A stretch of 64,000 nucleotides of DNA, taken from the IMG/VR virus record IMGVR_UViG_3300044732_001653, positions 7,518 to 71,517 of that record; one strand, written 5' to 3'. This document shows, piece after piece, positions 1 through 64,000 of this stretch (the stretch's first letter is position 1; each line of letters opens with the position of its first letter). This DNA is from a virus. The notes under the pieces are model-generated. The model was not told where the DNA came from. It saw nothing but the letters and a program-made list of their open reading frames with translations, and did not search any database. The position numbers and the translations under genes were made by a program.

Positions 1-7
1 CACGCAG

Positions 8-415
8 ATGGAAAAGATCGTCGCCGCGGTCCCGACCTCGGTCGGCAGTTCGGCAGTGACCCTGACCGTCGACACCCTCGGGTACGACCAAGTCAGCTTC
101 GTGGCGATCCGGGCCGCCAACGCGGCCACGACCTTCGCCTCGGTCCTGAAGGTCGAGCAGTCCAGCGACGACTCGACCTACGTCGCCGTCCCCGGTTTCA
201 CCGGCGGAACGGACTTCACGATCGCGACGGCGACGACCGTCACCGCCGTGGCCTACAAGCTGGACGTCGATGCCAAGGCGCTGCGGCGTTACCTGAAGCT
301 GACGGTCACGCCGTCGGCCTCGATCAACATGGTGGCCTCGGCTCGTCTGTCGCGTGGCGAGAACGCCCCGACGACCGCGAGCGAGGCTGGCTGCATCGGT
401 TGGGTGGTTGGCTGA
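8..415 (+). CDS. Head decoration/cement-like virion protein (may begin before the window)
   Basis: Beta-rich Ala/Thr/Val protein with 'KRY/RRYLKL' C-terminal motif; located upstream of head-tail connector genes. Confidence 0.5.
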   Translation: MEKIVAAVPTSVGSSAVTLTVDTLGYDQVSFVAIRAANAATTFASVLKVEQSSDDSTYVAVPGFTGGTDFTIATATTVTAVAYKLDVDAKALRRYLKLTVTPSASINMVASARLSRGENAPTTASEAGCIGWVVG

Positions 416-488
416 TCTCATGCGGGACGGCCATTGACGGCCGGCAAGGCGCAGGGAAGCGCGCCCGCTCCTTACTTGGAGCGTCAAA

Positions 489-1214
489 ATGCTGGTTCGC
501 GTCGGAAACACAGAAGCCGAAGTGAAGGTCGCCGCGGTCATGTCCATGCCGCGGCTGGGCTTCACGGACAACTTCTTCTGCGTGGCGTCGGCCCTGGCGC
601 CACACGGCATCTCGCCGGTCAAAGTGACGGGTGCCTACTGGGGTCAGAGCCTCCAGATGGCCATCGAGTCGGTCATCGAGGACGCCGACTGGGTGCTGAC
701 CATCGACTACGACACGATCTTCAGCGCGAAGACCGTCGAGGCCCTCCTCACGCTCGCGATGTGGAGCGGAGTCGACGCGATCGCCCCTCTTCAGGTGAAG
801 CGGGAGGCCAACGCGGTCATGTTCGCCCTGGCGGGCTCAACGCCGGACGAGCAGACGCAGGTCGGCGACGACTGGTTCAAGAAGCCGGTGCAGCCGGTGG
901 AGACCTCGCACTTCGGCCTGACGTTCCTTCGGGCATCGGCCCTGAAGGCCACGCCGCGGCCGTGGTTCGTCGAGACGGCCAACGAGAAGGGCACGTTCGA
1001 TGGCGGCCACATGGACGCCGACATCGCATTCTGGAAGCAGTTCCGCAAGAGCGGGCACAAGCTGGGGCTGGCGACGCACGTCAGCGTCGGCCACGCCGAA
1101 CTGATGATCACTTGGCCGTCGCGGCAGGTGGCCGACTGCAAGGTTCTCCAGCACACGACGGACTATTGGAAGCACGGCCAGAAGGCACCAGAGAAGGCTT
1201 GGGGGCAGGTATGA
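489..1214 (+). CDS. GT-A fold (family 2-like) glycosyltransferase
   Basis: DxD motif in 'WVLTIDYDTIF', 'HFGLTFLR', 'DADIAFW', 'VSVGH' match GT2-like phage enzymes. Confidence 0.7.
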   Translation: MLVRVGNTEAEVKVAAVMSMPRLGFTDNFFCVASALAPHGISPVKVTGAYWGQSLQMAIESVIEDADWVLTIDYDTIFSAKTVEALLTLAMWSGVDAIAPLQVKREANAVMFALAGSTPDEQTQVGDDWFKKPVQPVETSHFGLTFLRASALKATPRPWFVETANEKGTFDGGHMDADIAFWKQFRKSGHKLGLATHVSVGHAELMITWPSRQVADCKVLQHTTDYWKHGQKAPEKAWGQV

Positions 1215-1390
1215 AGATTCGCATCCTCATGGGATTCGACGGCTACGAGGCCGGTCAGGTGTTCCCTGACTGGCCTGCGGGCATGTGCGAGTCGTTGATC
1301 GGGCGGCGGATGATCGAGGAAGTCAAGGACGAGCCGGCCCCGTCGCCCGAGCCGGGGCCAAAGCCGGTCGTAACCGGCAAGAGGAAGTAG
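1211..1390 (+). CDS. Small head-associated protein
   Basis: ATG at 1211 overlaps previous stop; MKIRIL..GYEAGQV..GMCESLIGR pattern typical of small proteins preceding head-tail connectors. Confidence 0.55.
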   Translation: MKIRILMGFDGYEAGQVFPDWPAGMCESLIGRRMIEEVKDEPAPSPEPGPKPVVTGKRK

Positions 1391-1393
1391 CCC

Positions 1394-2035
1394 ATGGACT
1401 ACATCGTCTTCGGGACGCCGCAGCGGCCCACCCCGACGATCACGCCATTCCGAAGCCTCGTCCGCATCTCACAGCCGGCGGTCGAGCCGGTGTCGCTTGC
1501 CGAGGCGAAGGTCCAGGCCCGCGTCGACACTGAGGCCGACGACGCCTACATCCAGGCGTTGATCGCCGTCGCGCGGCAGTACGTCGAGGACATCCTCGAT
1601 ATCACCCTCCTCACGACCGTCTGGGAGACGTCCTACGACCTCTTCCCGGTCTGGCAGATTGTCCTGCCCAGGCCGATGCTCCAGGCGGCCAACGTCACTG
1701 TGAGCTATCGCCTTGGGGACGGCTTGATGTCCACCAAGAGCAGCGCGGCCGGAGACTTCAGGGTCGACACCCGCACGGTCCCCGGCCGCATCTATCCCAA
1801 CTGGTCGGACACATGGCCCGGCGTCCGCGGCGACGAGAACAGCGTCGTCGTCAACTACACCGCCGGCTTCGGCGACGACGGGTCGAGCGTGCCGCCTGTC
1901 TACAAGCACTTGATCATGATGCTGGTGGCACATTGGTACGACACGCGGCAGATCGTGGCGCCGGGCACCTACGGGACGATTCCGAAGACGTTCGACACGC
2001 TGCTGGCCGTGGCTGATCTGGGGGTATTTAGGTAG
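1394..2035 (+). CDS. Head-tail connector (HK97 gp6/phiE125 gp8-like)
   Basis: 'PAVEPVSLAEAKVQARVD..DDAYIQALIAVARQYVE', 'YTAGFG', 'LVAHWYDTR'. Confidence 0.9.
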   Translation: MDYIVFGTPQRPTPTITPFRSLVRISQPAVEPVSLAEAKVQARVDTEADDAYIQALIAVARQYVEDILDITLLTTVWETSYDLFPVWQIVLPRPMLQAANVTVSYRLGDGLMSTKSSAAGDFRVDTRTVPGRIYPNWSDTWPGVRGDENSVVVNYTAGFGDDGSSVPPVYKHLIMMLVAHWYDTRQIVAPGTYGTIPKTFDTLLAVADLGVFR

Positions 2036-2072
2036 TAGCGGGCTGGAATTAGGTAGCAAACTAGGTACTACG

Positions 2073-2405
2073 ATGACACTTCGGTCAAAGCTCGACGTCG
2101 ATCTCGTCTGCCACGACGCTGGCACGGCGACGTTCGTCGTCAACAGCGTCTCCGACCACTTCCTCATTGAGCCGAACGTCATTCAGTACATCGGATCAGC
2201 GACCGTGGGCACATCGGCGATCTCGATCTCCGGCCCGACGGTACTGTCGACTTTGGTCGTCAAGAACGAGGGTGCGCAGCCCCTGCGGCTCGCGGGGGCG
2301 ATCGACGTCTCCGCGGGCCGCGTGGCGGTCCTGCCGGTCACGGCGACGGTCACGGTGGCCTCGGTGAGCGGCCAGGGCTCCTACACGGCGTTGTGGGTGG
2401 GCTGA
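2073..2405 (+). CDS. Hypothetical virion protein
   Basis: ORF tightly coupled within the morphogenesis operon. Confidence 0.6.
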   Translation: MTLRSKLDVDLVCHDAGTATFVVNSVSDHFLIEPNVIQYIGSATVGTSAISISGPTVLSTLVVKNEGAQPLRLAGAIDVSAGRVAVLPVTATVTVASVSGQGSYTALWVG

Positions 2406-2722
2406 TGATCCATGCCGGCATGATGCGCGAGCGGGTGCTTCTCCAGAAGCCGGCGACGAACCGGACGGGCATGGGGTCTGCGAATCTGGAGTGGGAGGAC
2501 GTCGCCGAGGTATGGGCCAGCGTCCTCGGCCTTTCGTCCCGCGAAATCCTCCAGGCGATGCAGGCAAACGCCATCGTGAGCCACAAGGTCCGCATCCGGT
2601 TCCACCCCGGCATCGAACACACATGGCGGATGGTGTGGCGTGGCCGCGTGATGGAGATTTCGAGCATCGTCGAGCGTGAGGTTCGGGCGATCCATGAGAT
2701 TCTGGCGAAGGAGGTGACGTGA
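2405..2722 (+). CDS. Head closure/head-tail adaptor (SPP1 gp16-like)
   Basis: 'AGMMRERVLLQ', 'WEDVAEVWASV', 'HKVRIRF', 'MRMVWRGRVMEI'-type motifs. Confidence 0.9.
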   Translation: MIHAGMMRERVLLQKPATNRTGMGSANLEWEDVAEVWASVLGLSSREILQAMQANAIVSHKVRIRFHPGIEHTWRMVWRGRVMEISSIVEREVRAIHEILAKEVT

Positions 2723-3507
2723 TGGCTGTCGGAAACAGATACGGCGCCTTCGCGAGAGTCCTGTCTTCCGGGTTGACCGCAAAGAAGACGGCCGAGGGGT
2801 TCGTCGGCGTTCGGGTCAACGGAATCAGGGAACTTGCCCAGCAACTCCAGGGCTTCGTGGGGGTACTTGAGAGCGACGCCGTTCTATTCAACGCCGTCGA
2901 GAGCGGCGCCAAGATCATCGGCGACGACTACAAGCGACGGGCTTCGATCCACATGGCGACGGGCAACCTCGCCAAGTCGGTCGATTCCAAGAAGAAGCGG
3001 TACGAGAACAAGAGCGGCGGCGTCGTCGCAGTCGCGGTCGTCGGCCCGAAAAGCACGGGAAACGGCGGCGCCTCCGAGAAGGGTGGTTCGGGGAACCACA
3101 GCTTTCTCATCGAGTTCGGCAGTGGACCCCGGCGCCCAGGAACCCAGGGTCGTCGGACCTACGTCAACGTCCACCAGAGGATCAACGGACGCATGATGCG
3201 TAGGGCAGGCCGCATGAATGACGAGGCGTTCGCCAATGCCGGCCGCGGCTACTACTTCTTGATGGGAAGCCTGCGCGAGCGAGCGGGTCAACCTGCGGGC
3301 AGGCCGGGCTACTCGCGCGACTTCGCCGGCCCCGGCCCTCGCGGCGACGGCAGGCCGCAGCACCCGATCACGCTCAAGCCCGGCGAAGTGATCGCCCCGA
3401 TGCCTGCTCACCACTGGATGCAGGAGTCAATCGCGAACCAACGGATGAACGTCTACAACCAAGTCGTTCGCGTTCTGAGGAATGCCGTTTCGGCATACGC
3501 CGCATGA
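2719..3507 (+). CDS. HK97 gp10-like tail completion protein
   Basis: 'TGNLAKS', 'HSFLIEFG', 'MPAHHWM'; syntenic position. Confidence 0.75.
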   Translation: MMAVGNRYGAFARVLSSGLTAKKTAEGFVGVRVNGIRELAQQLQGFVGVLESDAVLFNAVESGAKIIGDDYKRRASIHMATGNLAKSVDSKKKRYENKSGGVVAVAVVGPKSTGNGGASEKGGSGNHSFLIEFGSGPRRPGTQGRRTYVNVHQRINGRMMRRAGRMNDEAFANAGRGYYFLMGSLRERAGQPAGRPGYSRDFAGPGPRGDGRPQHPITLKPGEVIAPMPAHHWMQESIANQRMNVYNQVVRVLRNAVSAYAA

Positions 3508-3935
3508 TCATTTCCCCAGAGCAGCACATCAGCCTCAAGCTCATCACCTCGCCGCGGGTGGCGAGGTACGTCGGCTTCAACGTGTACCCGCTGGCGGTGC
3601 CGAAGGACGCTCCGTTCCCGTTCCTTCTTTACCGACGGGCCAACATCTCGCGGGAATCAACGATCACAAGCAGCGGGCCAATCTACGCCCCGGTGGCGAC
3701 GATTCAGATTGCCTGCTGGGCGCTTGACTATGACACCGCCCGAGCGGTTGCCGATGAGGTTCGACTCGCGCTTGATGGCGGCACCGGCACGCTCGCAAAC
3801 GCTACAATACAAGATATGAGGCTGGTTTCTGAGCTTGACGATTTCTTGGACCCATCAGTCCAGGGAGCGCAGCTTCCACCGGCCTACGAGGTCAGGCAGG
3901 CATACCAAGTCCGGTGGCAGGAATCGGTCGGATAA
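3504..3935 (+). CDS. Tail terminator (DUF3168-like)
   Basis: 'VYPLAVP..APFPFLLY', 'IQIACWA..YDTARAVADEVRLALDG'. Confidence 0.85.
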   Translation: MIISPEQHISLKLITSPRVARYVGFNVYPLAVPKDAPFPFLLYRRANISRESTITSSGPIYAPVATIQIACWALDYDTARAVADEVRLALDGGTGTLANATIQDMRLVSELDDFLDPSVQGAQLPPAYEVRQAYQVRWQESVG

Positions 3936-3954
3936 CCGCAAGGAGGCTTCTTCG

Positions 3955-4290
3955 ATGGCAGGCATTTCCGCACAGGGTCTGACGTGTTCTTTCGGCGGCA
4001 CCGTCCTGACGGTGACGAGCGTCCAGGTCAGCGACCAACAGGACTTGATCGATGGCAGTCACCTCGGAATCGCCCCGAACGGCCGCAAGGAGTTCGTCGG
4101 TGGGTTCGCAACTAACCGTGAGGTGTCTGTCGACGTCATCTCGACGACCGTCCTCACGGCCGGCACGTCTGGCGTGCTTTCGATCACGGGGCCGATGGTG
4201 TTCTCGGGCAACTCGACGATCACCTCGGCGAGTACCGGCGGCTCCGTCGGCGCGCTCATCTCGGGCAGTGTCACGTTCAAGGTCGCCTGA
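3955..4290 (+). CDS. Tail tube protein-like, paralogue 1
   Basis: Follows tail terminator; AAGGAGG RBS; 'MAGISAQG..F', 'IDGSHLG', C-terminal 'GSVTFKV'. Confidence 0.65.
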   Translation: MAGISAQGLTCSFGGTVLTVTSVQVSDQQDLIDGSHLGIAPNGRKEFVGGFATNREVSVDVISTTVLTAGTSGVLSITGPMVFSGNSTITSASTGGSVGALISGSVTFKVA

Positions 4291-4307
4291 CGACGGGAGT
4301 GTGAAGC

Positions 4308-4679
4308 ATGGCCGGCGTTACAGCGCAAGGCGCCACGTTCACATTCAACGGGGCGGTGGCGATCATTACCGGCCTGTCGATCAACACGCCGAAGGCGGAA
4401 ATCGTCGACATGACCGGGATCAACGATGCCGCGAATACGACGGTCATGGTGCCCACGGGGGCTATAAGCCCTGGCAGCGTGACTGTCGACTACATCCACG
4501 CCTACGGTGGCCTCGACCCCCAGGCGGTGATTGGCGTTCGGGGGCCGCTTGTCTTCGGCTCGCCGGGGTACAGCGTCACCCGGAACGTCATCCTTGAATC
4601 AGCCAGCACGGAAGTCAGGTCTGGCGATGTCGTGCGAGGTTCCCTGAACTTCGTGATGACAGATTACTACGGTCCTTGA
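4308..4679 (+). CDS. Tail tube protein-like, paralogue 2
   Basis: 'MAGVTAQG..F', 'IVDMT', 'PGSVTVDY', 'GSLNF'; aligns by eye with preceding ORF. Confidence 0.65.
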   Translation: MAGVTAQGATFTFNGAVAIITGLSINTPKAEIVDMTGINDAANTTVMVPTGAISPGSVTVDYIHAYGGLDPQAVIGVRGPLVFGSPGYSVTRNVILESASTEVRSGDVVRGSLNFVMTDYYGP

Positions 4680-4692
4680 ACGAGGTTTTCTC

Positions 4693-5073
4693 ATGGCCGG
4701 TCTCTCTGCCAGTCAGATCATTTCCGCAAACGACACCAAGGTGGAGCCCGTCGAGGTTCCTGAGTGGGGCGGCACGGTGTACGTCCGAGTTCTTCGCGGC
4801 ACCGACCGCGACCAGTTTGAGGAGTGGATCAACAAGGAGAAGGACCGCGCCGTCCGGTGCAGGTTCCTTGTTCTTTCCCTCTGTGACGAGCGCGGCGCGT
4901 TGCTGTTCACCCCTGATCAGGTAGCGCAGCTTGGCGAGAAGTCCGGCGACGTCCTGGCTCGCGTATTCGACCGGGCCTGGGACATCAACTACCTGTCGGC
5001 GAAGGCGGTCGACGCGCTGGGAAAAGATTCGCCGAGCGGCCAGAGCGACGGTTCTATCACCGCCTCGCGCTAG
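4693..5073 (+). CDS. Tail assembly chaperone (lambda gpG-like)
   Basis: 'VEVPEWGGTVYVRVLRGTDRDQFE', 'LCDERGALLFT'; immediately upstream of tape measure. Confidence 0.85.
   Translation: MAGLSASQIISANDTKVEPVEVPEWGGTVYVRVLRGTDRDQFEEWINKEKDRAVRCRFLVLSLCDERGALLFTPDQVAQLGEKSGDVLARVFDRAWDINYLSAKAVDALGKDSPSGQSDGSITASR
5019..5025 (+). other. -1 programmed ribosomal frameshift site G GGA AAA
   Basis: XXXYYYZ heptamer in correct phase; the -1 frame is open (GKRFAERPERRFYHRLALALGGMTV) into ORF 5085-5360. Confidence 0.85.
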
Positions 5074-5360
5074 CCCTCGGCGGGATGACGGTCTCGGAGA
5101 TGCTCTCGCGAATGGACTCGCAAGAGCTATCCGAGTGGTACGCATACGACCAGCGGTGGCCGCTCGATGATGGCTGGCAGCAGACCGCAAGAATCTGCCG
5201 GATCATCATGGCCTCGTCTGGCAACTACGGCAACAAGGTGCCGGAGGAGTCGGCGTTCATCCCGGCGACGAGACGGGTCGAGCAGACGCAGGACCAGATC
5301 ATCGCCGAACTGATGAAGCTCACGAAGAAGCCCGGCGAAGACATCAACGCGAGCGTGTGA
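5019..5360 (+). CDS. Tail assembly chaperone gpT part (expressed as gpGT fusion)
   Basis: 'RLALALGGMTVSEMLSRMDSQELSEW.AY' resembles lambda gpT-like sequences. Confidence 0.8.
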   Translation, partial: GKRFAERPERRFYHRLALALGGMTVSEMLSRMDSQELSEWYAYDQRWPLDDGWQQTARICRIIMASSGNYGNKVPEESAFIPATRRVEQTQDQIIAELMKLTKKPGEDINASV

Positions 5361-8300
5361 TGAGTGCAGGATATCTCGGGAAAATCTCAGCGCTCGTCAC
5401 CGTCAACACCACGGACATTGCGTCCAAGGTGCAGAGCGGTTTCGCGGCTCCGTTTGAGAACGCCCTGAGATCGATCGAGAACTCCCTTCGGAACACGAAC
5501 AGGTCCGTCGAGAAGTCGTTCGCGGATATGTACACGACCAGCCAGAAGCGCCTTCGCGCCATGGCTGCGGCGCAGATGGGAGCCGTCAAGAACTTCAACT
5601 CCGACGACTTCTCAAAGCGATTCGCTGTCAGCGATGGCATTGCAACAACGCTTGGGAAGCTCGCCAGGGAGGTTGAGAAAACCTCGGGGACGATTCGTGA
5701 GCGGTTTGAGCCCGCGCTCGTCTCAGCCCAAGCCGAGGCTCAAGAGCTAATCGACCGCCTCGACGAGGGTCTCCCGGTCGCAATCGACGAAATCGGGAGA
5801 ATGGCAAACAGAGTCGACGACCTCACTCGTTCGTTCGACGCGGCGGGCAGCGCGGCTGCGAGGATGGAGAAGGTACTAAAGGACAACGAGGGGCTTCGCA
5901 CCAACCTTGCCACAGAGCGGCGACTTGCGGCCAACGTCGGTGCATCCTCGTCGCTTGCCGACAGGAGAGCGATGCTTCGTCGGGAGGAGATTGCAGGACA
6001 GAACATCGGGCTTCGCACCAACCTTGCCACAGAGCGGCGACTTGCGGCCAACGTCGGTGCATCCTCGTCGCTTGCCGACAGGAGAGCGATGCTTCGTCGG
6101 GAGGAGATTGCAGGACAGAACATCGGGCTTCGCACCAACCTTGCCACGGAGCGGCGACTTGCTGCCAACGTCGGAGCATCCTCGACTTGGGCGCCCGGCG
6201 CGCGAGAGGCATTGGTGAGGGCAAACATCGGCGCATCGTCGCCGGTGTCGTTTCAGACTCCATACCGCCGCGGTCTCGTCGGCCCGGCCGGGCCCATAAC
6301 AACCGGCATGAGTCCGGTGTCCATCGCTGGATCGGGTGCGAGGACCAATCTGCCAGACGGGTATCTCCAGAGGGTCGTGCGTGAAGCCGCCGAAAGAAGG
6401 CAGCAGACGCTTGATGAGTCGGCGGCCAGGGCAAGAGACGCCGCCCAGCGCGCTCGCCAAGAGGACATAAACCGGCAACGGGAGGCGGCTGCTCGATTCT
6501 CAGCGCAGGCCGTGACATCTCGACGATCCGCGTCGGACGAGTTCGCTGGGTCGCTTGGTGGGCGAGGCGCTAGAGGCGTGGCTCTCGGGCTTGATCGCAA
6601 CGCACTCGCCGCGTCCACCGCGGAACTTCAGATCATTCAGCGGGCCATTGGAAGAGCCTCGGCCGAGGCCCGAGGCCCCGCGGTTGAGGCTTTCGTCAGA
6701 CTGAAGAACGCAATCTCCGAAGCCTTTGAGAACGGAACGATCGACTCCGAGGCCACTCGGAGGAACATCGCCAGACTCAGGACCGAGGCGGTAAACAGTG
6801 CCGCCCAGGTTGGCGGCGTGAATCGACGGGGGCTGAACAGCGACGTGAACCGGGCCGGAGATATAGCCAGAGGAGGAGCCGACAAGCTCAGTCTCGCTCT
6901 CCAGCAGGCCGGCTTTGCCATCGACGACTTCTTCTCGGCGACGGGCGGAATGGATCAGAAAATCCGCGCCGTCAGCAACAACATCTCCCAGATGGCCTTC
7001 ATTCTCGGTGGCACGGCCGGGCTGTTCACCGGGCTCGCCTTCACCATCGGGTCTCAGGCAGTCGTAGCGTTGATGAAGTGGGCCGACGCCGGCAGAACGT
7101 CCGCAGACAGGACGGAAGCGCTAAACAAGGCCCTCGAAAGGCAGAAGTCGATCGCCGAAGAGCTTGCCACAGCCTACCGCGATCTCGCGAAGAGCCTTAC
7201 GGCCGCGATGTCTCCTCAGGGAGTGAAAGCAGCCGAACGTGCGAAGCAATTATCGGACCTGACCAGCAAGCGCAAGCAGTCGATGGAGGAGGACATCTTC
7301 GCGAATGACGTCGGCGTAGCGAGCGCCAGAGCCAGCGTCGCGATGGAAGAGAAAAGGGCGATGATCTCCGTAACGCCTGTCCAGCAGCAGGCAGCGCAAC
7401 TTCGCATCGCGCTCGCCAAGCGACAGGTGGAGGATGCCAAGCGGGAGTCTTTGGCGAGAAACGCGGCGTTCAACGACTTCGTCGACCGAGGCGTCGCCGG
7501 AGGCCCAGGGGCCGCCGTGCAGGCTTCCATTCAGCAAGCCATACAGACGTTCGGCCGCATCCGAATGTCTGACATGAGGCCCGCGGAGGCTCGCCAGTTT
7601 GAGCAGGGCGTCAACGCACAGATGAATGCTGTCCCTATGGCTGGCAGCAAGGCCGAGGCCGCCGCACAGCTTCGTGCCTATCTTGATCAAGAGTTCAGGA
7701 CAAACGAGAACGCCCGAGCGCCTGGCACCGTCGCTTCTCCTATCGTCGCCGGACTCCTGGAGCAGCTTGCTCGCCTTGAGTTTGGGCTCAAGGATGCGAA
7801 CACCGCAATCATTGACAGCGTCAACAAGTCCCTCGTTGACACATCGGACGTGCTTGAGAACGCGAGCAAGTCCCTCGACTCCGCGGCTATGGAGACGCAG
7901 GGAGTAACTGCTCTCCGCACCGAGATCGATCGAGTAGCCGCGAGCTTGGAGGCACTGTCCCTGGCGGCCTCAGAGACGACCGACAAGGGCGTTCTCGCTG
8001 CGATTGCCGAGGACGCGGAAGCGGCCAAGGTGCTTGGTGAACGGCTGAATGGGGCCGCTCGCAAGGCAAAGGAGTTCGCCGACAAGCTGCAAGAAGCGAT
8101 CACAGAGGAGAACAACGCAGCCGCGAGAGGCGTTGACCTCGGCAGGATTCGCGACCAAGGCGCTCAAGCCGAAGACATCCGCGCGGCCGCGGCGAACATC
8201 GGAAACAACGCAGAGCGAAACGCCTTCGTTGCGAGGGCTTTCGGAAACGTCGTCGCCGACACGCAAACGATCCTGAAGGGATTTGCGCAAGAGCGAGAGA

Positions 8301-8509
8301 ACGCCATTCTCGGCGGCCCCAGTCGTGCCGCCTTGAACGCCTCCGACGTGTCGACGATGGAGGGGCAGCGGGAACTCAATCGACTCCTTCGCGGAGACGA
8401 CCCGAATCGAGATGTGAACTTCGCCGAGATGAAGCACCAGAGTGAACTTCTTCAAACAATCGCAGACCGAATCCTCGCCGCGACCGGGATCGCGGTTGAG
8501 TTTCGGTAG
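5357..8509 (+). CDS. Tape measure protein
   Basis: 1050 aa Ala/Arg-rich helical protein after gpG/GT; 'QQAGFAIDDF..IRAVSNNISQM' plus hydrophobic segment. Confidence 0.9.
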   Translation: MMSAGYLGKISALVTVNTTDIASKVQSGFAAPFENALRSIENSLRNTNRSVEKSFADMYTTSQKRLRAMAAAQMGAVKNFNSDDFSKRFAVSDGIATTLGKLAREVEKTSGTIRERFEPALVSAQAEAQELIDRLDEGLPVAIDEIGRMANRVDDLTRSFDAAGSAAARMEKVLKDNEGLRTNLATERRLAANVGASSSLADRRAMLRREEIAGQNIGLRTNLATERRLAANVGASSSLADRRAMLRREEIAGQNIGLRTNLATERRLAANVGASSTWAPGAREALVRANIGASSPVSFQTPYRRGLVGPAGPITTGMSPVSIAGSGARTNLPDGYLQRVVREAAERRQQTLDESAARARDAAQRARQEDINRQREAAARFSAQAVTSRRSASDEFAGSLGGRGARGVALGLDRNALAASTAELQIIQRAIGRASAEARGPAVEAFVRLKNAISEAFENGTIDSEATRRNIARLRTEAVNSAAQVGGVNRRGLNSDVNRAGDIARGGADKLSLALQQAGFAIDDFFSATGGMDQKIRAVSNNISQMAFILGGTAGLFTGLAFTIGSQAVVALMKWADAGRTSADRTEALNKALERQKSIAEELATAYRDLAKSLTAAMSPQGVKAAERAKQLSDLTSKRKQSMEEDIFANDVGVASARASVAMEEKRAMISVTPVQQQAAQLRIALAKRQVEDAKRESLARNAAFNDFVDRGVAGGPGAAVQASIQQAIQTFGRIRMSDMRPAEARQFEQGVNAQMNAVPMAGSKAEAAAQLRAYLDQEFRTNENARAPGTVASPIVAGLLEQLARLEFGLKDANTAIIDSVNKSLVDTSDVLENASKSLDSAAMETQGVTALRTEIDRVAASLEALSLAASETTDKGVLAAIAEDAEAAKVLGERLNGAARKAKEFADKLQEAITEENNAAARGVDLGRIRDQGAQAEDIRAAAANIGNNAERNAFVARAFGNVVADTQTILKGFAQERENAILGGPSRAALNASDVSTMEGQRELNRLLRGDDPNRDVNFAEMKHQSELLQTIADRILAATGIAVEFR
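5891..6186 (+). repeat. 117-bp (39-aa) tandem repeat, about 2.5 copies, in tape measure gene
   Basis: Copies start at 5891, 6008 and 6125; first two appear identical over their shared span, third carries synonymous changes. Confidence 0.95.
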
Positions 8510-8515
8510 GAGAGA

Positions 8516-8887
8516 ATGATGGCTGACCTGACCCTCGGGACGACGATCGTAGTGAGCAAGGGGAGCCTTTATTCGTCGCTCTATGCGTCGAACGTCACGG
8601 CGACCATGAGCCAAGCAGGGCTCAAGACGACCGTCTACACGCTCTCGTCGACTGCCGTGTCGCTCTCTACGGCGAACCTGTCGTCGGTCGGCGTGGCGCA
8701 GTTCTGGAACATCTCCGGGGACACAAACGCTACCGTGCTAGTGTCTGCCGTGAGTGGGGCAAGCGTCGTCGGGTTTGCGGCGCCTCGGCCGGGCGAACCG
8801 GCGCTCATGCGGCTCCCGAGTGGCGTGAGCTTCCAAGCCACCGGCCACACGGCCGCGACACTCCGCGTCGACATCACCGAGGGCTGA
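8516..8887 (+). CDS. Hypothetical tail protein
   Basis: Ser/Thr-rich ORF directly after tape measure. Confidence 0.6.
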   Translation: MMADLTLGTTIVVSKGSLYSSLYASNVTATMSQAGLKTTVYTLSSTAVSLSTANLSSVGVAQFWNISGDTNATVLVSAVSGASVVGFAAPRPGEPALMRLPSGVSFQATGHTAATLRVDITEG

Positions 8888-8890
8888 CCA

Positions 8891-9982
8891 ATGCCGAGGT
8901 ACGCAACAGAACTGACGCAAGGGCAGGCGTTCTCGCGGACGTCTGAGGAGAACGGCGTCAACGACACGGCGCAGAGGGTCTTCAAGATTGCGCTCGTCAG
9001 CCCCGCCGAGGTGTTCAATCCGCAGGTGTACACGGGCGTCTACATTGGCACGATCCACCCGTACAACAACAACCTCATCTGCTTCTCGTTCGACTCAAAG
9101 TTCGACGGCGACAGTCGAATGGTTACGCTCGTCACGTTCAACTACAAGAGCTTCGCATCGTCGCCGGCCTCTAGCGGAAGGCCGGAGCCAAAGACGATTC
9201 AGCCGGAGATTCGGCCGGCGAACTGGTACACCGACACCTCTCTGATGGAGATTCCGGCACCTACTTGGAACGAGTTTGGGACGGGGAAGTGGGTTGTCCC
9301 TGTGAACCCTGTTGGCGACAGGTACGAAGGCGTCAGGAAGATGGTTCCTGTCACGTCCATCCGCGTTGATCAGTATGAGAGCGCCGATCCCCTGAACAAC
9401 ATGGATCAGGTCGGGAAGATCAACAGCAAGACGATCAAGGTGGGGTCGCATAACTTTGCCTTGCACACTCTCATGCTTCGCGGAATCAGTAGTCGCCCTC
9501 ACGTCGAGACGTTTCAGGGAAACACGTTTCGCGGATGGATAGCCTCTTACGAGCTTGTCTACAAAGCGAACATCGTCTTCGTGAGCGACCCGGAGGGAGG
9601 AGAGGGCGACCCTCAGAGAATCGTTCTTGGCTGGGATCACCTACAAGTCGTTGAGGGCACAAGCGTCAAGAATCTTGCCGGTGCAGTAGCCAGGGCCGAC
9701 GTCGATCCGTTCGGGCTCGCCCTTACGCACAATGGTCAGAAAGTCCAGTTTCCGCTCACGCTTGCTGATGGGACCGAAAACAAGAAGGTCAGAGCCATGA
9801 TGGCGATCCCGTCATACGACGACCGCGGCGGGTGGGTGCAGCGTCCAGTGGCAGCCCCGATCGCCTTGAACCTTGACGGCACGCCGCGAGACTTGATCGG
9901 CGGCCTCAACCCTCTTGTCGTTCGCTACCAAGTTCAAGAATCTGGCGATCTTGTCGCAGACCTCAACCTCCGGTTGTACTGA
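8891..9982 (+). CDS. Putative distal tail/hub protein
   Basis: 363-aa ORF in tail-tip position. Confidence 0.5.
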   Translation: MPRYATELTQGQAFSRTSEENGVNDTAQRVFKIALVSPAEVFNPQVYTGVYIGTIHPYNNNLICFSFDSKFDGDSRMVTLVTFNYKSFASSPASSGRPEPKTIQPEIRPANWYTDTSLMEIPAPTWNEFGTGKWVVPVNPVGDRYEGVRKMVPVTSIRVDQYESADPLNNMDQVGKINSKTIKVGSHNFALHTLMLRGISSRPHVETFQGNTFRGWIASYELVYKANIVFVSDPEGGEGDPQRIVLGWDHLQVVEGTSVKNLAGAVARADVDPFGLALTHNGQKVQFPLTLADGTENKKVRAMMAIPSYDDRGGWVQRPVAAPIALNLDGTPRDLIGGLNPLVVRYQVQESGDLVADLNLRLY

Positions 9983-9984
9983 TC

Positions 9985-10746
9985 ATGGATGGTCGCTTCC
10001 TTCTCACCGGAAACTCAGCCGAACGCATCAGGGACACGATCCGAACGGTCGAGTCCATGGTCGCAAGGTCTGACACGACGCTGCTGCCGACGAGGTTCAG
10101 TGAAGGTGCGCCGCAGCCTCTGGACAACTTCCGCATCGGCACCTTCGGCACCGCCGCCTGGAGCATCAACTCCTCCAACACCGTGACCCTGACGAACGTC
10201 GGCGTGACGGGGTACACGGTGCTGGCGACGAACATCTTCGGCACGATCACCGCCATGGGGTCGACTCTCGCAGGGACCACGCGGCCGTGCGCCGTCGCCA
10301 AGGACGGGACGGCGTGGTATTTGATCCAGCCCGTGCCGTCGACAGGTGGCGCGAAGGCCGGGACATTTACCGGCGGGTGGGGTTTGGGCTCAGACAAAGA
10401 GGTGACTTCCATCGTGACAGGAGAGGTGATCAACGTCACGAACTTGATCTACTCGATCCCAGACACCGGCGAGACCATGTCGTGTGTTGTTGTCCAAGAG
10501 GGGACGGCATGGCAACTGGCGAACGTGCAGCACATGGGCACGTCAGTTCTTACGAAGGTCGCCATTGAGGGTTCGGCGCTCGTTTTCAGTCGTGCGGCGA
10601 TCCAAGTCATCGGGCAGACCTCGTCGCCGACGTCGTTCCCGCTCTCGACGTGCAATACATATTCTGGATCGACGGTCGCGCCTACTTCGGTGGCGGGGCC
10701 AAGCGGAGTCTCGTCGTTCTCGTCCACGTCTTTCTTTCTGGGGTGA
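9985..10746 (+). CDS. Putative tail-tip protein with internally duplicated domain
   Basis: Two similar units: 'GTF...W....VT....V..TN......C.V...GTAW.L'. Confidence 0.55.
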   Translation: MDGRFLLTGNSAERIRDTIRTVESMVARSDTTLLPTRFSEGAPQPLDNFRIGTFGTAAWSINSSNTVTLTNVGVTGYTVLATNIFGTITAMGSTLAGTTRPCAVAKDGTAWYLIQPVPSTGGAKAGTFTGGWGLGSDKEVTSIVTGEVINVTNLIYSIPDTGETMSCVVVQEGTAWQLANVQHMGTSVLTKVAIEGSALVFSRAAIQVIGQTSSPTSFPLSTCNTYSGSTVAPTSVAGPSGVSSFSSTSFFLG

Positions 10747-10749
10747 ATC

Positions 10750-11079
10750 ATGCCGGAAGGCTTTAAGATGGTCGCCAAGACCTTGACGGCAACCACGCCG
10801 ATAACGATTGCCACCATGGGGACGGCAAGCGTGGCCGTTTTTCGCGGCGTCACCTTCTGCAACACCAACACGTCTACGTCCGCCGCCTACGATCTGCTCA
10901 TCATCCCCAACGGACTTACCGCGTCTGTCTACATGGTCAAGGGGGCGTCTCTCGCCTCCCAAGCTACAGGGCAGCCACTCAACAGCACTCTCGTTCTCAA
11001 CTCGGGCGACACGCTTCAAGCAAGGTCGAGCGTCTCAAACGCGATAGACGTGACCGCTTCCTACCTAGAGTCATACTGA
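10750..11079 (+). CDS. Small virion beta-sandwich protein
   Basis: 'FCNT...LVLNSGDTLQARSS..NAIDVTASYLE' pattern seen in phage tail-associated proteins. Confidence 0.6.
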   Translation: MPEGFKMVAKTLTATTPITIATMGTASVAVFRGVTFCNTNTSTSAAYDLLIIPNGLTASVYMVKGASLASQATGQPLNSTLVLNSGDTLQARSSVSNAIDVTASYLESY

Positions 11080-11441
11080 TGGCGTTCATATGGAACGGCG
11101 ACTTCTTGATGGCGGACGGCGGGTTTGCCATTTCAAACGACTGCTGCTGCAAGTTCTACACCTGCTACTGCTATGTGCGCGCGAATAACTACGGATCGCA
11201 GATAGTAGAGCGGCGAATCGTCAGGTATCGCGCTCCCGAGTGGGACGATGCCGAACAGAAGTGGGTTTTTCCTGACGGCCAGCCGTGCGTACCACCAGGG
11301 GCTCAATGCACGGTCACTTACACTGGCATCTTAGTCAATAACTGCGGTTGCGCCGTCGGCTACGGCGGATCGTCTGTGTCGTGGAGCAGAATGGACTGCC
11401 TCCAGCCATCTACCTGCCAAACAATACTCCCACCCCCATGA
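11079..11441 (+). CDS. Cys-rich hypothetical protein
   Basis: 'NDCCCKFYTCYC'; start overlaps previous stop. Confidence 0.6.
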   Translation: MAFIWNGDFLMADGGFAISNDCCCKFYTCYCYVRANNYGSQIVERRIVRYRAPEWDDAEQKWVFPDGQPCVPPGAQCTVTYTGILVNNCGCAVGYGGSSVSWSRMDCLQPSTCQTILPPP

Positions 11442-11926
11442 TTCTCGTCAACATCCTCGCCATCCGAGACGCCGCCAAGTACCGACCCAGCGGGTACGAA
11501 GAGGAGATGCTCTCGGCCGGTGTCATCGATGGCGACTACGTCCAGATCGCGGACGACGCCTACGACGCCCTGTTCCTGAAGTACATCGGCAGCATTCGGC
11601 CGTGCGGGCCGGGCTGCCAACTCAAGCGGATTCTGGAGGCATGGGGGTTCGTTGCCCAGCCGGGCTGCAAGTGCGAGGCCCGCGTGGTCATCATGGACGA
11701 CTGGGGGCCAGACGAATGCGCTACGCCAGACAGAGCGAAGGAAATCCTCGGTTGGTTGAAGGAAGAGGCCGACGCCCGTGGGCTCCCGTTCATCTCGACG
11801 GTCGCCTCCCTCGGCGTGAAGCGGGCCATCTGGCTTGCCAGGAAGAACGCCAAGGCAGTCGCTGCCGCCCAATCCCCCCCCATCCTGACACCACGCCCGC
11901 CGCCCGTGGTAAGCTACCGGCCATGA
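11438..11926 (+). CDS. Hypothetical protein with GPGxxL..CxC motif
   Basis: ATG at 11438 overlaps previous stop; 'CGPGCQLK..GCKCEAR..MDDWG'. Confidence 0.65.
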   Translation: MILVNILAIRDAAKYRPSGYEEEMLSAGVIDGDYVQIADDAYDALFLKYIGSIRPCGPGCQLKRILEAWGFVAQPGCKCEARVVIMDDWGPDECATPDRAKEILGWLKEEADARGLPFISTVASLGVKRAIWLARKNAKAVAAAQSPPILTPRPPPVVSYRP

Positions 11927-12123
11927 CATCGCCGCCGGAAAAACGATTCGACGTCGGGGAGGCCGAGGAGGTCTTCGACAGCGATGTCGACGGCCTGCCG
12001 AATATGCCGCCCCAGGACGACATCGGCTGGCTGCGGACCCCAAAGAGGCCCACCCATGAAGACAAAGCCGCCAAGGCTCCTCGATCGCCTCAGTCGGGAA
12101 CTCGCAAGCCCCGCAAGACCTAG
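11923..12123 (+). CDS. Hypothetical protein
   Basis: ATGA overlap with previous stop. Confidence 0.45.
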   Translation: MTSPPEKRFDVGEAEEVFDSDVDGLPNMPPQDDIGWLRTPKRPTHEDKAAKAPRSPQSGTRKPRKT

Positions 12124-12313
12124 ATTTCGCTGGTTCTTGGACCTGCCCGAAGACGTGCGGACTGACCTTGAGGAGGCCAAACGGCTATGGCGCGACGGGA
12201 CGTACAAGGTCACGGCAAACCGGATGGCAAAGAAGCTGATCGCGGCTCTGGCCGAGTTGGGCGTGGACCCGCTCCCCGGCCGGACGACCGTCCACGACTG
12301 GCTGGAAAGCTGA
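12056..12313 (+). CDS. Small helical, possibly HTH-like protein
   Basis: 'WFLDLP..RTTVHDWL'; precedes phosphoesterase. Confidence 0.55.
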   Translation: MKTKPPRLLDRLSRELASPARPRFRWFLDLPEDVRTDLEEAKRLWRDGTYKVTANRMAKKLIAALAELGVDPLPGRTTVHDWLES

Positions 12314-13449
12314 TCGCCGACGACCCGTCGATCCTCGGGCCGCCGCAGATCACCACGAAGGTCGAGGGCGACCAGACGATCGTCCACTCGGCCAGCCACG
12401 GCATCAAGACCGTGGACGACCTCCTCCGGCACATCGAGGCCGACCTGACGAAGTACGAGGTCGCCGCGAGCGAGGCGACCGTCTGGGAATCCCCCTGCGG
12501 CGACGCCAAGGTGCCGCTCTATCGCGTCTGGGTACGTCTCAAGCCCCGCGGCGGCCCCCGCGTCCTCGACGCCGTGAAGGCCATGCTCGACGGCGCCGCG
12601 GCCTCCATGGCCCGCAAGGCACGAAAGCCGCACCGCGAGCGTGCCGGCGGCGCGTGGCAGGTGCTGGTCGTGGCCGACGTCCACCTCGCCAAGCTGGCCT
12701 GGACGCCCTCGACCGGCGAAGCCGACTACGACCTCGACATCGCCACCCGCATTCTCGGCGACACGTCCCACGAACTTGTTGCCAGCGGCGACAAGTTGTT
12801 TCGACCCGCCCGTCGAACAGTGGCCTTCTGCGGAGACCTGTTCCATTTTGACACGCCCCGTGGCACGACGAGCAGCGGCAACACCTACCTCGACCGCGAC
12901 TCCCGCATCCAGAAGATGCTCGACACCGGCACCGACGCTCTCCTCGACATCGTGGCCCACTCGGCCGAGACCTGCCAGACCGACGTCATCCTGGTGGCCG
13001 GCAATCACGACGAGGCCCTGTCGTGGGCGTTCCACAAGATGCTCAGTCTCCAGTTCGCCAGGGACGAGCGGGTCACGATCGCCAAGAGCTACACGCCCCG
13101 CACCTACGCTCATCACGGCGGGACGCTGCTCGGGTTTTCCCATGGCGACAAGGCCAAGAAGAAGCTCCCGCAACTGATGGCCTACGAGCGTCCGGCCCTG
13201 TGGGCACAGTGCCCCTACCGCGAGTTCCACACCGGCCACTTCCATTCCCAGGCGGCCGAGTGGCAACGGCCCATCGAGACGATTGACTCGGTGCTTGTCC
13301 GTACCGCACCAGCGATCTGTCCAGCGGACGAATGGCATTCCAGCCACGGCTTCGTCGGGAGCCGCCGGGCGATGGAGACGTTTTTCTACAGTCACCGCGG
13401 CGGGCTCGACGGGATGCTCGTCGCCGGGCCGGAGGAGGAGGGCAAATGA
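12298..13449 (+). CDS. Calcineurin-like metallophosphoesterase (start uncertain)
   Basis: Motifs DVH, GDLFH, GNHD, HGD and GHFH present in canonical order. Confidence 0.85.
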   Translation: MAGKLIADDPSILGPPQITTKVEGDQTIVHSASHGIKTVDDLLRHIEADLTKYEVAASEATVWESPCGDAKVPLYRVWVRLKPRGGPRVLDAVKAMLDGAAASMARKARKPHRERAGGAWQVLVVADVHLAKLAWTPSTGEADYDLDIATRILGDTSHELVASGDKLFRPARRTVAFCGDLFHFDTPRGTTSSGNTYLDRDSRIQKMLDTGTDALLDIVAHSAETCQTDVILVAGNHDEALSWAFHKMLSLQFARDERVTIAKSYTPRTYAHHGGTLLGFSHGDKAKKKLPQLMAYERPALWAQCPYREFHTGHFHSQAAEWQRPIETIDSVLVRTAPAICPADEWHSSHGFVGSRRAMETFFYSHRGGLDGMLVAGPEEEGK

Positions 13450-13934
13450 GCGAACTTAGGCTTTTGCGGCGAGCGGTTGAGTTCGGGATGGAGCATTCCG
13501 ACGACCCGCGGACGAAGGTTGGCGCGATGATCGTCGCCATCAACAAGAGGGGCGGCTCGATCCTTGGGGCCAACAGACTGCCACGGGGCGTTGAGGCAAA
13601 CGCCGCTAGGGTGTCTCGGGAGCATAAGGACAGGTACATCGAGCATGCGGAAAGAGATGTGATCTACGGCGCCGTTCGGTGCGGCGTCGATACCAACGGC
13701 TCCGTCATGTACGCCCCTTGGTTCTGCTGCTGCTGCTGCGCCAGAGCAATCATCGAGTCTGGCATCCGAGAGGTCGTCGGTTTGATGAGTCTCCACTCCA
13801 TGACCCCTGCCAGATGGTCGGCCGACATCGCCGCGGCCCACCAGATGCTTGAGGAGGCCGGCGTCGGGATGCGTTGGATCACGGCGGAACTAGGGACGAC
13901 GATCCTGTTCGACGGCAAGGAGATCGAGATATGA
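13446..13934 (+). CDS. dCMP deaminase-like protein
   Basis: 'DPRTKVGA', 'HAE', 'C..CARAIIESGIREV' Zn-deaminase motifs. Confidence 0.9.
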   Translation: MSELRLLRRAVEFGMEHSDDPRTKVGAMIVAINKRGGSILGANRLPRGVEANAARVSREHKDRYIEHAERDVIYGAVRCGVDTNGSVMYAPWFCCCCCARAIIESGIREVVGLMSLHSMTPARWSADIAAAHQMLEEAGVGMRWITAELGTTILFDGKEIEI

Positions 13935-14527
13935 GCGGGCCAATTGTGGTCGGCGTCACCGGGGCGGCCGGGTCCGGCAAGGATACTGTTGCCTCGATGC
14001 TGGGGTGGGAATGGCGTGGGGTTTCGTTCGCCGACCCGCTCTACGACATGATCGCGGCGATGACGGGGTATCCGGTCTGGCAACTCAAGGACCGCCAGTT
14101 CAAAGAGCAGGTGATCCCCTGGCTGGGGAAGTCGCCTCGTCAGCTTCTCCAGACCCTCGGGACCGACTGGGGTCGTGACATGGTGTCGAGGGACGTCTGG
14201 CTGAAGATCGGTGCCCGTCGCATTCAATCGGGCTACCGGGTCGTCGTCCGAGACGTCCGGTTCGACGACGAAGCCGAGATGATCCGAGACGAGTTTGGCG
14301 GGGTCATCTGGGAGACGATCCGCCCCGGCGCGGCCACCTGCGTCGGCCACGTCTCCGAGGCCGGGATCAGCCGCCGCCTGATCGACCGAACCCTCGTCAA
14401 CGCTGGCACTCTCGACGAGTTCCGCGAGGTCGTACAAGCCGCCGCCACCTCTCTCGCGAATGCTACAATGAAAGATATCGCGGGGGGTAGCGAATATGAC
14501 CGACGAATCCAAGGCGGTGTGGGCTGA
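13931..14527 (+). CDS. Deoxynucleoside monophosphate kinase
   Basis: 'GVTGAAGSGKDT', 'SFADPL', 'PRQLLQTLGTDWGR', 'DVRFDDE', 'HVSEAG'. Confidence 0.92.
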   Translation: MSGPIVVGVTGAAGSGKDTVASMLGWEWRGVSFADPLYDMIAAMTGYPVWQLKDRQFKEQVIPWLGKSPRQLLQTLGTDWGRDMVSRDVWLKIGARRIQSGYRVVVRDVRFDDEAEMIRDEFGGVIWETIRPGAATCVGHVSEAGISRRLIDRTLVNAGTLDEFREVVQAAATSLANATMKDIAGGSEYDRRIQGGVG

Positions 14528-14795
14528 CTCCCTGCTCAAAGTAGGGACGCATCTTGGCGTACCCGTACTGATCCTGGCGGCCTTCCTATGGATGGCCCGC
14601 GAGGCTGGCTTCGCGATGTATTCGGGAGCCGTCATCCCGATTGTCGAGGCACACACCCGGTTCCTTGAGTCGACCGAGTCGACGCTCAAGGAGATCGGCT
14701 CAACGCAGAAGCAGCAGGCCGAGACGATGCAAGAGATCGTCGTCGGCCAGCGAGAACTCGCGACCATCATCGAGGCGCACAAAGGGGGAAACTGA
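14496..14795 (+). CDS. Membrane protein with coiled coil (holin-like)
   Basis: N-terminal TM 'LGVPVLILAAFLW' followed by polar helix. Confidence 0.45.
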   Translation: MTDESKAVWADSLLKVGTHLGVPVLILAAFLWMAREAGFAMYSGAVIPIVEAHTRFLESTESTLKEIGSTQKQQAETMQEIVVGQRELATIIEAHKGGN

Positions 14796-15118
14796 TGGCT
14801 ACGGCATCCGACGCCCCTGATGTTCTCAATCTCTCCTGGCGACGCGGCGACGAGTTCGGGAAGACCATCGTCTACACCGAAGACCTGACCGGCGCCACCG
14901 CCCTGACGACCATTTACAGCCTCCGCACCGGGGCGGCCGTCACGACCATGCCCACGGTGATCACCGCCGGCCCGACGGCCTCCAGCGTCGGCATCAGCCT
15001 GTCCGAGGTGCCGTCGGCCTCCCTGCTCCTCGGCACCTACGGCTGGCGGCAGATTGTCATCGCCACGGGGAGCGTGCAGCGGACGCGGATCGTCGGCCGC
15101 ATCGAGGTGACGCCTTGA
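14795..15118 (+). CDS. Baseplate upper (BppU-N-like) adaptor
   Basis: 'LNLSWRRGD', 'DLTG', 'GTYGW..RTRIVGRIEV'. Confidence 0.6.
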   Translation: MATASDAPDVLNLSWRRGDEFGKTIVYTEDLTGATALTTIYSLRTGAAVTTMPTVITAGPTASSVGISLSEVPSASLLLGTYGWRQIVIATGSVQRTRIVGRIEVTP

Positions 15119-16233
15119 GCATCAGCGTCACGAACACCAAGTCACCGATCACCGTCGTGGACGACAAGGTCACGATCAAAGTCACAGGTGGCTTCGGTCC
15201 CCAGGGGCCTGCCGGAAGCAGCGAGAGCGGCGGCGGGGCTATCGCCTCGATCAATGGCCAGACCGGGACGATCACGATTGCCTACGCTGGCGGCGTGACG
15301 GCGGCAGGCGGAACGATCACGCTTGGGTACGTCTCGCCGCCGGTGACGAGCGTGGCGGGCCGGACGGGGGCGGTGACGCTCTCGACCGGCGACGTCAGCG
15401 GCCTGGGGTCGCTCGCGACGAAGTCGTCGCTGGGAAACATCACCATCGCCGGGGCAGTCGGGACGGTGGCTGGACGTGTTCTCACCACGGACGCCGATGG
15501 TTTGGTCGTGACGTCGGCGGTGGGGGTGGGGCTGGTCTATGAAGACGACTCAATTCGGCCCGACATTCCGTACATCAAATCGCAGCTTGCGGACGTGGCA
15601 AGCTCCGGCTCATACCTCGATCTGACAAACAAGCCGACGATCCCCGTGACGTCAGTGGCCGGAAGGACCGGCGCCGTCACGCTGACGACCTCCGACGTCT
15701 CGGGCTACGCGGCACCTCCTGTGACGAGCGTGGCCGGGCGAACTGGGGCTGTGACGATCGCCGCTGCGGACGTGTCGGGGCTTTCGGCCGCGGCGCCCGT
15801 TCAGTCGGTGGCTGGCAGGACCGGGGCGGTCACGCTGACGACCTCCGACGTCTCGGGCTACACGGCACCTCCTGTCACCAGCGTGGCCGGTCGCACGGGT
15901 GCCGTGACGATCGCCGCTGCGGACGTGTCGGGGCTTTCGGCCGCGGCGCCCGTTCAGTCGGTGGCCGGAAGGACCGGCGCCGTCACGCTGACGACCTCCG
16001 ACGTCTCGGGCTACACGTCGCCGCCCGTGACGAGCGTGGCGGGTCGCACTGGGGCTGTGACGCTGACGGGCTCCGACATCAACGTGGCGACAACGACGGC
16101 CCTCGGCGTGGTCCAGGTGGGCGTCGGGCTGACGGTTACGGCCGGTGTCCTGTCCGGCCCTAACATCACCAGCGGCACGGCCGCCCCGTCCGGCGGATCG
16201 TCCGGCGACATTTACCTGAGGTACTCAGCATGA
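15115..16233 (+). CDS. Tail fibre protein with VTSVAGRTGAVTL repeats
   Basis: At least 7 'V(T/Q)SVAGRTGAVT(L/I)' repeats; C-terminal 'TSGTAAPSGGSSGDIYLRY'. Confidence 0.85.
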   Translation: MSISVTNTKSPITVVDDKVTIKVTGGFGPQGPAGSSESGGGAIASINGQTGTITIAYAGGVTAAGGTITLGYVSPPVTSVAGRTGAVTLSTGDVSGLGSLATKSSLGNITIAGAVGTVAGRVLTTDADGLVVTSAVGVGLVYEDDSIRPDIPYIKSQLADVASSGSYLDLTNKPTIPVTSVAGRTGAVTLTTSDVSGYAAPPVTSVAGRTGAVTIAAADVSGLSAAAPVQSVAGRTGAVTLTTSDVSGYTAPPVTSVAGRTGAVTIAAADVSGLSAAAPVQSVAGRTGAVTLTTSDVSGYTSPPVTSVAGRTGAVTLTGSDINVATTTALGVVQVGVGLTVTAGVLSGPNITSGTAAPSGGSSGDIYLRYSA

Positions 16234-16679
16234 ACCTCGCCGCTCTCGCCGCGAAGATCGCAGAACCGCAGTACCGCGGCCTCTCTGACCAGCTCCTGGC
16301 CGACACGGTCAACGGGCTCCGCGTCTCCGTCCGTCGCCCGGTGCCGACGTGGCAAGTACGGCAGACCGCCATTGAGGGCGGGTACTGGCCCGCGCTCGTC
16401 GAGGCTCGCGAGACGGGAGCGAATCCGGTCAGGGCTCTGGCGATCACCGTCCTTGCCTGGATCGACGACCAGAGCGGCACGATCCAGAGCGTCGACATGG
16501 ATCGACCCGCGGTCATCGGAATGAGGGCCGCGCTCGTCCAGGCGGGTATCTGTTCGCAGCCGCAAGCCGACGCACTGTCCGCTCTGGCGGATCACTCGAT
16601 CCTGTGGACGGAATCGGTCGGGCTGCCGGAGATCGGCGTGGGGCTCGTAATCAACGCTCGGAGGCTGACGAATGGCTGA
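16230..16679 (+). CDS. Hypothetical tail-associated protein
   Basis: Coupled ORF in the fibre cluster. Confidence 0.6.
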   Translation: MNLAALAAKIAEPQYRGLSDQLLADTVNGLRVSVRRPVPTWQVRQTAIEGGYWPALVEARETGANPVRALAITVLAWIDDQSGTIQSVDMDRPAVIGMRAALVQAGICSQPQADALSALADHSILWTESVGLPEIGVGLVINARRLTNG

Positions 16680-17172
16680 TCTGAAATTGGCATACGGCAC
16701 CGCCTCCGATCTCACGATCACGCTGGCGTCGATGGCCACTGACACGAACCTCCTGACGGGGCGCGAGTCAGCAACCATTGACAACTCGGCAAACCTGTTC
16801 CTCGACTACCTCGTCAGCGGCAAGATCACCGCGGGCACCTCGCCGACCGCGGCACGCTCAATCGAGGTGTGGGCCGTGGGTTCGTGGGACGGGACCAACT
16901 GGCCAGACGTTTTTGACGGCACCGAATCCGCCGAGACGATCACGAGCGCTGACATCAAGGCGAGCGTCTGCCGATTCGTCGCCGCAATGGCGACGGCCAA
17001 CACCAGCGACCGTACCTACCATTTCGGCCCGGTCTCTCTCGCTGCTGCCTTCGGCGGCACTCTTCCGCCGAAGGTCGTGTTGTTCATCACGCACTCGACC
17101 GGCGTGAACCTCAACAGCACCGCCGGGAATCACCAGATTCGGCTCCAGCCCGTCTATCAAACGATCAACTGA
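16672..17172 (+). CDS. Hypothetical tail-associated beta protein
   Basis: Coupled ORF; 'ITLASM..RESATIDN..DGTNW'. Confidence 0.6.
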   Translation: MADLKLAYGTASDLTITLASMATDTNLLTGRESATIDNSANLFLDYLVSGKITAGTSPTAARSIEVWAVGSWDGTNWPDVFDGTESAETITSADIKASVCRFVAAMATANTSDRTYHFGPVSLAAAFGGTLPPKVVLFITHSTGVNLNSTAGNHQIRLQPVYQTIN

Positions 17173-18008
17173 TGTCACGCCACGAATACCCATCACTTCG
17201 CCAGGGCCTCGTCGGCGCGTGGTGCCCGTCGCTGGGGGCAAGCGGTCTTTCGTTGATCGACCGTAGCGGGCGGAACAATCACGGCACGCTCGTCAACATG
17301 GCTGGCCAGGACAACTGGCGGGCGAGCGGCAGCGGTGTGGCGCTTAACCTTGACGGCACAAACGACCATGCTGTGCTCGCGGGTTTTGTGCCCGCATCCA
17401 GTATTTCTGTGTCTGCGTGGGTCTACCTAAAGTCGCAACCAACGGGTAGCAATCTCGCCGGGATTTTCAGCCGGTGGGGAAATAACGCGGCTTTTGACGC
17501 TACCGACGCTTTTACGCTCAATATCGGAGTCGGACAAGGGTTTCGTTTTTTTCTTGGAGGCGTGAACGCAGGAGTCACAACCGGATCGTCGGCTGTCACT
17601 TTGTCACAATGGACTCATCTAGCAGCAACATACAACGGCGCAACCATCACCATTTTTGTTAATGGAATATCAGGAGGTTCGACCGCCGCATCCGGTTCGA
17701 TTACACAATCAACTGTCGAAATGCGTATCGGAAAAGATGTGGCAGCTAGTGCTACAGACAAAAACCTTGACGCGTTTTGCGACGATATCCGCCTCTACAA
17801 CCGCGCCCTCACCCTCGCCCAAATCCGCCTCCTCGCCTCCCGTCGCGGGATCGGGCTGACGCCGCTGCCGGATCGTGCGGCGGGGTTGCCGAGGAAGTTG
17901 AGCGTCAACGTGGGCGGAACGTGGCGGGCGGCGGATGCATACGTTCATAACGGGACAGACTTCCGGCTCAGTGAAGCCAAGATCAACGTCGGAGGCGTGT
18001 GGCAGTGA
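17172..18008 (+). CDS. LamG/concanavalin A-like lectin domain protein (receptor-binding candidate)
   Basis: 'GLVGAW', '[11 protein letters not shown]', 'SVSAWV', 'WTHLAATY', '[11 protein letters not shown]'. Confidence 0.9.
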
Positions 18009-18964
18009 ACCGCGCACTGATCACCGGCATCACCGGCCAGGACGGCTCCTACCTTGCGGAGTTGCTGCTGGCCAAGGGCTACGAGGTGCACGGGATCATC
18101 CGCCGCTCCAGCACGTTCTCGACAGGCCGGATCGAGCATCTCTACGACCGCCTCCAACTCCACTACGGCGACGTGACCGACGGGTCGTCGCTCTGCCGGC
18201 TGGTGCGGACGATCCAGCCCAGTGAGGTCTACAACCTCGCCGCCCAGAGCCACGTCCGAGTGAGCTTCGACCAGCCCAGCTACACCGCCGCCGCCACCGG
18301 GCTCGGGACGCTGGCCCTGCTGGAGGCCGTGAGAGACGTCGCCCCGGCCGCCAGGGTCTATCAGGCGTCGTCGAGCGAGCAGTTCGGCAACGAGCCGGCG
18401 CCGCAGTCGGAGGCGACGGCGTTCAGGCCCAGGAGCCCCTACGCCTGCGCGAAGGTGTTCGCCCACCACATCGCCGTCAACTACCGCGAGAGCTACGGGC
18501 TCCACGTTTCCTGCGGCATCCTCTTCAACCACGAAAGCCCCCGCCGCGGCGAGACGTTCGTGACCCGGAAGATCGCCCAGGCGGTCGCCAGAATTGCCGC
18601 CGGCCGGCAGGAAAAGCTCGCCCTCGGGAACCTCGGCGCCCAGCGAGACTGGGGCTTCGCGGGCGACTACGTCGAAGCCATGTGGCTCATGCTCCAGCAG
18701 GAGCGGCCCGACGACTACGTCATCGCCACCGGGGAGACGCACTCCGTCCGAGAGTTCCTCGACATCGCCTGCGAGCGGGTGGGCCTCGACCCCGCCGCGA
18801 TCGTGACTCACGACCCGAGGTACGACCGGCCCGCCGAGGTCGACTGCCTCCTCGGGGACGCGAGCAAGGCCCGTCGAGCCCTCGGCTGGTCGCCCCGCGT
18901 CGGCTTCCGCGACCTCGTCCACATGATGGTCGACGACGAGGTGCGGCTGTGTTCGGCTTCCTGA
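18005..18964 (+). CDS. gmd: GDP-mannose 4,6-dehydratase
   Basis: '[26 protein letters not shown]', 'YNLAAQSHV', 'PRSPY..AK', '[18 protein letters not shown]', 'RDWG'. Confidence 0.97.
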
Positions 18965-19305
18965 AGCGACTCGTCGACCGACGCGAGGCTACCCCGCAAG
19001 ACGGCCTCTATGGGCGGTCTGGGAAGTGGCCCCGCGTGCGGGCGACGCATCTGGAACGTGAGCCGCGGTGTATCGCCTGCGGCCGGGACAAGGACTTGGA
19101 GGTGCATCATGTGGTGCCCTGCCACACCGACCCGTCGAGGGAGCTAGACGACGGAAACCTCGTCACGCTTTGCGCTGACCCTTGCCACCTCGTTTTTGGG
19201 CACTGCCTTTCTTGGAGGCGGTGGAATCCTTCGGTGCGAGAGGACTGCGCTGCTTTTGTGAAGCGGCTCGCGGAGGCGAGGGCAGCGGAGGAAGCCGCTC
19301 GGTAG
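18949..19305 (+). CDS. HNH endonuclease
   Basis: 'CIACG..LEVHH..P..NLVTLC..CH'. Confidence 0.85.
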
Positions 19306-19537
19306 AGTCGCCGTCCATCGTGAGCGTGACGATCTGGTATCCGGCCCTCCAGTATTCGCTCTCCCCAAACCTGTCGACCGCAAGCCACGCGGCCAGTGTG
19401 GCCTCGGTCGACGACACCTTCATTTGCATCACGCCTTGATGCTCCCGGCAGCCGTCGCAAATCTCAAACGCCTTGTGCTTCTTCTTGCACCCGTCGAACC
19501 TATTGAACCCGATCTCGACCGTCCATCGCTTCCTCAT
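19163..19537 (-). CDS. Hypothetical protein
   Basis: GGAGA RBS before ATG 19537; upstream TTGACT-N16-TACCAT; 3' end overlaps HNH antisense. Confidence 0.45.
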   Translation of the reverse strand: MRKRWTVEIGFNRFDGCKKKHKAFEICDGCREHQGVMQMKVSSTEATLAAWLAVDRFGESEYWRAGYQIVTLTMDGDSTERLPPLPSPPRAASQKQRSPLAPKDSTASKKGSAQKRGGKGQRKA

Positions 19538-19610
19538 TCGATCGTCTCCCGTGCGTGTTGTTGATTGTGCCGATGGTATACGGCTGTACAGGTGAGTCAA
19601 GAAAAAGGAG

Positions 19611-19979
19611 CTAGCTAGCTGTCATCTCCGCGATTTCCGCCTCTTCGGCGGGGGACAGGAGGTGAACAGAGGCCACCTCGGCGAGCGTGGACATCTCCGG
19701 CCTCTCGACTTGCCAGATGGCTTCGTCGATGGCCTGGGGGGCCGTGCAAGCCTGAACCACGCAAAGTTCCGAGTCGATCACGGTGTCGGGCTCCTCGGAC
19801 ACCGGGTCTCGCCAGCCAACCAGAACTGCGTACCTGCGGATCGCTGGCCCCATGGTTCCCTCCATTTCGCCAAGGTGTCCTAGGTCGCGGGCTGCGACCT
19901 CCGGCGAGAACTCTAGGGGATCGACTGCAATGAGGTCAAGAGGGGCGCTTGCGCTTCGTGCCGCCGGGCTTTTTCTCAC
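19611..19979 (-). CDS. Acidic hypothetical protein (start uncertain)
   Basis: Open frame between neighbouring minus-strand genes. Confidence 0.5.
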   Translation of the reverse strand: MRKSPAARSASAPLDLIAVDPLEFSPEVAARDLGHLGEMEGTMGPAIRRYAVLVGWRDPVSEEPDTVIDSELCVVQACTAPQAIDEAIWQVERPEMSTLAEVASVHLLSPAEEAEIAEMTAS

Positions 19980-20277
19980 CCCGTTTGCGGCCCGCGCACC
20001 ACGCCATGCCCGAGGCGGCTGTCGCCTCTGCTGTGTGGCGGTAGACGAGCCAGAGCAGGCCGGCGATCTGCTTCCCCTCGATCCGACCTCCGAGGGACAT
20101 TCCGGTCTCTGGGTCGAGGTGCCGCCGGAGGATTTTTGACACTGCCGAACGGTTACATCCGAGAACCTTGACGGCCTCGGTGACGGTGATCAGTTCGCCG
20201 CGTTCATCCTTCATGCCCCACCTCGCGCAAACGTCTGGAAAACCAGTGCGATTTGCTTCGTGGGGGAAGGGTGTCAA
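19936..20277 (-). CDS. HTH DNA-binding protein (repressor/excisionase-like)
   Basis: 'ITVTEAVKVLGCNRSAVSKIL'; divergent from integrase. Confidence 0.7.
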   Translation of the reverse strand: MTPFPHEANRTGFPDVCARWGMKDERGELITVTEAVKVLGCNRSAVSKILRRHLDPETGMSLGGRIEGKQIAGLLWLVYRHTAEATAASGMAWCAGRKRGEKKPGGTKRKRPS

Positions 20278-20302
20278 TGATCCCTTTGTCCCACCAGAAA
20301 AG

Positions 20303-20319
20303 TGGAGACGGAGGGGATC
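20303..20319 (-). other. attP-like core resembling the 3' end of tmRNA/tRNA-Ala
   Basis: Minus strand GATC-CCCTC-CGTCTCC-A fits T-loop end, T-stem, acceptor 3' strand with U70 and A73; adjacent to integrase. Confidence 0.5.
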
Positions 20320-20364
20320 ACGCCCCTACTAGACATCAGCAGGTGGACCGATTAAACACATGGC

Positions 20365-21261
20365 ATGGACGCCACTCAGGAGACTCATGTCATGTTGCTA
20401 CGCGAACTGCTCGATAAGGACTACGCGATCGTCCGCGGGCTGCGGCCCAAGGCTGTCTATCAAGTTCGGCTCACACTCTCCCGTTGGTCCGATTTTCTCG
20501 GGAGAGGACCGACTACAGCGGATTTGCTGAATCTGCGGGTGATGGAGTTTCTCCATCACCGGAAAAGCGAGGTCAGCCTCGGGACAGTCCTCAAGGATCG
20601 CAACGGCATCTGCGGCCTCTGGAACTACGCGGCCAAGCAAGACCGAACGCTACCGTTCCCGACATTGCCCCCCATGAGCCCCATCAAGCGGGCGCCGCGC
20701 GCCTACACGATCGAGGACATCTCCAAGGTCATCCGGGTCGCCAAGGCCCTCCCAGGCGACGTCATGGGCGTCCAGCGGGGGCTGTGGTGGGCGACGATCT
20801 TTCGGACGGCATTCGAGACCGCCGAACGCCACGGCGCCCTGGCGGCTCTGCGGTGGAGCGAGGTCGACCTCCCCGGCCGGCTGATCACCTTCCTGGCCGA
20901 GGGGCGGAAGGGGGGCGGCCAGGACATCCAGCGGGAGATCAGCGGTGAACTGGCGTCGTGGCTCGACGAGATGCGGAGGGAGCCGGGAGAACTCGTCTGG
21001 CCGTGGAAGGGCGTCGAGTCGTCGCAGTGGCAGGAACTCGGCCGAATCTGCACCCTCGCGCAGGTCACGAATCGAGGATTTCACGGGTTTCGCAAGTCAA
21101 ACGCCTCCTATTTGACCGCGGCCAGAGGGGTCGGGGCAGCGTCTGAACAGTTGGGTCATAGCTCCAGTTCGGTAACGCTACGGCACTATGTCGACAGGTC
21201 CATCGCGAAGCCGAAAGAGACGGCAATCGACCTGCTTCCGCCGCTCAATTTGGGGGAATAG
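20365..21261 (+). CDS. int: Tyrosine recombinase/integrase
   Basis: Catalytic R (TAERHGAL), K (GRKG), HxxR (FHGFRK), LGH, and Y (TLRHY). Confidence 0.92.
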   Translation: MDATQETHVMLLRELLDKDYAIVRGLRPKAVYQVRLTLSRWSDFLGRGPTTADLLNLRVMEFLHHRKSEVSLGTVLKDRNGICGLWNYAAKQDRTLPFPTLPPMSPIKRAPRAYTIEDISKVIRVAKALPGDVMGVQRGLWWATIFRTAFETAERHGALAALRWSEVDLPGRLITFLAEGRKGGGQDIQREISGELASWLDEMRREPGELVWPWKGVESSQWQELGRICTLAQVTNRGFHGFRKSNASYLTAARGVGAASEQLGHSSSSVTLRHYVDRSIAKPKETAIDLLPPLNLGE

Positions 21262-21327
21262 GCAAAATAGCCATTGATTCTGGCCTAGCTACCCCGCATG
21301 ATGGGGGCGTACCCCGGAGGGAGGTTC

Positions 21328-21927
21328 ATGGCAAAAAAGGGAATGGCCGACATCGCGCTCGGCAGTTACGAGGCGGCCTGCGTCACCGGCACGCAGTGGT
21401 CGAGGCCGGCGAAGCTCGCGAAAGAGGGCAAGCTGGTCTACCGGCCGTTGGAGTCGGGCTGGTCGCTGGAGAAGAAGAACGAGTTCTTCCTCTACTCGCT
21501 GCGTGACTGCGACGAGAACTACCGCGACTACTTGGAGGCGGTGGCGCTGGGCTCGCTCCCCGGCCGGAAGCGGTCGGAGGAGTGCATCGCGCAGCGTGAG
21601 CCGATGCTCGCGCGGCTCCGAGAAGTCGAGCAGATTCTGTACGACGATGCGATCGGGACGTCCGAAGCGGCGACGATCCTCGGCGTACACATCACCATGG
21701 TCAACCGCATGGTGAGAGACGGGAAACTGCGGGCTCGGAAGGCGTTCAACGACCGCCACGGTGAGGGCAAGGGCAGCGTCTACATCGTCAGCCGCCGGTC
21801 CTGCGAGGAGAACCGGCAGAAGTACACCGCCATGGAGGTGTCGGGCACGAAGACAGGATCAAAACGCAACCCAGGAAAGCGGACTGTCGCTCGGACGTCT
21901 CCGCCGAAACCGTCGAAGAAGCGATAA
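21328..21927 (+). CDS. DNA-binding protein with excisionase-like HTH
   Basis: 'IGTSEAATILGVHITMVNRMVRDGKLRA'; a second degenerate HTH near the N-terminus. Confidence 0.75.
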   Translation: MAKKGMADIALGSYEAACVTGTQWSRPAKLAKEGKLVYRPLESGWSLEKKNEFFLYSLRDCDENYRDYLEAVALGSLPGRKRSEECIAQREPMLARLREVEQILYDDAIGTSEAATILGVHITMVNRMVRDGKLRARKAFNDRHGEGKGSVYIVSRRSCEENRQKYTAMEVSGTKTGSKRNPGKRTVARTSPPKPSKKR

Positions 21928-21931
21928 TGTC

Positions 21932-21960
21932 TTGACGGGTGGCGAACGGTCGGCTACCCT
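21932..21960 (+). promoter_or_regulatory. Sigma70-like promoter for replication operon
   Basis: TTGACG-N17-TACCCT. Confidence 0.55.
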
Positions 21961-22083
21961 GCCCCCTGTCGCCGTGCGGTAGCTCCGCCGGCAGCAGTTA
22001 GCCTCGCGAGCTACGGCCCCCGCCGTGGTCTGGAGAATGTACCCAGCCGCGGCGGGGGAATGCTCGCGCCACGGAGGGCAGCG

Positions 22084-23499
22084 ATGTCGACGCTTTGGGG
22101 GCACCAGCGGGAAGCGATCATGTACGCCCGCGGCAAGCGGGACGTGATCCTCCATCTCGGCATGGGCTGCGGGAAGACCCGCACCGCGATCGAGATCATC
22201 AAGGAAGTGCTGATCGGTCGGCTCTCCGGCCGGGTGCTGATCTGCTGCCCGAAGGCGGTCTGTGCCGCGTGGGCGAAGCAGTTCTCGATGTGGATGCCCG
22301 AGATGCGGGTGCTGATCCTCGACGCCGACGTCGGGACGTCCGCAGACAAAGATGTCGTCCTGAAAAAGGCCCTCGCCGACACGTCGCCCCTGGCGGTCGT
22401 CATCAATTACGAATCGGCGTGGCGGGTCGGCGCGATCGAGAAGACGAAGTGGGACATCCTCGTCTATGACGAGGTCCACCGGCTCAAGGCCCCGTCGGGC
22501 AAGACGAGCCGCTGGGCGTCGCGGATGGGGACCAAAAACCCCGAGGCGAAGCGGATCGCCCTGTCGGGGACGCTCATCTCCCACAGCCCGCTCGACGCCT
22601 ATGGCGTCTACCGCGCCGTCGAGGCCCCCGATTGCCCGACGTTCGGCCAGACCTACGGTGCGTTCAAGGGGAAGTATTGCGTCACCAACCCGCACGTCCC
22701 CGGCATGGTCGTCCGCTTCATCAATCAGGACGAGATGCAGAAGAAGATCGCTGACACGACGTTCTACCGGAGGAGCGAGGACGTCCTCGACCTCCCGCCG
22801 ATCATGCACGAAGACCTCTGTTTTGAATTGGGTCCGGCCGAAAAAAACGTTTACCGCGACCTAGAAACAGATTTCTGTGCCCTGTTGCGCGACAAAACGA
22901 TTACGCCGAAGAACGCCATGGTCGGCGCGCTCCGGTTGCTCCAGTGCTGCGGCGGGTACATCACACCGGACGGCGAGAAGACCGGGGTGGCGATCTCCGA
23001 GGACACGCCGTCGAAGGCCGCCCGGTTCGCCGAGTGGCTGGAGGACGTCGAGCCCCGCGAGCCGCTGGTGATCTTCTGCCGCTTCCGCGCCGACATCGAC
23101 GCGGCCCGAAAGGCTCTTGAAGCGGATGGCCGCACCGTCAGTGAGCTATCAGGTAAGATGAACGATCTGGCCCAATGGCAGGCCGGCAAAACCGATGCAC
23201 TCGTCGCCCAAATCCAGTCTGGCGGCATCGGCATCGATCTCACGCGAGCCCGGCTCTGTGTTTTCTACTCTATCGGGCACTCGCTTTCTGAATGGCTCCA
23301 GGCTATCGCGCGCCTGCACCGCCCCGGCCAGACTCGCCACACTCACATCTACTCGCTGATCGCTACGCTACCCCACAATCGCATGACCGTTGAGGGCAGG
23401 GTCTACGCTGCCCTTCGTGACCGTAAGGATGTAGTCAATGAACTCGTCAGCCTCTACCGAGACTTCGACCCTCGCAGACCTGTCGGATCGGCTCACTGA
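22084..23499 (+). CDS. SNF2-family (SF2) helicase
   Basis: 'GMGCGKT', 'DEVH', 'LSGT', 'SGGIGIDLT', 'QAIARLHRPGQ'. Confidence 0.93.
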   Translation: MSTLWGHQREAIMYARGKRDVILHLGMGCGKTRTAIEIIKEVLIGRLSGRVLICCPKAVCAAWAKQFSMWMPEMRVLILDADVGTSADKDVVLKKALADTSPLAVVINYESAWRVGAIEKTKWDILVYDEVHRLKAPSGKTSRWASRMGTKNPEAKRIALSGTLISHSPLDAYGVYRAVEAPDCPTFGQTYGAFKGKYCVTNPHVPGMVVRFINQDEMQKKIADTTFYRRSEDVLDLPPIMHEDLCFELGPAEKNVYRDLETDFCALLRDKTITPKNAMVGALRLLQCCGGYITPDGEKTGVAISEDTPSKAARFAEWLEDVEPREPLVIFCRFRADIDAARKALEADGRTVSELSGKMNDLAQWQAGKTDALVAQIQSGGIGIDLTRARLCVFYSIGHSLSEWLQAIARLHRPGQTRHTHIYSLIATLPHNRMTVEGRVYAALRDRKDVVNELVSLYRDFDPRRPVGSAH

Positions 23500-23896
23500 G
23501 GTGCAGTCGATCTCCGACGAAATCGACGGCCTGGAAGAACAGATCAAGGCGCTCAAGAAGCGTCGGACCCACCTTGAGTCCCTGTGCGTCGAAGACCTCC
23601 TGACGTCGAAGACCGAACGCATCGGCGCCGCCGGTCGGATGTGGCGTGTCGACTGGGAACATTCGATGTCGTCCACCGAGGCGCGCAAGGAAGACCTGAT
23701 CGCCGCGGCCGAGGCGTATGGCATTCCGCCCGACGCCATCACTCAGGTCAACACACAGAAGCTCAAGTCGCTCATCAAGGAGATTGCAGAAAAACAAGGC
23801 CGAGACGTCCGCGAGAATTGGACGGCCGGCACCGCGTTGGAAGGTTTGGCTGGGGAGTACGTTGCTCCTCGGCTTCGTTCGGTGAAGGCGGGCTGA
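23438..23896 (+). CDS. Coiled-coil replication/recombination-associated protein
   Basis: N-terminal coiled coil, 'VNTQKLKSLIKE'; located between helicase and SSB-like gene. Confidence 0.6.
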   Translation: MNSSASTETSTLADLSDRLTEVQSISDEIDGLEEQIKALKKRRTHLESLCVEDLLTSKTERIGAAGRMWRVDWEHSMSSTEARKEDLIAAAEAYGIPPDAITQVNTQKLKSLIKEIAEKQGRDVRENWTAGTALEGLAGEYVAPRLRSVKAG

Positions 23897-23920
23897 ACCC
23901 CGCGTATCTAAGAGGTTTCA

Positions 23921-24688
23921 ATGACTACTGCACTTGCAAATACGTCGACTCCGTTTGCCGGCCTCACGCCCGGCTCGCGGCAGATGGCGATCATCGCGGC
24001 GAACCTGGAGGGCGAGGGCATCTCCGAGATGGACCTCACCAAGGTCAAGACTCCTGCCGGCGGCGGCACGACCTGGGAGATCGACAACCAGGGCAACATC
24101 GAGACGACGCCCGAGATCGTCGGCATCCTCGTCGCGATCAAGAAGCTGGGCCTGCTGTGGCCCTACGATGAGATCGGACCTGACCAGCCCGTGGTCGCCT
24201 CAAGCGATCTCATCACCGGATATCGCGCTGGAGACAAGCTGGGGGACGTCAAGCCGGAAGACCTGGAGAAGTATCGGATCGGCGACCGCCGCTACGACTG
24301 GGCGGCGATGTCCGAGGGGCCGGAGTTCGGGCCGAAGTCTGGCAAGGGCGGCGTCGGCAAGCGGGTGAAGGAGAGCCGAACGCTCGCCATCCTTCGCGAC
24401 GGCGACACTTGGCCCCTGCTTGTGTCTGTCGGCCCCGGCAGCTTGGGGACGTTCATGCCGTTTCTCAAGAAGCTCCCCTGCTTCCACTACGAGGCTGTCA
24501 TCGGCCTTCGGCTGGAGAAGACTACGAGCAAGGCCGGAAAGCCCTACTCCATGATTGTCCCCCGCCTCGCCGGTCAACTGACCGAGGAGCAGGGCGAGTT
24601 CGTTCGGAAGATGTACACCGAGCCGATGAAGCGGACCTTCTCGGCTCTGCCCAACGGCGCGGTGGCTGCGGCCTCGGCGGCTGAGTGA
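23921..24688 (+). CDS. Putative ssDNA-binding/annealing protein
   Basis: 'KVKTPAGGGTTWE', 'PLLVSVGPGSL', 'LRLEK..GKPYS' pattern in a replication module. Confidence 0.5.
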   Translation: MTTALANTSTPFAGLTPGSRQMAIIAANLEGEGISEMDLTKVKTPAGGGTTWEIDNQGNIETTPEIVGILVAIKKLGLLWPYDEIGPDQPVVASSDLITGYRAGDKLGDVKPEDLEKYRIGDRRYDWAAMSEGPEFGPKSGKGGVGKRVKESRTLAILRDGDTWPLLVSVGPGSLGTFMPFLKKLPCFHYEAVIGLRLEKTTSKAGKPYSMIVPRLAGQLTEEQGEFVRKMYTEPMKRTFSALPNGAVAAASAAE

Positions 24689-24829
24689 TTAGCTGCCGTG
24701 CCGGCGGCGCTCAACCGACGTAAGGTCGGCCGGTCGCCCAGGCGTACAGTGGCGTGGTAACGACGCAAGCCGTCGGCGCGTGGACTCCAGGGTTTCCCTT
24801 TCCCCCTCGGTAGTCGCGTCGGCGCATAT

Positions 24830-24872
24830 GCCCCTGCGGGCCGGTGAAAGCCGGCTCGCAGGGGATTTCTTT
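24830..24872 (+). terminator. Strong hairpin with T-rich tail (terminator or part of ncRNA)
   Basis: CCCCTGCGGGCCGG-TGAAAG-CCGGCTCGCAGGGG followed by ATTTCTT. Confidence 0.5.
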
Positions 24873-24891
24873 GGCTACTACACAAGAGGAG

Positions 24892-25674
24892 ATGAGTGTG
24901 GCTACTCGAAAATCAATACCGCCAGTGGTCAGGTTTGAGGTGTTCCAGAGAGACCACTTCCGCTGCATCTACTGCGGGGCAACGAAGGAGGAGACGAAGC
25001 TCGTTGTCGATCACGTCATTCCCGTCAGGGACGGCGGCACGAACGACATGGGCAACCTCGCAACGGCTTGCCAACCATGCAATGCGGGCAAGGCGGCCAG
25101 GAGCGTCATTCTTCCCGCCGAGGGGGAGGTTGTCGGGCGAGGGAGGGCAAAGCTGGCCGCGAGGTGGCTTCCACATCTCAGGCACGCTTTCGTGAACGTC
25201 GAGCCGGCAGAGGCTCCCTACGAAAAACATTTCACAACGTGGTCGCCATCGAAACGTGGCGGCGAAGAAATTGCGTCCGACCATGTCGTTAGGTTCATGC
25301 CGAACTTCACGGCAAGGACGGTGCGATCTAGGGGCTGGCGAGGGGAAGCCGTGACGATTTCCTTTTTTCCGCACAAACCGATCGGGGGTTTCTCGGAGGC
25401 TCAAGAGTCAGAGATTATCGCGGCCGTCATCAGCGGGTACGACACCGACGCCGTGATCGTCATTGGTGAGCCTGATGACTTCTTCGCCATCTGCGTTCAC
25501 TATCGATACAAGGGGTGCCCGATCGGGTATTTCCTTGATGACTTTCTGTTCCCAGAGGCCGACTGGGAATGCGACTGGTATCCAGACGAGTGCTTCGACT
25601 TCGTCGATCCTCGCGAGGGCCACTGGAACAGGCTCCACACGTTTAACAGGGAGGACAAGACATATGGCTTTTGA
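24892..25674 (+). CDS. HNH endonuclease-domain protein
   Basis: 'RFEVFQRDHFRCIYCG..LVVDHVIP..GGTNDMGNLATACQPCNAGK'. Confidence 0.92.
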   Translation: MSVATRKSIPPVVRFEVFQRDHFRCIYCGATKEETKLVVDHVIPVRDGGTNDMGNLATACQPCNAGKAARSVILPAEGEVVGRGRAKLAARWLPHLRHAFVNVEPAEAPYEKHFTTWSPSKRGGEEIASDHVVRFMPNFTARTVRSRGWRGEAVTISFFPHKPIGGFSEAQESEIIAAVISGYDTDAVIVIGEPDDFFAICVHYRYKGCPIGYFLDDFLFPEADWECDWYPDECFDFVDPREGHWNRLHTFNREDKTYGF

Positions 25675-27463
25675 GTTTGATCCAGACGTCATGTTCAAGC
25701 TCTGTGCGATGTACCTTTTCAAGGGCCTTCGCATCGTGAGGGTCCATGGGATTCTTCCAGACGGCACATGCACATGCGGGAAGGCAGGATGCACGCCGGG
25801 CAAGCACCCGATCGACCAAAAGTGGGCAACGAAGTATGCGAGGGACGAGGACGACGTCCTTCGGTGGCTGGAGTCGCCGCTGCCCTTCAACGTCGGCGTT
25901 GTTCTTGGTCCACAGGGCGGCGTCATTGACAGCGAAGACGACGACATTCGCGCTAAGGTGTTCCGAGAATCCATTGGAATGTCTGACCTCGTCACACCGA
26001 CATGGACGAGCGGGAAGTCGACCCACCAACTGACTCAGTGGGACGATCGACTTCAGGGCGACACCGGGGTCGTACATCCCGGTGGCCTTGAGGTCAGGAC
26101 GGGCGCCGGGAAGAAGATGACCCAGAGCGTCCTGCCCCCGTCGTGGCATTACAGTGGAGCCCAATACAGATGGAAGCCGGGTCTTTCTCCAGACGAAGTT
26201 CCTGTTGCCGAAACTCCGCGGGAATTGATTGCAGTCATCTACAACGGGGCTGGGGAAAAGAAAACTCTCGATCCGCCCAAGAACTACACCGAGCCGCCAG
26301 CCACGAACTTTGTTTTCGGTGACGTCCGTCAGGGGGGGCGGCACAGGGCAATCCTTCGTTTTGTGTGGTGGAAGTGCATCACTACGAGGAACCCCAATCA
26401 CGCAAAACAGCGGAGCGTCCTGATTCGTGAGGTTACACGGTGGAACGAGGAGAACTGCAAGCCCCCGGAGGAGGAGAGTGCGGTGCTTAAAATCATCACC
26501 GACTGCCTTGATTCCTACCGCAAGAAGGAGATCGCCGGGTGGACGCCGAGCGATGTCGACGAAGAGGATGAGGCCATCGAGAGAGAAGCGGCCTCTATCG
26601 AGGAGGCGGTCAAAAAGAAGGAGTTGTCTGGATTCTCCGTCTCTGCTCGCCGTGGCTACGAGCTTCATGGTCTACAGAAGGTCACTCATGGCAAAGTCGA
26701 GACTTACGCCGAGGGCAACTGGTCGATTGAGATGATTCACTCCGATCCGCCCGAGGTGTGCCTCATCGTACCGATGTGGCGGGATCGGCCGTGCCGCGGG
26801 CGGATCAACATGACCCTCGAAACATTCCGGTCCCCGAACAAAGTCGCTGCGCTTGTGTTTTCCGCAACTCGGGGAGTCCTCCTCGACGGAGACTCAAAGA
26901 AGTGGACGTCGATCTGGAAGGGCTACGACGCAAGCAGCAAGACTGGCGGGGAGTCGATCCCTGGGCTTATGGAGAGGCTGCTTGAGAAAAAAGAGAGCCA
27001 GGGGACCGACATCACGGTCGGCACCTCAAGCCTCCGGTATGCACAGCTTGCCGGATTCGTCCTTCAGGTTTTCAGGAGAGCCACCAAGCCCCGCGATGAA
27101 ACCAAGCCGGAGCCCAACGAGTCTGGACGACCGTGCTGGGTGACCCCCGAAGAGCTTTGGTTCCAGTGGGGGAAGATATGGGACGACATTGGCCGTTCGC
27201 ACGATGTTGTCCCTGGAGAGCGGTCACGGGTCCGGTCACGGATGCTCGCCATGGTGCGAGGGGACGACGGGAAGGCCGTAACCGACTTCGTCCACCGCAG
27301 GCACTCGTTTGCCACCGGAAGGCTGGAGTTCGTGGTGTTCACAAAGCCGTGGCTCGACGCACTTGAGAGTCTGGCGGCCGGAGAAGAGACCATCGTCAGA
27401 GATACCACCCTCTCCTCCTCCGACGCAGAAGACCCGCCAGAGTCGGAGGAGGCGGCGGCGTGA
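25664..27463 (+). CDS. Bifunctional DNA primase/polymerase (Prim-Pol) protein
   Basis: 'CTCG..C.PGKHP', 'FNVGVVLG..VIDSE', 'VLPPSWHYSG..YRW', PriCT-like 'GGRHRAI'. Confidence 0.88.
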   Translation: MAFEFDPDVMFKLCAMYLFKGLRIVRVHGILPDGTCTCGKAGCTPGKHPIDQKWATKYARDEDDVLRWLESPLPFNVGVVLGPQGGVIDSEDDDIRAKVFRESIGMSDLVTPTWTSGKSTHQLTQWDDRLQGDTGVVHPGGLEVRTGAGKKMTQSVLPPSWHYSGAQYRWKPGLSPDEVPVAETPRELIAVIYNGAGEKKTLDPPKNYTEPPATNFVFGDVRQGGRHRAILRFVWWKCITTRNPNHAKQRSVLIREVTRWNEENCKPPEEESAVLKIITDCLDSYRKKEIAGWTPSDVDEEDEAIEREAASIEEAVKKKELSGFSVSARRGYELHGLQKVTHGKVETYAEGNWSIEMIHSDPPEVCLIVPMWRDRPCRGRINMTLETFRSPNKVAALVFSATRGVLLDGDSKKWTSIWKGYDASSKTGGESIPGLMERLLEKKESQGTDITVGTSSLRYAQLAGFVLQVFRRATKPRDETKPEPNESGRPCWVTPEELWFQWGKIWDDIGRSHDVVPGERSRVRSRMLAMVRGDDGKAVTDFVHRRHSFATGRLEFVVFTKPWLDALESLAAGEETIVRDTTLSSSDAEDPPESEEAAA

Positions 27464-27532
27464 TCGATTCCCCTATATACGGGGCTGGCGAGGGCGATCG
27501 CGTTTGGAAACTGGCTTTTTGACGCCGTCATC

Positions 27533-27669
27533 ACCGTCAGTGTCGCAAGTCCATTGGGGCAAAGGGGTTACGGTGACGGCCATTTTGAAGCGACTTTCCG
27601 GCGCGACCGTCACTTCGGTCGCAAGTTGTTGTTTTCACTGCATTTACGACTGACGGCCGATTTTTCAAG
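27533..27669 (+). repeat. Two 73-bp-spaced imperfect direct repeats, each with inverted CCGTCA/TGACGG ends (origin candidate)
   Basis: ACCGTCA..GTCGCAAGT..TTACG..TGACGGCC(G)ATTTT occurs twice between prim-pol and helicase genes. Confidence 0.6.
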
Positions 27670-27678
27670 GAGGTTCGG

Positions 27679-46015: not shown

Positions 46016-46701
46016 GCCGCGCGAAAATCCTCACCACCTTCGGCACCGGCCCGGCCCGCGAGGCCCTGGCGATCAGCCTGCCGCTGATGGCGAGGTACGC
46101 CCAGCGGCATGGCTATCGGCTTGTCGTGCCGAGTGATGCGGAGGTCAATCTTCTCTGCCACGGCCGCCCGCCGTCGTGGGGGAAGGTCGCATGGCTGAAG
46201 CAGTTGTCCCGCGAGTCGTTTGAGTCGACGGTCCTGTGGCTCGACGCCGACGTCGTCGTCTGCCGGCATGACGTCGACATTGCCGGGGACGACCCGGATT
46301 CCCTGCCGTTCGTCTCGATGGCTGTACAGAACACGCCGGACGGCGCGGTTCCAAGCTGCGGTGTGATTCTGATCAACAACGACGCCAACAGCTACTACTA
46401 CATCCAAGAGTGTTACCACGCCATTTGGAACGCCTGCGGCCCCGACGGCATGAACGCCGTCCGCTCCTCGGGCTGGTGGGAGCAGGCCGCGATGATCCGA
46501 TGGCTCGGGGGCGACCCCGACCCGACGCCGATCGTCACGCCGCCGCCGTCCAACAAGTGGGGCGAACTGGCCTACGAGTGGAATCCCCACCCCTGCGACC
46601 CGAGGGGTATTCCCGACGACCTGCGGTTTTTCCACGCTACGGCGACGAATGATCGCTTTGGCGAAATGAGACGATGGGCACAACGAGCGGAGACTCAATG
46701 A
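46012..46701 (+). CDS. GT34/MNN10-like glycosyltransferase
   Basis: 'YAQRHGY', 'PSWGKV', 'LWLDAD', 'WWEQAAM', 'EWN', 'FFHA'. Confidence 0.8.
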   Translation: MSRAKILTTFGTGPAREALAISLPLMARYAQRHGYRLVVPSDAEVNLLCHGRPPSWGKVAWLKQLSRESFESTVLWLDADVVVCRHDVDIAGDDPDSLPFVSMAVQNTPDGAVPSCGVILINNDANSYYYIQECYHAIWNACGPDGMNAVRSSGWWEQAAMIRWLGGDPDPTPIVTPPPSNKWGELAYEWNPHPCDPRGIPDDLRFFHATATNDRFGEMRRWAQRAETQ

Positions 46702-47591
46702 TCCACCCCCTGATGGTTCAGCCACTCGACGCCGAGTACGCGGAATCTTTCAGGAAGAATGTAGTGGCCGGCATGGACATTGCCGCCGGCGAAACTATCA
46801 ACATCGTGGCGATCGCCCGCAACTGCGGGGAGCATCTCACGAATACGCTGGAGTGCATCGACTCCATGCGGCCGTATTTCGGCAAGCTGCGGTTCTACGC
46901 TTTTGAGAACGACTCGGCCGACGACACCGCGGCCACGCTCGACGCCTACGCCACCCGGCACCCCGATGCCGTCGTCGAGCATGACACGCTGAAGCGGCCC
47001 GACCTGCGGGGCTGGGAGCCGGATCGAACCGTCGCCCTGGCCGAGTACCGCAACCGCTGCCGGGACTACGTCGAGGCACACTGGAGCGATGCCCAGTGGA
47101 CCATCGTTCTCGACATGGACCCGCACGGCGGCTTCCTGCCGGACGGGGTTTTCAACTCGATCTACTGGCTCGCCGCGGCGGGCCGGCGGTTCGCGCCGTC
47201 GGGTGGCGTCTACTCAACCCCCGGCGCCATGGCCTCCTACTCGATCCTGCGGCAAACCGCCCAGGGCAACGAGATACCAGGAGCGAAGGCCGGGGACGTC
47301 TACTGGGCACACTACGACGCCTACGCCGCGAGACCGATGTCGTGGTGGCGCGACCGCAAGGGCGAAATCGGCATGGGCTGGTTTCAGCACATGATGATGC
47401 CGATCGGCGCGCCGCCGATGCGAATGAACTCGGCTTTCGGTGGCCTCTGCCTGTACCGCACCGACGCATTCTTGTCGAGTAGGTATCAGGGCGGTGACTG
47501 CGAACACGTCCACTTCCATCGTGGCATGGCCGCCGCCGGCTTCGACCTCTACCTCAATCCGGGGAGCGTCTATGTCGCGATCCTGGGATGA
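46698..47591 (+). CDS. GT-A glycosyltransferase (CAP59/GT69-like)
   Basis: 'FENDSADDT', 'LAEYRN', 'VLDMD', 'SAFGGLCLY', 'CEHVHFH'. Confidence 0.8.
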   Translation: MIHPLMVQPLDAEYAESFRKNVVAGMDIAAGETINIVAIARNCGEHLTNTLECIDSMRPYFGKLRFYAFENDSADDTAATLDAYATRHPDAVVEHDTLKRPDLRGWEPDRTVALAEYRNRCRDYVEAHWSDAQWTIVLDMDPHGGFLPDGVFNSIYWLAAAGRRFAPSGGVYSTPGAMASYSILRQTAQGNEIPGAKAGDVYWAHYDAYAARPMSWWRDRKGEIGMGWFQHMMMPIGAPPMRMNSAFGGLCLYRTDAFLSSRYQGGDCEHVHFHRGMAAAGFDLYLNPGSVYVAILG

Positions 47592-48021
47592 CAACCTGCG
47601 TCCCAAGGAGAGGGCGAACTTGATTCGGCGCCTCCATCGCGTCTGGGTTGCTGACCTGTCGCTGGAGGAGGTGTGTGACGAGATGACGTCGTGCCTGCGA
47701 TGCCTGCGGGGAAATCCTGGGCGGATGGAGGGCGGCGTCACCTGCGACCTCTGTGGCGGTAGCGGCATCATGGGCGGGTTCACCGCTGATCTTGTGGCCG
47801 CCATGGCGAGAGACGTCGGCCTGCCGCTAGAGCGGCCGGAGGCGTCTTACTGCCCCGATGAAGCGGCCATTCGGCTTGCATGCGCGAAGGTGCGCATGGG
47901 GTGGTCGAATGCTCAGATCGAGGCATCCCTGCGTGGTACAATACCTAGTGGGGGAGACAATGCCCGAGGTGCGTCTGAAAATCGATCGGCACCGGGCCGT
48001 CCTTCAGTTACTGAGGGATGA
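47572..48021 (+). CDS. GcrA-like paralogue 3 with inserted CxxC zinc finger
   Basis: 'VW..LSLEEVC', CLRC/CDLC, 'ARDVGLP', 'PDEAAIRLACAKVRMGWS'. Confidence 0.5.
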   Translation: MSRSWDDNLRPKERANLIRRLHRVWVADLSLEEVCDEMTSCLRCLRGNPGRMEGGVTCDLCGGSGIMGGFTADLVAAMARDVGLPLERPEASYCPDEAAIRLACAKVRMGWSNAQIEASLRGTIPSGGDNARGASENRSAPGRPSVTEG

Positions 48022-48175
48022 CGGGTCGTCTGTGGACACGGAAGAGTGGGTCTTTGATCCGCCGCTTGCACGCGGCGAGGCGCGAGGGACAGCGCGTGAC
48101 ACCTTCGATGATGTCTACGAAACACTGAACTTTATGGCCCATGGACTCCCTGAATCCGAATCTGAATCCGAGTGA
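47960..48175 (+). CDS. Hypothetical protein
   Basis: GGGGAG RBS before ATG 47960. Confidence 0.5.
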   Translation: MPEVRLKIDRHRAVLQLLRDDGSSVDTEEWVFDPPLARGEARGTARDTFDDVYETLNFMAHGLPESESESE

Positions 48176-48333
48176 CGAGCAGTTTTCATACGGCAATGAC
48201 TCAACGCCGTTGATGGCTTACGTCCCCGAGGCCCCCCCGAGTCACTGGGGGAAGATCACGACCGACCGCAAGGGCTCCGAGGCTTACACCAAGTTTCTGC
48301 TGGCCGCAAAGAAGAAAAACGAGGAGAAGAACG

Positions 48334-48699
48334 ATGGGCGAAAGTGAAGTCAAGATTCTCACCCCCGAGGGTGGCGTGATGACGGTCAAGGGGACGGTCA
48401 TCCCCTCCGAGGTCGATCTGAACGACGAGCGGTTCGGTGCCGGCGGGATGCCGATCCTTGAGCAGCTTCGGCTCCTGGCCCAGTGGGGTCCGCTCCTCGG
48501 GCGGCTCCAGACGATCGCCATGGCGCCGACTCCTCGGGATCGGGCTCTTGCGGTCCTCGACGCTCTGGAGTTCGCGGCCGGCAAGACCTCGACGACCATT
48601 GACGACGACGCCATCGCTCACCTTGAGGCCATCCTCAAGACCGAGGAGGGCGCTGCACTGTTCAATTGGGTCGTCGCCTTGGTCACGGTGCGGGCATGA
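48334..48699 (+). CDS. Hypothetical protein
   Basis: GAGGAG RBS; 'KTSTTIDD'. Confidence 0.6.
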   Translation: MGESEVKILTPEGGVMTVKGTVIPSEVDLNDERFGAGGMPILEQLRLLAQWGPLLGRLQTIAMAPTPRDRALAVLDALEFAAGKTSTTIDDDAIAHLEAILKTEEGAALFNWVVALVTVRA

Positions 48700-48977
48700 A
48701 CGACATCGCAGCTATCGTCGTGTCTGTCGTAGCCATCGGCATTGCCTTGGCGTGGAATCCGCTTGTCGCCTGGGTGCGATCGGCGATGGCGCACGCGGGG
48801 CCGATCTCTCCGGTGCCGGTGCCCCCGACGGCCTCGGTTCGGACGCCGTTCTCCGCGGCCATCGACGCGCTCGCCGTCGTGCGGAATCGGCTGGTTGATA
48901 CGGGGTGCCTCGACGAGCCTGCGAAGGCGGCGATCGAGGCGGTGACGCATGCACTCATCTCGGGGACTGACAAGTGA
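48696..48977 (+). CDS. Membrane protein
   Basis: N-terminal TM helix; coupled. Confidence 0.6.
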   Translation: MNDIAAIVVSVVAIGIALAWNPLVAWVRSAMAHAGPISPVPVPPTASVRTPFSAAIDALAVVRNRLVDTGCLDEPAKAAIEAVTHALISGTDK

Positions 48978-49507
48978 ACAACCTTGCCAAGGGGCTCATC
49001 GTGGCGGTCGTCCTGCTGTTTGTGTGGAGGGACCGCCTCGACAGCCTCATTCACCCGCAGGATGTTCCGACGGTGGCTGTCACGGCCCCCGACGCCGACG
49101 CGAAGGCGTGGACGAGTGGCATCAAGGTCGACGGCATTCTGCCCGTCGACCGCGACTACTACGGCCGCTTCTTCGACGGTCTCGACTGGATCATCGGCAA
49201 TGACGGCGAGCATGATGCCCCGATCATCGACACCAACGAGAAGCTCCGGCGATTCGTCGCCGGGAGCCTCGACGCTGCCATCGAGCGGAAGATGGTCGGC
49301 AAGTATCCCGGCCTGGGCGAGTCGCTCGACCGGGCGTTTGCGTTGGCGGCCAGCAACGTCGATGTCTCGACGCTCACCTCGCCCGAGGCCATCGAGAAGG
49401 CTGTGTCGGATGGTCTCGCCCCCAGGCCGATGACGAAGGCGCTTCGCGAGCGGATGCGGAAGTGTGCCAGGGCGATCTGCTGGAAGCTCACGATCAAGGG
49501 GGAGTAG
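48974..49507 (+). CDS. Membrane-anchored protein
   Basis: N-terminal TM helix; coupled. Confidence 0.6.
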   Translation: MNNLAKGLIVAVVLLFVWRDRLDSLIHPQDVPTVAVTAPDADAKAWTSGIKVDGILPVDRDYYGRFFDGLDWIIGNDGEHDAPIIDTNEKLRRFVAGSLDAAIERKMVGKYPGLGESLDRAFALAASNVDVSTLTSPEAIEKAVSDGLAPRPMTKALRERMRKCARAICWKLTIKGE

Positions 49508-49510
49508 TCC

Positions 49511-50512
49511 ATGGCTGTCTTCAATCCCCTCGACGCATACAACAATGGGCTCCAGGGCGCGCGGGTCGACCCTCGCGCCGACGAGATGCTCATCGACCTC
49601 GTCATGCGTACCGGCGGCGACCCTGACGGCGGGCGCGTCGCGTACAACTGGGGTCTTGAAGGCGCCGGGAAGGACAAGCTCTCGCTGCTGTTCCCGTATG
49701 TCGAGCAGTGCTACCCCGGCGCGTTTCCAGGGCCGACGCAACTCTGGGGCGACTGCACTGCGGCTGCTGCGATTCGCGCGGCCCTCGGTTCGCTGTGCGT
49801 CGAGGTAGTCCTCGGCAAGCCGGACGAAGAGACAGGCCACACCGAGGAAGCCCCCGAGGTCTCTGAGGTTGCTCGCAAGAATTGTCCGATCAGCCAAGAG
49901 AGCGTTTTTGCGTATCGCGGTTTCGCGGATGATGGATGGTCGTGCGGCGCAGCGGCACAGACGATCATGGAAAAGGGCTTCCTGCTTCGTCAGAACTACC
50001 CCGACCTCGGTATCGACCTCACGAAGTACACCGAACAGACGATCCGCATCGGTGGCGCCAAGCGACCCAGCGCGGCGTTTGAGGCCGAGAGCAAGAAGCA
50101 TCGCGTCCGTACCGTGACGGTGATCGACGACGTCGCGGCCATCGGCGACTACATCGCCTCGGGTTTCGCGGTCGTCTTCTGCCACTCGCTCAAGTGGTCT
50201 TCGGTGCGGAATGAGGACGGCTACTCGCCGGTCGTGCCCGGCGAGTGGATGCACTCGCAGTCGATCCAAGGGTGGGACTCCCGCCCGGTGACGATCAAGA
50301 AGTACGGCGAGCCGCTCGCGCTGGTCTTGAACCAGTGGGCGAAGTGGAACACGGGGCCGCGTCGGATTCCGGGGACGGACATCGACATCCCCGAGGGCTC
50401 CTACTGGACGAAGTCGAGTTCGTTCCGCAAGGCTCGCTGCATCGCCTATTCCTCGATCCTCGGGTGGCCGCGGAAGAAGCTGCCTGACTATGGGTTTGCG
50501 GGGCACATCTGA
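49511..50512 (+). CDS. Papain-like (C1) cysteine peptidase
   Basis: 'Q..GDC' (oxyanion Gln plus catalytic Cys), 'W.HS..I.GW', 'LVLNQW'. Confidence 0.75.
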   Translation: MAVFNPLDAYNNGLQGARVDPRADEMLIDLVMRTGGDPDGGRVAYNWGLEGAGKDKLSLLFPYVEQCYPGAFPGPTQLWGDCTAAAAIRAALGSLCVEVVLGKPDEETGHTEEAPEVSEVARKNCPISQESVFAYRGFADDGWSCGAAAQTIMEKGFLLRQNYPDLGIDLTKYTEQTIRIGGAKRPSAAFEAESKKHRVRTVTVIDDVAAIGDYIASGFAVVFCHSLKWSSVRNEDGYSPVVPGEWMHSQSIQGWDSRPVTIKKYGEPLALVLNQWAKWNTGPRRIPGTDIDIPEGSYWTKSSSFRKARCIAYSSILGWPRKKLPDYGFAGHI

Positions 50513-51036
50513 TGACCACCCTACAAGTCATCGCCGCCGTCTTCACCGCCGAACTCATCACCGGAATGGTGCATTGGTGGGAGGACCGCTACGGCAATCC
50601 TGATTGGCCTGTGCTTGGAAAGTACGTCATCCGACCGAACATCGAGCATCATGCTAATCAGACCGCCTTCACCAGGGGTGACTACTGGACTCGCAACTGG
50701 ACGGTCCTCGTCCCGTCGCTCACGGCCGCCGCGATCGCTGCGGCCTTCGGCCAGTGGTGGCTCGCTCTGGTTGCCGTCATCGTCAGCCAGGGCAACGAGA
50801 TTCACTGCTGGAGTCACCAGCGGTGCAGTCGGCCCATCCGGGGGTTGCAGCTTCTGGGCATCCTCCAGAGTCCAGAGCAGCACGCGAAGCATCACGCCCA
50901 GCCGTTCGACAGGAACTACTGCGTGATGACCGACGCGACGAATCCGACGCTCCAGGCGATCCGGTTCTGGCAGGGGCTGGAGTGGTGCGTGGCGTTGTTT
51001 GGTATCCGTCCGAGAGTCGAGCGGGAGGTGGCGTGA
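50512..51036 (+). CDS. CarF/TMEM189(PEDS1)/FAD4-family lipid desaturase
   Basis: 'G.VHWWED.YG', 'N.EHH', 'N.IH.W.H', 'LQ.LG.LQS..QH..HH', 'NYC..T..N..L..FW..LE'. Confidence 0.85.
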   Translation: MTTLQVIAAVFTAELITGMVHWWEDRYGNPDWPVLGKYVIRPNIEHHANQTAFTRGDYWTRNWTVLVPSLTAAAIAAAFGQWWLALVAVIVSQGNEIHCWSHQRCSRPIRGLQLLGILQSPEQHAKHHAQPFDRNYCVMTDATNPTLQAIRFWQGLEWCVALFGIRPRVEREVA

Positions 51037-51782
51037 TGGCGATTGTTGACGAGCAAGACAACTTCGGAAAGCGGATCGCCGAGGTGCTGGGGCTCAGTGC
51101 CGGGATGGTCGTCGGCATCGACATTCGTGTCGAGCCGGGCAACTTCGTCACGGCCACGGCGAAGATTTTCCTCAAGGAGAATCAGGTCAAGGGCCTCGGG
51201 GTCATCTTCGACGAGATGAAGTTCGTCGGGATCAAGAAGACACCGGAGTCTGCCGCTCCGGTTTTCATGCCGCCCTCGCCCGTGCCACCGACAGGGCCGG
51301 TGACGTCTCCCGTGTACTGGCCGTGCGAGACCAGGAAGTGGTTTTCGTGGCTCCCTGTCGTTCTCCTCCTCGTCGCCGGTTGCCGCCCGGCGTCCCCGCC
51401 CCCGCCGGACCTTCGGCCGTGGATCGCCGTCACTGGGGTCTACGCCCTGATGGCTCCCGCGATCGCCCCGCTCCCGCCGGCCCCGGCGCCGGGAGCCCCA
51501 TGCGAAAACTGCAATGGGAAGGGAACGGTCGGCGACGGCGTCGTCGGCAAGACCTGCCCAATCTGCGGCGGCACCGGGGTAACGCCATCCAAGGCCCCAG
51601 CAGCCCCGCTGCCGCCCGTTCCCACGGCCGGGGTGTCCGTAGACCCTCCGGCCCGTTCCGCCGCTCCGGGGGCCTCTGGTTCCCTCACACGGGGCCTGCC
51701 CGTTTCCACGGAGGAGGCCCCCACATTCCGAATCGTCTGCGAGGATGGAGTATGCCGGAAGATCAGAGTTTTGCCCCGCTGA
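51036..51782 (+). CDS. Fusion-like protein with internal lipoprotein-type signal and DnaJ-type CxxCxGxG finger
   Basis: 'LLLVAGC', 'CENCNGKG..CPICGGTG', 'CEDGVC'. Confidence 0.6.
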   Translation: MAIVDEQDNFGKRIAEVLGLSAGMVVGIDIRVEPGNFVTATAKIFLKENQVKGLGVIFDEMKFVGIKKTPESAAPVFMPPSPVPPTGPVTSPVYWPCETRKWFSWLPVVLLLVAGCRPASPPPPDLRPWIAVTGVYALMAPAIAPLPPAPAPGAPCENCNGKGTVGDGVVGKTCPICGGTGVTPSKAPAAPLPPVPTAGVSVDPPARSAAPGASGSLTRGLPVSTEEAPTFRIVCEDGVCRKIRVLPR

Positions 51783-52105
51783 AGCGGTACGTCCGCGAGC
51801 GGGGTGGCTTTCGCCTCGCCACCAGGGCGCGGTTCAGGGACCAGTGCGTCGATTGGGCTGTGGCCGACTGGCCGACCGGCGAACTGCCGGGTGAGATCGA
51901 GGCCCGCCTCCGCGAGCGGCTGGTCGCCCGCACCGAGGAGCGGTACGGCTCGATCCTCGCCACCCTGCTCATCGGCATCGCGGTCAATCTGATCTGCCGG
52001 CTGATCGTCGAGTGGTGGCTAGCCCGCCAGCTTAACCGGACCCTCATGGCAACGTGGCACTATGCCGAAACGAATCCCCCAGTTCCGCCCTCCGACCGCC
52101 CGTGA
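51752..52105 (+). CDS. Membrane protein
   Basis: 'YGSILATLLIGIAVNLICRLIVEWW'. Confidence 0.6.
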   Translation: MPEDQSFAPLKRYVRERGGFRLATRARFRDQCVDWAVADWPTGELPGEIEARLRERLVARTEERYGSILATLLIGIAVNLICRLIVEWWLARQLNRTLMATWHYAETNPPVPPSDRP

Positions 52106-52421
52106 CCGGCTCCCGGCCCGCCCCCGCGACGATGACCGGCTGTCGTCGTCGGCCCGCGGCTACGGGTCGGCAGCGTGGCAGCGGGTCCGTCTCGCCGTGA
52201 TCGCCCGCGACCAGGGAGCCTGTCGCCTTTGCGGCCTGCTTTGCTGGGGCGAGGGTGAAGCCCATGTCGATCACATCGATCCCAAGCGCCCAGGCGAGCC
52301 GGCCGAGGCCACGCCGATGGAGGGCTTGCGGCTCCTGTGCCGCAAGTGCCACTCCAGGCATGGCCTCAAGTGGTCGGCTCGGCCGGGAGGGGATTCTTCC
52401 GAGGGCGACCACGACGCTTGA
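52062..52421 (+). CDS. HNH endonuclease (terminase-associated type)
   Basis: 'RGYG..WQRVRL.V..RD..C..CG..HVDHI.P..L..LC..CHS'. Confidence 0.9.
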   Translation: MPKRIPQFRPPTARDRLPARPRDDDRLSSSARGYGSAAWQRVRLAVIARDQGACRLCGLLCWGEGEAHVDHIDPKRPGEPAEATPMEGLRLLCRKCHSRHGLKWSARPGGDSSEGDHDA

Positions 52422-52716
52422 CCGCCGTCGCCGGCGGGGACGGGGGGCGACGTTTCAGGCCGCGAGCCTTGAGTGCCGCATCAACCCCGGAGTGCGAGCA
52501 TTCGACGGCAAACATCGGGTCGGCTTTGAACTTCCACCCAGGCTCCAGCTTGTTCTCGGCGATCTTCGGGACATCAGCCTTGCGGATGATGTAGTGCCCG
52601 AAGACTTTCGTCGTGATTCCAAGCCGGTGAGCCGTTCGATAGGCCACCGATTGCTGGATTCCCGAGATCGTCGCGGCCTCGGACAACTTGACCCAATCTT
52701 CTGTCTCAATCAGCAT
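52366..52716 (-). CDS. HTH DNA-binding protein with AT-hook tail
   Basis: 'WVKLSEAATISGI', C-terminal 'KRRGRPRK'; AAGGAG RBS. Confidence 0.65.
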   Translation of the reverse strand: MLIETEDWVKLSEAATISGIQQSVAYRTAHRLGITTKVFGHYIIRKADVPKIAENKLEPGWKFKADPMFAVECSHSGVDAALKARGLKRRPPSPPATAVKRRGRPRKNPLPAEPTT

Positions 52717-52897
52717 GGTGTAGCTCCTTGAAATCATTCTTATCGAATCACTTGCAGCAGTCCATCCAGAAAATCGCGAACCGCCACGGCCAGCGGACCC
52801 CCCTGCCCTAGCTCCTGCCCCAGGCGGACCAAAAGCAGGGTACGAATCAACTCGTTCCAGCGTTTCGTCATACCCGTCTCCTCGTACCGGGGTCACG

Positions 52898-53050
52898 TCA
52901 GAGACCCCGCCGCCGCCGGCGAAGTCTCTCGGCCACCATCGCCGCCTGCCGCGCGCGTGCTGCTTGGATGTCTTGCGTGGTGGCTAGCTCCTTCGTGAGG
53001 AGAAACGCCAACCACTTTGCTTCGATGCGCTTGATTCTGTTCGTTCCCAT
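52898..53050 (-). CDS. Early-array hypothetical protein
   Basis: Starts at AAGGAACCCCCGACC-ATG. Confidence 0.55.
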   Translation of the reverse strand: MGTNRIKRIEAKWLAFLLTKELATTQDIQAARARQAAMVAERLRRRRRGL

Positions 53051-53091
53051 GGTCGGGGGTTCCTTCGTCTTGTGGGGTGTCGTTCCGTGAA

Positions 53092-53403
53092 TCAACCTTC
53101 CATCCGGCTCTCTTCGTCCTCGGCATCGAGCAGATCGCGGGCCAACCCCGCCCCCTGCTCACAGATGCCCTCGACCGTTCCGCCGCCGCCGACCCCGCCC
53201 TCGGCAATCGCCTCGGCAGCCGCGATGCCAGACTCGATCTCCCAATGGATCGCGAGGTCCGCGATCATCTCGGCCACCGACTCCTCAAAGGCCGCGCCTC
53301 TGGTACTGCGGCCGGTCATCTCCTCGTAGAGGCCCATGAGCTTCTCGGCGCGGGCATGGGCGTCGCCGCTGGTGTTCGCGGTCAGGTTGTTGGTCGTTGC
53401 CAT
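53092..53403 (-). CDS. Early-array acidic protein
   Basis: Starts at CCCCGACC-ATG; Glu/Asp rich. Confidence 0.65.
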   Translation of the reverse strand: MATTNNLTANTSGDAHARAEKLMGLYEEMTGRSTRGAAFEESVAEMIADLAIHWEIESGIAAAEAIAEGGVGGGGTVEGICEQGAGLARDLLDAEDEESRMEG

Positions 53404-53505
53404 GGTCGGGGTGTCTTTCTGTTCTAGTGGGGTAGTGTGGGCTGTCATCGTTTCGCCGGCCGGGGTTCCCATGCACGGGGGCCGGCGCCCGTGCGGGTTG
53501 TAGGT

Positions 53506-53943
53506 TCAAGACTCGATCAGCGTCCCAGGCGAGACCCTCTCCCAGATGATCGAGATGGCCGTTCGGAAGCTCTCGTACTCCGCGGACGGGGATTCATTCG
53601 TCCCGCCGTTGATGATGTCTTCCGGCTTCCAATCGCAGCCGTAGACGCGGTCATCGGGAGCGTGCGGCGTAAAGACGCCGGCCAAAGCCAAGGCCCCCCA
53701 GACGGCCATGCTGTCGAGGATGTTCCAGGGGTCGGCCGTCTCTCCGCACAGGTTCAACTGCTCGTTGATGTCGCCCTCAACGAGCGAGTCTTCCGGGTCG
53801 ATCGTTACGAACTGCCAGCCGGTTTCGTATGGCTCCGGTGCCGCCAAGGGCTCCGCGTCCCACTGCGACTCCCGCAGGAGCATGATTCCATCGGGCCCGG
53901 CGGCGGGGTATCCGATGATCCTGCGCCAGTAGATTCGTTCCAT
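53506..53943 (-). CDS. Early-array acidic protein
   Basis: GAGGAAA RBS after variant CCCCCGAACG. Confidence 0.65.
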   Translation of the reverse strand: MERIYWRRIIGYPAAGPDGIMLLRESQWDAEPLAAPEPYETGWQFVTIDPEDSLVEGDINEQLNLCGETADPWNILDSMAVWGALALAGVFTPHAPDDRVYGCDWKPEDIINGGTNESPSAEYESFRTAISIIWERVSPGTLIES

Positions 53944-54012
53944 CTCTCGTTTCCTCGTTCGGGGGTGTAATCGTCCAGGCCGGCACCGTGCCGGGGTTGC
54001 TATGGTCGGGGG

Positions 54013-54843
54013 TTAGGTCGCCTTGGCAATCGGCTCAACGCTTCCGGCAAACGGCTGGCCTTGAAACAGCCACCGACCAGCCTCGTCGCACCCGTAATCC
54101 GCCGCGTCTGTCGCAACCCATTCGGCAGCAGAGTAGGCCGCGCCGTCGTCAAGCATGACGTCGATGACCTCCCCGGCGTCGGTCGTGATTCTGTGCGTCG
54201 CAGACCATGACTCCAAGGCGGCGGCATCGCGATTCGCGAACACCTCCCTTGCCGCCTCCAGGCCAGCCTCATTCGCGGCGTCGATCGCCGCCCTCTCGTC
54301 GCTCGTCAGGTCGCCGGCCATCGTGCCGATGGCGCCGGCCGAATACCCCCAGTGTGCGCCGCACCACTGAGAGTGGAGGACACGACCATTCTTCGGCGCC
54401 TCGACGTCGAGGCGGCTGGCCCGGTCGTCGTCGGCCATGGCGATGATCGCGGCCCGGCGGTAGGCGGCACACGCCTCTTCCTGCGCCGGGTGATCCGACG
54501 GGGCCATCTCCCGCAGTCCAGCATTCCAACCGATCGTCTCGTCGGCAGTCGCAAACTCGACCGTCACCGGATCTGAGGGGGCGGCGGTGCCCTCTGCGGT
54601 GTCGATCCGCCAGCCGGCGCGGCGGGCAACGTCCTCCGCGATCATCGCCTCGTTTTCCACGTTGAGGTAGCCTTCCTCGCTGCCGACGACTTTGCCGGTC
54701 AGTTCGCCGTCGCCGTCAACCTCGGGCCACAATCCCTCCCAATCGACGGCATCGCGAGCCTCCTGCCATTCGGCGCTGCCCAAGGTCAGGCCAGCGCACG
54801 CCTCGGCGGCACGTTCGGGGGTCATTTCGTCCATCGGTCGCAT
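54013..54843 (-). CDS. Early-array acidic protein
   Basis: AGGAG RBS; very Asp/Glu rich. Confidence 0.65.
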   Translation of the reverse strand: MRPMDEMTPERAAEACAGLTLGSAEWQEARDAVDWEGLWPEVDGDGELTGKVVGSEEGYLNVENEAMIAEDVARRAGWRIDTAEGTAAPSDPVTVEFATADETIGWNAGLREMAPSDHPAQEEACAAYRRAAIIAMADDDRASRLDVEAPKNGRVLHSQWCGAHWGYSAGAIGTMAGDLTSDERAAIDAANEAGLEAAREVFANRDAAALESWSATHRITTDAGEVIDVMLDDGAAYSAAEWVATDAADYGCDEAGRWLFQGQPFAGSVEPIAKAT

Positions 54844-54919
54844 GATCGTCTCTCCTACGGGTTTCCACGTTCGGGGGCATCGGCACGTTGCCGATGCTCG
54901 TTTCGTCGTTCGGGGGGCA

Positions 54920-55177
54920 TCAACGCTGCTGCGAGTCAAGGCTCTCCCAGTGGGCCACGAGGTCGGCGTCGCCCAGGAACGACTTCCCGACTTCCTCGTG
55001 CTTGCCGTTGCTGTTGACGTAGCGGGCGAGGATTTCGCCCTTGGCGTTGCGGCGGGCTTGGCACAGGCATACGCCCCCATGGGCGGCGGGGTTGTAGTCG
55101 TCTCGGCCCACCGATCCGGTGTAGCCGGTGATGCAGATCGTCTCCCAGCGGTTCGTCAACTTGGCTTTCGTCGTCAT
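54920..55177 (-). CDS. Early-array hypothetical protein
   Basis: 'GYTGSV..NPAAHGGV..VNSNG.H.E'. Confidence 0.65.
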   Translation of the reverse strand: MTTKAKLTNRWETICITGYTGSVGRDDYNPAAHGGVCLCQARRNAKGEILARYVNSNGKHEEVGKSFLGDADLVAHWESLDSQQR

Positions 55178-55281
55178 GGTCACCGTCTCCTAGGTTTCGT
55201 GCCGTCCCCCCGCACCGGGGGTCTAGTGTCTCTCGTCTCGGCCACCCCGGCAACGCGCCGGGGTTTCCATGGTCGGGGGTG

Positions 55282-55851
55282 TCAGTCTGCCGGCCACCAA
55301 GCGGGGCGACCGCCGCCGTCGAACGCCCACGGGCAGGCCGCTCGCAGTCTCGCCCAACAGCCGGAGTGATCGGCCGCAATGGGCAGGTAGTCGATTCGCT
55401 CATACTCCCAGCCGACAATCGCCGCCGACGCCCCACGCAGGCCGGCCGCCCGCAGCATATTGGCCGCCGCGGCTATCCTCCCCGTGGCTCGCGGCGTCTT
55501 CGCCAGTTGTGCCGGCCAGCAGTAGAAGAGATGGTCAACGAACTCACTCCAGCGATCGCCCCACGAATACGACCAGTCCGGCGGATCGGTCGGAAGACCG
55601 CCCACGTCCAGCCGGAAGCGGATTTCCTCGCGGTCGGCGGCGGGGAGCCGGTCGTCGTGGAGCAGCCGACGGGCGACATTGCAGCCGAGGGTGGGGTGCC
55701 ACTCGTAATGACTGCAAGATGCTTCCAGCTTCATCGCGATCGCGATCAATTGCGTTCCCGTGAGCCGCTCCCACCTCGCCGCCTCGTCTGTGTAGACCAG
55801 GATCGCGTTGCGTTCGCCTGCGGACATCATCATCGTCTTCATCGTTCCCAT
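55282..55851 (-). CDS. Early-array hypothetical protein
   Basis: GAGGAAA RBS; flanked by repeat elements. Confidence 0.6.
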   Translation of the reverse strand: MGTMKTMMMSAGERNAILVYTDEAARWERLTGTQLIAIAMKLEASCSHYEWHPTLGCNVARRLLHDDRLPAADREEIRFRLDVGGLPTDPPDWSYSWGDRWSEFVDHLFYCWPAQLAKTPRATGRIAAAANMLRAAGLRGASAAIVGWEYERIDYLPIAADHSGCWARLRAACPWAFDGGGRPAWWPAD

Positions 55852-55926
55852 GATCGTCGTTTCCTCGTTCGGGGGTTAGGGGGTCCATCGGCCGGAGTGG
55901 CCGGTGGACGTTGGTACGGTCGGGGG

Positions 55927-56430
55927 TCAGTCAGCGGCCGAGATTTCTTCCCACACGGTCGGGCGGTTTGCTTTGAGCCAGTCCAGTGCTTCGTCTTGGT
56001 TTACGTCGACCTCAAACCCGACGCCCGCAAGCCGGCAATAGTCGAGAACTTCCCCCACCTGCGGGTTGTCCGTCGAATCGATAGCGACGCCGTCGGCCGC
56101 TTCGCTATATCCCCAGCCTTCTGCCGCCAATTCTTCGATCTCGTCAGACGAAGCGGACGCGAGCCATTGGGCACCATCAAACGTGACTTCCTTGCGGTAG
56201 TCGTCGGAGTGAACCTTTGCCCGCACGAACACCGGGCATACCTCGGGAGGAGCCGGGGCGCCAGGATCTTTGGCGAGAATGCGGTCTAATACCATGGTCG
56301 AATCGCAGTCACAGCAATGCGGAACATCGTCGAGGCCAGCCGCGGCGACCGTGTCTTCGTCAAAGCATTCCGGGCACCGAAAAACAACTTGGGCGCTGGT
56401 GGCGTCGATCTCTTTCCATTCTGGTTCCAT
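55927..56430 (-). CDS. Early-array Zn-ribbon acidic protein
   Basis: CPEC..CCDC; 'VHSDD..V.FD..WL'. Confidence 0.65.
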   Translation of the reverse strand: MEPEWKEIDATSAQVVFRCPECFDEDTVAAAGLDDVPHCCDCDSTMVLDRILAKDPGAPAPPEVCPVFVRAKVHSDDYRKEVTFDGAQWLASASSDEIEELAAEGWGYSEAADGVAIDSTDNPQVGEVLDYCRLAGVGFEVDVNQDEALDWLKANRPTVWEEISAAD

Positions 56431-56519
56431 CGTCTGGGTTCCTTTGGTTGTGGGCATCGACGCGGCGCCGCTGCCCGTTTCGTCGTTCCGGGGGTCGTTC
56501 GTTTCTACGGTCGGGGTAT

Positions 56520-56768
56520 TCAGGCTCGCCCCTCGGCCAGCGCCCTCATGTCGTCAATCAATCCTTGATTCGCCCCGCGCAGCGAGGCCGATTGTTTCGC
56601 CCGCAGCGCGTCGATTGCTTTCCGCAAGTCGGCCGCGTCAGTACCTAGCTGGCACTGGACAAAGCACGGGGCTGTTATCTGTTTCGCGCCCGAGGCGGCT
56701 TCAAGCGTGGACAGCAAGCCGTTAGCGCGTTCGATGACTCGCTCAGTCAACTGTTTCTGAGATGGCAT
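56520..56768 (-). CDS. Early-array hypothetical protein
   Basis: AAAGGAACCC RBS. Confidence 0.6.
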   Translation of the reverse strand: MPSQKQLTERVIERANGLLSTLEAASGAKQITAPCFVQCQLGTDAADLRKAIDALRAKQSASLRGANQGLIDDMRALAEGRA

Positions 56769-56855
56769 GGTTAGGGTTCCTTTGTCTCGGGGTTCCTACG
56801 GTCGGGGGGGCGCCGCCGACGTTGACGGCGCCCCGTTGCTACGGTCGGGGGTCAA

Positions 56856-57059
56856 TCAGCGGGTACGCACCATCCGATAAATCACGCCCTCGCGATCCTT
56901 GACGCACACCGATTCCCCGGTGTCGAGCGATCGCCAATCCTTTTCCCCCGGCGCACTGACAACCGCCGCGAGCAGGGCGTTATCGGCGGGGACGTCGGCC
57001 AGTCCGAAAACGGGGGAATCGTGTCGGGTATCCAAGAGAGTGAAGGCTTTCGTTTCCAT
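56856..57059 (-). CDS. Early-array hypothetical protein
   Basis: AGGAAACCCCGACA-ATG. Confidence 0.6.
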   Translation of the reverse strand: METKAFTLLDTRHDSPVFGLADVPADNALLAAVVSAPGEKDWRSLDTGESVCVKDREGVIYRMVRTR

Positions 57060-57152
57060 TGTCGGGGTTTCCTGTTGGGGGCATCGACGCGGCGCCGCTG
57101 CCCGTTTCCACGTTCCGGGGCATCGGCACGTTGCCGCTGCCCGTTGCTACGG

Positions 57153-57338
57153 TCATTTCGTCGCGGCTAGATACTCGGCCGCCCGCTCTATCTCCGTTTC
57201 TACTGCCGTCGCGGCCCGCTGGTAGCGGTGCTGGTCGATCACGCCGCGATTGCGCAGGTCTGCGGCTTCCGCGAAAGCCGCGTCGGCATTCACGATGGCC
57301 GCGAGGATCGCGCGGGGGGTTTCTGTGGCGGTTGTCAT
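57153..57338 (-). CDS. Early-array hypothetical protein
   Basis: AAGGAACCCCCCGACC-ATG. Confidence 0.6.
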   Translation of the reverse strand: MTTATETPRAILAAIVNADAAFAEAADLRNRGVIDQHRYQRAATAVETEIERAAEYLAATK

Positions 57339-57386
57339 GGTCGGGGGGTTCCTTGTCGGGGGTGGCGGTTATGGCTTGTGGGGTGC

Positions 57387-57884
57387 TTAGTCCGCAAACG
57401 ATCCGAAAGCCTGACAGTAGGACAAGAGCGTTTCGCCGCTCCCCTCGCCGCCGTAGTGGTGCGTCCACGGCTTCCCCCAGTCTTGCACTTCAAGCCACGC
57501 GCGACTCGGCTCCCCGTGTTCGTCCAGTTCGGCCATTACCCGCACCGCCGGCCCGCCAGTAGCCAACAAGACTTCTACTCGGTCGGCTTGCCAAACGCCG
57601 TCCACCCGCTCCCCGAAAACCCGGATAGACAAAGGGTCTTCCGCGATTCGCTGCTCCGCGGAATCGCGGTCGGCATGATCCCCCGCCGCCGTGTCGAGCG
57701 CCGCCAGTTCGGCCGCGTCTTCCGGGTTTGCTGCCGCCCACGCGGCGGGATCGTCGGCGCTATCGCAATCGGCCCGCAGTTCGTCGCGGCGCTCGAAATC
57801 GCAATTGAGCGCGGCCACCATTTCCGCGATTCCCGCGTAGGCGGGGGCGCCGATTTCCTCAATCCAATTGTTGTCGTTGCTCAT
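57387..57884 (-). CDS. Early-array conserved phage protein
   Basis: 'EDPLS..EVLLATGGPAVR...L..QDWG.PW'. Confidence 0.75.
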   Translation of the reverse strand: MSNDNNWIEEIGAPAYAGIAEMVAALNCDFERRDELRADCDSADDPAAWAAANPEDAAELAALDTAAGDHADRDSAEQRIAEDPLSIRVFGERVDGVWQADRVEVLLATGGPAVRVMAELDEHGEPSRAWLEVQDWGKPWTHHYGGEGSGETLLSYCQAFGSFAD

Positions 57885-57966
57885 GGTCGGGGGTTCCTTT
57901 GTCTATGGTTTCAACGGTCGGGGGGGCATCGGCAACGCGCCGCTGCCCGTTGCTACGGTCGGGGGG

Positions 57967-58371
57967 TCAATAGCTGGGGAGATTGGAGACTGGCCCGGCC
58001 AGACGTACCGTCTGGAGAATGCGGTAGCCCATCTCCTGCGCCGCCTGCGCGGCCGCAGATTCAGACTTACGAATTGTCGCCACGCTAGAACCGCCGTCGG
58101 TTAGGACGCGCCAATCGTCGGCCGATTCTTGCCACACAATCGCGGGCATGGTCGGTGGGGCGTCGGGCATCTGCCGGGCATCCCACAAAGCCGCGCAGGC
58201 GGCCGCGGCAGACGGGTAGACGGTAGGCCATTGCCGCCCGCCACGCTCCACACACCAGCGGCCGCGGCCGCCGATAACGAGCCCGGCAATCCGATAGCCG
58301 TCGGCGGCCGATCGGACAAAGTATCTGCCGGCGCCTACGCGCTCCTTGCTCCACTCGATTGTCGTTGCCAT
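57967..58371 (-). CDS. Early-array hypothetical protein
   Basis: AGGATACCCCGACC-ATG. Confidence 0.6.
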   Translation of the reverse strand: MATTIEWSKERVGAGRYFVRSAADGYRIAGLVIGGRGRWCVERGGRQWPTVYPSAAAACAALWDARQMPDAPPTMPAIVWQESADDWRVLTDGGSSVATIRKSESAAAQAAQEMGYRILQTVRLAGPVSNLPSY

Positions 58372-58450
58372 GGTCGGGGTATCCTGTTTGTGGTTCCATC
58401 GGTCGGGGGCCGGCACCGCGCCGCCCCCCGTTGTCATGGTCGGGGGTCAA

Positions 58451-58960
58451 TCACTCCAAACAGATAGAAGAGCCGCAGATCACTTTTCCGTTTTTCGTAA
58501 TCACCGTTTCGATATCAACGGAGCGATAGCTAGAGACTCCGGCCGGGTACGCGCCAAAGGCGACAAACCCAAGCCCCTCATTACGGGTCTTTATAGAGCC
58601 GCGAGAGTAGGACAGGGTGAGACGAAACCCTGCCAGTAGGAGCGCCGCCACGGTCGGGCCGTGGGTGTGTACAAACTTCGCTTCCGGCACGAACACCCGC
58701 GGCCCGTCGGAATCGGAATCGTCGCCGGGGCGCCCGGTGACACTTGCGGAAATGTCCGTCTCGATAGTGACGATCGCGCAGGCATCGCCGGGGCGCTTTC
58801 CGTCCACCGCCCGGCGAAACTCGCCGCGCCATCCGTTGGCGGCCGTCGCCCAAAATGTCCATCCATCATCGGGCCTGTTTGCTACCCGCCGGAGGAATCG
58901 CTTTCCTTCCGGGGAGTCGATTGAGACGGTATCGAACGTGTCGAGCAGTGTCGTTGCCAT
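58451..58960 (-). CDS. Early-array hypothetical protein
   Basis: AGGAAACCCCCCGACC-ATG. Confidence 0.65.
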   Translation of the reverse strand: MATTLLDTFDTVSIDSPEGKRFLRRVANRPDDGWTFWATAANGWRGEFRRAVDGKRPGDACAIVTIETDISASVTGRPGDDSDSDGPRVFVPEAKFVHTHGPTVAALLLAGFRLTLSYSRGSIKTRNEGLGFVAFGAYPAGVSSYRSVDIETVITKNGKVICGSSICLE

Positions 58961-59044
58961 GGTCGGGGGGTTTCCTGTTTGGTTTCAACGGTCGGGGATC
59001 GTCGCCACGGCTACGCGCCGTGGCTTGTGGGGTAGGTTGTGGAA

Positions 59045-59398
59045 TCAATGAATCCTCGCGCCGCCGCCCATGGCGTGGGGATTGTCCCGGTATTGCCCGT
59101 CGGCGTCCCGGTAGACGAACGGCCGCACAAACCCCGCGTAGGGGTTTCCGCATGATTCGCATACGCTCCCGGTCGATCGTGAGCGGCGCCGGGTAGACTG
59201 CGGCGGGGTAGACCGCTTCCCCGTGGCGTGGCGGCACCGTTTGCATTGGTGGCGGGACGAATTGAAATCATAGGTACGCACAAACTCGCGGCCGCCGGCC
59301 GACGTCGGCACAAAAACGCGGGTTATCCATGAGGCGGCCGGACGGGGAGCGGCTAGCGCCGCTTCCATTGTTCGATAGATCATGATCGGGGTTTCCAT
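59045..59398 (-). CDS. Early-array Zn-finger protein
   Basis: CKRC..CESC; starts at CCCCGACC-ATG. Confidence 0.6.
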   Translation of the reverse strand: METPIMIYRTMEAALAAPRPAASWITRVFVPTSAGGREFVRTYDFNSSRHQCKRCRHATGKRSTPPQSTRRRSRSTGSVCESCGNPYAGFVRPFVYRDADGQYRDNPHAMGGGARIH

Positions 59399-59468
59399 GG
59401 TCGGGGTTTCTACGGTCGGGGGGGCGCCGCCGACGTGACGGCGCCCGTTGCTATGGTCGGGGGGTGGG

Positions 59469-59873
59469 TCAATCGGGGGAGAAATAAATCAAGCCATCGT
59501 CGCCGGGGTAGACGTCAACGACGCCGAATGAATGCGCCGACGCGGTCAATCTCTCGCCGGATTCCTCCGGCCAGTCTCCATCCCAAAAGCCGGCGCCGTG
59601 GTGGTTTCTGGTCAAGAAAAAATCATGGCCGGCGCGCTCTTCCGGGGAGTAGTCCGGCCCACAACGGACGGGGCCGCCGTCGATATCCTCCCGGTTAGCC
59701 GCCGCAAATGCGGCGCAGTCTCGCCGCGCTTTATCGAGCGCGGCCGGGGCAAAATCATCGACAGTAAACCGCGAGTCGAGAGGGTTTCCGTTTTCATCGG
59801 TAGACGCCCAAAGGGCCGTTTCTAGGTACGCGGGCAGGATGGCGGCGGCGGTCTGGTCTGGTGTCGTTTCCAT
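59469..59873 (-). CDS. Early-array conserved phage protein
   Basis: 'AYLETALWAS..DC..F..AGHDFFLTRNHHGAGFWD..YPGDDG.IY'. Confidence 0.8.
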   Translation of the reverse strand: METTPDQTAAAILPAYLETALWASTDENGNPLDSRFTVDDFAPAALDKARRDCAAFAAANREDIDGGPVRCGPDYSPEERAGHDFFLTRNHHGAGFWDGDWPEESGERLTASAHSFGVVDVYPGDDGLIYFSPD

Positions 59874-59947
59874 GGTCGGGGGGTTTCCTATGGTTGGGGG
59901 CATCGACGTGGCGCCGCTGCCCGTTTCGTCGGTCGGGGGGGGGTAAT

Positions 59948-60565
59948 TCAGGCTTCCGGCGAATCGCCGCGGGCGATGGCCGCCGCGAGTTTCCGCGCGC
60001 CGGTAACGGTTCGGGCCGTCCTAACAAGCCATCCGGCGGGATGGTGGGGGGAGCGTCGAACCATATAGACGCCGTTTTCCCGGCTAATCGTCGCGGCATT
60101 GCCGCGGCGGGTTATGGTTTGCGTTAGGCCGCAGGAAAAGCCGTAAGGGGTCGGCGTACCGTCGGCGGCCGCGGTTGTGGTGTTTACGGTCGGGGGGGAG
60201 ACTCGCCGACGTCGCAAGCGCAGAATCATCCCCGGCCCCTGCCCCCGGCCGTACCATCGGGCGCCGTCAAACGCGGTGACGTCGACAGTACAGTAGCCGT
60301 ATGAATTGCCGCCGATACGGCCGACGTGATGACGGGAATACGTCACGCGCCCGACGATCCCCCCCGGCCATGTCTGGACGGTTTTACCGTCGGCGGAAAG
60401 GTAGCCGGTAAACCTGTCATGCCCGGCCATATATTCGCGCTCCCGACGGGTGGAGCAGGGGTAGCATACTTTCCGGCCGTCTCCATCTAGAGCGTATCCC
60501 GTGGGGCCGACGGTATCGGGTTTGGCAATCGCGGCGCCGCAATCGCGGCAGTGTGTCGCTTCCAT
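59948..60565 (-). CDS. Early-array protein, apparent fusion of two units
   Basis: N-part 'CRDCG..TGYA..VCYPC..GYLS..TWPG..WYG.G'; C-part 'TPYGFSCG'; repeat motif at the junction. Confidence 0.65.
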   Translation of the reverse strand: MEATHCRDCGAAIAKPDTVGPTGYALDGDGRKVCYPCSTRREREYMAGHDRFTGYLSADGKTVQTWPGGIVGRVTYSRHHVGRIGGNSYGYCTVDVTAFDGARWYGRGQGPGMILRLRRRRVSPPTVNTTTAAADGTPTPYGFSCGLTQTITRRGNAATISRENGVYMVRRSPHHPAGWLVRTARTVTGARKLAAAIARGDSPEA

Positions 60566-60668
60566 AGCCGGGGGTTTCCTGTTTGGGTTTCCATGGTCGG
60601 GGGCATCGGCTACGCGCCGCGGCCCGTTTCTACGGTCGGGGGTCGATCGAATGACTAGCGGGGTAGGC

Positions 60669-61016
60669 TCAATCGTAGTTTCCGCGCTCCACGATATCGC
60701 CCCATGATCCGACGGCCCAACGGCCGCGGCCGGTCGGGCGCCCCGACTCGTTGACGCCGTCGATGTACAGAATCGTCGGGGTATAGGTATCGCCCGTGTT
60801 TGCATATTCAATCGACGGGGAACGGGCGCCGCGGCCGGGGGGAATCAATTCGGCGCCGTAACAGCCGGGCAAAGTGGCGCTAATACTTTCCATGGTGTTA
60901 GTGACGAATCGCGGCCGGGTTTGTTCGTGTTGTTCCATGAGCCGTCTAACGGCCCGCGCGCATTCAATCGAAACGGAAAGCCGCGCGGAAATCGTCTTAG
61001 GGGTAGGTATTGCCAT
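60669..61016 (-). CDS. Early-array conserved phage protein
   Basis: 'YGAE..EYANTGDTY.PTI....VGSWGDIVE'. Confidence 0.75.
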   Translation of the reverse strand: MAIPTPKTISARLSVSIECARAVRRLMEQHEQTRPRFVTNTMESISATLPGCYGAELIPPGRGARSPSIEYANTGDTYTPTILYIDGVNESGRPTGRGRWAVGSWGDIVERGNYD

Positions 61017-61069
61017 GGTCGGGGGGGTTCCTTTGTCTAGCGGGAGGATGAATTGCGGGGCCGTCAACG

Positions 61070-61333
61070 TCAGCCGGGGAAGGAAATGAAATGAGCTTGC
61101 GCACCGCCGGGGCCGGGCAAACAGCCGGTTCCTCCAATCGTCGCGCCCGGCCACAGTTTGGCCGCCAATTCGGCCGCGGCGGTATCATGGTTCCCGTCGG
61201 CGGATAGCTCATGGCGATAGCCGCAGTAAATCCGGCGGCCGCTACCAGACGTGGCGCTAATCCTGCTCCCGCGGGTATCGGTCGGGCCGTGGAACCGGGT
61301 AACAATGACGGGAACGGTTTTCGGGCTTGTCAT
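61070..61333 (-). CDS. Early-array conserved phage protein
   Basis: 'IVTRFHGPTDTRGSRISAT..Y.HELS..NH..AA..L'. Confidence 0.75.
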   Translation of the reverse strand: MTSPKTVPVIVTRFHGPTDTRGSRISATSGSGRRIYCGYRHELSADGNHDTAAAELAAKLWPGATIGGTGCLPGPGGAQAHFISFPG

Positions 61334-61398
61334 GGTCGGGGGGTATCCTGTTTGGGGTTTCCACGGTCGGGGGGTCGGGGTTTCATCGCACGGGGGTA

Positions 61399-61428
61399 AA
61401 TCTAAGATAACCTATCGGCAGACGTCAA
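61399..61428 (-). promoter_or_regulatory. Early promoter driving the cassette array
   Basis: Minus strand TTGACG-N18-TAGATT. Confidence 0.7.
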
Positions 61429-61522
61429 GCGGAATATTTAGGGGCCGGGTTTTTCGCGGTTTCTACGCTCGTTTCCACGGTCGGGGGGGTATCGTTTCCA
61501 CGGCCGGGGGGGCTTCGTTTCT

Positions 61523-61794
61523 ACGGTCTCGGGATGATCGGCAGTCCTGTCCCCGGTGACTCGGGCGCCCACGGCGGCCACGAGCCCCCGACGGTCTCGG
61601 GATGATCGGCAGTCCTGTCCCCGGTGACTCGGGCGCCCACGGCGGCCACGAGCCCCCGACGGTCTCGGGATGATCGGCAGTCCTGTCCCCGGTGACTCGG
61701 TCGCCCACGGCGGCCACGAGCCCCCGACGGTCTCGGGATGATCGGCAGTCCTGTCCCCGGTGACTCGGGCGCCCACGGCGGCCACGAGCCCCCG
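61523..61794. repeat. 68-bp tandem repeat x4
   Basis: Copies start at 61523, 61591, 61659 and 61727; one substitution in copy 3. Confidence 0.97.
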
Positions 61795-61803
61795 GGGAAA
61801 GGA

Positions 61804-62214
61804 TCAAACGCAATCCCAGACTAGTTTCCCGTCGGCGTCGTATACCGATACGTTACCATGGCAATTTACCATGATGAAATCATCATCCGCCGGAAGGGTT
61901 TCGGGGAAATCGTCATACTTTGTCAATTCGTCTAGTTCAGACCAGCTAGGCCAGAAACCAAAATCACTACCATCCCCTTCGTGAGCGCCAAAGTAAGTGT
62001 AGGGGAGCGCCAATTCGTTCAGGATATCCTCCAGCGCGGAAATGATTTCCCCGGATTCATCATCGATGAATCCATAGGATTCAATATCCTTGACTCTTTC
62101 AAGGAAAGTAGAATCGTCAGCCTGTTTTTCATCGGCAAGGCGAAGCGCGCATGCCAGAAACGATTCAAACAAGTCTTCCGGCCGTAGTGTACCGTGGGAA
62201 ATGGAACCAATCAT
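61804..62214 (-). CDS. Early acidic conserved phage protein
   Basis: 'GSISHGTLRPEDL..F..L..YFGAHEGDGSDFGFW..VNCHGNV'. Confidence 0.75.
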   Translation of the reverse strand: MIGSISHGTLRPEDLFESFLACALRLADEKQADDSTFLERVKDIESYGFIDDESGEIISALEDILNELALPYTYFGAHEGDGSDFGFWPSWSELDELTKYDDFPETLPADDDFIMVNCHGNVSVYDADGKLVWDCV

Positions 62215-62264
62215 TGTGGGAATCCTTTGTCTAGTGTGGTGGAAAGTGTGGGGGGGGAAGGAAA

Positions 62265-62741
62265 TCAATCGCGGTTTTTTGGGGCTTTGTATCTGGCAAG
62301 GCGATAGCGTTTCTTGACGTCACCAATCTTGGAAAACGTCAACGGATAGCTATCAAGGTTTTCCCATCCATGGTATTCCCCAATAGCCTCATATCCGCGC
62401 GCCAGATCGACAGGGTCGGAAGAACAAAGTAGCGCCGTCAATTCTCCCTGTTCCATTCCCGTATACTGTTCGACACTGTCGATGGAATCGGCAAACCATT
62501 CCGGGGAATGCGGATGAAACTTGTTGGCGGACAGGATACCGTCGGTAACGGTACAGCGTTCCAAGATGAAACGGTAAACAGTCCATTCCCCTCCGCTATC
62601 GGAATCCGGGGGAATGAGTTTTTCCCCCTCCGGCGGATAGACTCCCGTTGAATCGCGAACGATCCATAGTCCGCCGTATTCAATCGGGTTTGTATCGCCA
62701 ATCTGCGCTACAAACTTCCAATTCGGCTTGGCTGTTCTCAT
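62265..62741 (-). CDS. Early conserved phage protein
   Basis: 'GDTNPIEYGG..D.TGVY..E..IG.YHGWENLDSYP'. Confidence 0.7.
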   Translation of the reverse strand: MRTAKPNWKFVAQIGDTNPIEYGGLWIVRDSTGVYPPEGEKLIPPDSDSGGEWTVYRFILERCTVTDGILSANKFHPHSPEWFADSIDSVEQYTGMEQGELTALLCSSDPVDLARGYEAIGEYHGWENLDSYPLTFSKIGDVKKRYRLARYKAPKNRD

Positions 62742-62789
62742 GACGTGGAAATCCTTTGTTTAGTGGGGGAATGAATTGCGGGGGGCTTT

Positions 62790-63200
62790 TCAGACGGCGG
62801 AATCGTTTTCCAACTCGATCGACACTGACTCCAATTCGGAAGAATGTTCGGCAAAGAAACGGACAATGAACGGGGGGAAAAGGTTTTCGGTAGTGTCGTC
62901 TGAATCATCGCGCTGTTTTCCCTGTCGCTCCCGATACTCTCGCGATTCAACGGCGGCCGACAGAAACGCCAACAAAGCGCAGAATGATTTCCGTACCGTT
63001 TCATCGTTCCATTCTTCACCAACTCCCGTGGAAAGAGCGATTTCCGTAAAGGATTTTTTGCCCGGTCGATCGTAGTGTGTGGCGAGAGTACAACGATTGT
63101 CCGCGGAATAATCGTGAAACTCTAGGGAAATCGTACAGTCTGCTACCTTGACGGCCGGCAAAAGTCTGGCGGAAATCATGATGGGGGATTCAAGATTCAT
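62790..63200 (-). CDS. Early conserved phage protein
   Basis: 'ISARLLPA..LLAFLSAAVES..LFP'. Confidence 0.65.
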   Translation of the reverse strand: MNLESPIMISARLLPAVKVADCTISLEFHDYSADNRCTLATHYDRPGKKSFTEIALSTGVGEEWNDETVRKSFCALLAFLSAAVESREYRERQGKQRDDSDDTTENLFPPFIVRFFAEHSSELESVSIELENDSAV

Positions 63201-63239
63201 TTTTTGGGTTTCCTTTGTTGGGGGAGTGTTGGGGGGATA

Positions 63240-64000: not shown

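What the first reader, a model, noticed from the sequence alone, without database searches (positions are those of the whole stretch)
52898..61510. Cassette-like array of ~18 short genes separated by a conserved, strand-polarised repeat element
Seen: nearly every spacer between the minus-strand genes has the same architecture on the coding strand: stop - CCCCGACCGTAG(C/A)AAC - GC-rich hairpin - CCCCGACCGT(T/G/A)GAAAC - A(A/C)AGGA(A/T)A RBS - CCCCGACC-ATG (e.g. 57882-57970, 58369-58450, 59381-59468, 60563-60650). I count about 30 exact GGTCGGGG (+ strand) in 8.5 kb, all in one orientation, and did not notice this density elsewhere. The genes between are unrelated to each other. Known analogues: T4 PeSL elements that shuffle early genes, mycobacteriophage start-associated sequences, integron attC cassettes. 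Inference: a recombination-driven gene-cassette system for acquiring and shuffling host-takeover/anti-defence genes, or a polarised protein-binding/processing signal (Chi/KOPS-like or RNA-level) on the first-injected DNA.
Basis: partly seen in the sequence, partly recalled or inferred. Interest (0 to 1): 0.88.

Follow-up and report, generated by a model that had tools for sequence, protein, structure and literature searches.

The report
Repeated gene-boundary signal in phage operon
An uncultured lake phage and its relatives mark almost every gene boundary in one fast-changing block of small unknown genes with the same one-directional 16-letter word and a small hairpin, most likely a shared control signal that also acts as the seam where genes are swapped.

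Summary
GGTCGGGG occurs 34 times in the window (7.2 expected). Thirty copies lie in 53051-61486, all on one strand. The true unit is a 16-nt word, C-CCCGA(C/A)CGTGGAAAC. The window holds 29 relaxed matches, all on the minus strand, against 0.13 expected. In the array, 23 copies are intergenic, 8 overlap a start codon and none lies inside a gene body. The word is clade-wide: 274 copies on the major strand against 6 on the minor strand across 22 related viral sources. It lies next to hairpins whose stems differ in sequence.

The array is the hypervariable part of otherwise syntenic, integrase-bearing phages. Homology blocks end at the motif (62 of 98 ends, null 24.9). One window gene is a fusion of two cassettes with a motif relic at the joint.

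My reading is a cis-regulatory punctuation module, more likely read on mRNA than on DNA. Recombination between the modules is a by-product, as with T4 PeSLs. I found no integron-like machinery. The closest parallels are Cluster K mycobacteriophage SAS/ESAS, L5 stoperators and PeSLs. The scan has noted analogous, non-homologous punctuated arrays in other phage genomes. The function is untested.

The parts
61523..61794 (-). 68-bp x 4 tandem repeat directly upstream of the motif cluster and array promoter. Each unit ends in a half-motif (CCCGAGACCGT).
   Evidence: period 68, 4.0 copies, 99% matches; sequence read
61459..61533 (-). Upstream motif cluster. Copies lie at 61517-61533 (variant), 61494-61509 and 61471-61486, with a half copy at 61459-61468. 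All lie upstream of the -35 hexamer.
61399..61428 (-). Sigma-70-like promoter of the array, TTGACG-N18-TAGATT. It has the same style as a Pirellulales-order rrn promoter.
   Evidence: 9 of 12 matches; for the host rrn promoter
61334..61398 (-). 5' leader of the first gene, with motif copies at 61357-61380, an SD (AGGA) and CGACC-ATG
61070..61333 (-). ORF 1, 87 aa (phrog_3199, unknown function)
61017..61069 (-). Spacer 1: SD plus a start-overlapping copy only, no hairpin
60669..61016 (-). ORF 2, 115 aa; 63% identical homologue in the closest relative (L009)
60566..60668 (-). Spacer 2: motif, hairpin (60601-60625), motif, SD, degenerate start copy
59948..60565 (-). ORF 3, 205 aa. It is a fusion of two cassettes that are separate ORFs in L009, with a translated motif relic at the joint (window 60195, aa 123).
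   Evidence: aa 2-123 vs L009 3180-3557, E 5e-37; aa 141-187 vs L009 3687-3914, E 8e-12
59874..59947 (-). Spacer 3: motif, hairpin (59898-59922), degenerate motif, start-overlapping motif
59469..59873 (-). ORF 4, 134 aa (phrog_1915, unknown function)
59399..59468 (-). Spacer 4: motif, hairpin (59422-59446), motif, start-overlapping motif
59045..59398 (-). ORF 5, 117 aa, CxxC pairs
58961..59044 (-). Spacer 5: hairpin (59004-59024), motif, SD, start-overlapping motif (fold z -3.46)
58451..58960 (-). ORF 6, 169 aa
58372..58450 (-). Spacer 6: motif, hairpin (58405-58429), motif, SD, start-overlapping motif
57967..58371 (-). ORF 7, 134 aa; homologue in L009 (49% over 73 aa)
57885..57966 (-). Spacer 7: motif, hairpin (57924-57948), motif, SD, CGACC-ATG
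57387..57884 (-). ORF 8, 165 aa
57339..57386 (-). Spacer 8: SD plus start-overlapping motif, no hairpin
57153..57338 (-). ORF 9, 61 aa
57060..57152 (-). Spacer 9: the stop codon overlaps a partial motif. Two hairpins (57118-57142 and 57079-57103) have a motif between them. Then come the SD and a start-overlapping copy.
56856..57059 (-). ORF 10, 67 aa
56769..56855 (-). Spacer 10: motif, hairpin (56807-56834), motif, SD
56520..56768 (-). ORF 11, 82 aa
56431..56519 (-). Spacer 11: two motif copies, then a hairpin (56452-56476) whose 25 nt are identical to the hairpin at 57079-57103, then the SD
55927..56430 (-). ORF 12, 167 aa, CxxC pairs
55852..55926 (-). Spacer 12: motif variant, hairpin (55883-55909), motif with the SD inside (CCCGAACGAGGAAAC), 7 nt, ATG
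55282..55851 (-). ORF 13, 189 aa
55178..55281 (-). Spacer 13: motif, hairpin (55245-55263), ordinary SD
54920..55177 (-). ORF 14, 85 aa
54844..54919 (-). Spacer 14: motif, hairpin (54877-54897), motif, SD
54013..54843 (-). ORF 15, 276 aa; N-terminal homologues in L044 and L012
53944..54012 (-). Spacer 15: motif, short hairpin (53980-53994), motif with the SD inside, ATG
53506..53943 (-). ORF 16, 145 aa
53404..53505 (-). Spacer 16: hairpin whose 3' arm is the motif (53454-53487), then a start-overlapping motif
53092..53403 (-). ORF 17, 103 aa
53051..53091 (-). Spacer 17: SD plus start-overlapping motif
52898..53050 (-). ORF 18, 50 aa. Family F4: conserved in 8 sources, with an arginine-rich C-terminal tail. 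First gene of the conserved distal module.
52740..52871 (-). ORF 19, 43 aa, conserved in G001, G004 and G005; the spacers on either side carry no motif
52366..52716 (-). ORF 20, 116 aa. Family F2: a small winged-helix DNA-binding protein that closes the array in 11 sources.
52062..52421 (+). Conserved HNH endonuclease, convergent with the end of the array (boundary marker, not part of the array)

Best explanation
The block is the hypervariable accessory operon of a clade of integrase-bearing tailed phages. Its timing is probably early, and the host is probably a member of Pirellulales. Host RNA polymerase transcribes it leftward from sigma-70-type promoters.

Every small ORF is framed by a clade-conserved, strand-locked 16-nt word (invariant CCCG...AAC, consensus C-CCCGA(C/A)CGTGGAAAC):
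- one copy lies 0-10 nt after the stop codon;
- one abuts or overlaps the 3' arm of a short GC hairpin;
- one carries the Shine-Dalgarno sequence (in most relatives) or the ATG itself (in this phage) in its variable centre.

I read the hairpin plus the unpaired word as a standard 5'-UTR or 'punctuation' module acting on the mRNA. One still unknown sequence-specific factor, phage- or host-encoded, would recognise the word on every cistron. It would thereby gate translation initiation, and perhaps cut or stabilise the long transcript, in a coordinated way.

Because the same module sits at every gene boundary, ordinary homologous or short-homology recombination between modules inserts, deletes, replaces and occasionally fuses ORFs. 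That makes the region hyperplastic. The recombination is a by-product, as with T4 PeSLs, and not a dedicated integron-like machine.

Shown: the motif, its polarity, its placement, its conservation across the clade, the hairpins, the mosaicism and the breakpoints. Inferred: that the signal is read on RNA, that a trans-acting factor exists, and the effect on translation or processing.
For: Enrichment and polarity. The window has 29 relaxed matches, all on the minus strand, against 0.13 expected. Across 22 related sources there are 274 copies on the major strand and 6 on the minor strand. In five whole related records there are 64 copies, one strand per record, confined to about 4-8 kb, with 1 control match.

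Placement. Of 31 copies in the array, 23 are intergenic, 8 overlap a start codon and 0 lie in gene bodies. Spacers 1-17 make up about 1.3 of the 8.6 kb (my arithmetic).

Link to translation signals.
- Ten of 20 starts are CGACC-ATG, which forces N-termini of the type MET, MAT or MTT.
- In relatives, and in two window genes, the SD (GAGG or GGAG) sits in the motif's variable centre, 5-7 nt before the ATG.
- Both registers fall inside a ribosome footprint.
- Genes outside the operon have ordinary SDs without the word.

Structure.
- Motif copies are predicted unpaired next to a hairpin.
- Strict hairpins directly upstream of copies occur in 38 of 273 windows, against 4.95 +/- 1.9 in shuffles. In this genome the figures are 8 of 32 against 0.47.
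- Thirty distinct hairpins have 288 Watson-Crick and 11 other stem positions, with quite different stem sequences. Selection is therefore on a folded single strand.

Leader. In 7 relatives the conserved promoter is followed 7-9 nt after its -10 hexamer by a hairpin whose 3' arm is the motif, then the SD-motif, then ATG. The primary transcript would thus begin with one such module (read by eye).

Recombination by-product.
- Homology-block ends lie at motifs (62 of 98 within 50 nt, null 24.9 +/- 4.2).
- A 1.2-kb insertion has both joints in a spacer.
- Two cassettes are fused with a motif relic at the joint.
- Spacers are paralogous within the genome (21 of 32 best flank matches; 59-78-nt repeat families; one identical 25-nt hairpin in two spacers).
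- The conserved distal genes lack the motif.

Precedent. Cluster K SAS/ESAS share the polarity, the embedded SD, the restriction to non-structural genes and the upstream inverted repeat (PMC3203893, passages read).
Against: - No RNA data exist, so nothing shows that the word is read on RNA.
- Tandem clusters of the purest copies lie upstream of the sigma-70-like promoter (61459-61533 here; 2-8 copies in relatives). An RNA model must explain these by read-through from an upstream promoter. That is possible here, because no terminator-like site is predicted on that strand between 61400 and 61800, but it is unproven.
- The operon ends in a conserved small winged-helix DNA-binding protein, which suits a DNA-level reading.
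- Per-spacer folding energies are not exceptional against GC-matched shuffles (z from +0.45 to -3.46, 13 of 14 negative).
- The G.T versus A.C mismatch test, which could have shown RNA-strand folding, was uninformative (2 versus 3).
- Breakpoints in spacers are expected for any gene-level mosaicism, and BLAST blocks tend to run up to a conserved word. One search is therefore supportive, not decisive.
- No phage single-strand-annealing recombinase was found (RecT 0 of 5, ERF 0 of 5).
Confidence: 0.4

Rival explanations
1. DNA-level operator or 'stoperator'-like sites. The asymmetric word would be bound on double-stranded DNA by a phage regulator. The best candidate is the conserved winged-helix protein F2, the last gene of the operon. 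Binding at the cluster by the promoter and at every gene junction would shut the operon off, either in lysogeny or as a delayed feedback.
For: - Tandem head-to-tail clusters lie upstream of, and one copy lies just downstream of, a conserved sigma-70-like promoter.
- The two conserved halves of the word (CCCCGA and GRAAC) are about one helical turn apart.
- All 5 records tested encode a tyrosine integrase next to an excisionase-like HTH gene, so a need for silencing is plausible.
- F2 closes the array in 11 sources. It gives weak HTH Pfam hits: HTH_23 and HTH_29 in 5 of 11 members each, HTH_17 in 4 of 11.
- The confident N-terminal domain of the F2 model best matches RacA, BldC and the pSK1 Par DNA-binding domain (prob 0.97-1.0, target TM 0.57-0.68, but E only about 0.05-0.3). 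From recall, BldC and Xis-type proteins bind direct repeats head to tail.
- L5 stoperators are more than twenty asymmetric 13-mers in promoters and short intergenic gaps, with orientation tied to transcription (PMC9283540, passages read).
Against: - Nothing links F2 to the word.
- The sites occur in one operon only, whereas stoperators are spread over the genome.
- A DNA roadblock has no need to carry the SD or ATG in its centre, to constrain the first codons of 10 genes, or to abut a hairpin whose stem varies in sequence.
- Spacings inside the clusters show no helical phasing (15 to 57 nt).
- No integrated prophage with the array was seen in the 401 genomes of the order that were searched.
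Confidence: 0.3
2. A dedicated cassette-recombination system, integron/attC-like or HUH-type acting on single-stranded DNA. The word plus hairpin would be a recombination site cut by a specific enzyme, so that ORFs are excised and inserted as units.
For: - ORFs are bracketed very exactly by direct copies of the word: one overlaps the ATG and one lies within 10 nt of the stop in 11 of 17 spacers.
- The hairpin and flanking words are strand-specific.
- Gene content varies between relatives with joints at the word.
- Genes without the word are the conserved ones.
Against: - No Y1/HUH transposase (0 of 5) and no serine recombinase (0 of 5) was found.
- The only tyrosine recombinase lies 32 kb away beside an excisionase-like gene, the usual place for a phage integrase.
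- The hairpins are 15-34 nt with nearly perfect stems.
- Shared families stay collinear.
- Contigs of four runs showed no cassette variants.
- Many spacers hold three copies of the word, and clusters hold up to eight, which a two-site recombination reaction does not need.
Confidence: 0.07
3. nut-like processive antitermination sites. The linear word would act like boxA and the hairpin like boxB. The hairpin would be bound by the conserved arginine-rich small protein F4, letting RNA polymerase read through the whole operon.
For: The arrangement of a linear conserved word plus a hairpin with a partly conserved apical loop (many loops contain CGT). A conserved protein of about 60 aa with an arginine-rich tail is encoded in the same operon.
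Against: - The rRNA leaders of two genomes of the probable host order carry a canonical boxA (TGTTCTTTGACAA and CGTTCTTTGACAA) that does not resemble the word. No match to the word with 4 or fewer substitutions was found there.
- No terminators are predicted inside the array for an antiterminator to overcome.
- About ten such sites per operon is far more than known nut systems use (recalled).
Confidence: 0.05
4. Promoters, or factor-dependent start sites, in front of each gene, read by a phage-encoded polymerase or sigma factor.
For: One orientation, upstream of genes, repeated. The 3' half (GGAAC or GAAAC) recalls the -35 elements of alternative sigma factors (recalled).
Against: - No sigma-70 region 2 was found (0 of 5).
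- No T7-type RNA polymerase was found (0 of 5), although the control genomes were silent for that family, so this blank is weak.
- Copies also sit directly after stop codons and overlap start codons, leaving no room for a transcript leader.
- No fixed partner element lies at promoter distance.
- The sigma-70-like scan finds only two sites on this strand in 14 kb.
Confidence: 0.03
5. A Chi- or KOPS-like polar DNA signal that guides or stops a DNA translocase or nuclease on the entering or packaged DNA.
For: Strict single orientation and local clustering.
Against: Such signals work anywhere in DNA. This word is excluded from gene bodies (0 of 31), is phased with stops, SDs and ATGs, and is tied to a hairpin. 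In three relatives the array is internal to the contig, so nothing places it at a DNA end.
Confidence: 0.03

Closest known systems
[quoted passage not shown]
   Same: - A short asymmetric word in many copies, almost all in one orientation.
- Restricted to the non-structural part of the genome.
- Placed at gene starts with the SD inside it.
- A strong ATG preference.
- Associated genes have unusually long spacers.
- About half the sites have an inverted repeat just upstream.
- Conserved across subclusters in front of unrelated genes.
- Function still untested in 2025.
   Different: - The sequence is unrelated and longer (16 nt against 13).
- There are two or three copies per spacer, including one directly after the stop codon, plus tandem clusters by the promoter.
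- In this phage the ATG and the next codons are inside the word.
- The inverted repeat here keeps base-pairing while its sequence changes, whereas the ESAS authors saw little support for RNA pairing.
- The phage lineage is different, and the probable host phylum is different.
PeSLs (promoter-early stem-loops) of T4-type phages (PMC2839356, passages read; PMC4122927, outline and abstract)
   Same: Composite regulatory modules with a stem-loop flank ORFans in hyperplastic regions. Insertions, deletions and replacements between relatives have their joints in the modules. Recombination is a consequence of repeated regulatory sequence, with no dedicated recombinase.
   Different: A PeSL carries its own sigma-70 promoter, and its stem-loop terminates transcription. 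Here the spacers hold no promoter-like site, and the hairpins lack a T-run. The conserved part is a 16-nt word tied to stop, SD and ATG. Mini-circles were not observable with the data at hand.
Stoperators of Cluster A mycobacteriophages such as L5 (PMC9283540, passages read)
   Same: More than twenty copies of an asymmetric short site, in a promoter region and in short intergenic gaps, with orientation tied to the direction of transcription. The phage is temperate.
   Different: Stoperators are spread over the whole genome. They are not phased with SD or ATG and have no companion hairpin. A repressor that binds them is known, and none is known here.
RNase III processing hairpins between the early genes of coliphage T7
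   Same: Hairpins punctuate a host-transcribed operon of small early genes.
   Different: T7 sites are long duplexes of about two helical turns with internal loops (recalled). Here the stems have 6-13 pairs, and the conserved element is the flanking single-stranded word.

Membership tests
Cluster K SAS/ESAS | Match to the 13-bp SAS consensus given in PMC3203893 (two or fewer deviations) | tested here: not met
   The word here has a different sequence and length (compared with the consensus quoted).
Cluster K SAS/ESAS | Asymmetric, one orientation, restricted to the non-structural part of the genome | tested here: met
   32 copies on the minus strand and 0 on the plus strand in the window, 31 of them in the array. 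Across relatives, 274 on the major strand and 6 on the minor strand.
Cluster K SAS/ESAS | Lies a few nt before the start codon and contains the SD | tested here: met
   SD-in-motif copies lie 5-7 nt before the ATG in relatives and in 2 window genes. In 10 further window genes the ATG itself lies in the word, which goes beyond SAS.
Cluster K SAS/ESAS | Phage belongs to mycobacteriophage Cluster K | tested here: not met
   No blastn match to any of 50,697 cultured-phage records. The probable host order is Pirellulales, by MAG binning only.
Cluster A stoperators | Asymmetric sites in a promoter region and in short intergenic gaps, orientation tied to transcription | tested here: met
Cluster A stoperators | Sites distributed across the genome | tested here: not met
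   All sites lie within about 10 kb of one operon.
Cluster A stoperators | Bound by the immunity repressor, and blocks elongation in one orientation only | not testable with these tools
   Needs binding and reporter assays.
T4-type PeSL | Each element holds a strong sigma-70-like early promoter | tested here: not met
   Only 2 promoter-like sites on the minus strand in 50000-64000, and none in spacers 1-17.
T4-type PeSL | Stem-loop in the element; elements flank ORFans in a hyperplastic region | tested here: met
T4-type PeSL | Indel and replacement joints between relatives fall in the elements | tested here: met
T4-type PeSL | Recombination between neighbouring elements yields mini-circles | not testable with these tools
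   Only assembled contigs of DNA runs were available.
Integron (attC cassettes) | Integron-type tyrosine integrase next to the array | tested here: not met
   The only tyrosine recombinase is at window 20365-21261, 32 kb from the array, beside an excisionase-like gene. I did not test it for the IntI-specific insertion.
Integron (attC cassettes) | attC-type folded site with paired R/L boxes and extrahelical bases (size range recalled) | tested here: not met
   The hairpins are 15-34 nt with nearly perfect stems.
Integron (attC cassettes) | Promoterless cassettes, all in one orientation, behind a common promoter | tested here: met
lambda-type nut site | Linear element resembles the host rRNA-leader boxA | tested here: not met
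   The rRNA leaders of two genomes of the order carry a canonical boxA unlike the word.
Any Rfam family | Covariance-model match | tested here: not met
   0 matches at E<=1 in 52000-64000, both strands.

The most novel reading that the evidence does not exclude
The 16-nt word plus hairpin is the site of a dedicated, still unrecognised cassette-exchange mechanism in phages of Planctomycetota. ORFs, bracketed exactly from ATG to stop by direct copies of the word, would be excised and inserted as units. An enzyme acting on the folded single strand would do this, giving a phage counterpart of the integron.
Probability: 0.07. Interest if true: 0.85.

Novelty: new variant of a known kind. Interest (0 to 1): 0.55.

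Why it matters
The fast-evolving blocks of small unknown genes in phages are thought to hold host-takeover and counter-defence functions. How they are co-regulated and how they turn over so quickly is poorly understood. In this case one short word, conserved across phages whose core proteins are only 30-70% identical, marks the stop, the ribosome site and even the start codon of nearly every such gene. The same word coincides with the seams of gene gain, loss and fusion.

If a single factor reads this word, one experiment (binding plus reporter assays with the two conserved small proteins) could explain the control of a whole accessory operon. The result would also bear on the unexplained SAS/ESAS elements of mycobacteriophages. 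The word is also a practical handle: a 16-nt pattern pulls this phage clade and its cassette arrays out of metagenomes.

Tried and rejected
- Cultured relatives: blastn (distant mode) of 53000-60900 against 50,697 phage records found no match.
- Close relatives by protein: two single-protein scans of viral contigs found none.
The scan was wasted.
Only L048 (8 copies) and L090 (6 copies) had arrays, while L068 and L164 each had 2 scattered copies.
- Sequencing runs: no RNA holder is listed. Contigs of four DNA runs were fragmentary and identical to the window, with no cassette variant. A 55874-to-58406 joint with 17 other letters between, and a 61373-to-61355 one, fit short contigs of related phages that match only at motif copies, so I give them no weight.
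- Rfam: no match.
- G.T versus A.C mismatch test for RNA-strand folding: 2 versus 3, uninformative. A first, RNAfold-based version was dropped because the folding program itself favours G.U pairs.
- A first motif regex was one position too long and gave nonsense counts. It was corrected.
- Divergent repressor gene upstream of the motif cluster: not supported. Most contigs begin at the cluster, and the opposite-strand ORFs look spurious.
- Concerted evolution of spacers: clear only for this genome (21 of 32). For the other sources, close relatives in the set dominate the best matches.
- Covariance model: the MAFFT seed alignment misplaced the run of C between hairpin and motif, so I did not build a model. 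I used an ungapped stem search with shuffles instead.
- boxA mimicry: rejected.
- HUH/Y1 transposase, serine recombinase, sigma-70 region 2, RecT and ERF: none found in 5 records. T7-type RNA polymerase: none found, but the control genomes were silent too, so that blank is weak.
- Integrated prophage: not found in the 401 genomes of the order that were searched. The single hit in a 6.75-Mb contig is an isolated copy.
- The 502-aa conserved upstream gene: no Pfam or PHROG family and no useful Atlas lead.
- F2 against solved structures by sequence: only designed repeat proteins and weak rows.
- Ideas considered from memory and dropped because the spacing or sequence does not fit: alternative-sigma promoter made of two neighbouring copies, CRISPR-repeat mimic, REP/RAYT-type element, RfaH ops-like pause site, Rho-loading C-rich tract.
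- Supplementary files of the SAS and PeSL papers were not opened. They may hold site lists that would refine the comparison.

Full report
What is there. The window is bases 7518-71517 of a 71.5-kb viral record rated complete. GGTCGGGG occurs 34 times (shuffle mean 7.22, largest 18). Thirty copies lie in 53051-61486, all on the + strand. Read on the coding (minus) strand, the octamer is the core of a 16-nt word. The relaxed 15-mer CCCGRMCRNNGVAAC has 29 matches, all on the minus strand, against 0.13 expected. A broader form (CCCG-R-N5-R-V-AAC) has 32 matches on the minus strand and 0 on the plus strand. Thirty-one of these lie in the array: 23 intergenic, 8 overlapping a start codon, none in a gene body. 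Spacers 1-17 make up only about 1.3 of the 8.6 kb (my arithmetic).

Genes. The array holds 18 ATG-started ORFs of 50-276 aa within the stated coordinates, plus two more distal ones. None of the 20 has a Pfam match above cut-off. Of 15 scanned against PHROGs, 2 hit families of unknown function. They do not cluster with each other.

Anatomy of a spacer. The common layout is as follows.
- Stop codon.
- A copy of the word 0-10 nt later (11 of 17 spacers, plus one at 28 nt).
- A GC hairpin of 6-13 pairs (14 of 17 spacers).
- A second copy abutting or overlapping the hairpin's 3' arm.
- An AGGA-type SD.
- A third copy whose variable centre is the ATG (CGACC-ATG in 10 of 20 genes).

This last copy constrains the first codons to M-E/A/T/G-T/N. 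Two distal genes instead have the SD inside the word, 6-7 nt before the ATG, which is the form most relatives use. The full three-part layout holds in 10 of 17 spacers by my reading. Genes elsewhere in the genome have ordinary SDs without the word.

The hairpin. RNA folding leaves the word unpaired beside one clean hairpin. Whole-spacer energies are not exceptional against dinucleotide shuffles (z from +0.45 to -3.46, 13 of 14 negative). Position is the stronger evidence. A strict ungapped stem (8 or more positions, 2 or fewer non-Watson-Crick) lies directly upstream of a copy in 38 of 273 windows across the clade, against 4.95 +/- 1.9 after shuffling. In this genome the figures are 8 of 32 against 0.47. 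The 30 distinct hairpins have 288 Watson-Crick and 11 other stem positions with quite different stem sequences, and many loops contain CGT. A structure kept while the sequence changes points to a folded single strand and not to a protein-bound DNA palindrome. Whether that strand is RNA could not be settled, because G.T versus A.C mismatches are 2 versus 3.

A clade-wide feature.
- A strict pattern scan of viral contigs gave 37 loci, of which 16 carry 5 or more copies, nearly all on one strand.
- In five whole related records there are 64 copies, one strand per record, within about 4-8 kb, with 1 control match.
- Over 22 sources the count is 274 on the major strand and 6 on the minor strand, with consensus C-CCCGA(C/A)CGTGGAAAC.
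- These records are syntenic relatives of the window's phage, at 30-70% amino-acid identity in the structural and replication genes. The array is the part they do not share.
- All five records tested have a tyrosine integrase of about 300 aa. In this genome an excisionase-like HTH gene lies next to it.
- The array lies between a conserved, convergent HNH endonuclease gene and, across the permuted contig end, a conserved 502-aa gene that diverges from the terminase-like gene.

Leader. In 7 relatives the array begins with a conserved region of about 240 bp. It contains, in order:
- 2-5 tandem copies of the word;
- an ATTCTCAC box;
- one more copy;
- a sigma-70-like promoter (TTGACT-N17-TGcTATyCT);
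- 7-9 nt later, a 6-bp hairpin whose 3' arm is the word;
- the SD-carrying copy, then ATG.

In the window the promoter is TTGACG-N18-TAGATT (61428-61399). Three and a half copies lie upstream and two downstream of it, and a 68-bp x 4 tandem repeat lies before that. A related 60-bp repeat precedes a second promoter-like site at 63639-63611 and ends the contig. An rrn promoter in a genome of the probable host order has the same style, which suggests transcription by host polymerase.

Cassette behaviour.
- Only five of the 24 operon proteins queried (the 20 array ORFs plus four upstream ORFs) have homologues in the closest relative, all in the same order.
- Across 21 arrays, the shared families keep their relative order but are separated by many gains, losses and replacements. 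A conserved distal module (F4 ... F2) without the word closes the array.
- Between arrays sharing blocks of at least 78% nucleotide identity (17 pairs), 62 of 98 internal block ends lie within 50 nt of a copy, against a null of 24.9 +/- 4.2 with a maximum of 39.
- L036 has 1.2 kb more than L038, with both joints in the SD-carrying part of a spacer.
- The window's 205-aa ORF 3 equals two separate ORFs of the closest relative, with a translated relic of the word exactly at the joint.
- Within this genome the spacers are paralogues: 21 of 32 best flank matches are internal, repeat families of 59 nt (7 copies) and 78 nt (4 copies) are 60-90% identical to their reference copies, and one 25-nt hairpin is identical in two spacers.
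- These results fit exchange at the repeated modules. However, spacer-located joints are expected for any gene-level mosaicism, and BLAST blocks tend to run up to a conserved word.

Mechanism. The word is conserved across phages whose core proteins have diverged to 30-70% identity. That argues for a function in every infection cycle, with evolvability as a side effect. Four features favour reading on the mRNA:
- its strict sense orientation;
- its exclusion from gene bodies;
- its two alternative registers, both inside a ribosome footprint (SD or ATG in the centre);
- its unpaired state beside a hairpin whose stem varies in sequence, together with a primary transcript that would start with exactly one such module.

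On this reading the module is a shared translational operator and/or a processing and stability signal. Against this stand the tandem clusters of the purest copies upstream of the promoter, and the conserved small DNA-binding protein F2. F2 gives weak HTH Pfam hits: HTH_23 and HTH_29 in 5 of 11 members each, HTH_17 in 4 of 11. Its model has pLDDT above 80 for residues 1-60 and best matches RacA, BldC and the pSK1 Par DNA-binding domain at weak E-values. Those features fit a stoperator-like DNA reading (PMC9283540). I put the RNA-level module at 0.40, the DNA-level operator at 0.30, and the remaining rivals at 0.03-0.07 each. The remaining rivals were tested as follows:
- boxA mimicry was tested and not met;
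- a phage sigma factor or Y1 transposase was not found;
- the integron-like reading lacks its enzyme and its site type.

Host and habitat. Array-bearing contigs are binned in four genomes of one order: G007, G008, G318 and G370. The record titles of L048 and L090 name Pirellulales. In all four cases the contig is short and phage-like. No integrated copy was seen in the 401 genomes searched. Sixteen runs labelled lake water hold at least half of the stretch's sampled words, and 3 of them may be the source.

Comparison and novelty. The closest described parallel is the SAS/ESAS system of Cluster K mycobacteriophages, whose function was still untested in 2025. PeSLs of T4-type phages give the best model for the recombination side. 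L5 stoperators are the model for the DNA-level rival. None of these is homologous to the word here, and each fails at least one defining feature. The scan has noted analogous punctuated arrays in other phage genomes but no look-alike of this sequence. I class it as a new variant of a known kind. It is real and conserved, and unusual in embedding the start codon. Its mechanism is open.

Noticed in passing
window 61523-61794 and 63754-64000: Two related tandem repeats (68 bp x 4 and 60 bp x 4.1) each lie just upstream of a sigma-70-like promoter site. The second one ends the contig. Related contigs also carry tandem repeats there, and at least 12 independent contigs begin within about 250 nt upstream of the motif cluster. 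This is probably an assembly break at repeats, but a physical DNA end is not excluded. In two laid runs the 68-bp units differ by a 1-nt insertion and a 9-nt deletion.
   Followed up: partly
window 61804-64000: A block with low G+C (0.53 against about 0.63 elsewhere) holds four minus-strand ORFs upstream of the array. Three of them (starts 62741, 63200 and 63566) have start regions sharing ACAAAGGA(A/T) with the array's SD regions but lack the full word. One ORF (62790-63200) has a homologue in the closest relative.
   Followed up: partly
window 52898-53050 (family F4) and 52366-52716 (family F2): The only conserved genes of the operon are at its distal end. F4 is a protein of about 60 aa with an NRxxPYEAGWL core and an arginine-rich tail. 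F2 is a BldC/RacA/Xis-like winged-helix protein. They are candidate trans-acting factors for the word or the hairpin.
   Followed up: partly
L038 147-175, L036, L023, L026, L044, L020, L012 (leader regions): A conserved box of about 25 nt, beginning ATTCTCAC, lies between two motif copies about 90 nt upstream of the conserved promoter. It is absent from the window's own leader.
   Followed up: no
window 20365-21261 and 21298-21927: A tyrosine integrase (conserved in all 5 records tested) lies next to a 209-aa protein with a weak HTH_17 and excisionase match. This suggests a temperate lifestyle, although no integrated copy was found.
   Followed up: partly
window 52062-52421: A conserved HNH endonuclease is the last gene of the rightward block and converges on the array. 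No small-terminase gene is evident next to the terminase-like gene, which lies outside the window at G000 1973-3799.
   Followed up: no
window 55263-55277, 58430-58444, 60587-60601: Three non-start copies of the word also contain ATG. The one at 55277 would open a 15-codon mini-ORF straight after the upstream stop codon.
   Followed up: no
window 59045-59398, 55927-56430, 59948-60565: Several array proteins carry paired CxxC motifs, suggesting small zinc-ribbon-like proteins.
   Followed up: no
L012 4150-4510 (minus-oriented locus): In one relative, an opposite-strand ORF of about 95 aa sits between the tandem motif cluster and the promoter-proximal copy.
   Followed up: no

Follow-up and report, generated by a model that had tools for sequence, protein, structure and literature searches.

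An oriented 17-nt repeat that marks gene boundaries in an early gene array of an uncultured lake-water phage

Overall, the small early genes of this uncultured lake-water phage (genome size 71.5 kb) are punctuated by an oriented 17-nt repeat, CCCCGAMC-NNN-GMAAC-S, of which some copies take in the start codon of the following gene and its next two codons. In the window of 64,000 nt analysed here, the repeat belongs to a leftward, minus-strand early array that comprises 19 small ORFan genes (g1 to g19) and 18 intergenic linker cassettes (52740..61341), as delimited from ORFs, translations and GC3 frames. The explanation we prefer, with a probability of roughly 55%, is an intergenic expression cassette similar to the promoter-early stem-loop (PeSL) cassettes of T4-type phages and the start-associated sequences (SAS) of mycobacteriophages, which doubles as a homology patch for gene shuffling. 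The motif forms the core of a composite linker cassette punctuating the early operon. It might serve firstly as a cis element of early transcripts, in the region where genes meet and translation is initiated, and secondly, since it recurs at every gene boundary, as a patch of homology through which related phages replace, lose or fuse early genes. Such exchanges would proceed by ordinary relaxed homologous recombination, as for the PeSL of T4, and not by a dedicated site-specific crossover at the ATG. No trans factor acting on the motif was identified; an mRNA-acting reader is tentatively favoured over a DNA-binding one, which seems somewhat less probable.

Searching the whole genome for CCCCGA[AC]C-N3-G[ACG]AAC with at most one mismatch yielded 36 copies on the minus strand, one on the plus strand and none in reversed controls. 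The window contains the 8-mer CCCCGACC 34 times, the expectation being 7.15 ± 3.01; the maximum among shuffled sequences was 15, and 34 was reached in 0 of 100 shuffles. Thirty of these 34 exact copies lie on the minus strand between 53,051 and 61,486 and, with the 8-mer alone as anchor, 22 of the 30 are followed by NNN-G[ACG]AAC[CG]. The motif matches no Rfam family. Within the array span, all 32 motif copies fall into the 18 intergenic spacers, which sum to 1,355 nt of 8,594 nt, and none lies wholly inside an annotated ORF.

Each spacer carries two or three copies, most genes are flanked by copies as direct repeats, and three positions can be distinguished: copy a begins 1-9 nt past the stop codon (n=10), copy b follows a GC hairpin and copy c is located at the start (n=9 at offset 8). 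The order of the cassette is stop codon, copy a, GC-rich hairpin, copy b, purine-rich Shine-Dalgarno sequence, copy c. In copy c, CCCCGACC separates the Shine-Dalgarno sequence from the start codon, translation starts on the central triplet and codons 2-3 come from the 3' half, G(A/C/G)A-AC(G/C). A local hairpin is present in 14 of the 18 spacers, with differing stem sequences. The folding energies of whole spacers are mostly unremarkable (Z from +0.45 to -3.46), one of 14 lying below all 200 shuffles. Gene starts are our own calls from ORFs, Shine-Dalgarno context and GC3, and those of g5, g7 and g17 are ambiguous, with two in-frame ATGs each.

The cassette between g4 and g5 (59390..59462) is complete, with a at 59462, the hairpin, b at 59421 and c at 59406 (ATG GAA ACC), plus an extra degenerate copy with ATG at 59391. 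Cassettes also separate g6-g7 (58363..58445; a with ATG at 58445, hairpin, b at 58408, Shine-Dalgarno sequence and c at 58379, the MATT start of g7) and g7-g8 (57876..57964; a at 57964 with GTA GCA ACG, hairpin, b at 57923 with GTT GAA ACC, Shine-Dalgarno sequence acaaaggaa and c at 57892 with ATG AGC AAC). Ahead of g6 (58952..58997), b at 58997 (GTT GAA ACC) precedes the Shine-Dalgarno sequence acaggaaa and c at 58968 (ATG GCA ACG ACA), where the protein begins MATT. Further c copies with CCCCGACC form the starts of g1 (61325..61341; ATG ACA AGC, MTS), g2 (61008..61024; ATG GCA ATA, MAI), g4 (59865..59881; ATG GAA ACG, METT, a start shared with L084 and P0001/P0002), g9 (57330..57346; ATG ACA ACC, MTTA), g17 (53395..53411; ATG GCA ACG, MATT, with an alternative in-frame ATG upstream at 53472) and g18 (53042..53058; ATG GGA ACG, MGTN), while the c copy of g10 (57051..57067; ATG GAA ACG, METK) reads CCCCGACA. 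In three array genes the motif lies upstream of the start, as the Shine-Dalgarno sequence or before it: CCCCGAAC GAG GAA ACG is itself the Shine-Dalgarno sequence 6 nt 5' of the ATG of g13 (55858..55874; offset 23), and the same sequence, as another copy, stands 4 nt 5' of that of g16 (53948..53964; offset 21). All of these lie on the minus strand.

The preliminary description had stated that the start codon and the first codons are part of the repeat itself. We recovered the copies it quoted, both non-coding (GTA-GCA-ACG at 57964 and 56850, GTT-GAA-ACC at 58997 and 57923) and at gene starts (ATG-GCA-ACG at 58968, 58379 and 53411, ATG-GAA-ACG at 59881, ATG-ACA-AC at 57346), and conservation indeed crosses the ATG. 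Ten of the 30 exact copies are annotated gene starts and 20 are not. The start copies have ATG at the centre in ten of ten cases and share up to 12 nt downstream of CCCCGACC, the fourth codon being ACA in several; G[ACG]AAC[CG] is retained as codons 2-3 in six and lost in four. Among the 20 non-start copies the 3' half is kept in 16, and the centres are GTA (8), ATG (3), GTG, GTT and ATA (2 each) and GAC, GAT and CCC (1 each).

Because the 3' half of copy c supplies codons 2-3, unrelated ORFan proteins begin with M-(E/A/G)-T. As had been noticed before, the array proteins start with MATT (g6, g7, g17), METT (g4), MTT (g9, g14) or MGT (g13, g18), and they do so without paralogy among them (best pair g1/g3, E = 0.003). 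In Pfam, g5 and g18 had one weak sub-threshold match each and the 17 other array proteins none. An M-[AEGT]-T terminus is found in 10 of 19 array genes vs 3 of 80 plus-strand genes elsewhere (Fisher p = 1.3e-6). Of the 120 best homologues in the g4 family, just two begin with METT, the nearest relatives at 94% and 81% identity, and motif copies are absent from 61 loci of g4 homologues in IMG/VR and from 79 of 80 in metagenomes. The g18 orthologues of three relatives begin M-[TS]-N-R-I, and the motif-borne g18 reads M-G-T-N-R-I. By these comparisons, such N-termini are specific to the array and lacking in homologues outside such arrays.

The motif is not confined to this phage. It is present on at least 20 related contigs, which are probably Planctomycetota phages, usually with GTG at the centre and in three registers, with the centre as the start codon, with the 3' half as the Shine-Dalgarno sequence, or with the motif placed ahead of the Shine-Dalgarno sequence. 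Of the 299 copies counted in 21 genomes or loci, 298 keep to a single strand within their genome, and the register counts are 27 (offset 8), 47 (offset 17-24), 101 (25-49 nt upstream) and 123 (none); most genes in the relatives have the motif upstream of the start, as or before the Shine-Dalgarno sequence. Five related records contain 5-7 exact copies each on a single strand, with none on the other strand and none in controls. The dominant variant is genome-specific, CCCCGACC here and CCCCGAAC in L199, L202 and L020. Backbone genes are common at 30-70% amino-acid identity, and of the array genes only g15, g18 and g19 are common. Across this group of uncultured phages, the motif is a strand-specific element shared by the clade. 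A selfish or neutral dispersed repeat (REP- or MITE-like, or arising by serial duplication), spread by gene conversion and overlapping starts incidentally, would agree with copy numbers of 5 to 24 per locus among the relatives, the homogenised variants within genomes and the association with hairpins. We nevertheless regard it as the most improbable of the explanations considered, since the motif is conserved in a clade with almost complete turnover of early genes, keeps to one strand and to fixed stop and start registers, and no transposase was seen among the 19 array proteins, none of which had a Pfam match above the cut-off.

It is also conceivable, though quite unlikely, that the motif is an RNA operator or processing site, which a phage or host RNA-binding protein or nuclease would recognise on the early polycistronic mRNA. 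T4 RegA and RegB are the model for this. Copies c would then have their start codon occluded, whereas copies a and b could act as decoys or cleavage sites that would set mRNA stability in concert with the hairpin. The copies lie only on the transcribed strand, the hairpin adjoins the motif in most spacers, the start codon is spanned in 27 cases from 13 genomes under a strict filter, and in this genome non-start copies are mostly centred on GTA, GTT or ATA, which are not start codons, against ATG in every start copy. However, copies of the head cluster lie upstream of promoter-like sites, no candidate RNA-binding protein was found and Rfam gave no match.

The head of the array is of interest in this regard. 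A consensus scan of the minus strand from 50,500 to 64,000 detected only two sigma-70-like sites, P1 (TTGACT-17-TAGATT, 63611-63639) and P2 (TTGACG-18-TAGATT, 61399..61428), and none inside the array. P1 belongs to an upstream early module with four lower-GC genes (61804..63639). These genes have the same acaaagga-type Shine-Dalgarno sequence as the array and lack the motif, so the motif is not required for initiation as such. Around P2, at the head of the array, there is a cluster of copies (61356..61509) starting at 61509 and 61486 upstream of it and at 61380/61372 downstream, with a degenerate copy at about 61398. The relatives have the same layout, in which tandem repeats are followed by 3-5 motif copies and a promoter-like TTGAC site. 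Since the two upstream copies (61509, 61486) and the relatives' head clusters precede promoter-like sites, they fit a reader at the DNA level better than one at the mRNA level.

The motif could also be a stoperator-like site, asymmetric and recognised on the DNA by a regulator of the phage, whether an immunity repressor or a protein that switches between early and late. This regulator would bind the early promoter and many sites of the early operon, oriented with transcription, and silence or gate the operon. Copies on either side of P2 and the tandem copies just upstream of the TTGAC sites in relatives would suit this, as would one dominant variant per genome, expected from co-evolution with a phage-encoded binder. 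With genes for a tyrosine integrase and HTH proteins, the phage may be temperate, and the strictly single orientation in short intergenic spaces recalls the L5-type stoperators described in PMC9283540. We still consider this unlikely, if less so than the RNA operator: the copies are restricted to one 8.6-kb arm and not genome-wide, there are two or three per spacer, exact registers (starts at 8 or 17-24, stops at 1-9 nt) would be superfluous for a DNA roadblock, and no repressor was identified.

Regarding the homology patch that the preferred reading includes, the breakpoint comparison is based solely on L084, a 3.2-kb contig and the closest relative found. Nucleotide identity is 91% for g4 and 69% for g8, and the genes between and after these differ. 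Homology runs continuously through g4, its stop codon, copy a, the hairpin, copy b and copy c (the g4-g5 cassette corresponds to L084 703-784) and stops just past ATGGAAAC, the 3' edge of the motif, beyond which the L084 genes differ. A P1-type leader directly abuts the b-c cassette of g4 in L084, and the cassette variant preceding its g8 matches that preceding g7 here. No cassette indels were seen in contigs from four lake-water runs. A fusion is indicated by g3, an ORF of 205 aa with an in-frame copy, CCCCGACC GTA AAC ACC (60179..60195, minus strand). Homologues of its first part, g3a, terminate at about residue 118-124 of g3, and residue 2 of P0121 (81 aa, 83-84% identical) aligns with g3 residue 128, its Met falling on the GTA codon 127. 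On these alignments, g3 unites two families that otherwise stand alone, the reading frame running on through a motif copy, and the internal copy is the former start of a gene that is free-standing in a relative.

The preliminary description had proposed instead that the crossover point lies at or just inside the start codon, which would join any incoming ORF in frame to an existing ribosome-binding site and ATG. As a dedicated system of gene capture, comparable to an integron, this would involve a site-specific recombinase. Integron attI/attC cassettes are likewise promoterless small ORFs in one orientation with a recurring boundary element and a single upstream promoter, and the array shares these features. 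The end of the L084 homology at the edge of copy c agrees with such a crossover; however, a repeat precedes nearly every gene, so similarity must stop at its edge whatever the mechanism. Similarly, the in-frame fusion in g3, the direct repeats flanking most genes, the 12 nt shared past CCCCGACC and the array-specific N-termini are compatible with plug-in expression, but 20 of 30 exact copies are non-starts, four of ten start copies have lost the 3' half, and three registers to starts occur even for orthologous g18. Moreover, attC sites form imperfect inverted repeats and are the substrate of an IntI integrase encoded next to them, whereas the copies here are direct repeats and no recombinase is evident next to the array, the sole integrase gene lying about 32 kb away beside an excisionase-like gene. 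We therefore think capture by a dedicated recombinase very unlikely, only slightly less so than a selfish repeat.

The preferred cassette has its closest counterparts in other phages. PeSLs are mobile regulatory cassettes (Arbiol et al. 2010, PMC2839356; Comeau et al. 2014, PMC4122927) and, as in the present array, these are composite repeats with a stem-loop. In both systems the repeats occupy the interval between one stop codon and the Shine-Dalgarno sequence and start codon of the next small ORFan gene in a hyperplastic early region, at sites where genes are inserted, deleted or replaced among related phages. In contrast to PeSLs, our cassettes have 2-3 copies of a 17-nt motif instead of one sigma-70 promoter each, their conserved block takes in the start codon and codons 2-3, and GC content and host lineage differ. 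The SAS and extended SAS of Cluster K mycobacteriophages (Pope et al. 2011, PMC3203893) are, like our motif, short, asymmetric and present in many copies of one orientation in the non-structural arm only; both are tightly phased to starts with ATG preferred, often lie beside an upstream paired-repeat element, are conserved before differing gene families and have a putative function only. However, the SAS is a 13-bp sequence, 5'-GGGATAGGAGCCC, that has the Shine-Dalgarno sequence inside it and is placed 3-7 bp ahead of the start, whereas our motif takes in the start itself in one of its registers, is found after stop codons as well and occurs 2-3 times per spacer. With the stoperators of Cluster A mycobacteriophages such as L5 (PMC9283540) it shares asymmetry, more than 20 copies, orientation with transcription and sites in promoter regions and short intergenic spaces; the stoperators are genome-wide and have a known monomeric repressor, in contrast to the codon-phased copies in one arm, with no identified binder, of the phage described here.

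The repeated unit of the right arm is a phage gene-boundary cassette whose conserved block takes in the start codon and the first codons of the following gene. In this IMG/VR virus record (71,517 bp, rated complete by CheckV, GC content 63%; the window covers its bases 7,518-71,517), the plus-strand genes, among them those for an SNF2 helicase, a Prim-Pol, a UvrD helicase, PhoH and a DNA methyltransferase, extend up to position ~52,421, where the gene of an HNH endonuclease (52062-52421, +) closes this arm. The right arm (52,366-63,566) is read from the minus strand and holds a leftward array (52740-61341, -) of 19 small ORFan genes, g1 to g19. Megablast with positions 40,000-64,000 gave no match among GenBank phages. 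ARAGORN calls a tRNA-Pro (anticodon GGG; 41605-41688, +) and a tRNA-His (48451-48545, +); the latter falls within a predicted ORF that is conserved across the clade, and may be a spurious call.

The cassettes are marked by an oriented 17-nt motif composed of an 8-mer, a variable central triplet (the centre) and the 3' half GMAAC-S. The 8-mer CCCCGACC occurs 34 times in the window at an expectation of 7.15 +/- 3.01, a number that none of 100 shuffles reached, and the minus-strand stretch 53,051-61,486 accounts for 30 of these copies. With the 8-mer alone as anchor, NNN-G[ACG]AAC[CG] follows in 22 of the 30. Allowing at most one mismatch to a 16-nt pattern, we counted 36 minus-strand copies and one plus-strand copy in the whole genome and none in reversed controls. 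All 36 fall within 51,633-61,509, that is, many copies in one orientation in the non-structural arm. The 18 intergenic spacers, which by our own sum make up 1,355 of 8,594 nt, contain 32 of them; three are located at the array head and one is a stray at 51,633. No copy lies wholly inside an annotated ORF. These annotations are based on ORFs, Shine-Dalgarno context and GC3, with starts of our own assignment, of which those of g5, g7 and g17 are each ambiguous between two in-frame ATGs. The lone motif-like copy (CCCCGGCC GTG GGAACG, 51617-51633, -) stands outside the array amid clade-conserved plus-strand genes; it probably matches by chance or is a relic.

The order of elements is the same in most of the 18 spacers: a stop codon, a first motif copy (copy a), a GC-rich hairpin, a second copy (copy b), then acaggaaa or acaaaggaa as a purine-rich Shine-Dalgarno sequence, and a third copy (copy c) with a central ATG. 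Copy a begins 1-9 nt past the stop codon in 10 spacers. A local GC-rich hairpin was detected in 14 of 18, with differing stem sequences. Folding of whole spacers gave mostly unexceptional z-scores (+0.45 to -3.46); one of the 14 beat all 200 shuffles, and in four further spacers at most 10 of 200 shuffles were as good. It is the recurring position of the hairpin, not thermodynamics, that argues for it. Rfam returned no match at the gathering threshold, and none of the sequencing runs listed as containing the sequence was an RNA run. For g13, g15 and g16 the motif is placed upstream of the start instead, with its GAG-GAA-AC acting as Shine-Dalgarno sequence in the cases of g13 and g16.

The preliminary description had proposed that the start codon and first codons are part of the repeat itself, and the copies bear this out. 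Ten of the 30 exact copies are gene starts, all ten with an ATG centre, and six of them keep the 3' half as codons 2-3. The 3' half is likewise kept in 16 of the 20 exact copies that are not starts, whose centres are GTA (8), ATG (3), GTG (2), GTT (2), ATA (2) and others (3). Since start and non-start copies both retain the 3' half, conservation does not stop at the ATG. G[ACG]AAC[CG] occupies positions +4 to +9 in 8 of 19 array genes (0 of 80 plus-strand genes), and 10 of 19 array proteins begin with M-[AEGT]-T; on the plus strand, where the starts are approximate, 3 of 80 genes do so (p = 1.3e-6).

The array proteins display no paralogy to one another. The 19 array proteins, three proteins of L084 (the contig of the closest relative found) and four proteins of the module upstream of the array had no Pfam match above the cut-off; sub-threshold, there were weak matches to DUF7573 for g5 and to Kdo for g18. 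No relatives of g6 were found in IMG/VR. The g4 family is large (1,521 matches), and among its best 120 members only the two nearest homologues (94% and 81% identity) start with METTPD and five with MET. The motif is absent from 61 IMG/VR loci with g4 homologues (845 kb) and from 79 of 80 metagenome loci encoding such homologues, the exception being L084. Orthologues of g18 in three relatives start with M-[TS]-N-R-I, the motif, where visible, being located further upstream, while the protein of the present phage reads M-G-T-N-R-I. In another related locus (L020), the motif lies within codons 2-7 of the g19 homologue, in another frame. By these comparisons of g4, g18 and g19 homologues, the shared N-termini are a property of motif-borne copies and not of protein families.

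The motif is not restricted to this phage. Pattern scans detected it in six IMG/VR contigs, and a tandem-pattern scan in 16 IMG/VR contigs and seven genome contigs. Four of these seven (L184, L185, L189 and L190) are Planctomycetota MAG contigs of the lineages Pirellulales, Phycisphaeraceae, Tepidisphaeraceae and Planctomycetaceae. Planctomycetota might therefore be the host lineage of the clade, a tentative link since the contigs may merely have been binned with Planctomycetota genomes. Five whole related records contain 5-7 exact copies each, on a single strand, with none in controls. Their backbone genes shared with this phage have 30-70% amino-acid identity, and g15, g18 and g19 are the only array genes shared. 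Searches of the main text of publications matched the motif string only to unrelated primers and, for intergenic repeats of Planctomycetes phages, gave nothing relevant; neither yielded a description of this motif.

Each genome has its copies on one strand, which holds for 298 of the 299 copies counted over 21 genomes or loci. The count leaves out L197 (near-identical to L194), L190 (a contig of 33,863 bp that is also present in IMG/VR, as the record of L017) and loci with fewer than three copies or apparent chance matches (L009, L011, L013-L015, L019, L021, L022, L185-L189, L203). The consensus centre of the clade is GTG, and the present phage is the richest in ATG centres (12 of 36 copies). 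Three registers can be distinguished. In the first one, the centre itself forms the ATG or GTG start, closely preceded by a Shine-Dalgarno sequence (a strict filter retains 27 copies, from 13 genomes); in the second one, the motif precedes the start by 17-24 nt and supplies the Shine-Dalgarno sequence with its 3' half (47 copies); in the third one, it is located 25-49 nt upstream (101 copies). A further 123 copies have no nearby start.

Two observations bear on recombination. L084 is a 3.2-kb contig whose g4 is 93% identical in amino acids to that of the window. Past g4, the homology takes in the stop codon, the three motif copies a to c and the hairpin between a and b, and stops right after ATGGAAAC; the next gene is one of 407 aa in L084 and g5 in our phage. 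Further on, L084 carries a homologue of g8 (69% nucleotide identity), in front of which stands the same cassette variant as before g7 in the window; g9 has no equivalent in L084. In this one comparison, the breakpoints of insertions, deletions or replacements lie in cassettes. Contigs from four lake-water DNA runs covering 52,500-62,000 consist of identical pieces without joints and are uninformative on cassette indels.

The second observation concerns g3 (59948-60565, -), a 205-aa ORF in which two families, separate proteins elsewhere, are fused in frame. Of the 150 best representatives, 147 match residues 1 to ~122; most of these are free-standing proteins, 115-130 aa long, whose ends lie at this point. 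Residues 128-204 are matched by the three others, including the 81-aa protein P0121 (83-84% identity), itself without IMG/VR relatives. None of the 150 best-scoring matched stretches spans both parts; the furthest-reaching N-terminal match, P0124, covers query residues 7-151. An in-frame motif copy at 60,195 has its GTA centre opposite the initial methionine of P0121 in the alignment, and g3 is therefore two genes joined in frame through a motif copy. The codon directly before the motif-encoded V-S-P-P-T, at the point reached by homologues of the first part, is CGA, which would fit the loss of a stop codon.

Both observations speak for the proposal in the preliminary description that incoming ORFs are plugged in by a crossover at or just inside the start codon. 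As to a dedicated capture system, however, no recombinase adjoins the array, the copies at the boundaries are direct and not inverted, and the motif occurs in multiple registers. The proposal is sustained in part, for the homology edge and the fusion. Folding of copies a and b in the manner of attC was rejected, as these are direct repeats and complementarity exists in one spacer only (57,964/57,923). Protection sites of the Chi type would be disfavoured by the intergenic restriction and the codon phasing.

A consensus scan of 50,500-64,000 found only two sigma-70-like sites on the minus strand, P1 (63,639-63,611) and P2 (61,428-61,399), both ending with TAGATT, the latter flanked by motif copies. 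None was found inside the array, and on this ground the idea that every cassette is a sigma-70 promoter was rejected. For an ECF-type promoter that would combine GAAAC from a copy with CGT from its successor, the spacing is inconsistent by eye, and a promoter for a phage-encoded RNA polymerase was dismissed, as no such polymerase was seen among the large ORFs.

Downstream of P1 lies a module of four genes of much lower GC (61804-63566, -; 53% GC in the bin 62,001-64,000), which have the acaaagga-type Shine-Dalgarno sequence of the array without the motif. It looks like a separate immediate-early block, perhaps a recent acquisition. In L084, a P1-type promoter leader is fused straight onto the b-c cassette of g4 and drives the g4 homologue, not this module. 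An element with ttctca..., a few bases and ccaactgtcc (~63719-63740, -), ~50-70 nt upstream of the P1-type -35, is common to this phage, L012, L016, L018 and L084. Tandem repeats are present at the genome end (63754-64000, 60-bp unit, at least 4 copies) and before P2 (61455-61830, 68-bp unit, ~4.5 copies), and the two units are related to each other. In relatives, too, the array opens with tandem repeats, unrelated in unit sequence and length; 3-5 tandem copies of the motif come next, followed by a promoter-like site of the TTGAC type. A contig from lake-water run X15 leaves the window within 61355-61373, with a loose end at 61372, among the motif copies clustered downstream of P2, and goes on with a variant copy, which points to a population variant of the array head.

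The copies upstream of promoter-like sites and the clusters at array heads would suit a reader that acts on DNA in the manner of a stoperator-binding protein, as would the motif variants specific to each genome. The same holds for the temperate lifestyle suggested by a tyrosine integrase unrelated to those of integrons (20365-21261, +; phrog_1, E = 2.7e-28), the sole integrase-like gene. Since it adjoins a protein of the HTH_17/excisionase type and a small, divergently oriented HTH candidate (19936-20277, -), the phage is possibly temperate. As candidates for a repressor that would bind the motif, only weak ones of the HTH class came up, at 19936-20277 and 21298-21927. A reader at the mRNA level is the other candidate, for which the strict strand specificity, the exact registers to starts and stops and the choice of centres argue: in this genome, start copies all have ATG, and elsewhere GTA, GTT or ATA prevail. 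An antisense partner was discarded, given the single plus-strand copy.

The most unconventional reading, at a rough probability of one in eight, is that the motif might be a ribosome-docking pseudo-start in a stop-to-start relay, the repeats doubling as in-frame capture or fusion junctions. The C-rich spacer, the start or near-start triplet and the A-rich 3' half would form a self-contained docking module, placed by the phages of this clade after every stop, again past the hairpin and at the true start, by which terminating ribosomes would be passed along the 70-100-nt spacer to the next gene. If true, such a relay would be a form of translational coupling not previously described. Whatever reads it, the 17-nt motif with its three registers and natural ATG, GTG and GTA variants is a compact testable system that can address RNA versus DNA reading of such motifs and the guidance of recombination. 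For annotation, it can serve as a start-calling rule for these phages, GTG starts included, and draws attention to fusions in frame like that of g3.

The rapid turnover of phage early genes of the ORFan kind is ascribed to repeated cassettes at gene boundaries, which have been studied mainly in T4-type phages, where they are known as PeSLs. The present array extends the phenomenon to high-GC, uncultured lake-water phages with a tentative link to Planctomycetota; the conserved block enters the coding sequence and sets the first residues of unrelated proteins. Integron arrays are bounded by imperfect inverted repeats of the attC type and have an adjacent IntI integrase, whereas our boundary repeats are direct and the only integrase-like gene is the distant one at 20365-21261.

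Among known systems, PeSLs, SAS/ESAS and stoperators come closest. With PeSLs, the array shares architecture and evolutionary role (PMC2839356, PMC4122927). Their layout, a composite intergenic repeat that fills the stretch between the stop codon of one gene and the Shine-Dalgarno sequence and start codon of the next (PMC2839356), recurs here in most of the 18 spacers, and the pattern in L084 and g3 resembles PeSL cassettes, a likeness drawn from one close relative. In contrast, each PeSL cassette carries a sigma-70-like early promoter, which is absent here. A counterpart of the PeSL stem-loop may be the GC hairpin of 14 spacers, whose whole-spacer z-scores are weak. PeSL mini-circles reflect recombination between neighbouring cassettes; the contigs of our four runs contain no joints. 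The SAS repeats of Cluster K mycobacteriophages, to which no function was assigned in the account given by the describing paper of 2011, are 13 bp long (5'-GGGATAGGAGCCC), contain the Shine-Dalgarno sequence and are located 3-7 bp upstream of the start (PMC3203893). The logic of SAS and ESAS is the same, an asymmetric, many-copy, single-orientation repeat of the non-structural arm, but sequence and register differ, our motif having an offset of 8 (start overlapped), of 17-24 or further upstream. The stoperators of Cluster A mycobacteriophages (PMC9283540) are likewise present at the early promoter and in intergenic regions, oriented with transcription; they are, however, distributed genome-wide and have a cognate immunity repressor, whereas the copies described here are confined to one arm.

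What the first reader, a model, noticed from the sequence alone, without database searches (positions are those of the whole stretch)
53975..60630. Covarying hairpin in the array spacers (structure kept, sequence changes)
Seen (+ strand): CCGGCA-CCG-TGCCGG (~53980), GGGCATCGGCA-CGT-TGCCGATGCTC (~54875), CCCCGGC-AACGC-GCCGGGG (~55245), GTCCATCGGCC-GGAGT-GGCCGGTGGAC (~55884), GGGCATCGACGC..CCGCTGCCC (~56450, 57080, 59897), GGGGCGCCGCC-GACGT-TGACGGCGCCCC (~56807), GGGCATCGGC-AACGC-GCCGCTGCCC (~57924), GCCACGGC-TACGC-GCCGTGGC (~59004), GGGCATCGGC-TACGC-GCCGCGGCCC (~60601). Stems vary with pairing retained, loops often contain ACG, several have a mid-stem mismatch, and none has a U-tract. Inference: a ssDNA recombination hairpin (attC-like) or an RNA processing/antitermination element (T7 RNase III-like, HK022 put-like).
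Basis: partly seen in the sequence, partly recalled or inferred. Interest (0 to 1): 0.74.

Follow-up and report, generated by a model that had tools for sequence, protein, structure and literature searches.

The report
Covarying hairpins between phage early genes
A lake-water phage separates its small early genes with short GC-rich hairpins whose stems change in sequence but stay paired; they belong to a repeated spacer module at which related phages swap gene cassettes, a kind of element known from other phages but undescribed in this form.

Summary
All 11 listed hairpins exist and I found 3 more: 14 compact stem-loops in 13 of 17 intergenic spacers of a minus-strand array of small ORFan genes (window 53051-61069) in a 71.5-kb phage genome.

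Compact hairpins are far commoner than in shuffled spacers, although whole-spacer folding energy is unremarkable. Each hairpin sits about one 16-nt unit (CCCCGACCnTnGnAAC) after a stop codon and before unit, ribosome-binding site and ATG.

Relatives from IMG/VR (terminase 60-75% identical) carry the same strand-polarised unit and hairpins. These share an invariant apex, CGGC-RCGTT-GCCG, and a freely covarying outer stem. This holds even when copies are picked on the 11-mer core alone.

Cassette gains, losses and swaps between relatives have their junctions in the units, not in the hairpins.

The attC, T7 RNase III, HK022 put and canonical terminator memberships each fail a defining feature.

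Best reading, which is inferred: an intercistronic RNA stem-loop acting as a cassette boundary (decay barrier or attenuator) within a promoter-less module resembling T4 PeSLs and mycobacteriophage SAS/ESAS.

The scan has noted similar hairpin-punctuated phage arrays on unrelated DNA (e1-5839915, e1-3436313).

The parts
60601..60625 (-). hairpin 1: 4+4 pairs around a 2x2 internal loop, loop GCGTA
   Evidence: -15.1 kcal/mol; covariance model R1 49.9 bits
59898..59922 (-). hairpin 2: 5+5 pairs, G.A mismatch, one G.U on the coding strand
   Evidence: -14.3 against -9.8 on the other strand
   Evidence: -21.3
59004..59024 (-). hairpin 4: 8 perfect pairs, loop GCGTA; no unit upstream
   Evidence: -16.7; 1/500 shuffles
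   Evidence: -22.8
57924..57948 (-). hairpin 6: 5+4 pairs, G.A mismatch, loop GCGTT (consensus apex)
   Evidence: -15.8; best R1 hit, 51.9 bits
57079..57103 (-). hairpin 7b: second hairpin of the same spacer
   Evidence: -14.3
56807..56834 (-). hairpin 8: 11 pairs including one U.G
   Evidence: -24.9
56452..56476 (-). hairpin 9: same sequence as 7b
55883..55909 (-). hairpin 10: 5+5 pairs with a different outer stem (GTCCA/TGGAC), C.A mismatch, loop ACTCC
   Evidence: -17.0; the other strand gives -21.1
55244..55264 (-). hairpin 11: 8 perfect pairs, loop GCGTT
54877..54897 (-). hairpin 12: 9 perfect pairs, inverted apex GGCAACGTGCC
   Evidence: (0/500)
53980..53994 (-). hairpin 13: 6 pairs, loop CGG; a hairpin is kept at the same relative place after homologues of the upstream gene
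52898..61333 (-). co-directional array of about 18 small genes whose spacers carry the 16-nt unit CCCCGACCnTnGnAAC and the hairpins
61399..61428 (-). sigma-70-like promoter match (TTGACG-18-TAGATT) upstream of the first hairpin-array gene; consensus match only

Best explanation
The hairpins are selected, strand-polarised stem-loops lying between cistrons of one long early transcript. The phage is an uncultivated lake siphophage that carries an integrase gene.

Each spacer is a composite module: stop codon, 16-nt C-rich unit, GC hairpin, unit, Shine-Dalgarno, then a unit running into the ATG. The spacers have no promoter of their own, so the roughly 18 ORFan genes appear to be read from an upstream sigma-70-like promoter.

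In that RNA the hairpin forms just beyond the footprint of a terminating ribosome. It most likely acts as a boundary for the cassette upstream: a barrier to 3'-to-5' decay, a processing stop, or a partial attenuator. This would insulate each cassette's expression.

The flanking units, not the hairpin, are the short direct repeats at which cassettes are gained, lost and replaced.

Shown: existence, excess over chance, fixed position, covariation, conservation across the clade, and junctions that lie in the units.

Inferred: that the hairpin acts as RNA, and the barrier or attenuator role.
For: Position: 13 of 14 hairpins directly follow a unit or unit variant. In most spacers the stem starts 10-25 nt after the stop codon (about 41-43 nt in two of them) and 35-60 nt before the next ATG. 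Relatives show the same placement.

Excess over chance: 12 of 17 spacers against 0.86 expected.

Covariation in this genome.

Covariation across the clade:
- Structured model R1 scores relatives' copies at 21-32 bits, against about 11-21 bits for the sequence-only model R2 at the same sites.
- On a MAFFT alignment of 17 relatives' copies plus 5 from this genome, 90.0% of cells pair against 67.3% shuffled (0/500). 44 cells changed on both sides against 16.3 expected.
- Among 36 distinct copies chosen on the 11-mer core alone, the six outer positions pair in 26-32 of 36. Shifted partners give 4-25 of 36.

Strand polarity:
- The core lies in unit orientation in 22 of 24 matches in five complete relatives.
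- The unit itself is 59 to 0 in strand.

Transcription signals: no promoter-like site lies in the spacers and no T-tract terminator lies at a hairpin. Promoter-like sites lie only at 61428 and 63639.

A hairpin is kept after homologues of gene 54843-54013, with three different stems.

Cassette junctions lie in units.

A precedent for a stem-loop inside a shuffling intergenic module is the T4-type PeSL (PMC2839356, passages read).
Against: - No RNA data exist. No RNA run holds this DNA, so RNA-level action is not shown.
- Whole-spacer folding energy is not unusual.
- Folding energy does not favour the coding strand across the clade. Of 44 copies, the coding strand is better in 12, equal in 13 and worse in 19.
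- A plain decay barrier does not explain why the apex CGGC-RCGTT-GCCG is invariant. The 4 inner pairs do not change in 22 of 22 rows, apart from one unpaired cell.
- Two copies in this genome carry the apex inverted.
- 4 of 17 spacers, and many spacers of relatives, lack a hairpin, so it is not obligatory.
- The copies are paralogues that spread by recombination, so shuffle tests overstate independence.
Confidence: 0.42

Rival explanations
1. The hairpin is the binding site of a specific factor. A phage or host RNA-binding protein would read the invariant apex while the stem only needs to pair, as lambda N reads boxB or a coat protein reads its operator. The protein could be an antiterminator, a processing endonuclease or a translational regulator.
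For: The apex is invariant and the outer stem is free to vary.

Polarity is strong: 22 of 24 copies lie in unit orientation.

A conserved linear element, the unit, lies beside the hairpin, as boxA does in nut sites (recalled).

The C-rich unit, hairpin, C-rich unit layout resembles rutA-boxB-rutB of lambda tR1 (recalled).
Against: No candidate protein was found. 0 of 20 array proteins reach a Pfam cut-off, and the 5 of 20 with PHROG hits are all of unknown function.

There are 14 copies per operon, unlike nut sites.

In this genome the loops vary (GCGTT, GCGTA, GCGGT, ACG, CCG, ACTCC) and two apexes are inverted.
Confidence: 0.2
2. The hairpins have no function of their own. They are palindromes that hitch-hike with, or arise from, recombination among the repeated units. 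Sequence conservation would then reflect copy-and-paste spread, and pairing would persist because palindromes are copied whole.
For: Many copies in one genome are near-identical paralogues.

Cassettes move with their spacers.

The hairpin is dispensable in many spacers.
Against: Outer stems differ by compensated changes at six positions among 36 copies chosen on the core only. Copying alone does not produce that.

A palindrome between direct repeats is a classic deletion substrate (recalled), so its persistence suggests selection.
Confidence: 0.1
3. The hairpins are terminators for transcription running the other way. Read on the plus strand they are followed by GTTTC, GTTGC or TTTGTCTT. They could stop late plus-strand transcription from running antisense through the early array.
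For: Mean T count in the 10 nt after the stem is 3.6 on the antisense strand and 1.0 on the coding strand.

The plus-strand genes converge on the array near 52 kb.

Energy is no worse on that strand across the clade.
Against: The terminator scan called none of the 14 sites on either strand. It found 13 sites in the region against 13.1 expected.

The T runs are only 2-3 long.

Five hairpins in this genome have G.U pairs only on the coding strand.

There is no evident reason for a terminator at every spacer.
Confidence: 0.08
4. The hairpin is a folded single-stranded DNA recombination site, attC-like, used by the conserved tyrosine recombinase to insert and excise cassettes.
For: The layout resembles an integron: promoter-less, co-directional ORFan cassettes each with an imperfect hairpin.

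The recombinase is conserved in 5 of 5 relatives.

This scan has reported phage integron-like arrays elsewhere (e1-3541497, unchecked here).
Against: Junctions of 3 of 3 indels or replacements lie in units or at the ATG, not at hairpins.

There is no R'/R'' pair, and the stems are far shorter than attC.

The recombinase is 18-32 kb from the arrays and matches no integron-integrase model.
Confidence: 0.05
5. The hairpin is a double-stranded DNA operator: a palindrome bound by a dimeric repressor.
For: The core GGCA-CGT-TGCC is palindromic and conserved.

The phage carries an integrase-family gene.
Against: The half-sites outside the 4-bp core vary freely, though always in step. That pattern fits pairing, not sequence reading.

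The asymmetric loop keeps one orientation in 22 of 24 copies.
Confidence: 0.05

Closest known systems
PeSLs (promoter-early stem-loops) of T4-type phages (Arbiol et al. 2010, PMC2839356; Comeau et al. 2014, PMC4122927; passages read)
   Same: A conserved composite intergenic module containing a stem-loop flanks ORFans in a hyperplastic early region. Close relatives differ by cassettes that are flanked by two modules in one phage and replaced by a single module in the other. Here L040 against L029 shows this.
   Different: PeSLs carry a strong sigma-70-like promoter in every module, and their stem-loop terminated transcription in a reporter. Here no promoter-like site lies in the spacers. The repeat is a 16-nt C-rich unit that runs into the start codon. 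The hairpin has an invariant apex.
Start-associated sequences and extended SAS (SAS/ESAS) of Cluster K mycobacteriophages (Pope et al. 2011, PMC3203893; PMC12699233; passages read)
   Same: A short asymmetric repeat lies in one orientation at translation starts of non-structural genes. In about half the cases an imperfect inverted repeat with a short spacer lies immediately upstream. The function is still unknown in 2025.
   Different: The SAS is GGGATAGGAGCCC, and ESAS arms are 17 bp and conserved in sequence. Here the unit is CCCCGACCnTnGnAAC. Arms are 6-11 bp, and only the 4 apical pairs are conserved while the rest covaries.
RNase III processing sites between T7 early genes (recalled)
   Same: Hairpins lie between cistrons of one early polycistronic RNA, without a U-tract.
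   Different: T7 sites are about two helical turns with an internal loop. These hairpins have 6-11 pairs.
Integron attC sites (recalled definition)
   Same: Promoter-less co-directional cassettes are each associated with an imperfect hairpin of variable sequence.
   Different: There are no R/L boxes, the stems are far shorter, no integron integrase lies beside the array, and the observed junctions lie in the direct-repeat units.
Intercistronic mRNA decay terminators (Rhodobacter puf operon hairpin, E. coli REP in malEFG; recalled)
   Same: A GC-rich stem-loop without a U-tract lies just after a cistron inside an operon.
   Different: Those are single or host-wide elements. They are not part of a phage cassette module and have no conserved apex.

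Membership tests
Integron attC | Complementary core sites R'' (RYYYAAC) and R' (GTTRRRY) closing the folded site | tested here: not met
   The 5' flank ends in AAC in most copies, but the 3' flank is CCCCGACC with no GTT partner. The definition is recalled.
Integron attC | Length 57-141 nt with L boxes and extrahelical bases | tested here: not met
   The hairpins are 15-28 nt. The mid-stem mismatch is confined to one paralogous subfamily, and relatives' stems are mostly perfect.
Integron attC | IntI-type integrase with attI beside the array | tested here: not met
   The recombinase at 20365-21261 has only a weak Pfam Phage_integrase hit and 0 NCBIfam families. It lies about 32 kb from the array, and its homologues lie 18-30 kb from the arrays in 5 of 5 relatives.
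Integron attC | Cassette boundaries fall in the hairpin site | tested here: not met
   3 of 3 indels or replacements have their junctions in the 16-nt units or at the ATG.
T7-type RNase III site | About 20 bp of double-stranded RNA in two helical segments | tested here: not met
   6-11 pairs. The requirement is recalled.
T7-type RNase III site | Cleavage by RNase III | not testable with these tools
   This needs an enzyme assay or RNA end mapping. No RNA run is available.
HK022 put | Two adjacent stem-loops of about 65-70 nt, one site per early operon | tested here: not met
   These are single hairpins of 15-28 nt in 14 copies. Rfam gives 0 hits at E<=1. I did not verify that Rfam holds a put model.
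Lambda-type nut (boxA + boxB) | Short hairpin with a conserved loop and a variable stem, next to a conserved linear box | tested here: inconclusive
   The form matches, with an invariant apex, a covarying stem and an adjacent unit. There is no sequence likeness and there are 14 copies.
Lambda-type nut (boxA + boxB) | N-like arginine-rich antiterminator protein | not tested
   The only lead is the 50-aa product of 53050-52898, which ends in an arginine run.
Intrinsic terminator | U-tract directly after a GC-rich stem | tested here: not met
   0-2 T in the 10 nt after each of the 14 stems on the coding strand. The scan calls none of the sites on either strand.
T4-type PeSL | Stem-loop inside a conserved intergenic module that flanks ORFans and bounds indels between relatives | tested here: met
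T4-type PeSL | Sigma-70-like early promoter in each module | tested here: not met
   3 promoter-like sites in 14 kb, none in a hairpin spacer. This was a consensus scan only.
Cluster K SAS/ESAS | 13-bp repeat GGGATAGGAGCCC at starts, plus 17-bp imperfect inverted repeats upstream | tested here: not met
   The architecture is alike, but the sequence and arm length differ.

The most novel reading that the evidence does not exclude
The invariant apex CGGC-RCGUU-GCCG on a freely covarying stem is the recognition site of a dedicated, still unidentified factor. Together with the 16-nt start/stop-associated units it would define a phage system of promoter-less ORFan cassettes. In this system the units would be the exchange sites, and the hairpin would be a factor-read punctuation mark that cuts or insulates each message. 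That would be a functional parallel to an integron built from different parts, shared by a whole clade of freshwater phages.
Probability: 0.2. Interest if true: 0.75.

Novelty: new variant of a known kind. Interest (0 to 1): 0.5.

Why it matters
Hyperplastic early regions hold most of the unknown genes of phages, and how they are expressed and shuffled is poorly understood.

This clade offers a clean, repeated, comparably simple module:
- a 16-nt unit that contains the start context;
- a hairpin with an invariant apex and a covarying stem;
- visible cassette gain, loss and replacement at the units.

The module could be tested directly with reporters. It also widens the small set of described systems (PeSL, SAS/ESAS) to uncultivated high-GC freshwater phages.

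The element is also a practical marker for finding cassette boundaries in metagenomic phage contigs.

Tried and rejected
- Whole-spacer folding energy against dinucleotide shuffles is not significant for most spacers. I replaced it with a compact-hairpin statistic.
- Rfam gave 0 matches at gathering thresholds for the whole window and 0 at E<=1 for 52800-61600.
- N4-type hairpin promoters: rejected. The longest ORF is 1050 aa with no Pfam family, so there is no giant virion RNA polymerase.
- CRISPR-repeat mimic, and REP/RAYT element: considered and dropped. Hairpin sequences differ between copies and GTAG is not conserved.
- Host-genome repeat: three metagenome bins that hold related contigs carry only 1-7 copies of the core, and 4 of the 7 in one bin lie on the phage-like contig.
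- Host: the three bins carry conflicting labels (Solirubrobacteraceae, Chakrabartia, Microbacteriaceae). The protein atlas gave only viral clusters. The host stays unknown.
- Expression: no RNA holder is listed.
- Laid contigs of four lake runs are short, break at the repeats, and are identical where they lie. They show no variants inside hairpins.
- One contig of run X16 joins 55874 to 58406 with 17 other letters between, both ends in units (table 5c). It is one low-depth contig at 85% likeness, so I treat it only as a hint.
- Strand choice by folding energy is inconclusive across 44 copies.
- The pattern scan of IMG/VR for unit plus GGG found 3 contigs with one match each. Only L001 proved to be a relative.
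- The metagenome scan with the 276-aa array protein gave 7 short contigs. Two were clade-like and carried the hairpin.
- The 14 hairpin rows of A1 were chosen because they fold. The rows of A3 and A4 from relatives were chosen by a structured model. I therefore added the core-only selection.
- Supplements of the cited papers were not seen.

Full report
**Setting.** The window is bases 7518-71517 of a single 71,517-bp contig. The contig starts with small and large terminase, portal, protease and an HK97-type capsid gene. It also carries a PrimPol, SNF2 and UvrD-type helicases, and a weak integrase-family recombinase. It is therefore a tailed phage, found almost letter for letter in many lake-water metagenomes. 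Most genes run on the plus strand. From about 63.6 kb down to about 52.9 kb, some 22 small genes run on the minus strand. Of 20 of them scanned, none reaches a Pfam cut-off, and the 5 with PHROG hits are all of unknown function.

**Anatomy, read on the coding (minus) strand.** Between 61333 and 52898 the spacers are built from a 16-nt C-rich unit, CCCCGACC-nTnG-nAAC. Its plus-strand core GGTCGGGG occurs 34 times in the window against 7.2 +/- 3.0 expected, and 30 of the 34 lie on the plus strand between 53051 and 61486. A typical spacer has six parts in this order:
- stop codon
- unit
- GC hairpin
- unit
- AGGAA (ribosome-binding site)
- unit ending in ATG

In many genes the first codons (ATG GCA/GAA ACG) are the tail of the unit. 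Promoter-like matches lie only upstream, at 61428-61399 and 63639-63611 on the minus strand. No T-tract terminator is called at any hairpin. The array therefore looks like one operon of promoter-less cassettes; this is inferred from consensus scans only.

**The observation.** Folding each spacer gives 14 compact stem-loops in 13 of 17 spacers.
- Thirteen of the 14 directly follow a unit or a unit variant.
- In most spacers the stem starts 10-25 nt after the stop codon.
- The 10 nt after each stem hold 0-2 T.
- Whole-spacer minimum free energy is not unusual against dinucleotide shuffles. Only 1 of 17 spacers had 0 of 200 shuffles as stable. In shuffles the many Cs of the units find Gs to pair with.
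- The right statistic is a compact hairpin. 12 of 17 spacers have one of <= -14 kcal/mol within 36 nt, against 0.86 +/- 0.89 in shuffles, with a maximum of 4 in 200.
- With Watson-Crick pairs only, 7 of 17 against 0.29.
- A covariance model built from the 14 copies finds them, and nothing else in the 64-kb window below E = 0.1 except their own mirror images.

**Covariation within the genome.** A MAFFT alignment made without any structure (A1) puts the arms in register.
- 89.7% of cells pair against 75.7% after shuffling partners (0/500).
- 6 of 9 pairs show a change on both sides (1/500).
- Sliding the partner gives 30-59%.
- The inner four pairs, CGGC/GCCG, barely change. The outer stem takes at least five forms: GGGCA/TGCCC, GCCA/TGGC, GTCCA/TGGAC, CGGGGG/CCCCCG, ACCC/GGGT.
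- The copies are paralogues, so these tests overstate independence.

**Relatives.**
- The large terminase finds 71 IMG/VR loci at 60-100% identity.
- Those with sequence upstream of the terminase carry the same unit on the same relative strand.
- In five complete relatives the unit occurs 59 times on one strand and 0 on the other. The backwards-read control gives 3.
- The structured model finds 20 hits at E < 0.01 in relatives, scoring 21-32 bits. A sequence-only model from the same alignment gives about 11-21 bits at those sites and misses some.
- The aligned hits show an invariant apex, CGGC-RCGTT-GCCG, and a freely varying but paired outer stem.
- On a sequence-only MAFFT alignment of 17 relatives' copies and 5 of this genome, 90.0% of cells pair against 67.3% (0/500). 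44 cells are changed on both sides against 16.3 (0/500). The count of pairs with any double change is not above shuffles (361/500).
- Because those rows were picked by a structured model, I repeated the test on copies picked only by the 11-mer GGCRCGTTGCC. Among 36 distinct copies in relatives, the six positions outside the core pair in 31, 32, 26, 30, 28 and 26 of 36, with mixed CG, GC, AU and UA. With the partner shifted, 4-25 of 36 pair.
- The core is polar. It lies in unit orientation in 22 of 24 matches in the five genomes.
- In this genome there are 6 copies in that orientation, allowing one mismatch, and 2 inverted.

**Orthologous places.** The 276-aa product of 54843-54013 has homologues in relatives. 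In 4 of 5 hits, and in the 2 clade-like contigs, a hairpin follows the stop. The stem is GCCGC/GCGGC or GCCGGC/GCCGGC in relatives and CCGGCA/TGCCGG here, while the next gene differs. A hairpin is thus kept behind the same upstream gene, which fits a 3' element.

**Cassette exchange.** Only about 5 of 22 array proteins have homologues in the fetched relatives.
- L040 holds a 333-nt segment of hairpin, unit and an 83-codon ORF between two identical copies of CCCCGAACGTAACAAC. L029, which is 82-87% identical on both sides, has one copy of that unit and nothing between.
- L070 and L139 (92% alike) differ by an inserted gene bounded by a repeated ribosome-binding-site unit.
- They also differ by an ORF replacement that starts right after the ATG and ends at the stop-side unit.
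- In all three events the junctions lie in units or at the start codon, not in hairpins.

This is the pattern described for PeSLs of T4-type phages, where an ORFan flanked by two PeSLs in RB49 is replaced by one PeSL in phi1 (PMC2839356, passages; PMC4122927).

**What it is not.**
- attC: no core-site pair, far too short, no integron integrase, a distant recombinase, and junctions elsewhere.
- T7 RNase III site: too few pairs.
- HK022 put: the wrong size and copy number.
- Intrinsic terminator: no U-tract on the coding strand.
- N4 hairpin promoter: no virion RNA polymerase.
- Host REP: absent from the candidate bins.
- Rfam knows nothing like it.

**Most likely mechanism.** The position is just beyond a terminating ribosome, inside an apparently single transcript, in one orientation, with selection for pairing. 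I read this as an intercistronic RNA stem-loop that bounds the upstream cassette as a decay barrier, processing stop or attenuator (confidence about 0.4).
- The invariant apex is not explained by that alone. It keeps a factor-binding reading alive at about 0.2.
- An antisense-terminator reading has some support from T-richer flanks on the other strand but fails the terminator scan.
- Folding energy does not pick a strand, and no RNA data exist.

**Comparison and novelty.** The closest described systems are PeSLs and the SAS/ESAS repeats of Cluster K mycobacteriophages. The latter are a 13-bp start-associated repeat with imperfect inverted repeats upstream in about half the cases, and their function was still unknown in 2025 (PMC3203893 and PMC12699233, passages). 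The present module differs in three ways: it lacks promoters, its unit runs into the start codon, and its hairpin has a conserved apex and a covarying stem.
- My paper searches found no description of this element. They were searches for analogues, not an exhaustive search.
- This scan has reported hairpin-punctuated phage gene arrays on other, unrelated DNA. No look-alike of this stretch is on its index.

**Verdict.** A real, selected, clade-wide element. It is a new variant of a known kind, and its mechanism is still inferred.

Noticed in passing
window 53051-61486 (plus strand GGTCGGGG); relatives G001-G005: The 16-nt unit CCCCGACCnTnGnAAC is strictly strand-polarised, 59 to 0 in five relatives. 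It overlaps start codons. It also stands in tandem clusters of 4-7 copies beside the early promoter in relatives, for example G003:287-395 and G002:22026-22116. Its layout recalls the stoperators of Cluster A mycobacteriophages (PMC9283540, abstract in the search listing only). Its own function is open.
   Followed up: partly
window 61523-61794 and 63754-64000: A 68-bp tandem repeat of 4 copies (99% matches) lies upstream of the array promoter. A related 60-bp repeat of 4.1 copies (100% matches) runs into the contig end. Laid contigs show a 'goes back 68' joint, so the copy number varies or the assembly is collapsed there.
   Followed up: no
L040 (locus coordinates 5343-5676) against L029 (693-711): A 333-nt cassette (hairpin, unit and an 83-codon ORF) is bounded by identical 16-nt units in one phage. 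The other phage has a single unit there.
   Followed up: yes
L070 against L139: One extra gene is bounded by a repeated ribosome-binding-site unit. One ORF is replaced exactly between the ATG and the stop-side unit.
   Followed up: yes
window 53454-53487 (-); L033, L137, L138, L140, L143, L145, L146: A second hairpin class, GCCG(G)C-loop-G(C)CGGC, is followed directly by GAAAC, as if inserted inside a unit. It is kept after homologues of gene 54843-54013.
   Followed up: partly
window 52898-53050 (-): The 50-aa product ends in an arginine run (RLRRRRRGL) and has a homologue in L143. It is a possible nucleic-acid binder and only a lead.
   Followed up: no
window 60188-60204, inside ORF 59948-60565 (-): A unit-like sequence lies inside a 205-codon ORF. 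It may be a relic of two fused cassettes.
   Followed up: no
window 59469-59873 (-): This is the only array protein with a solid family (phrog_1915, unknown function, E 9e-24). It has relatives at 38-56% identity in 61 otherwise unrelated viral contigs.
   Followed up: no
window 55874 and 58406: One low-depth contig of lake run X16 joins these two unit positions with 17 other letters between. This would remove six genes (table 5c). It is a weak hint of cassette-level variation in nature.
   Followed up: no
L142, L143, L144: Related phage-like contigs sit in metagenome bins labelled Solirubrobacteraceae, Chakrabartia and Microbacteriaceae. The labels conflict, so binning gives no host.
   Followed up: partly
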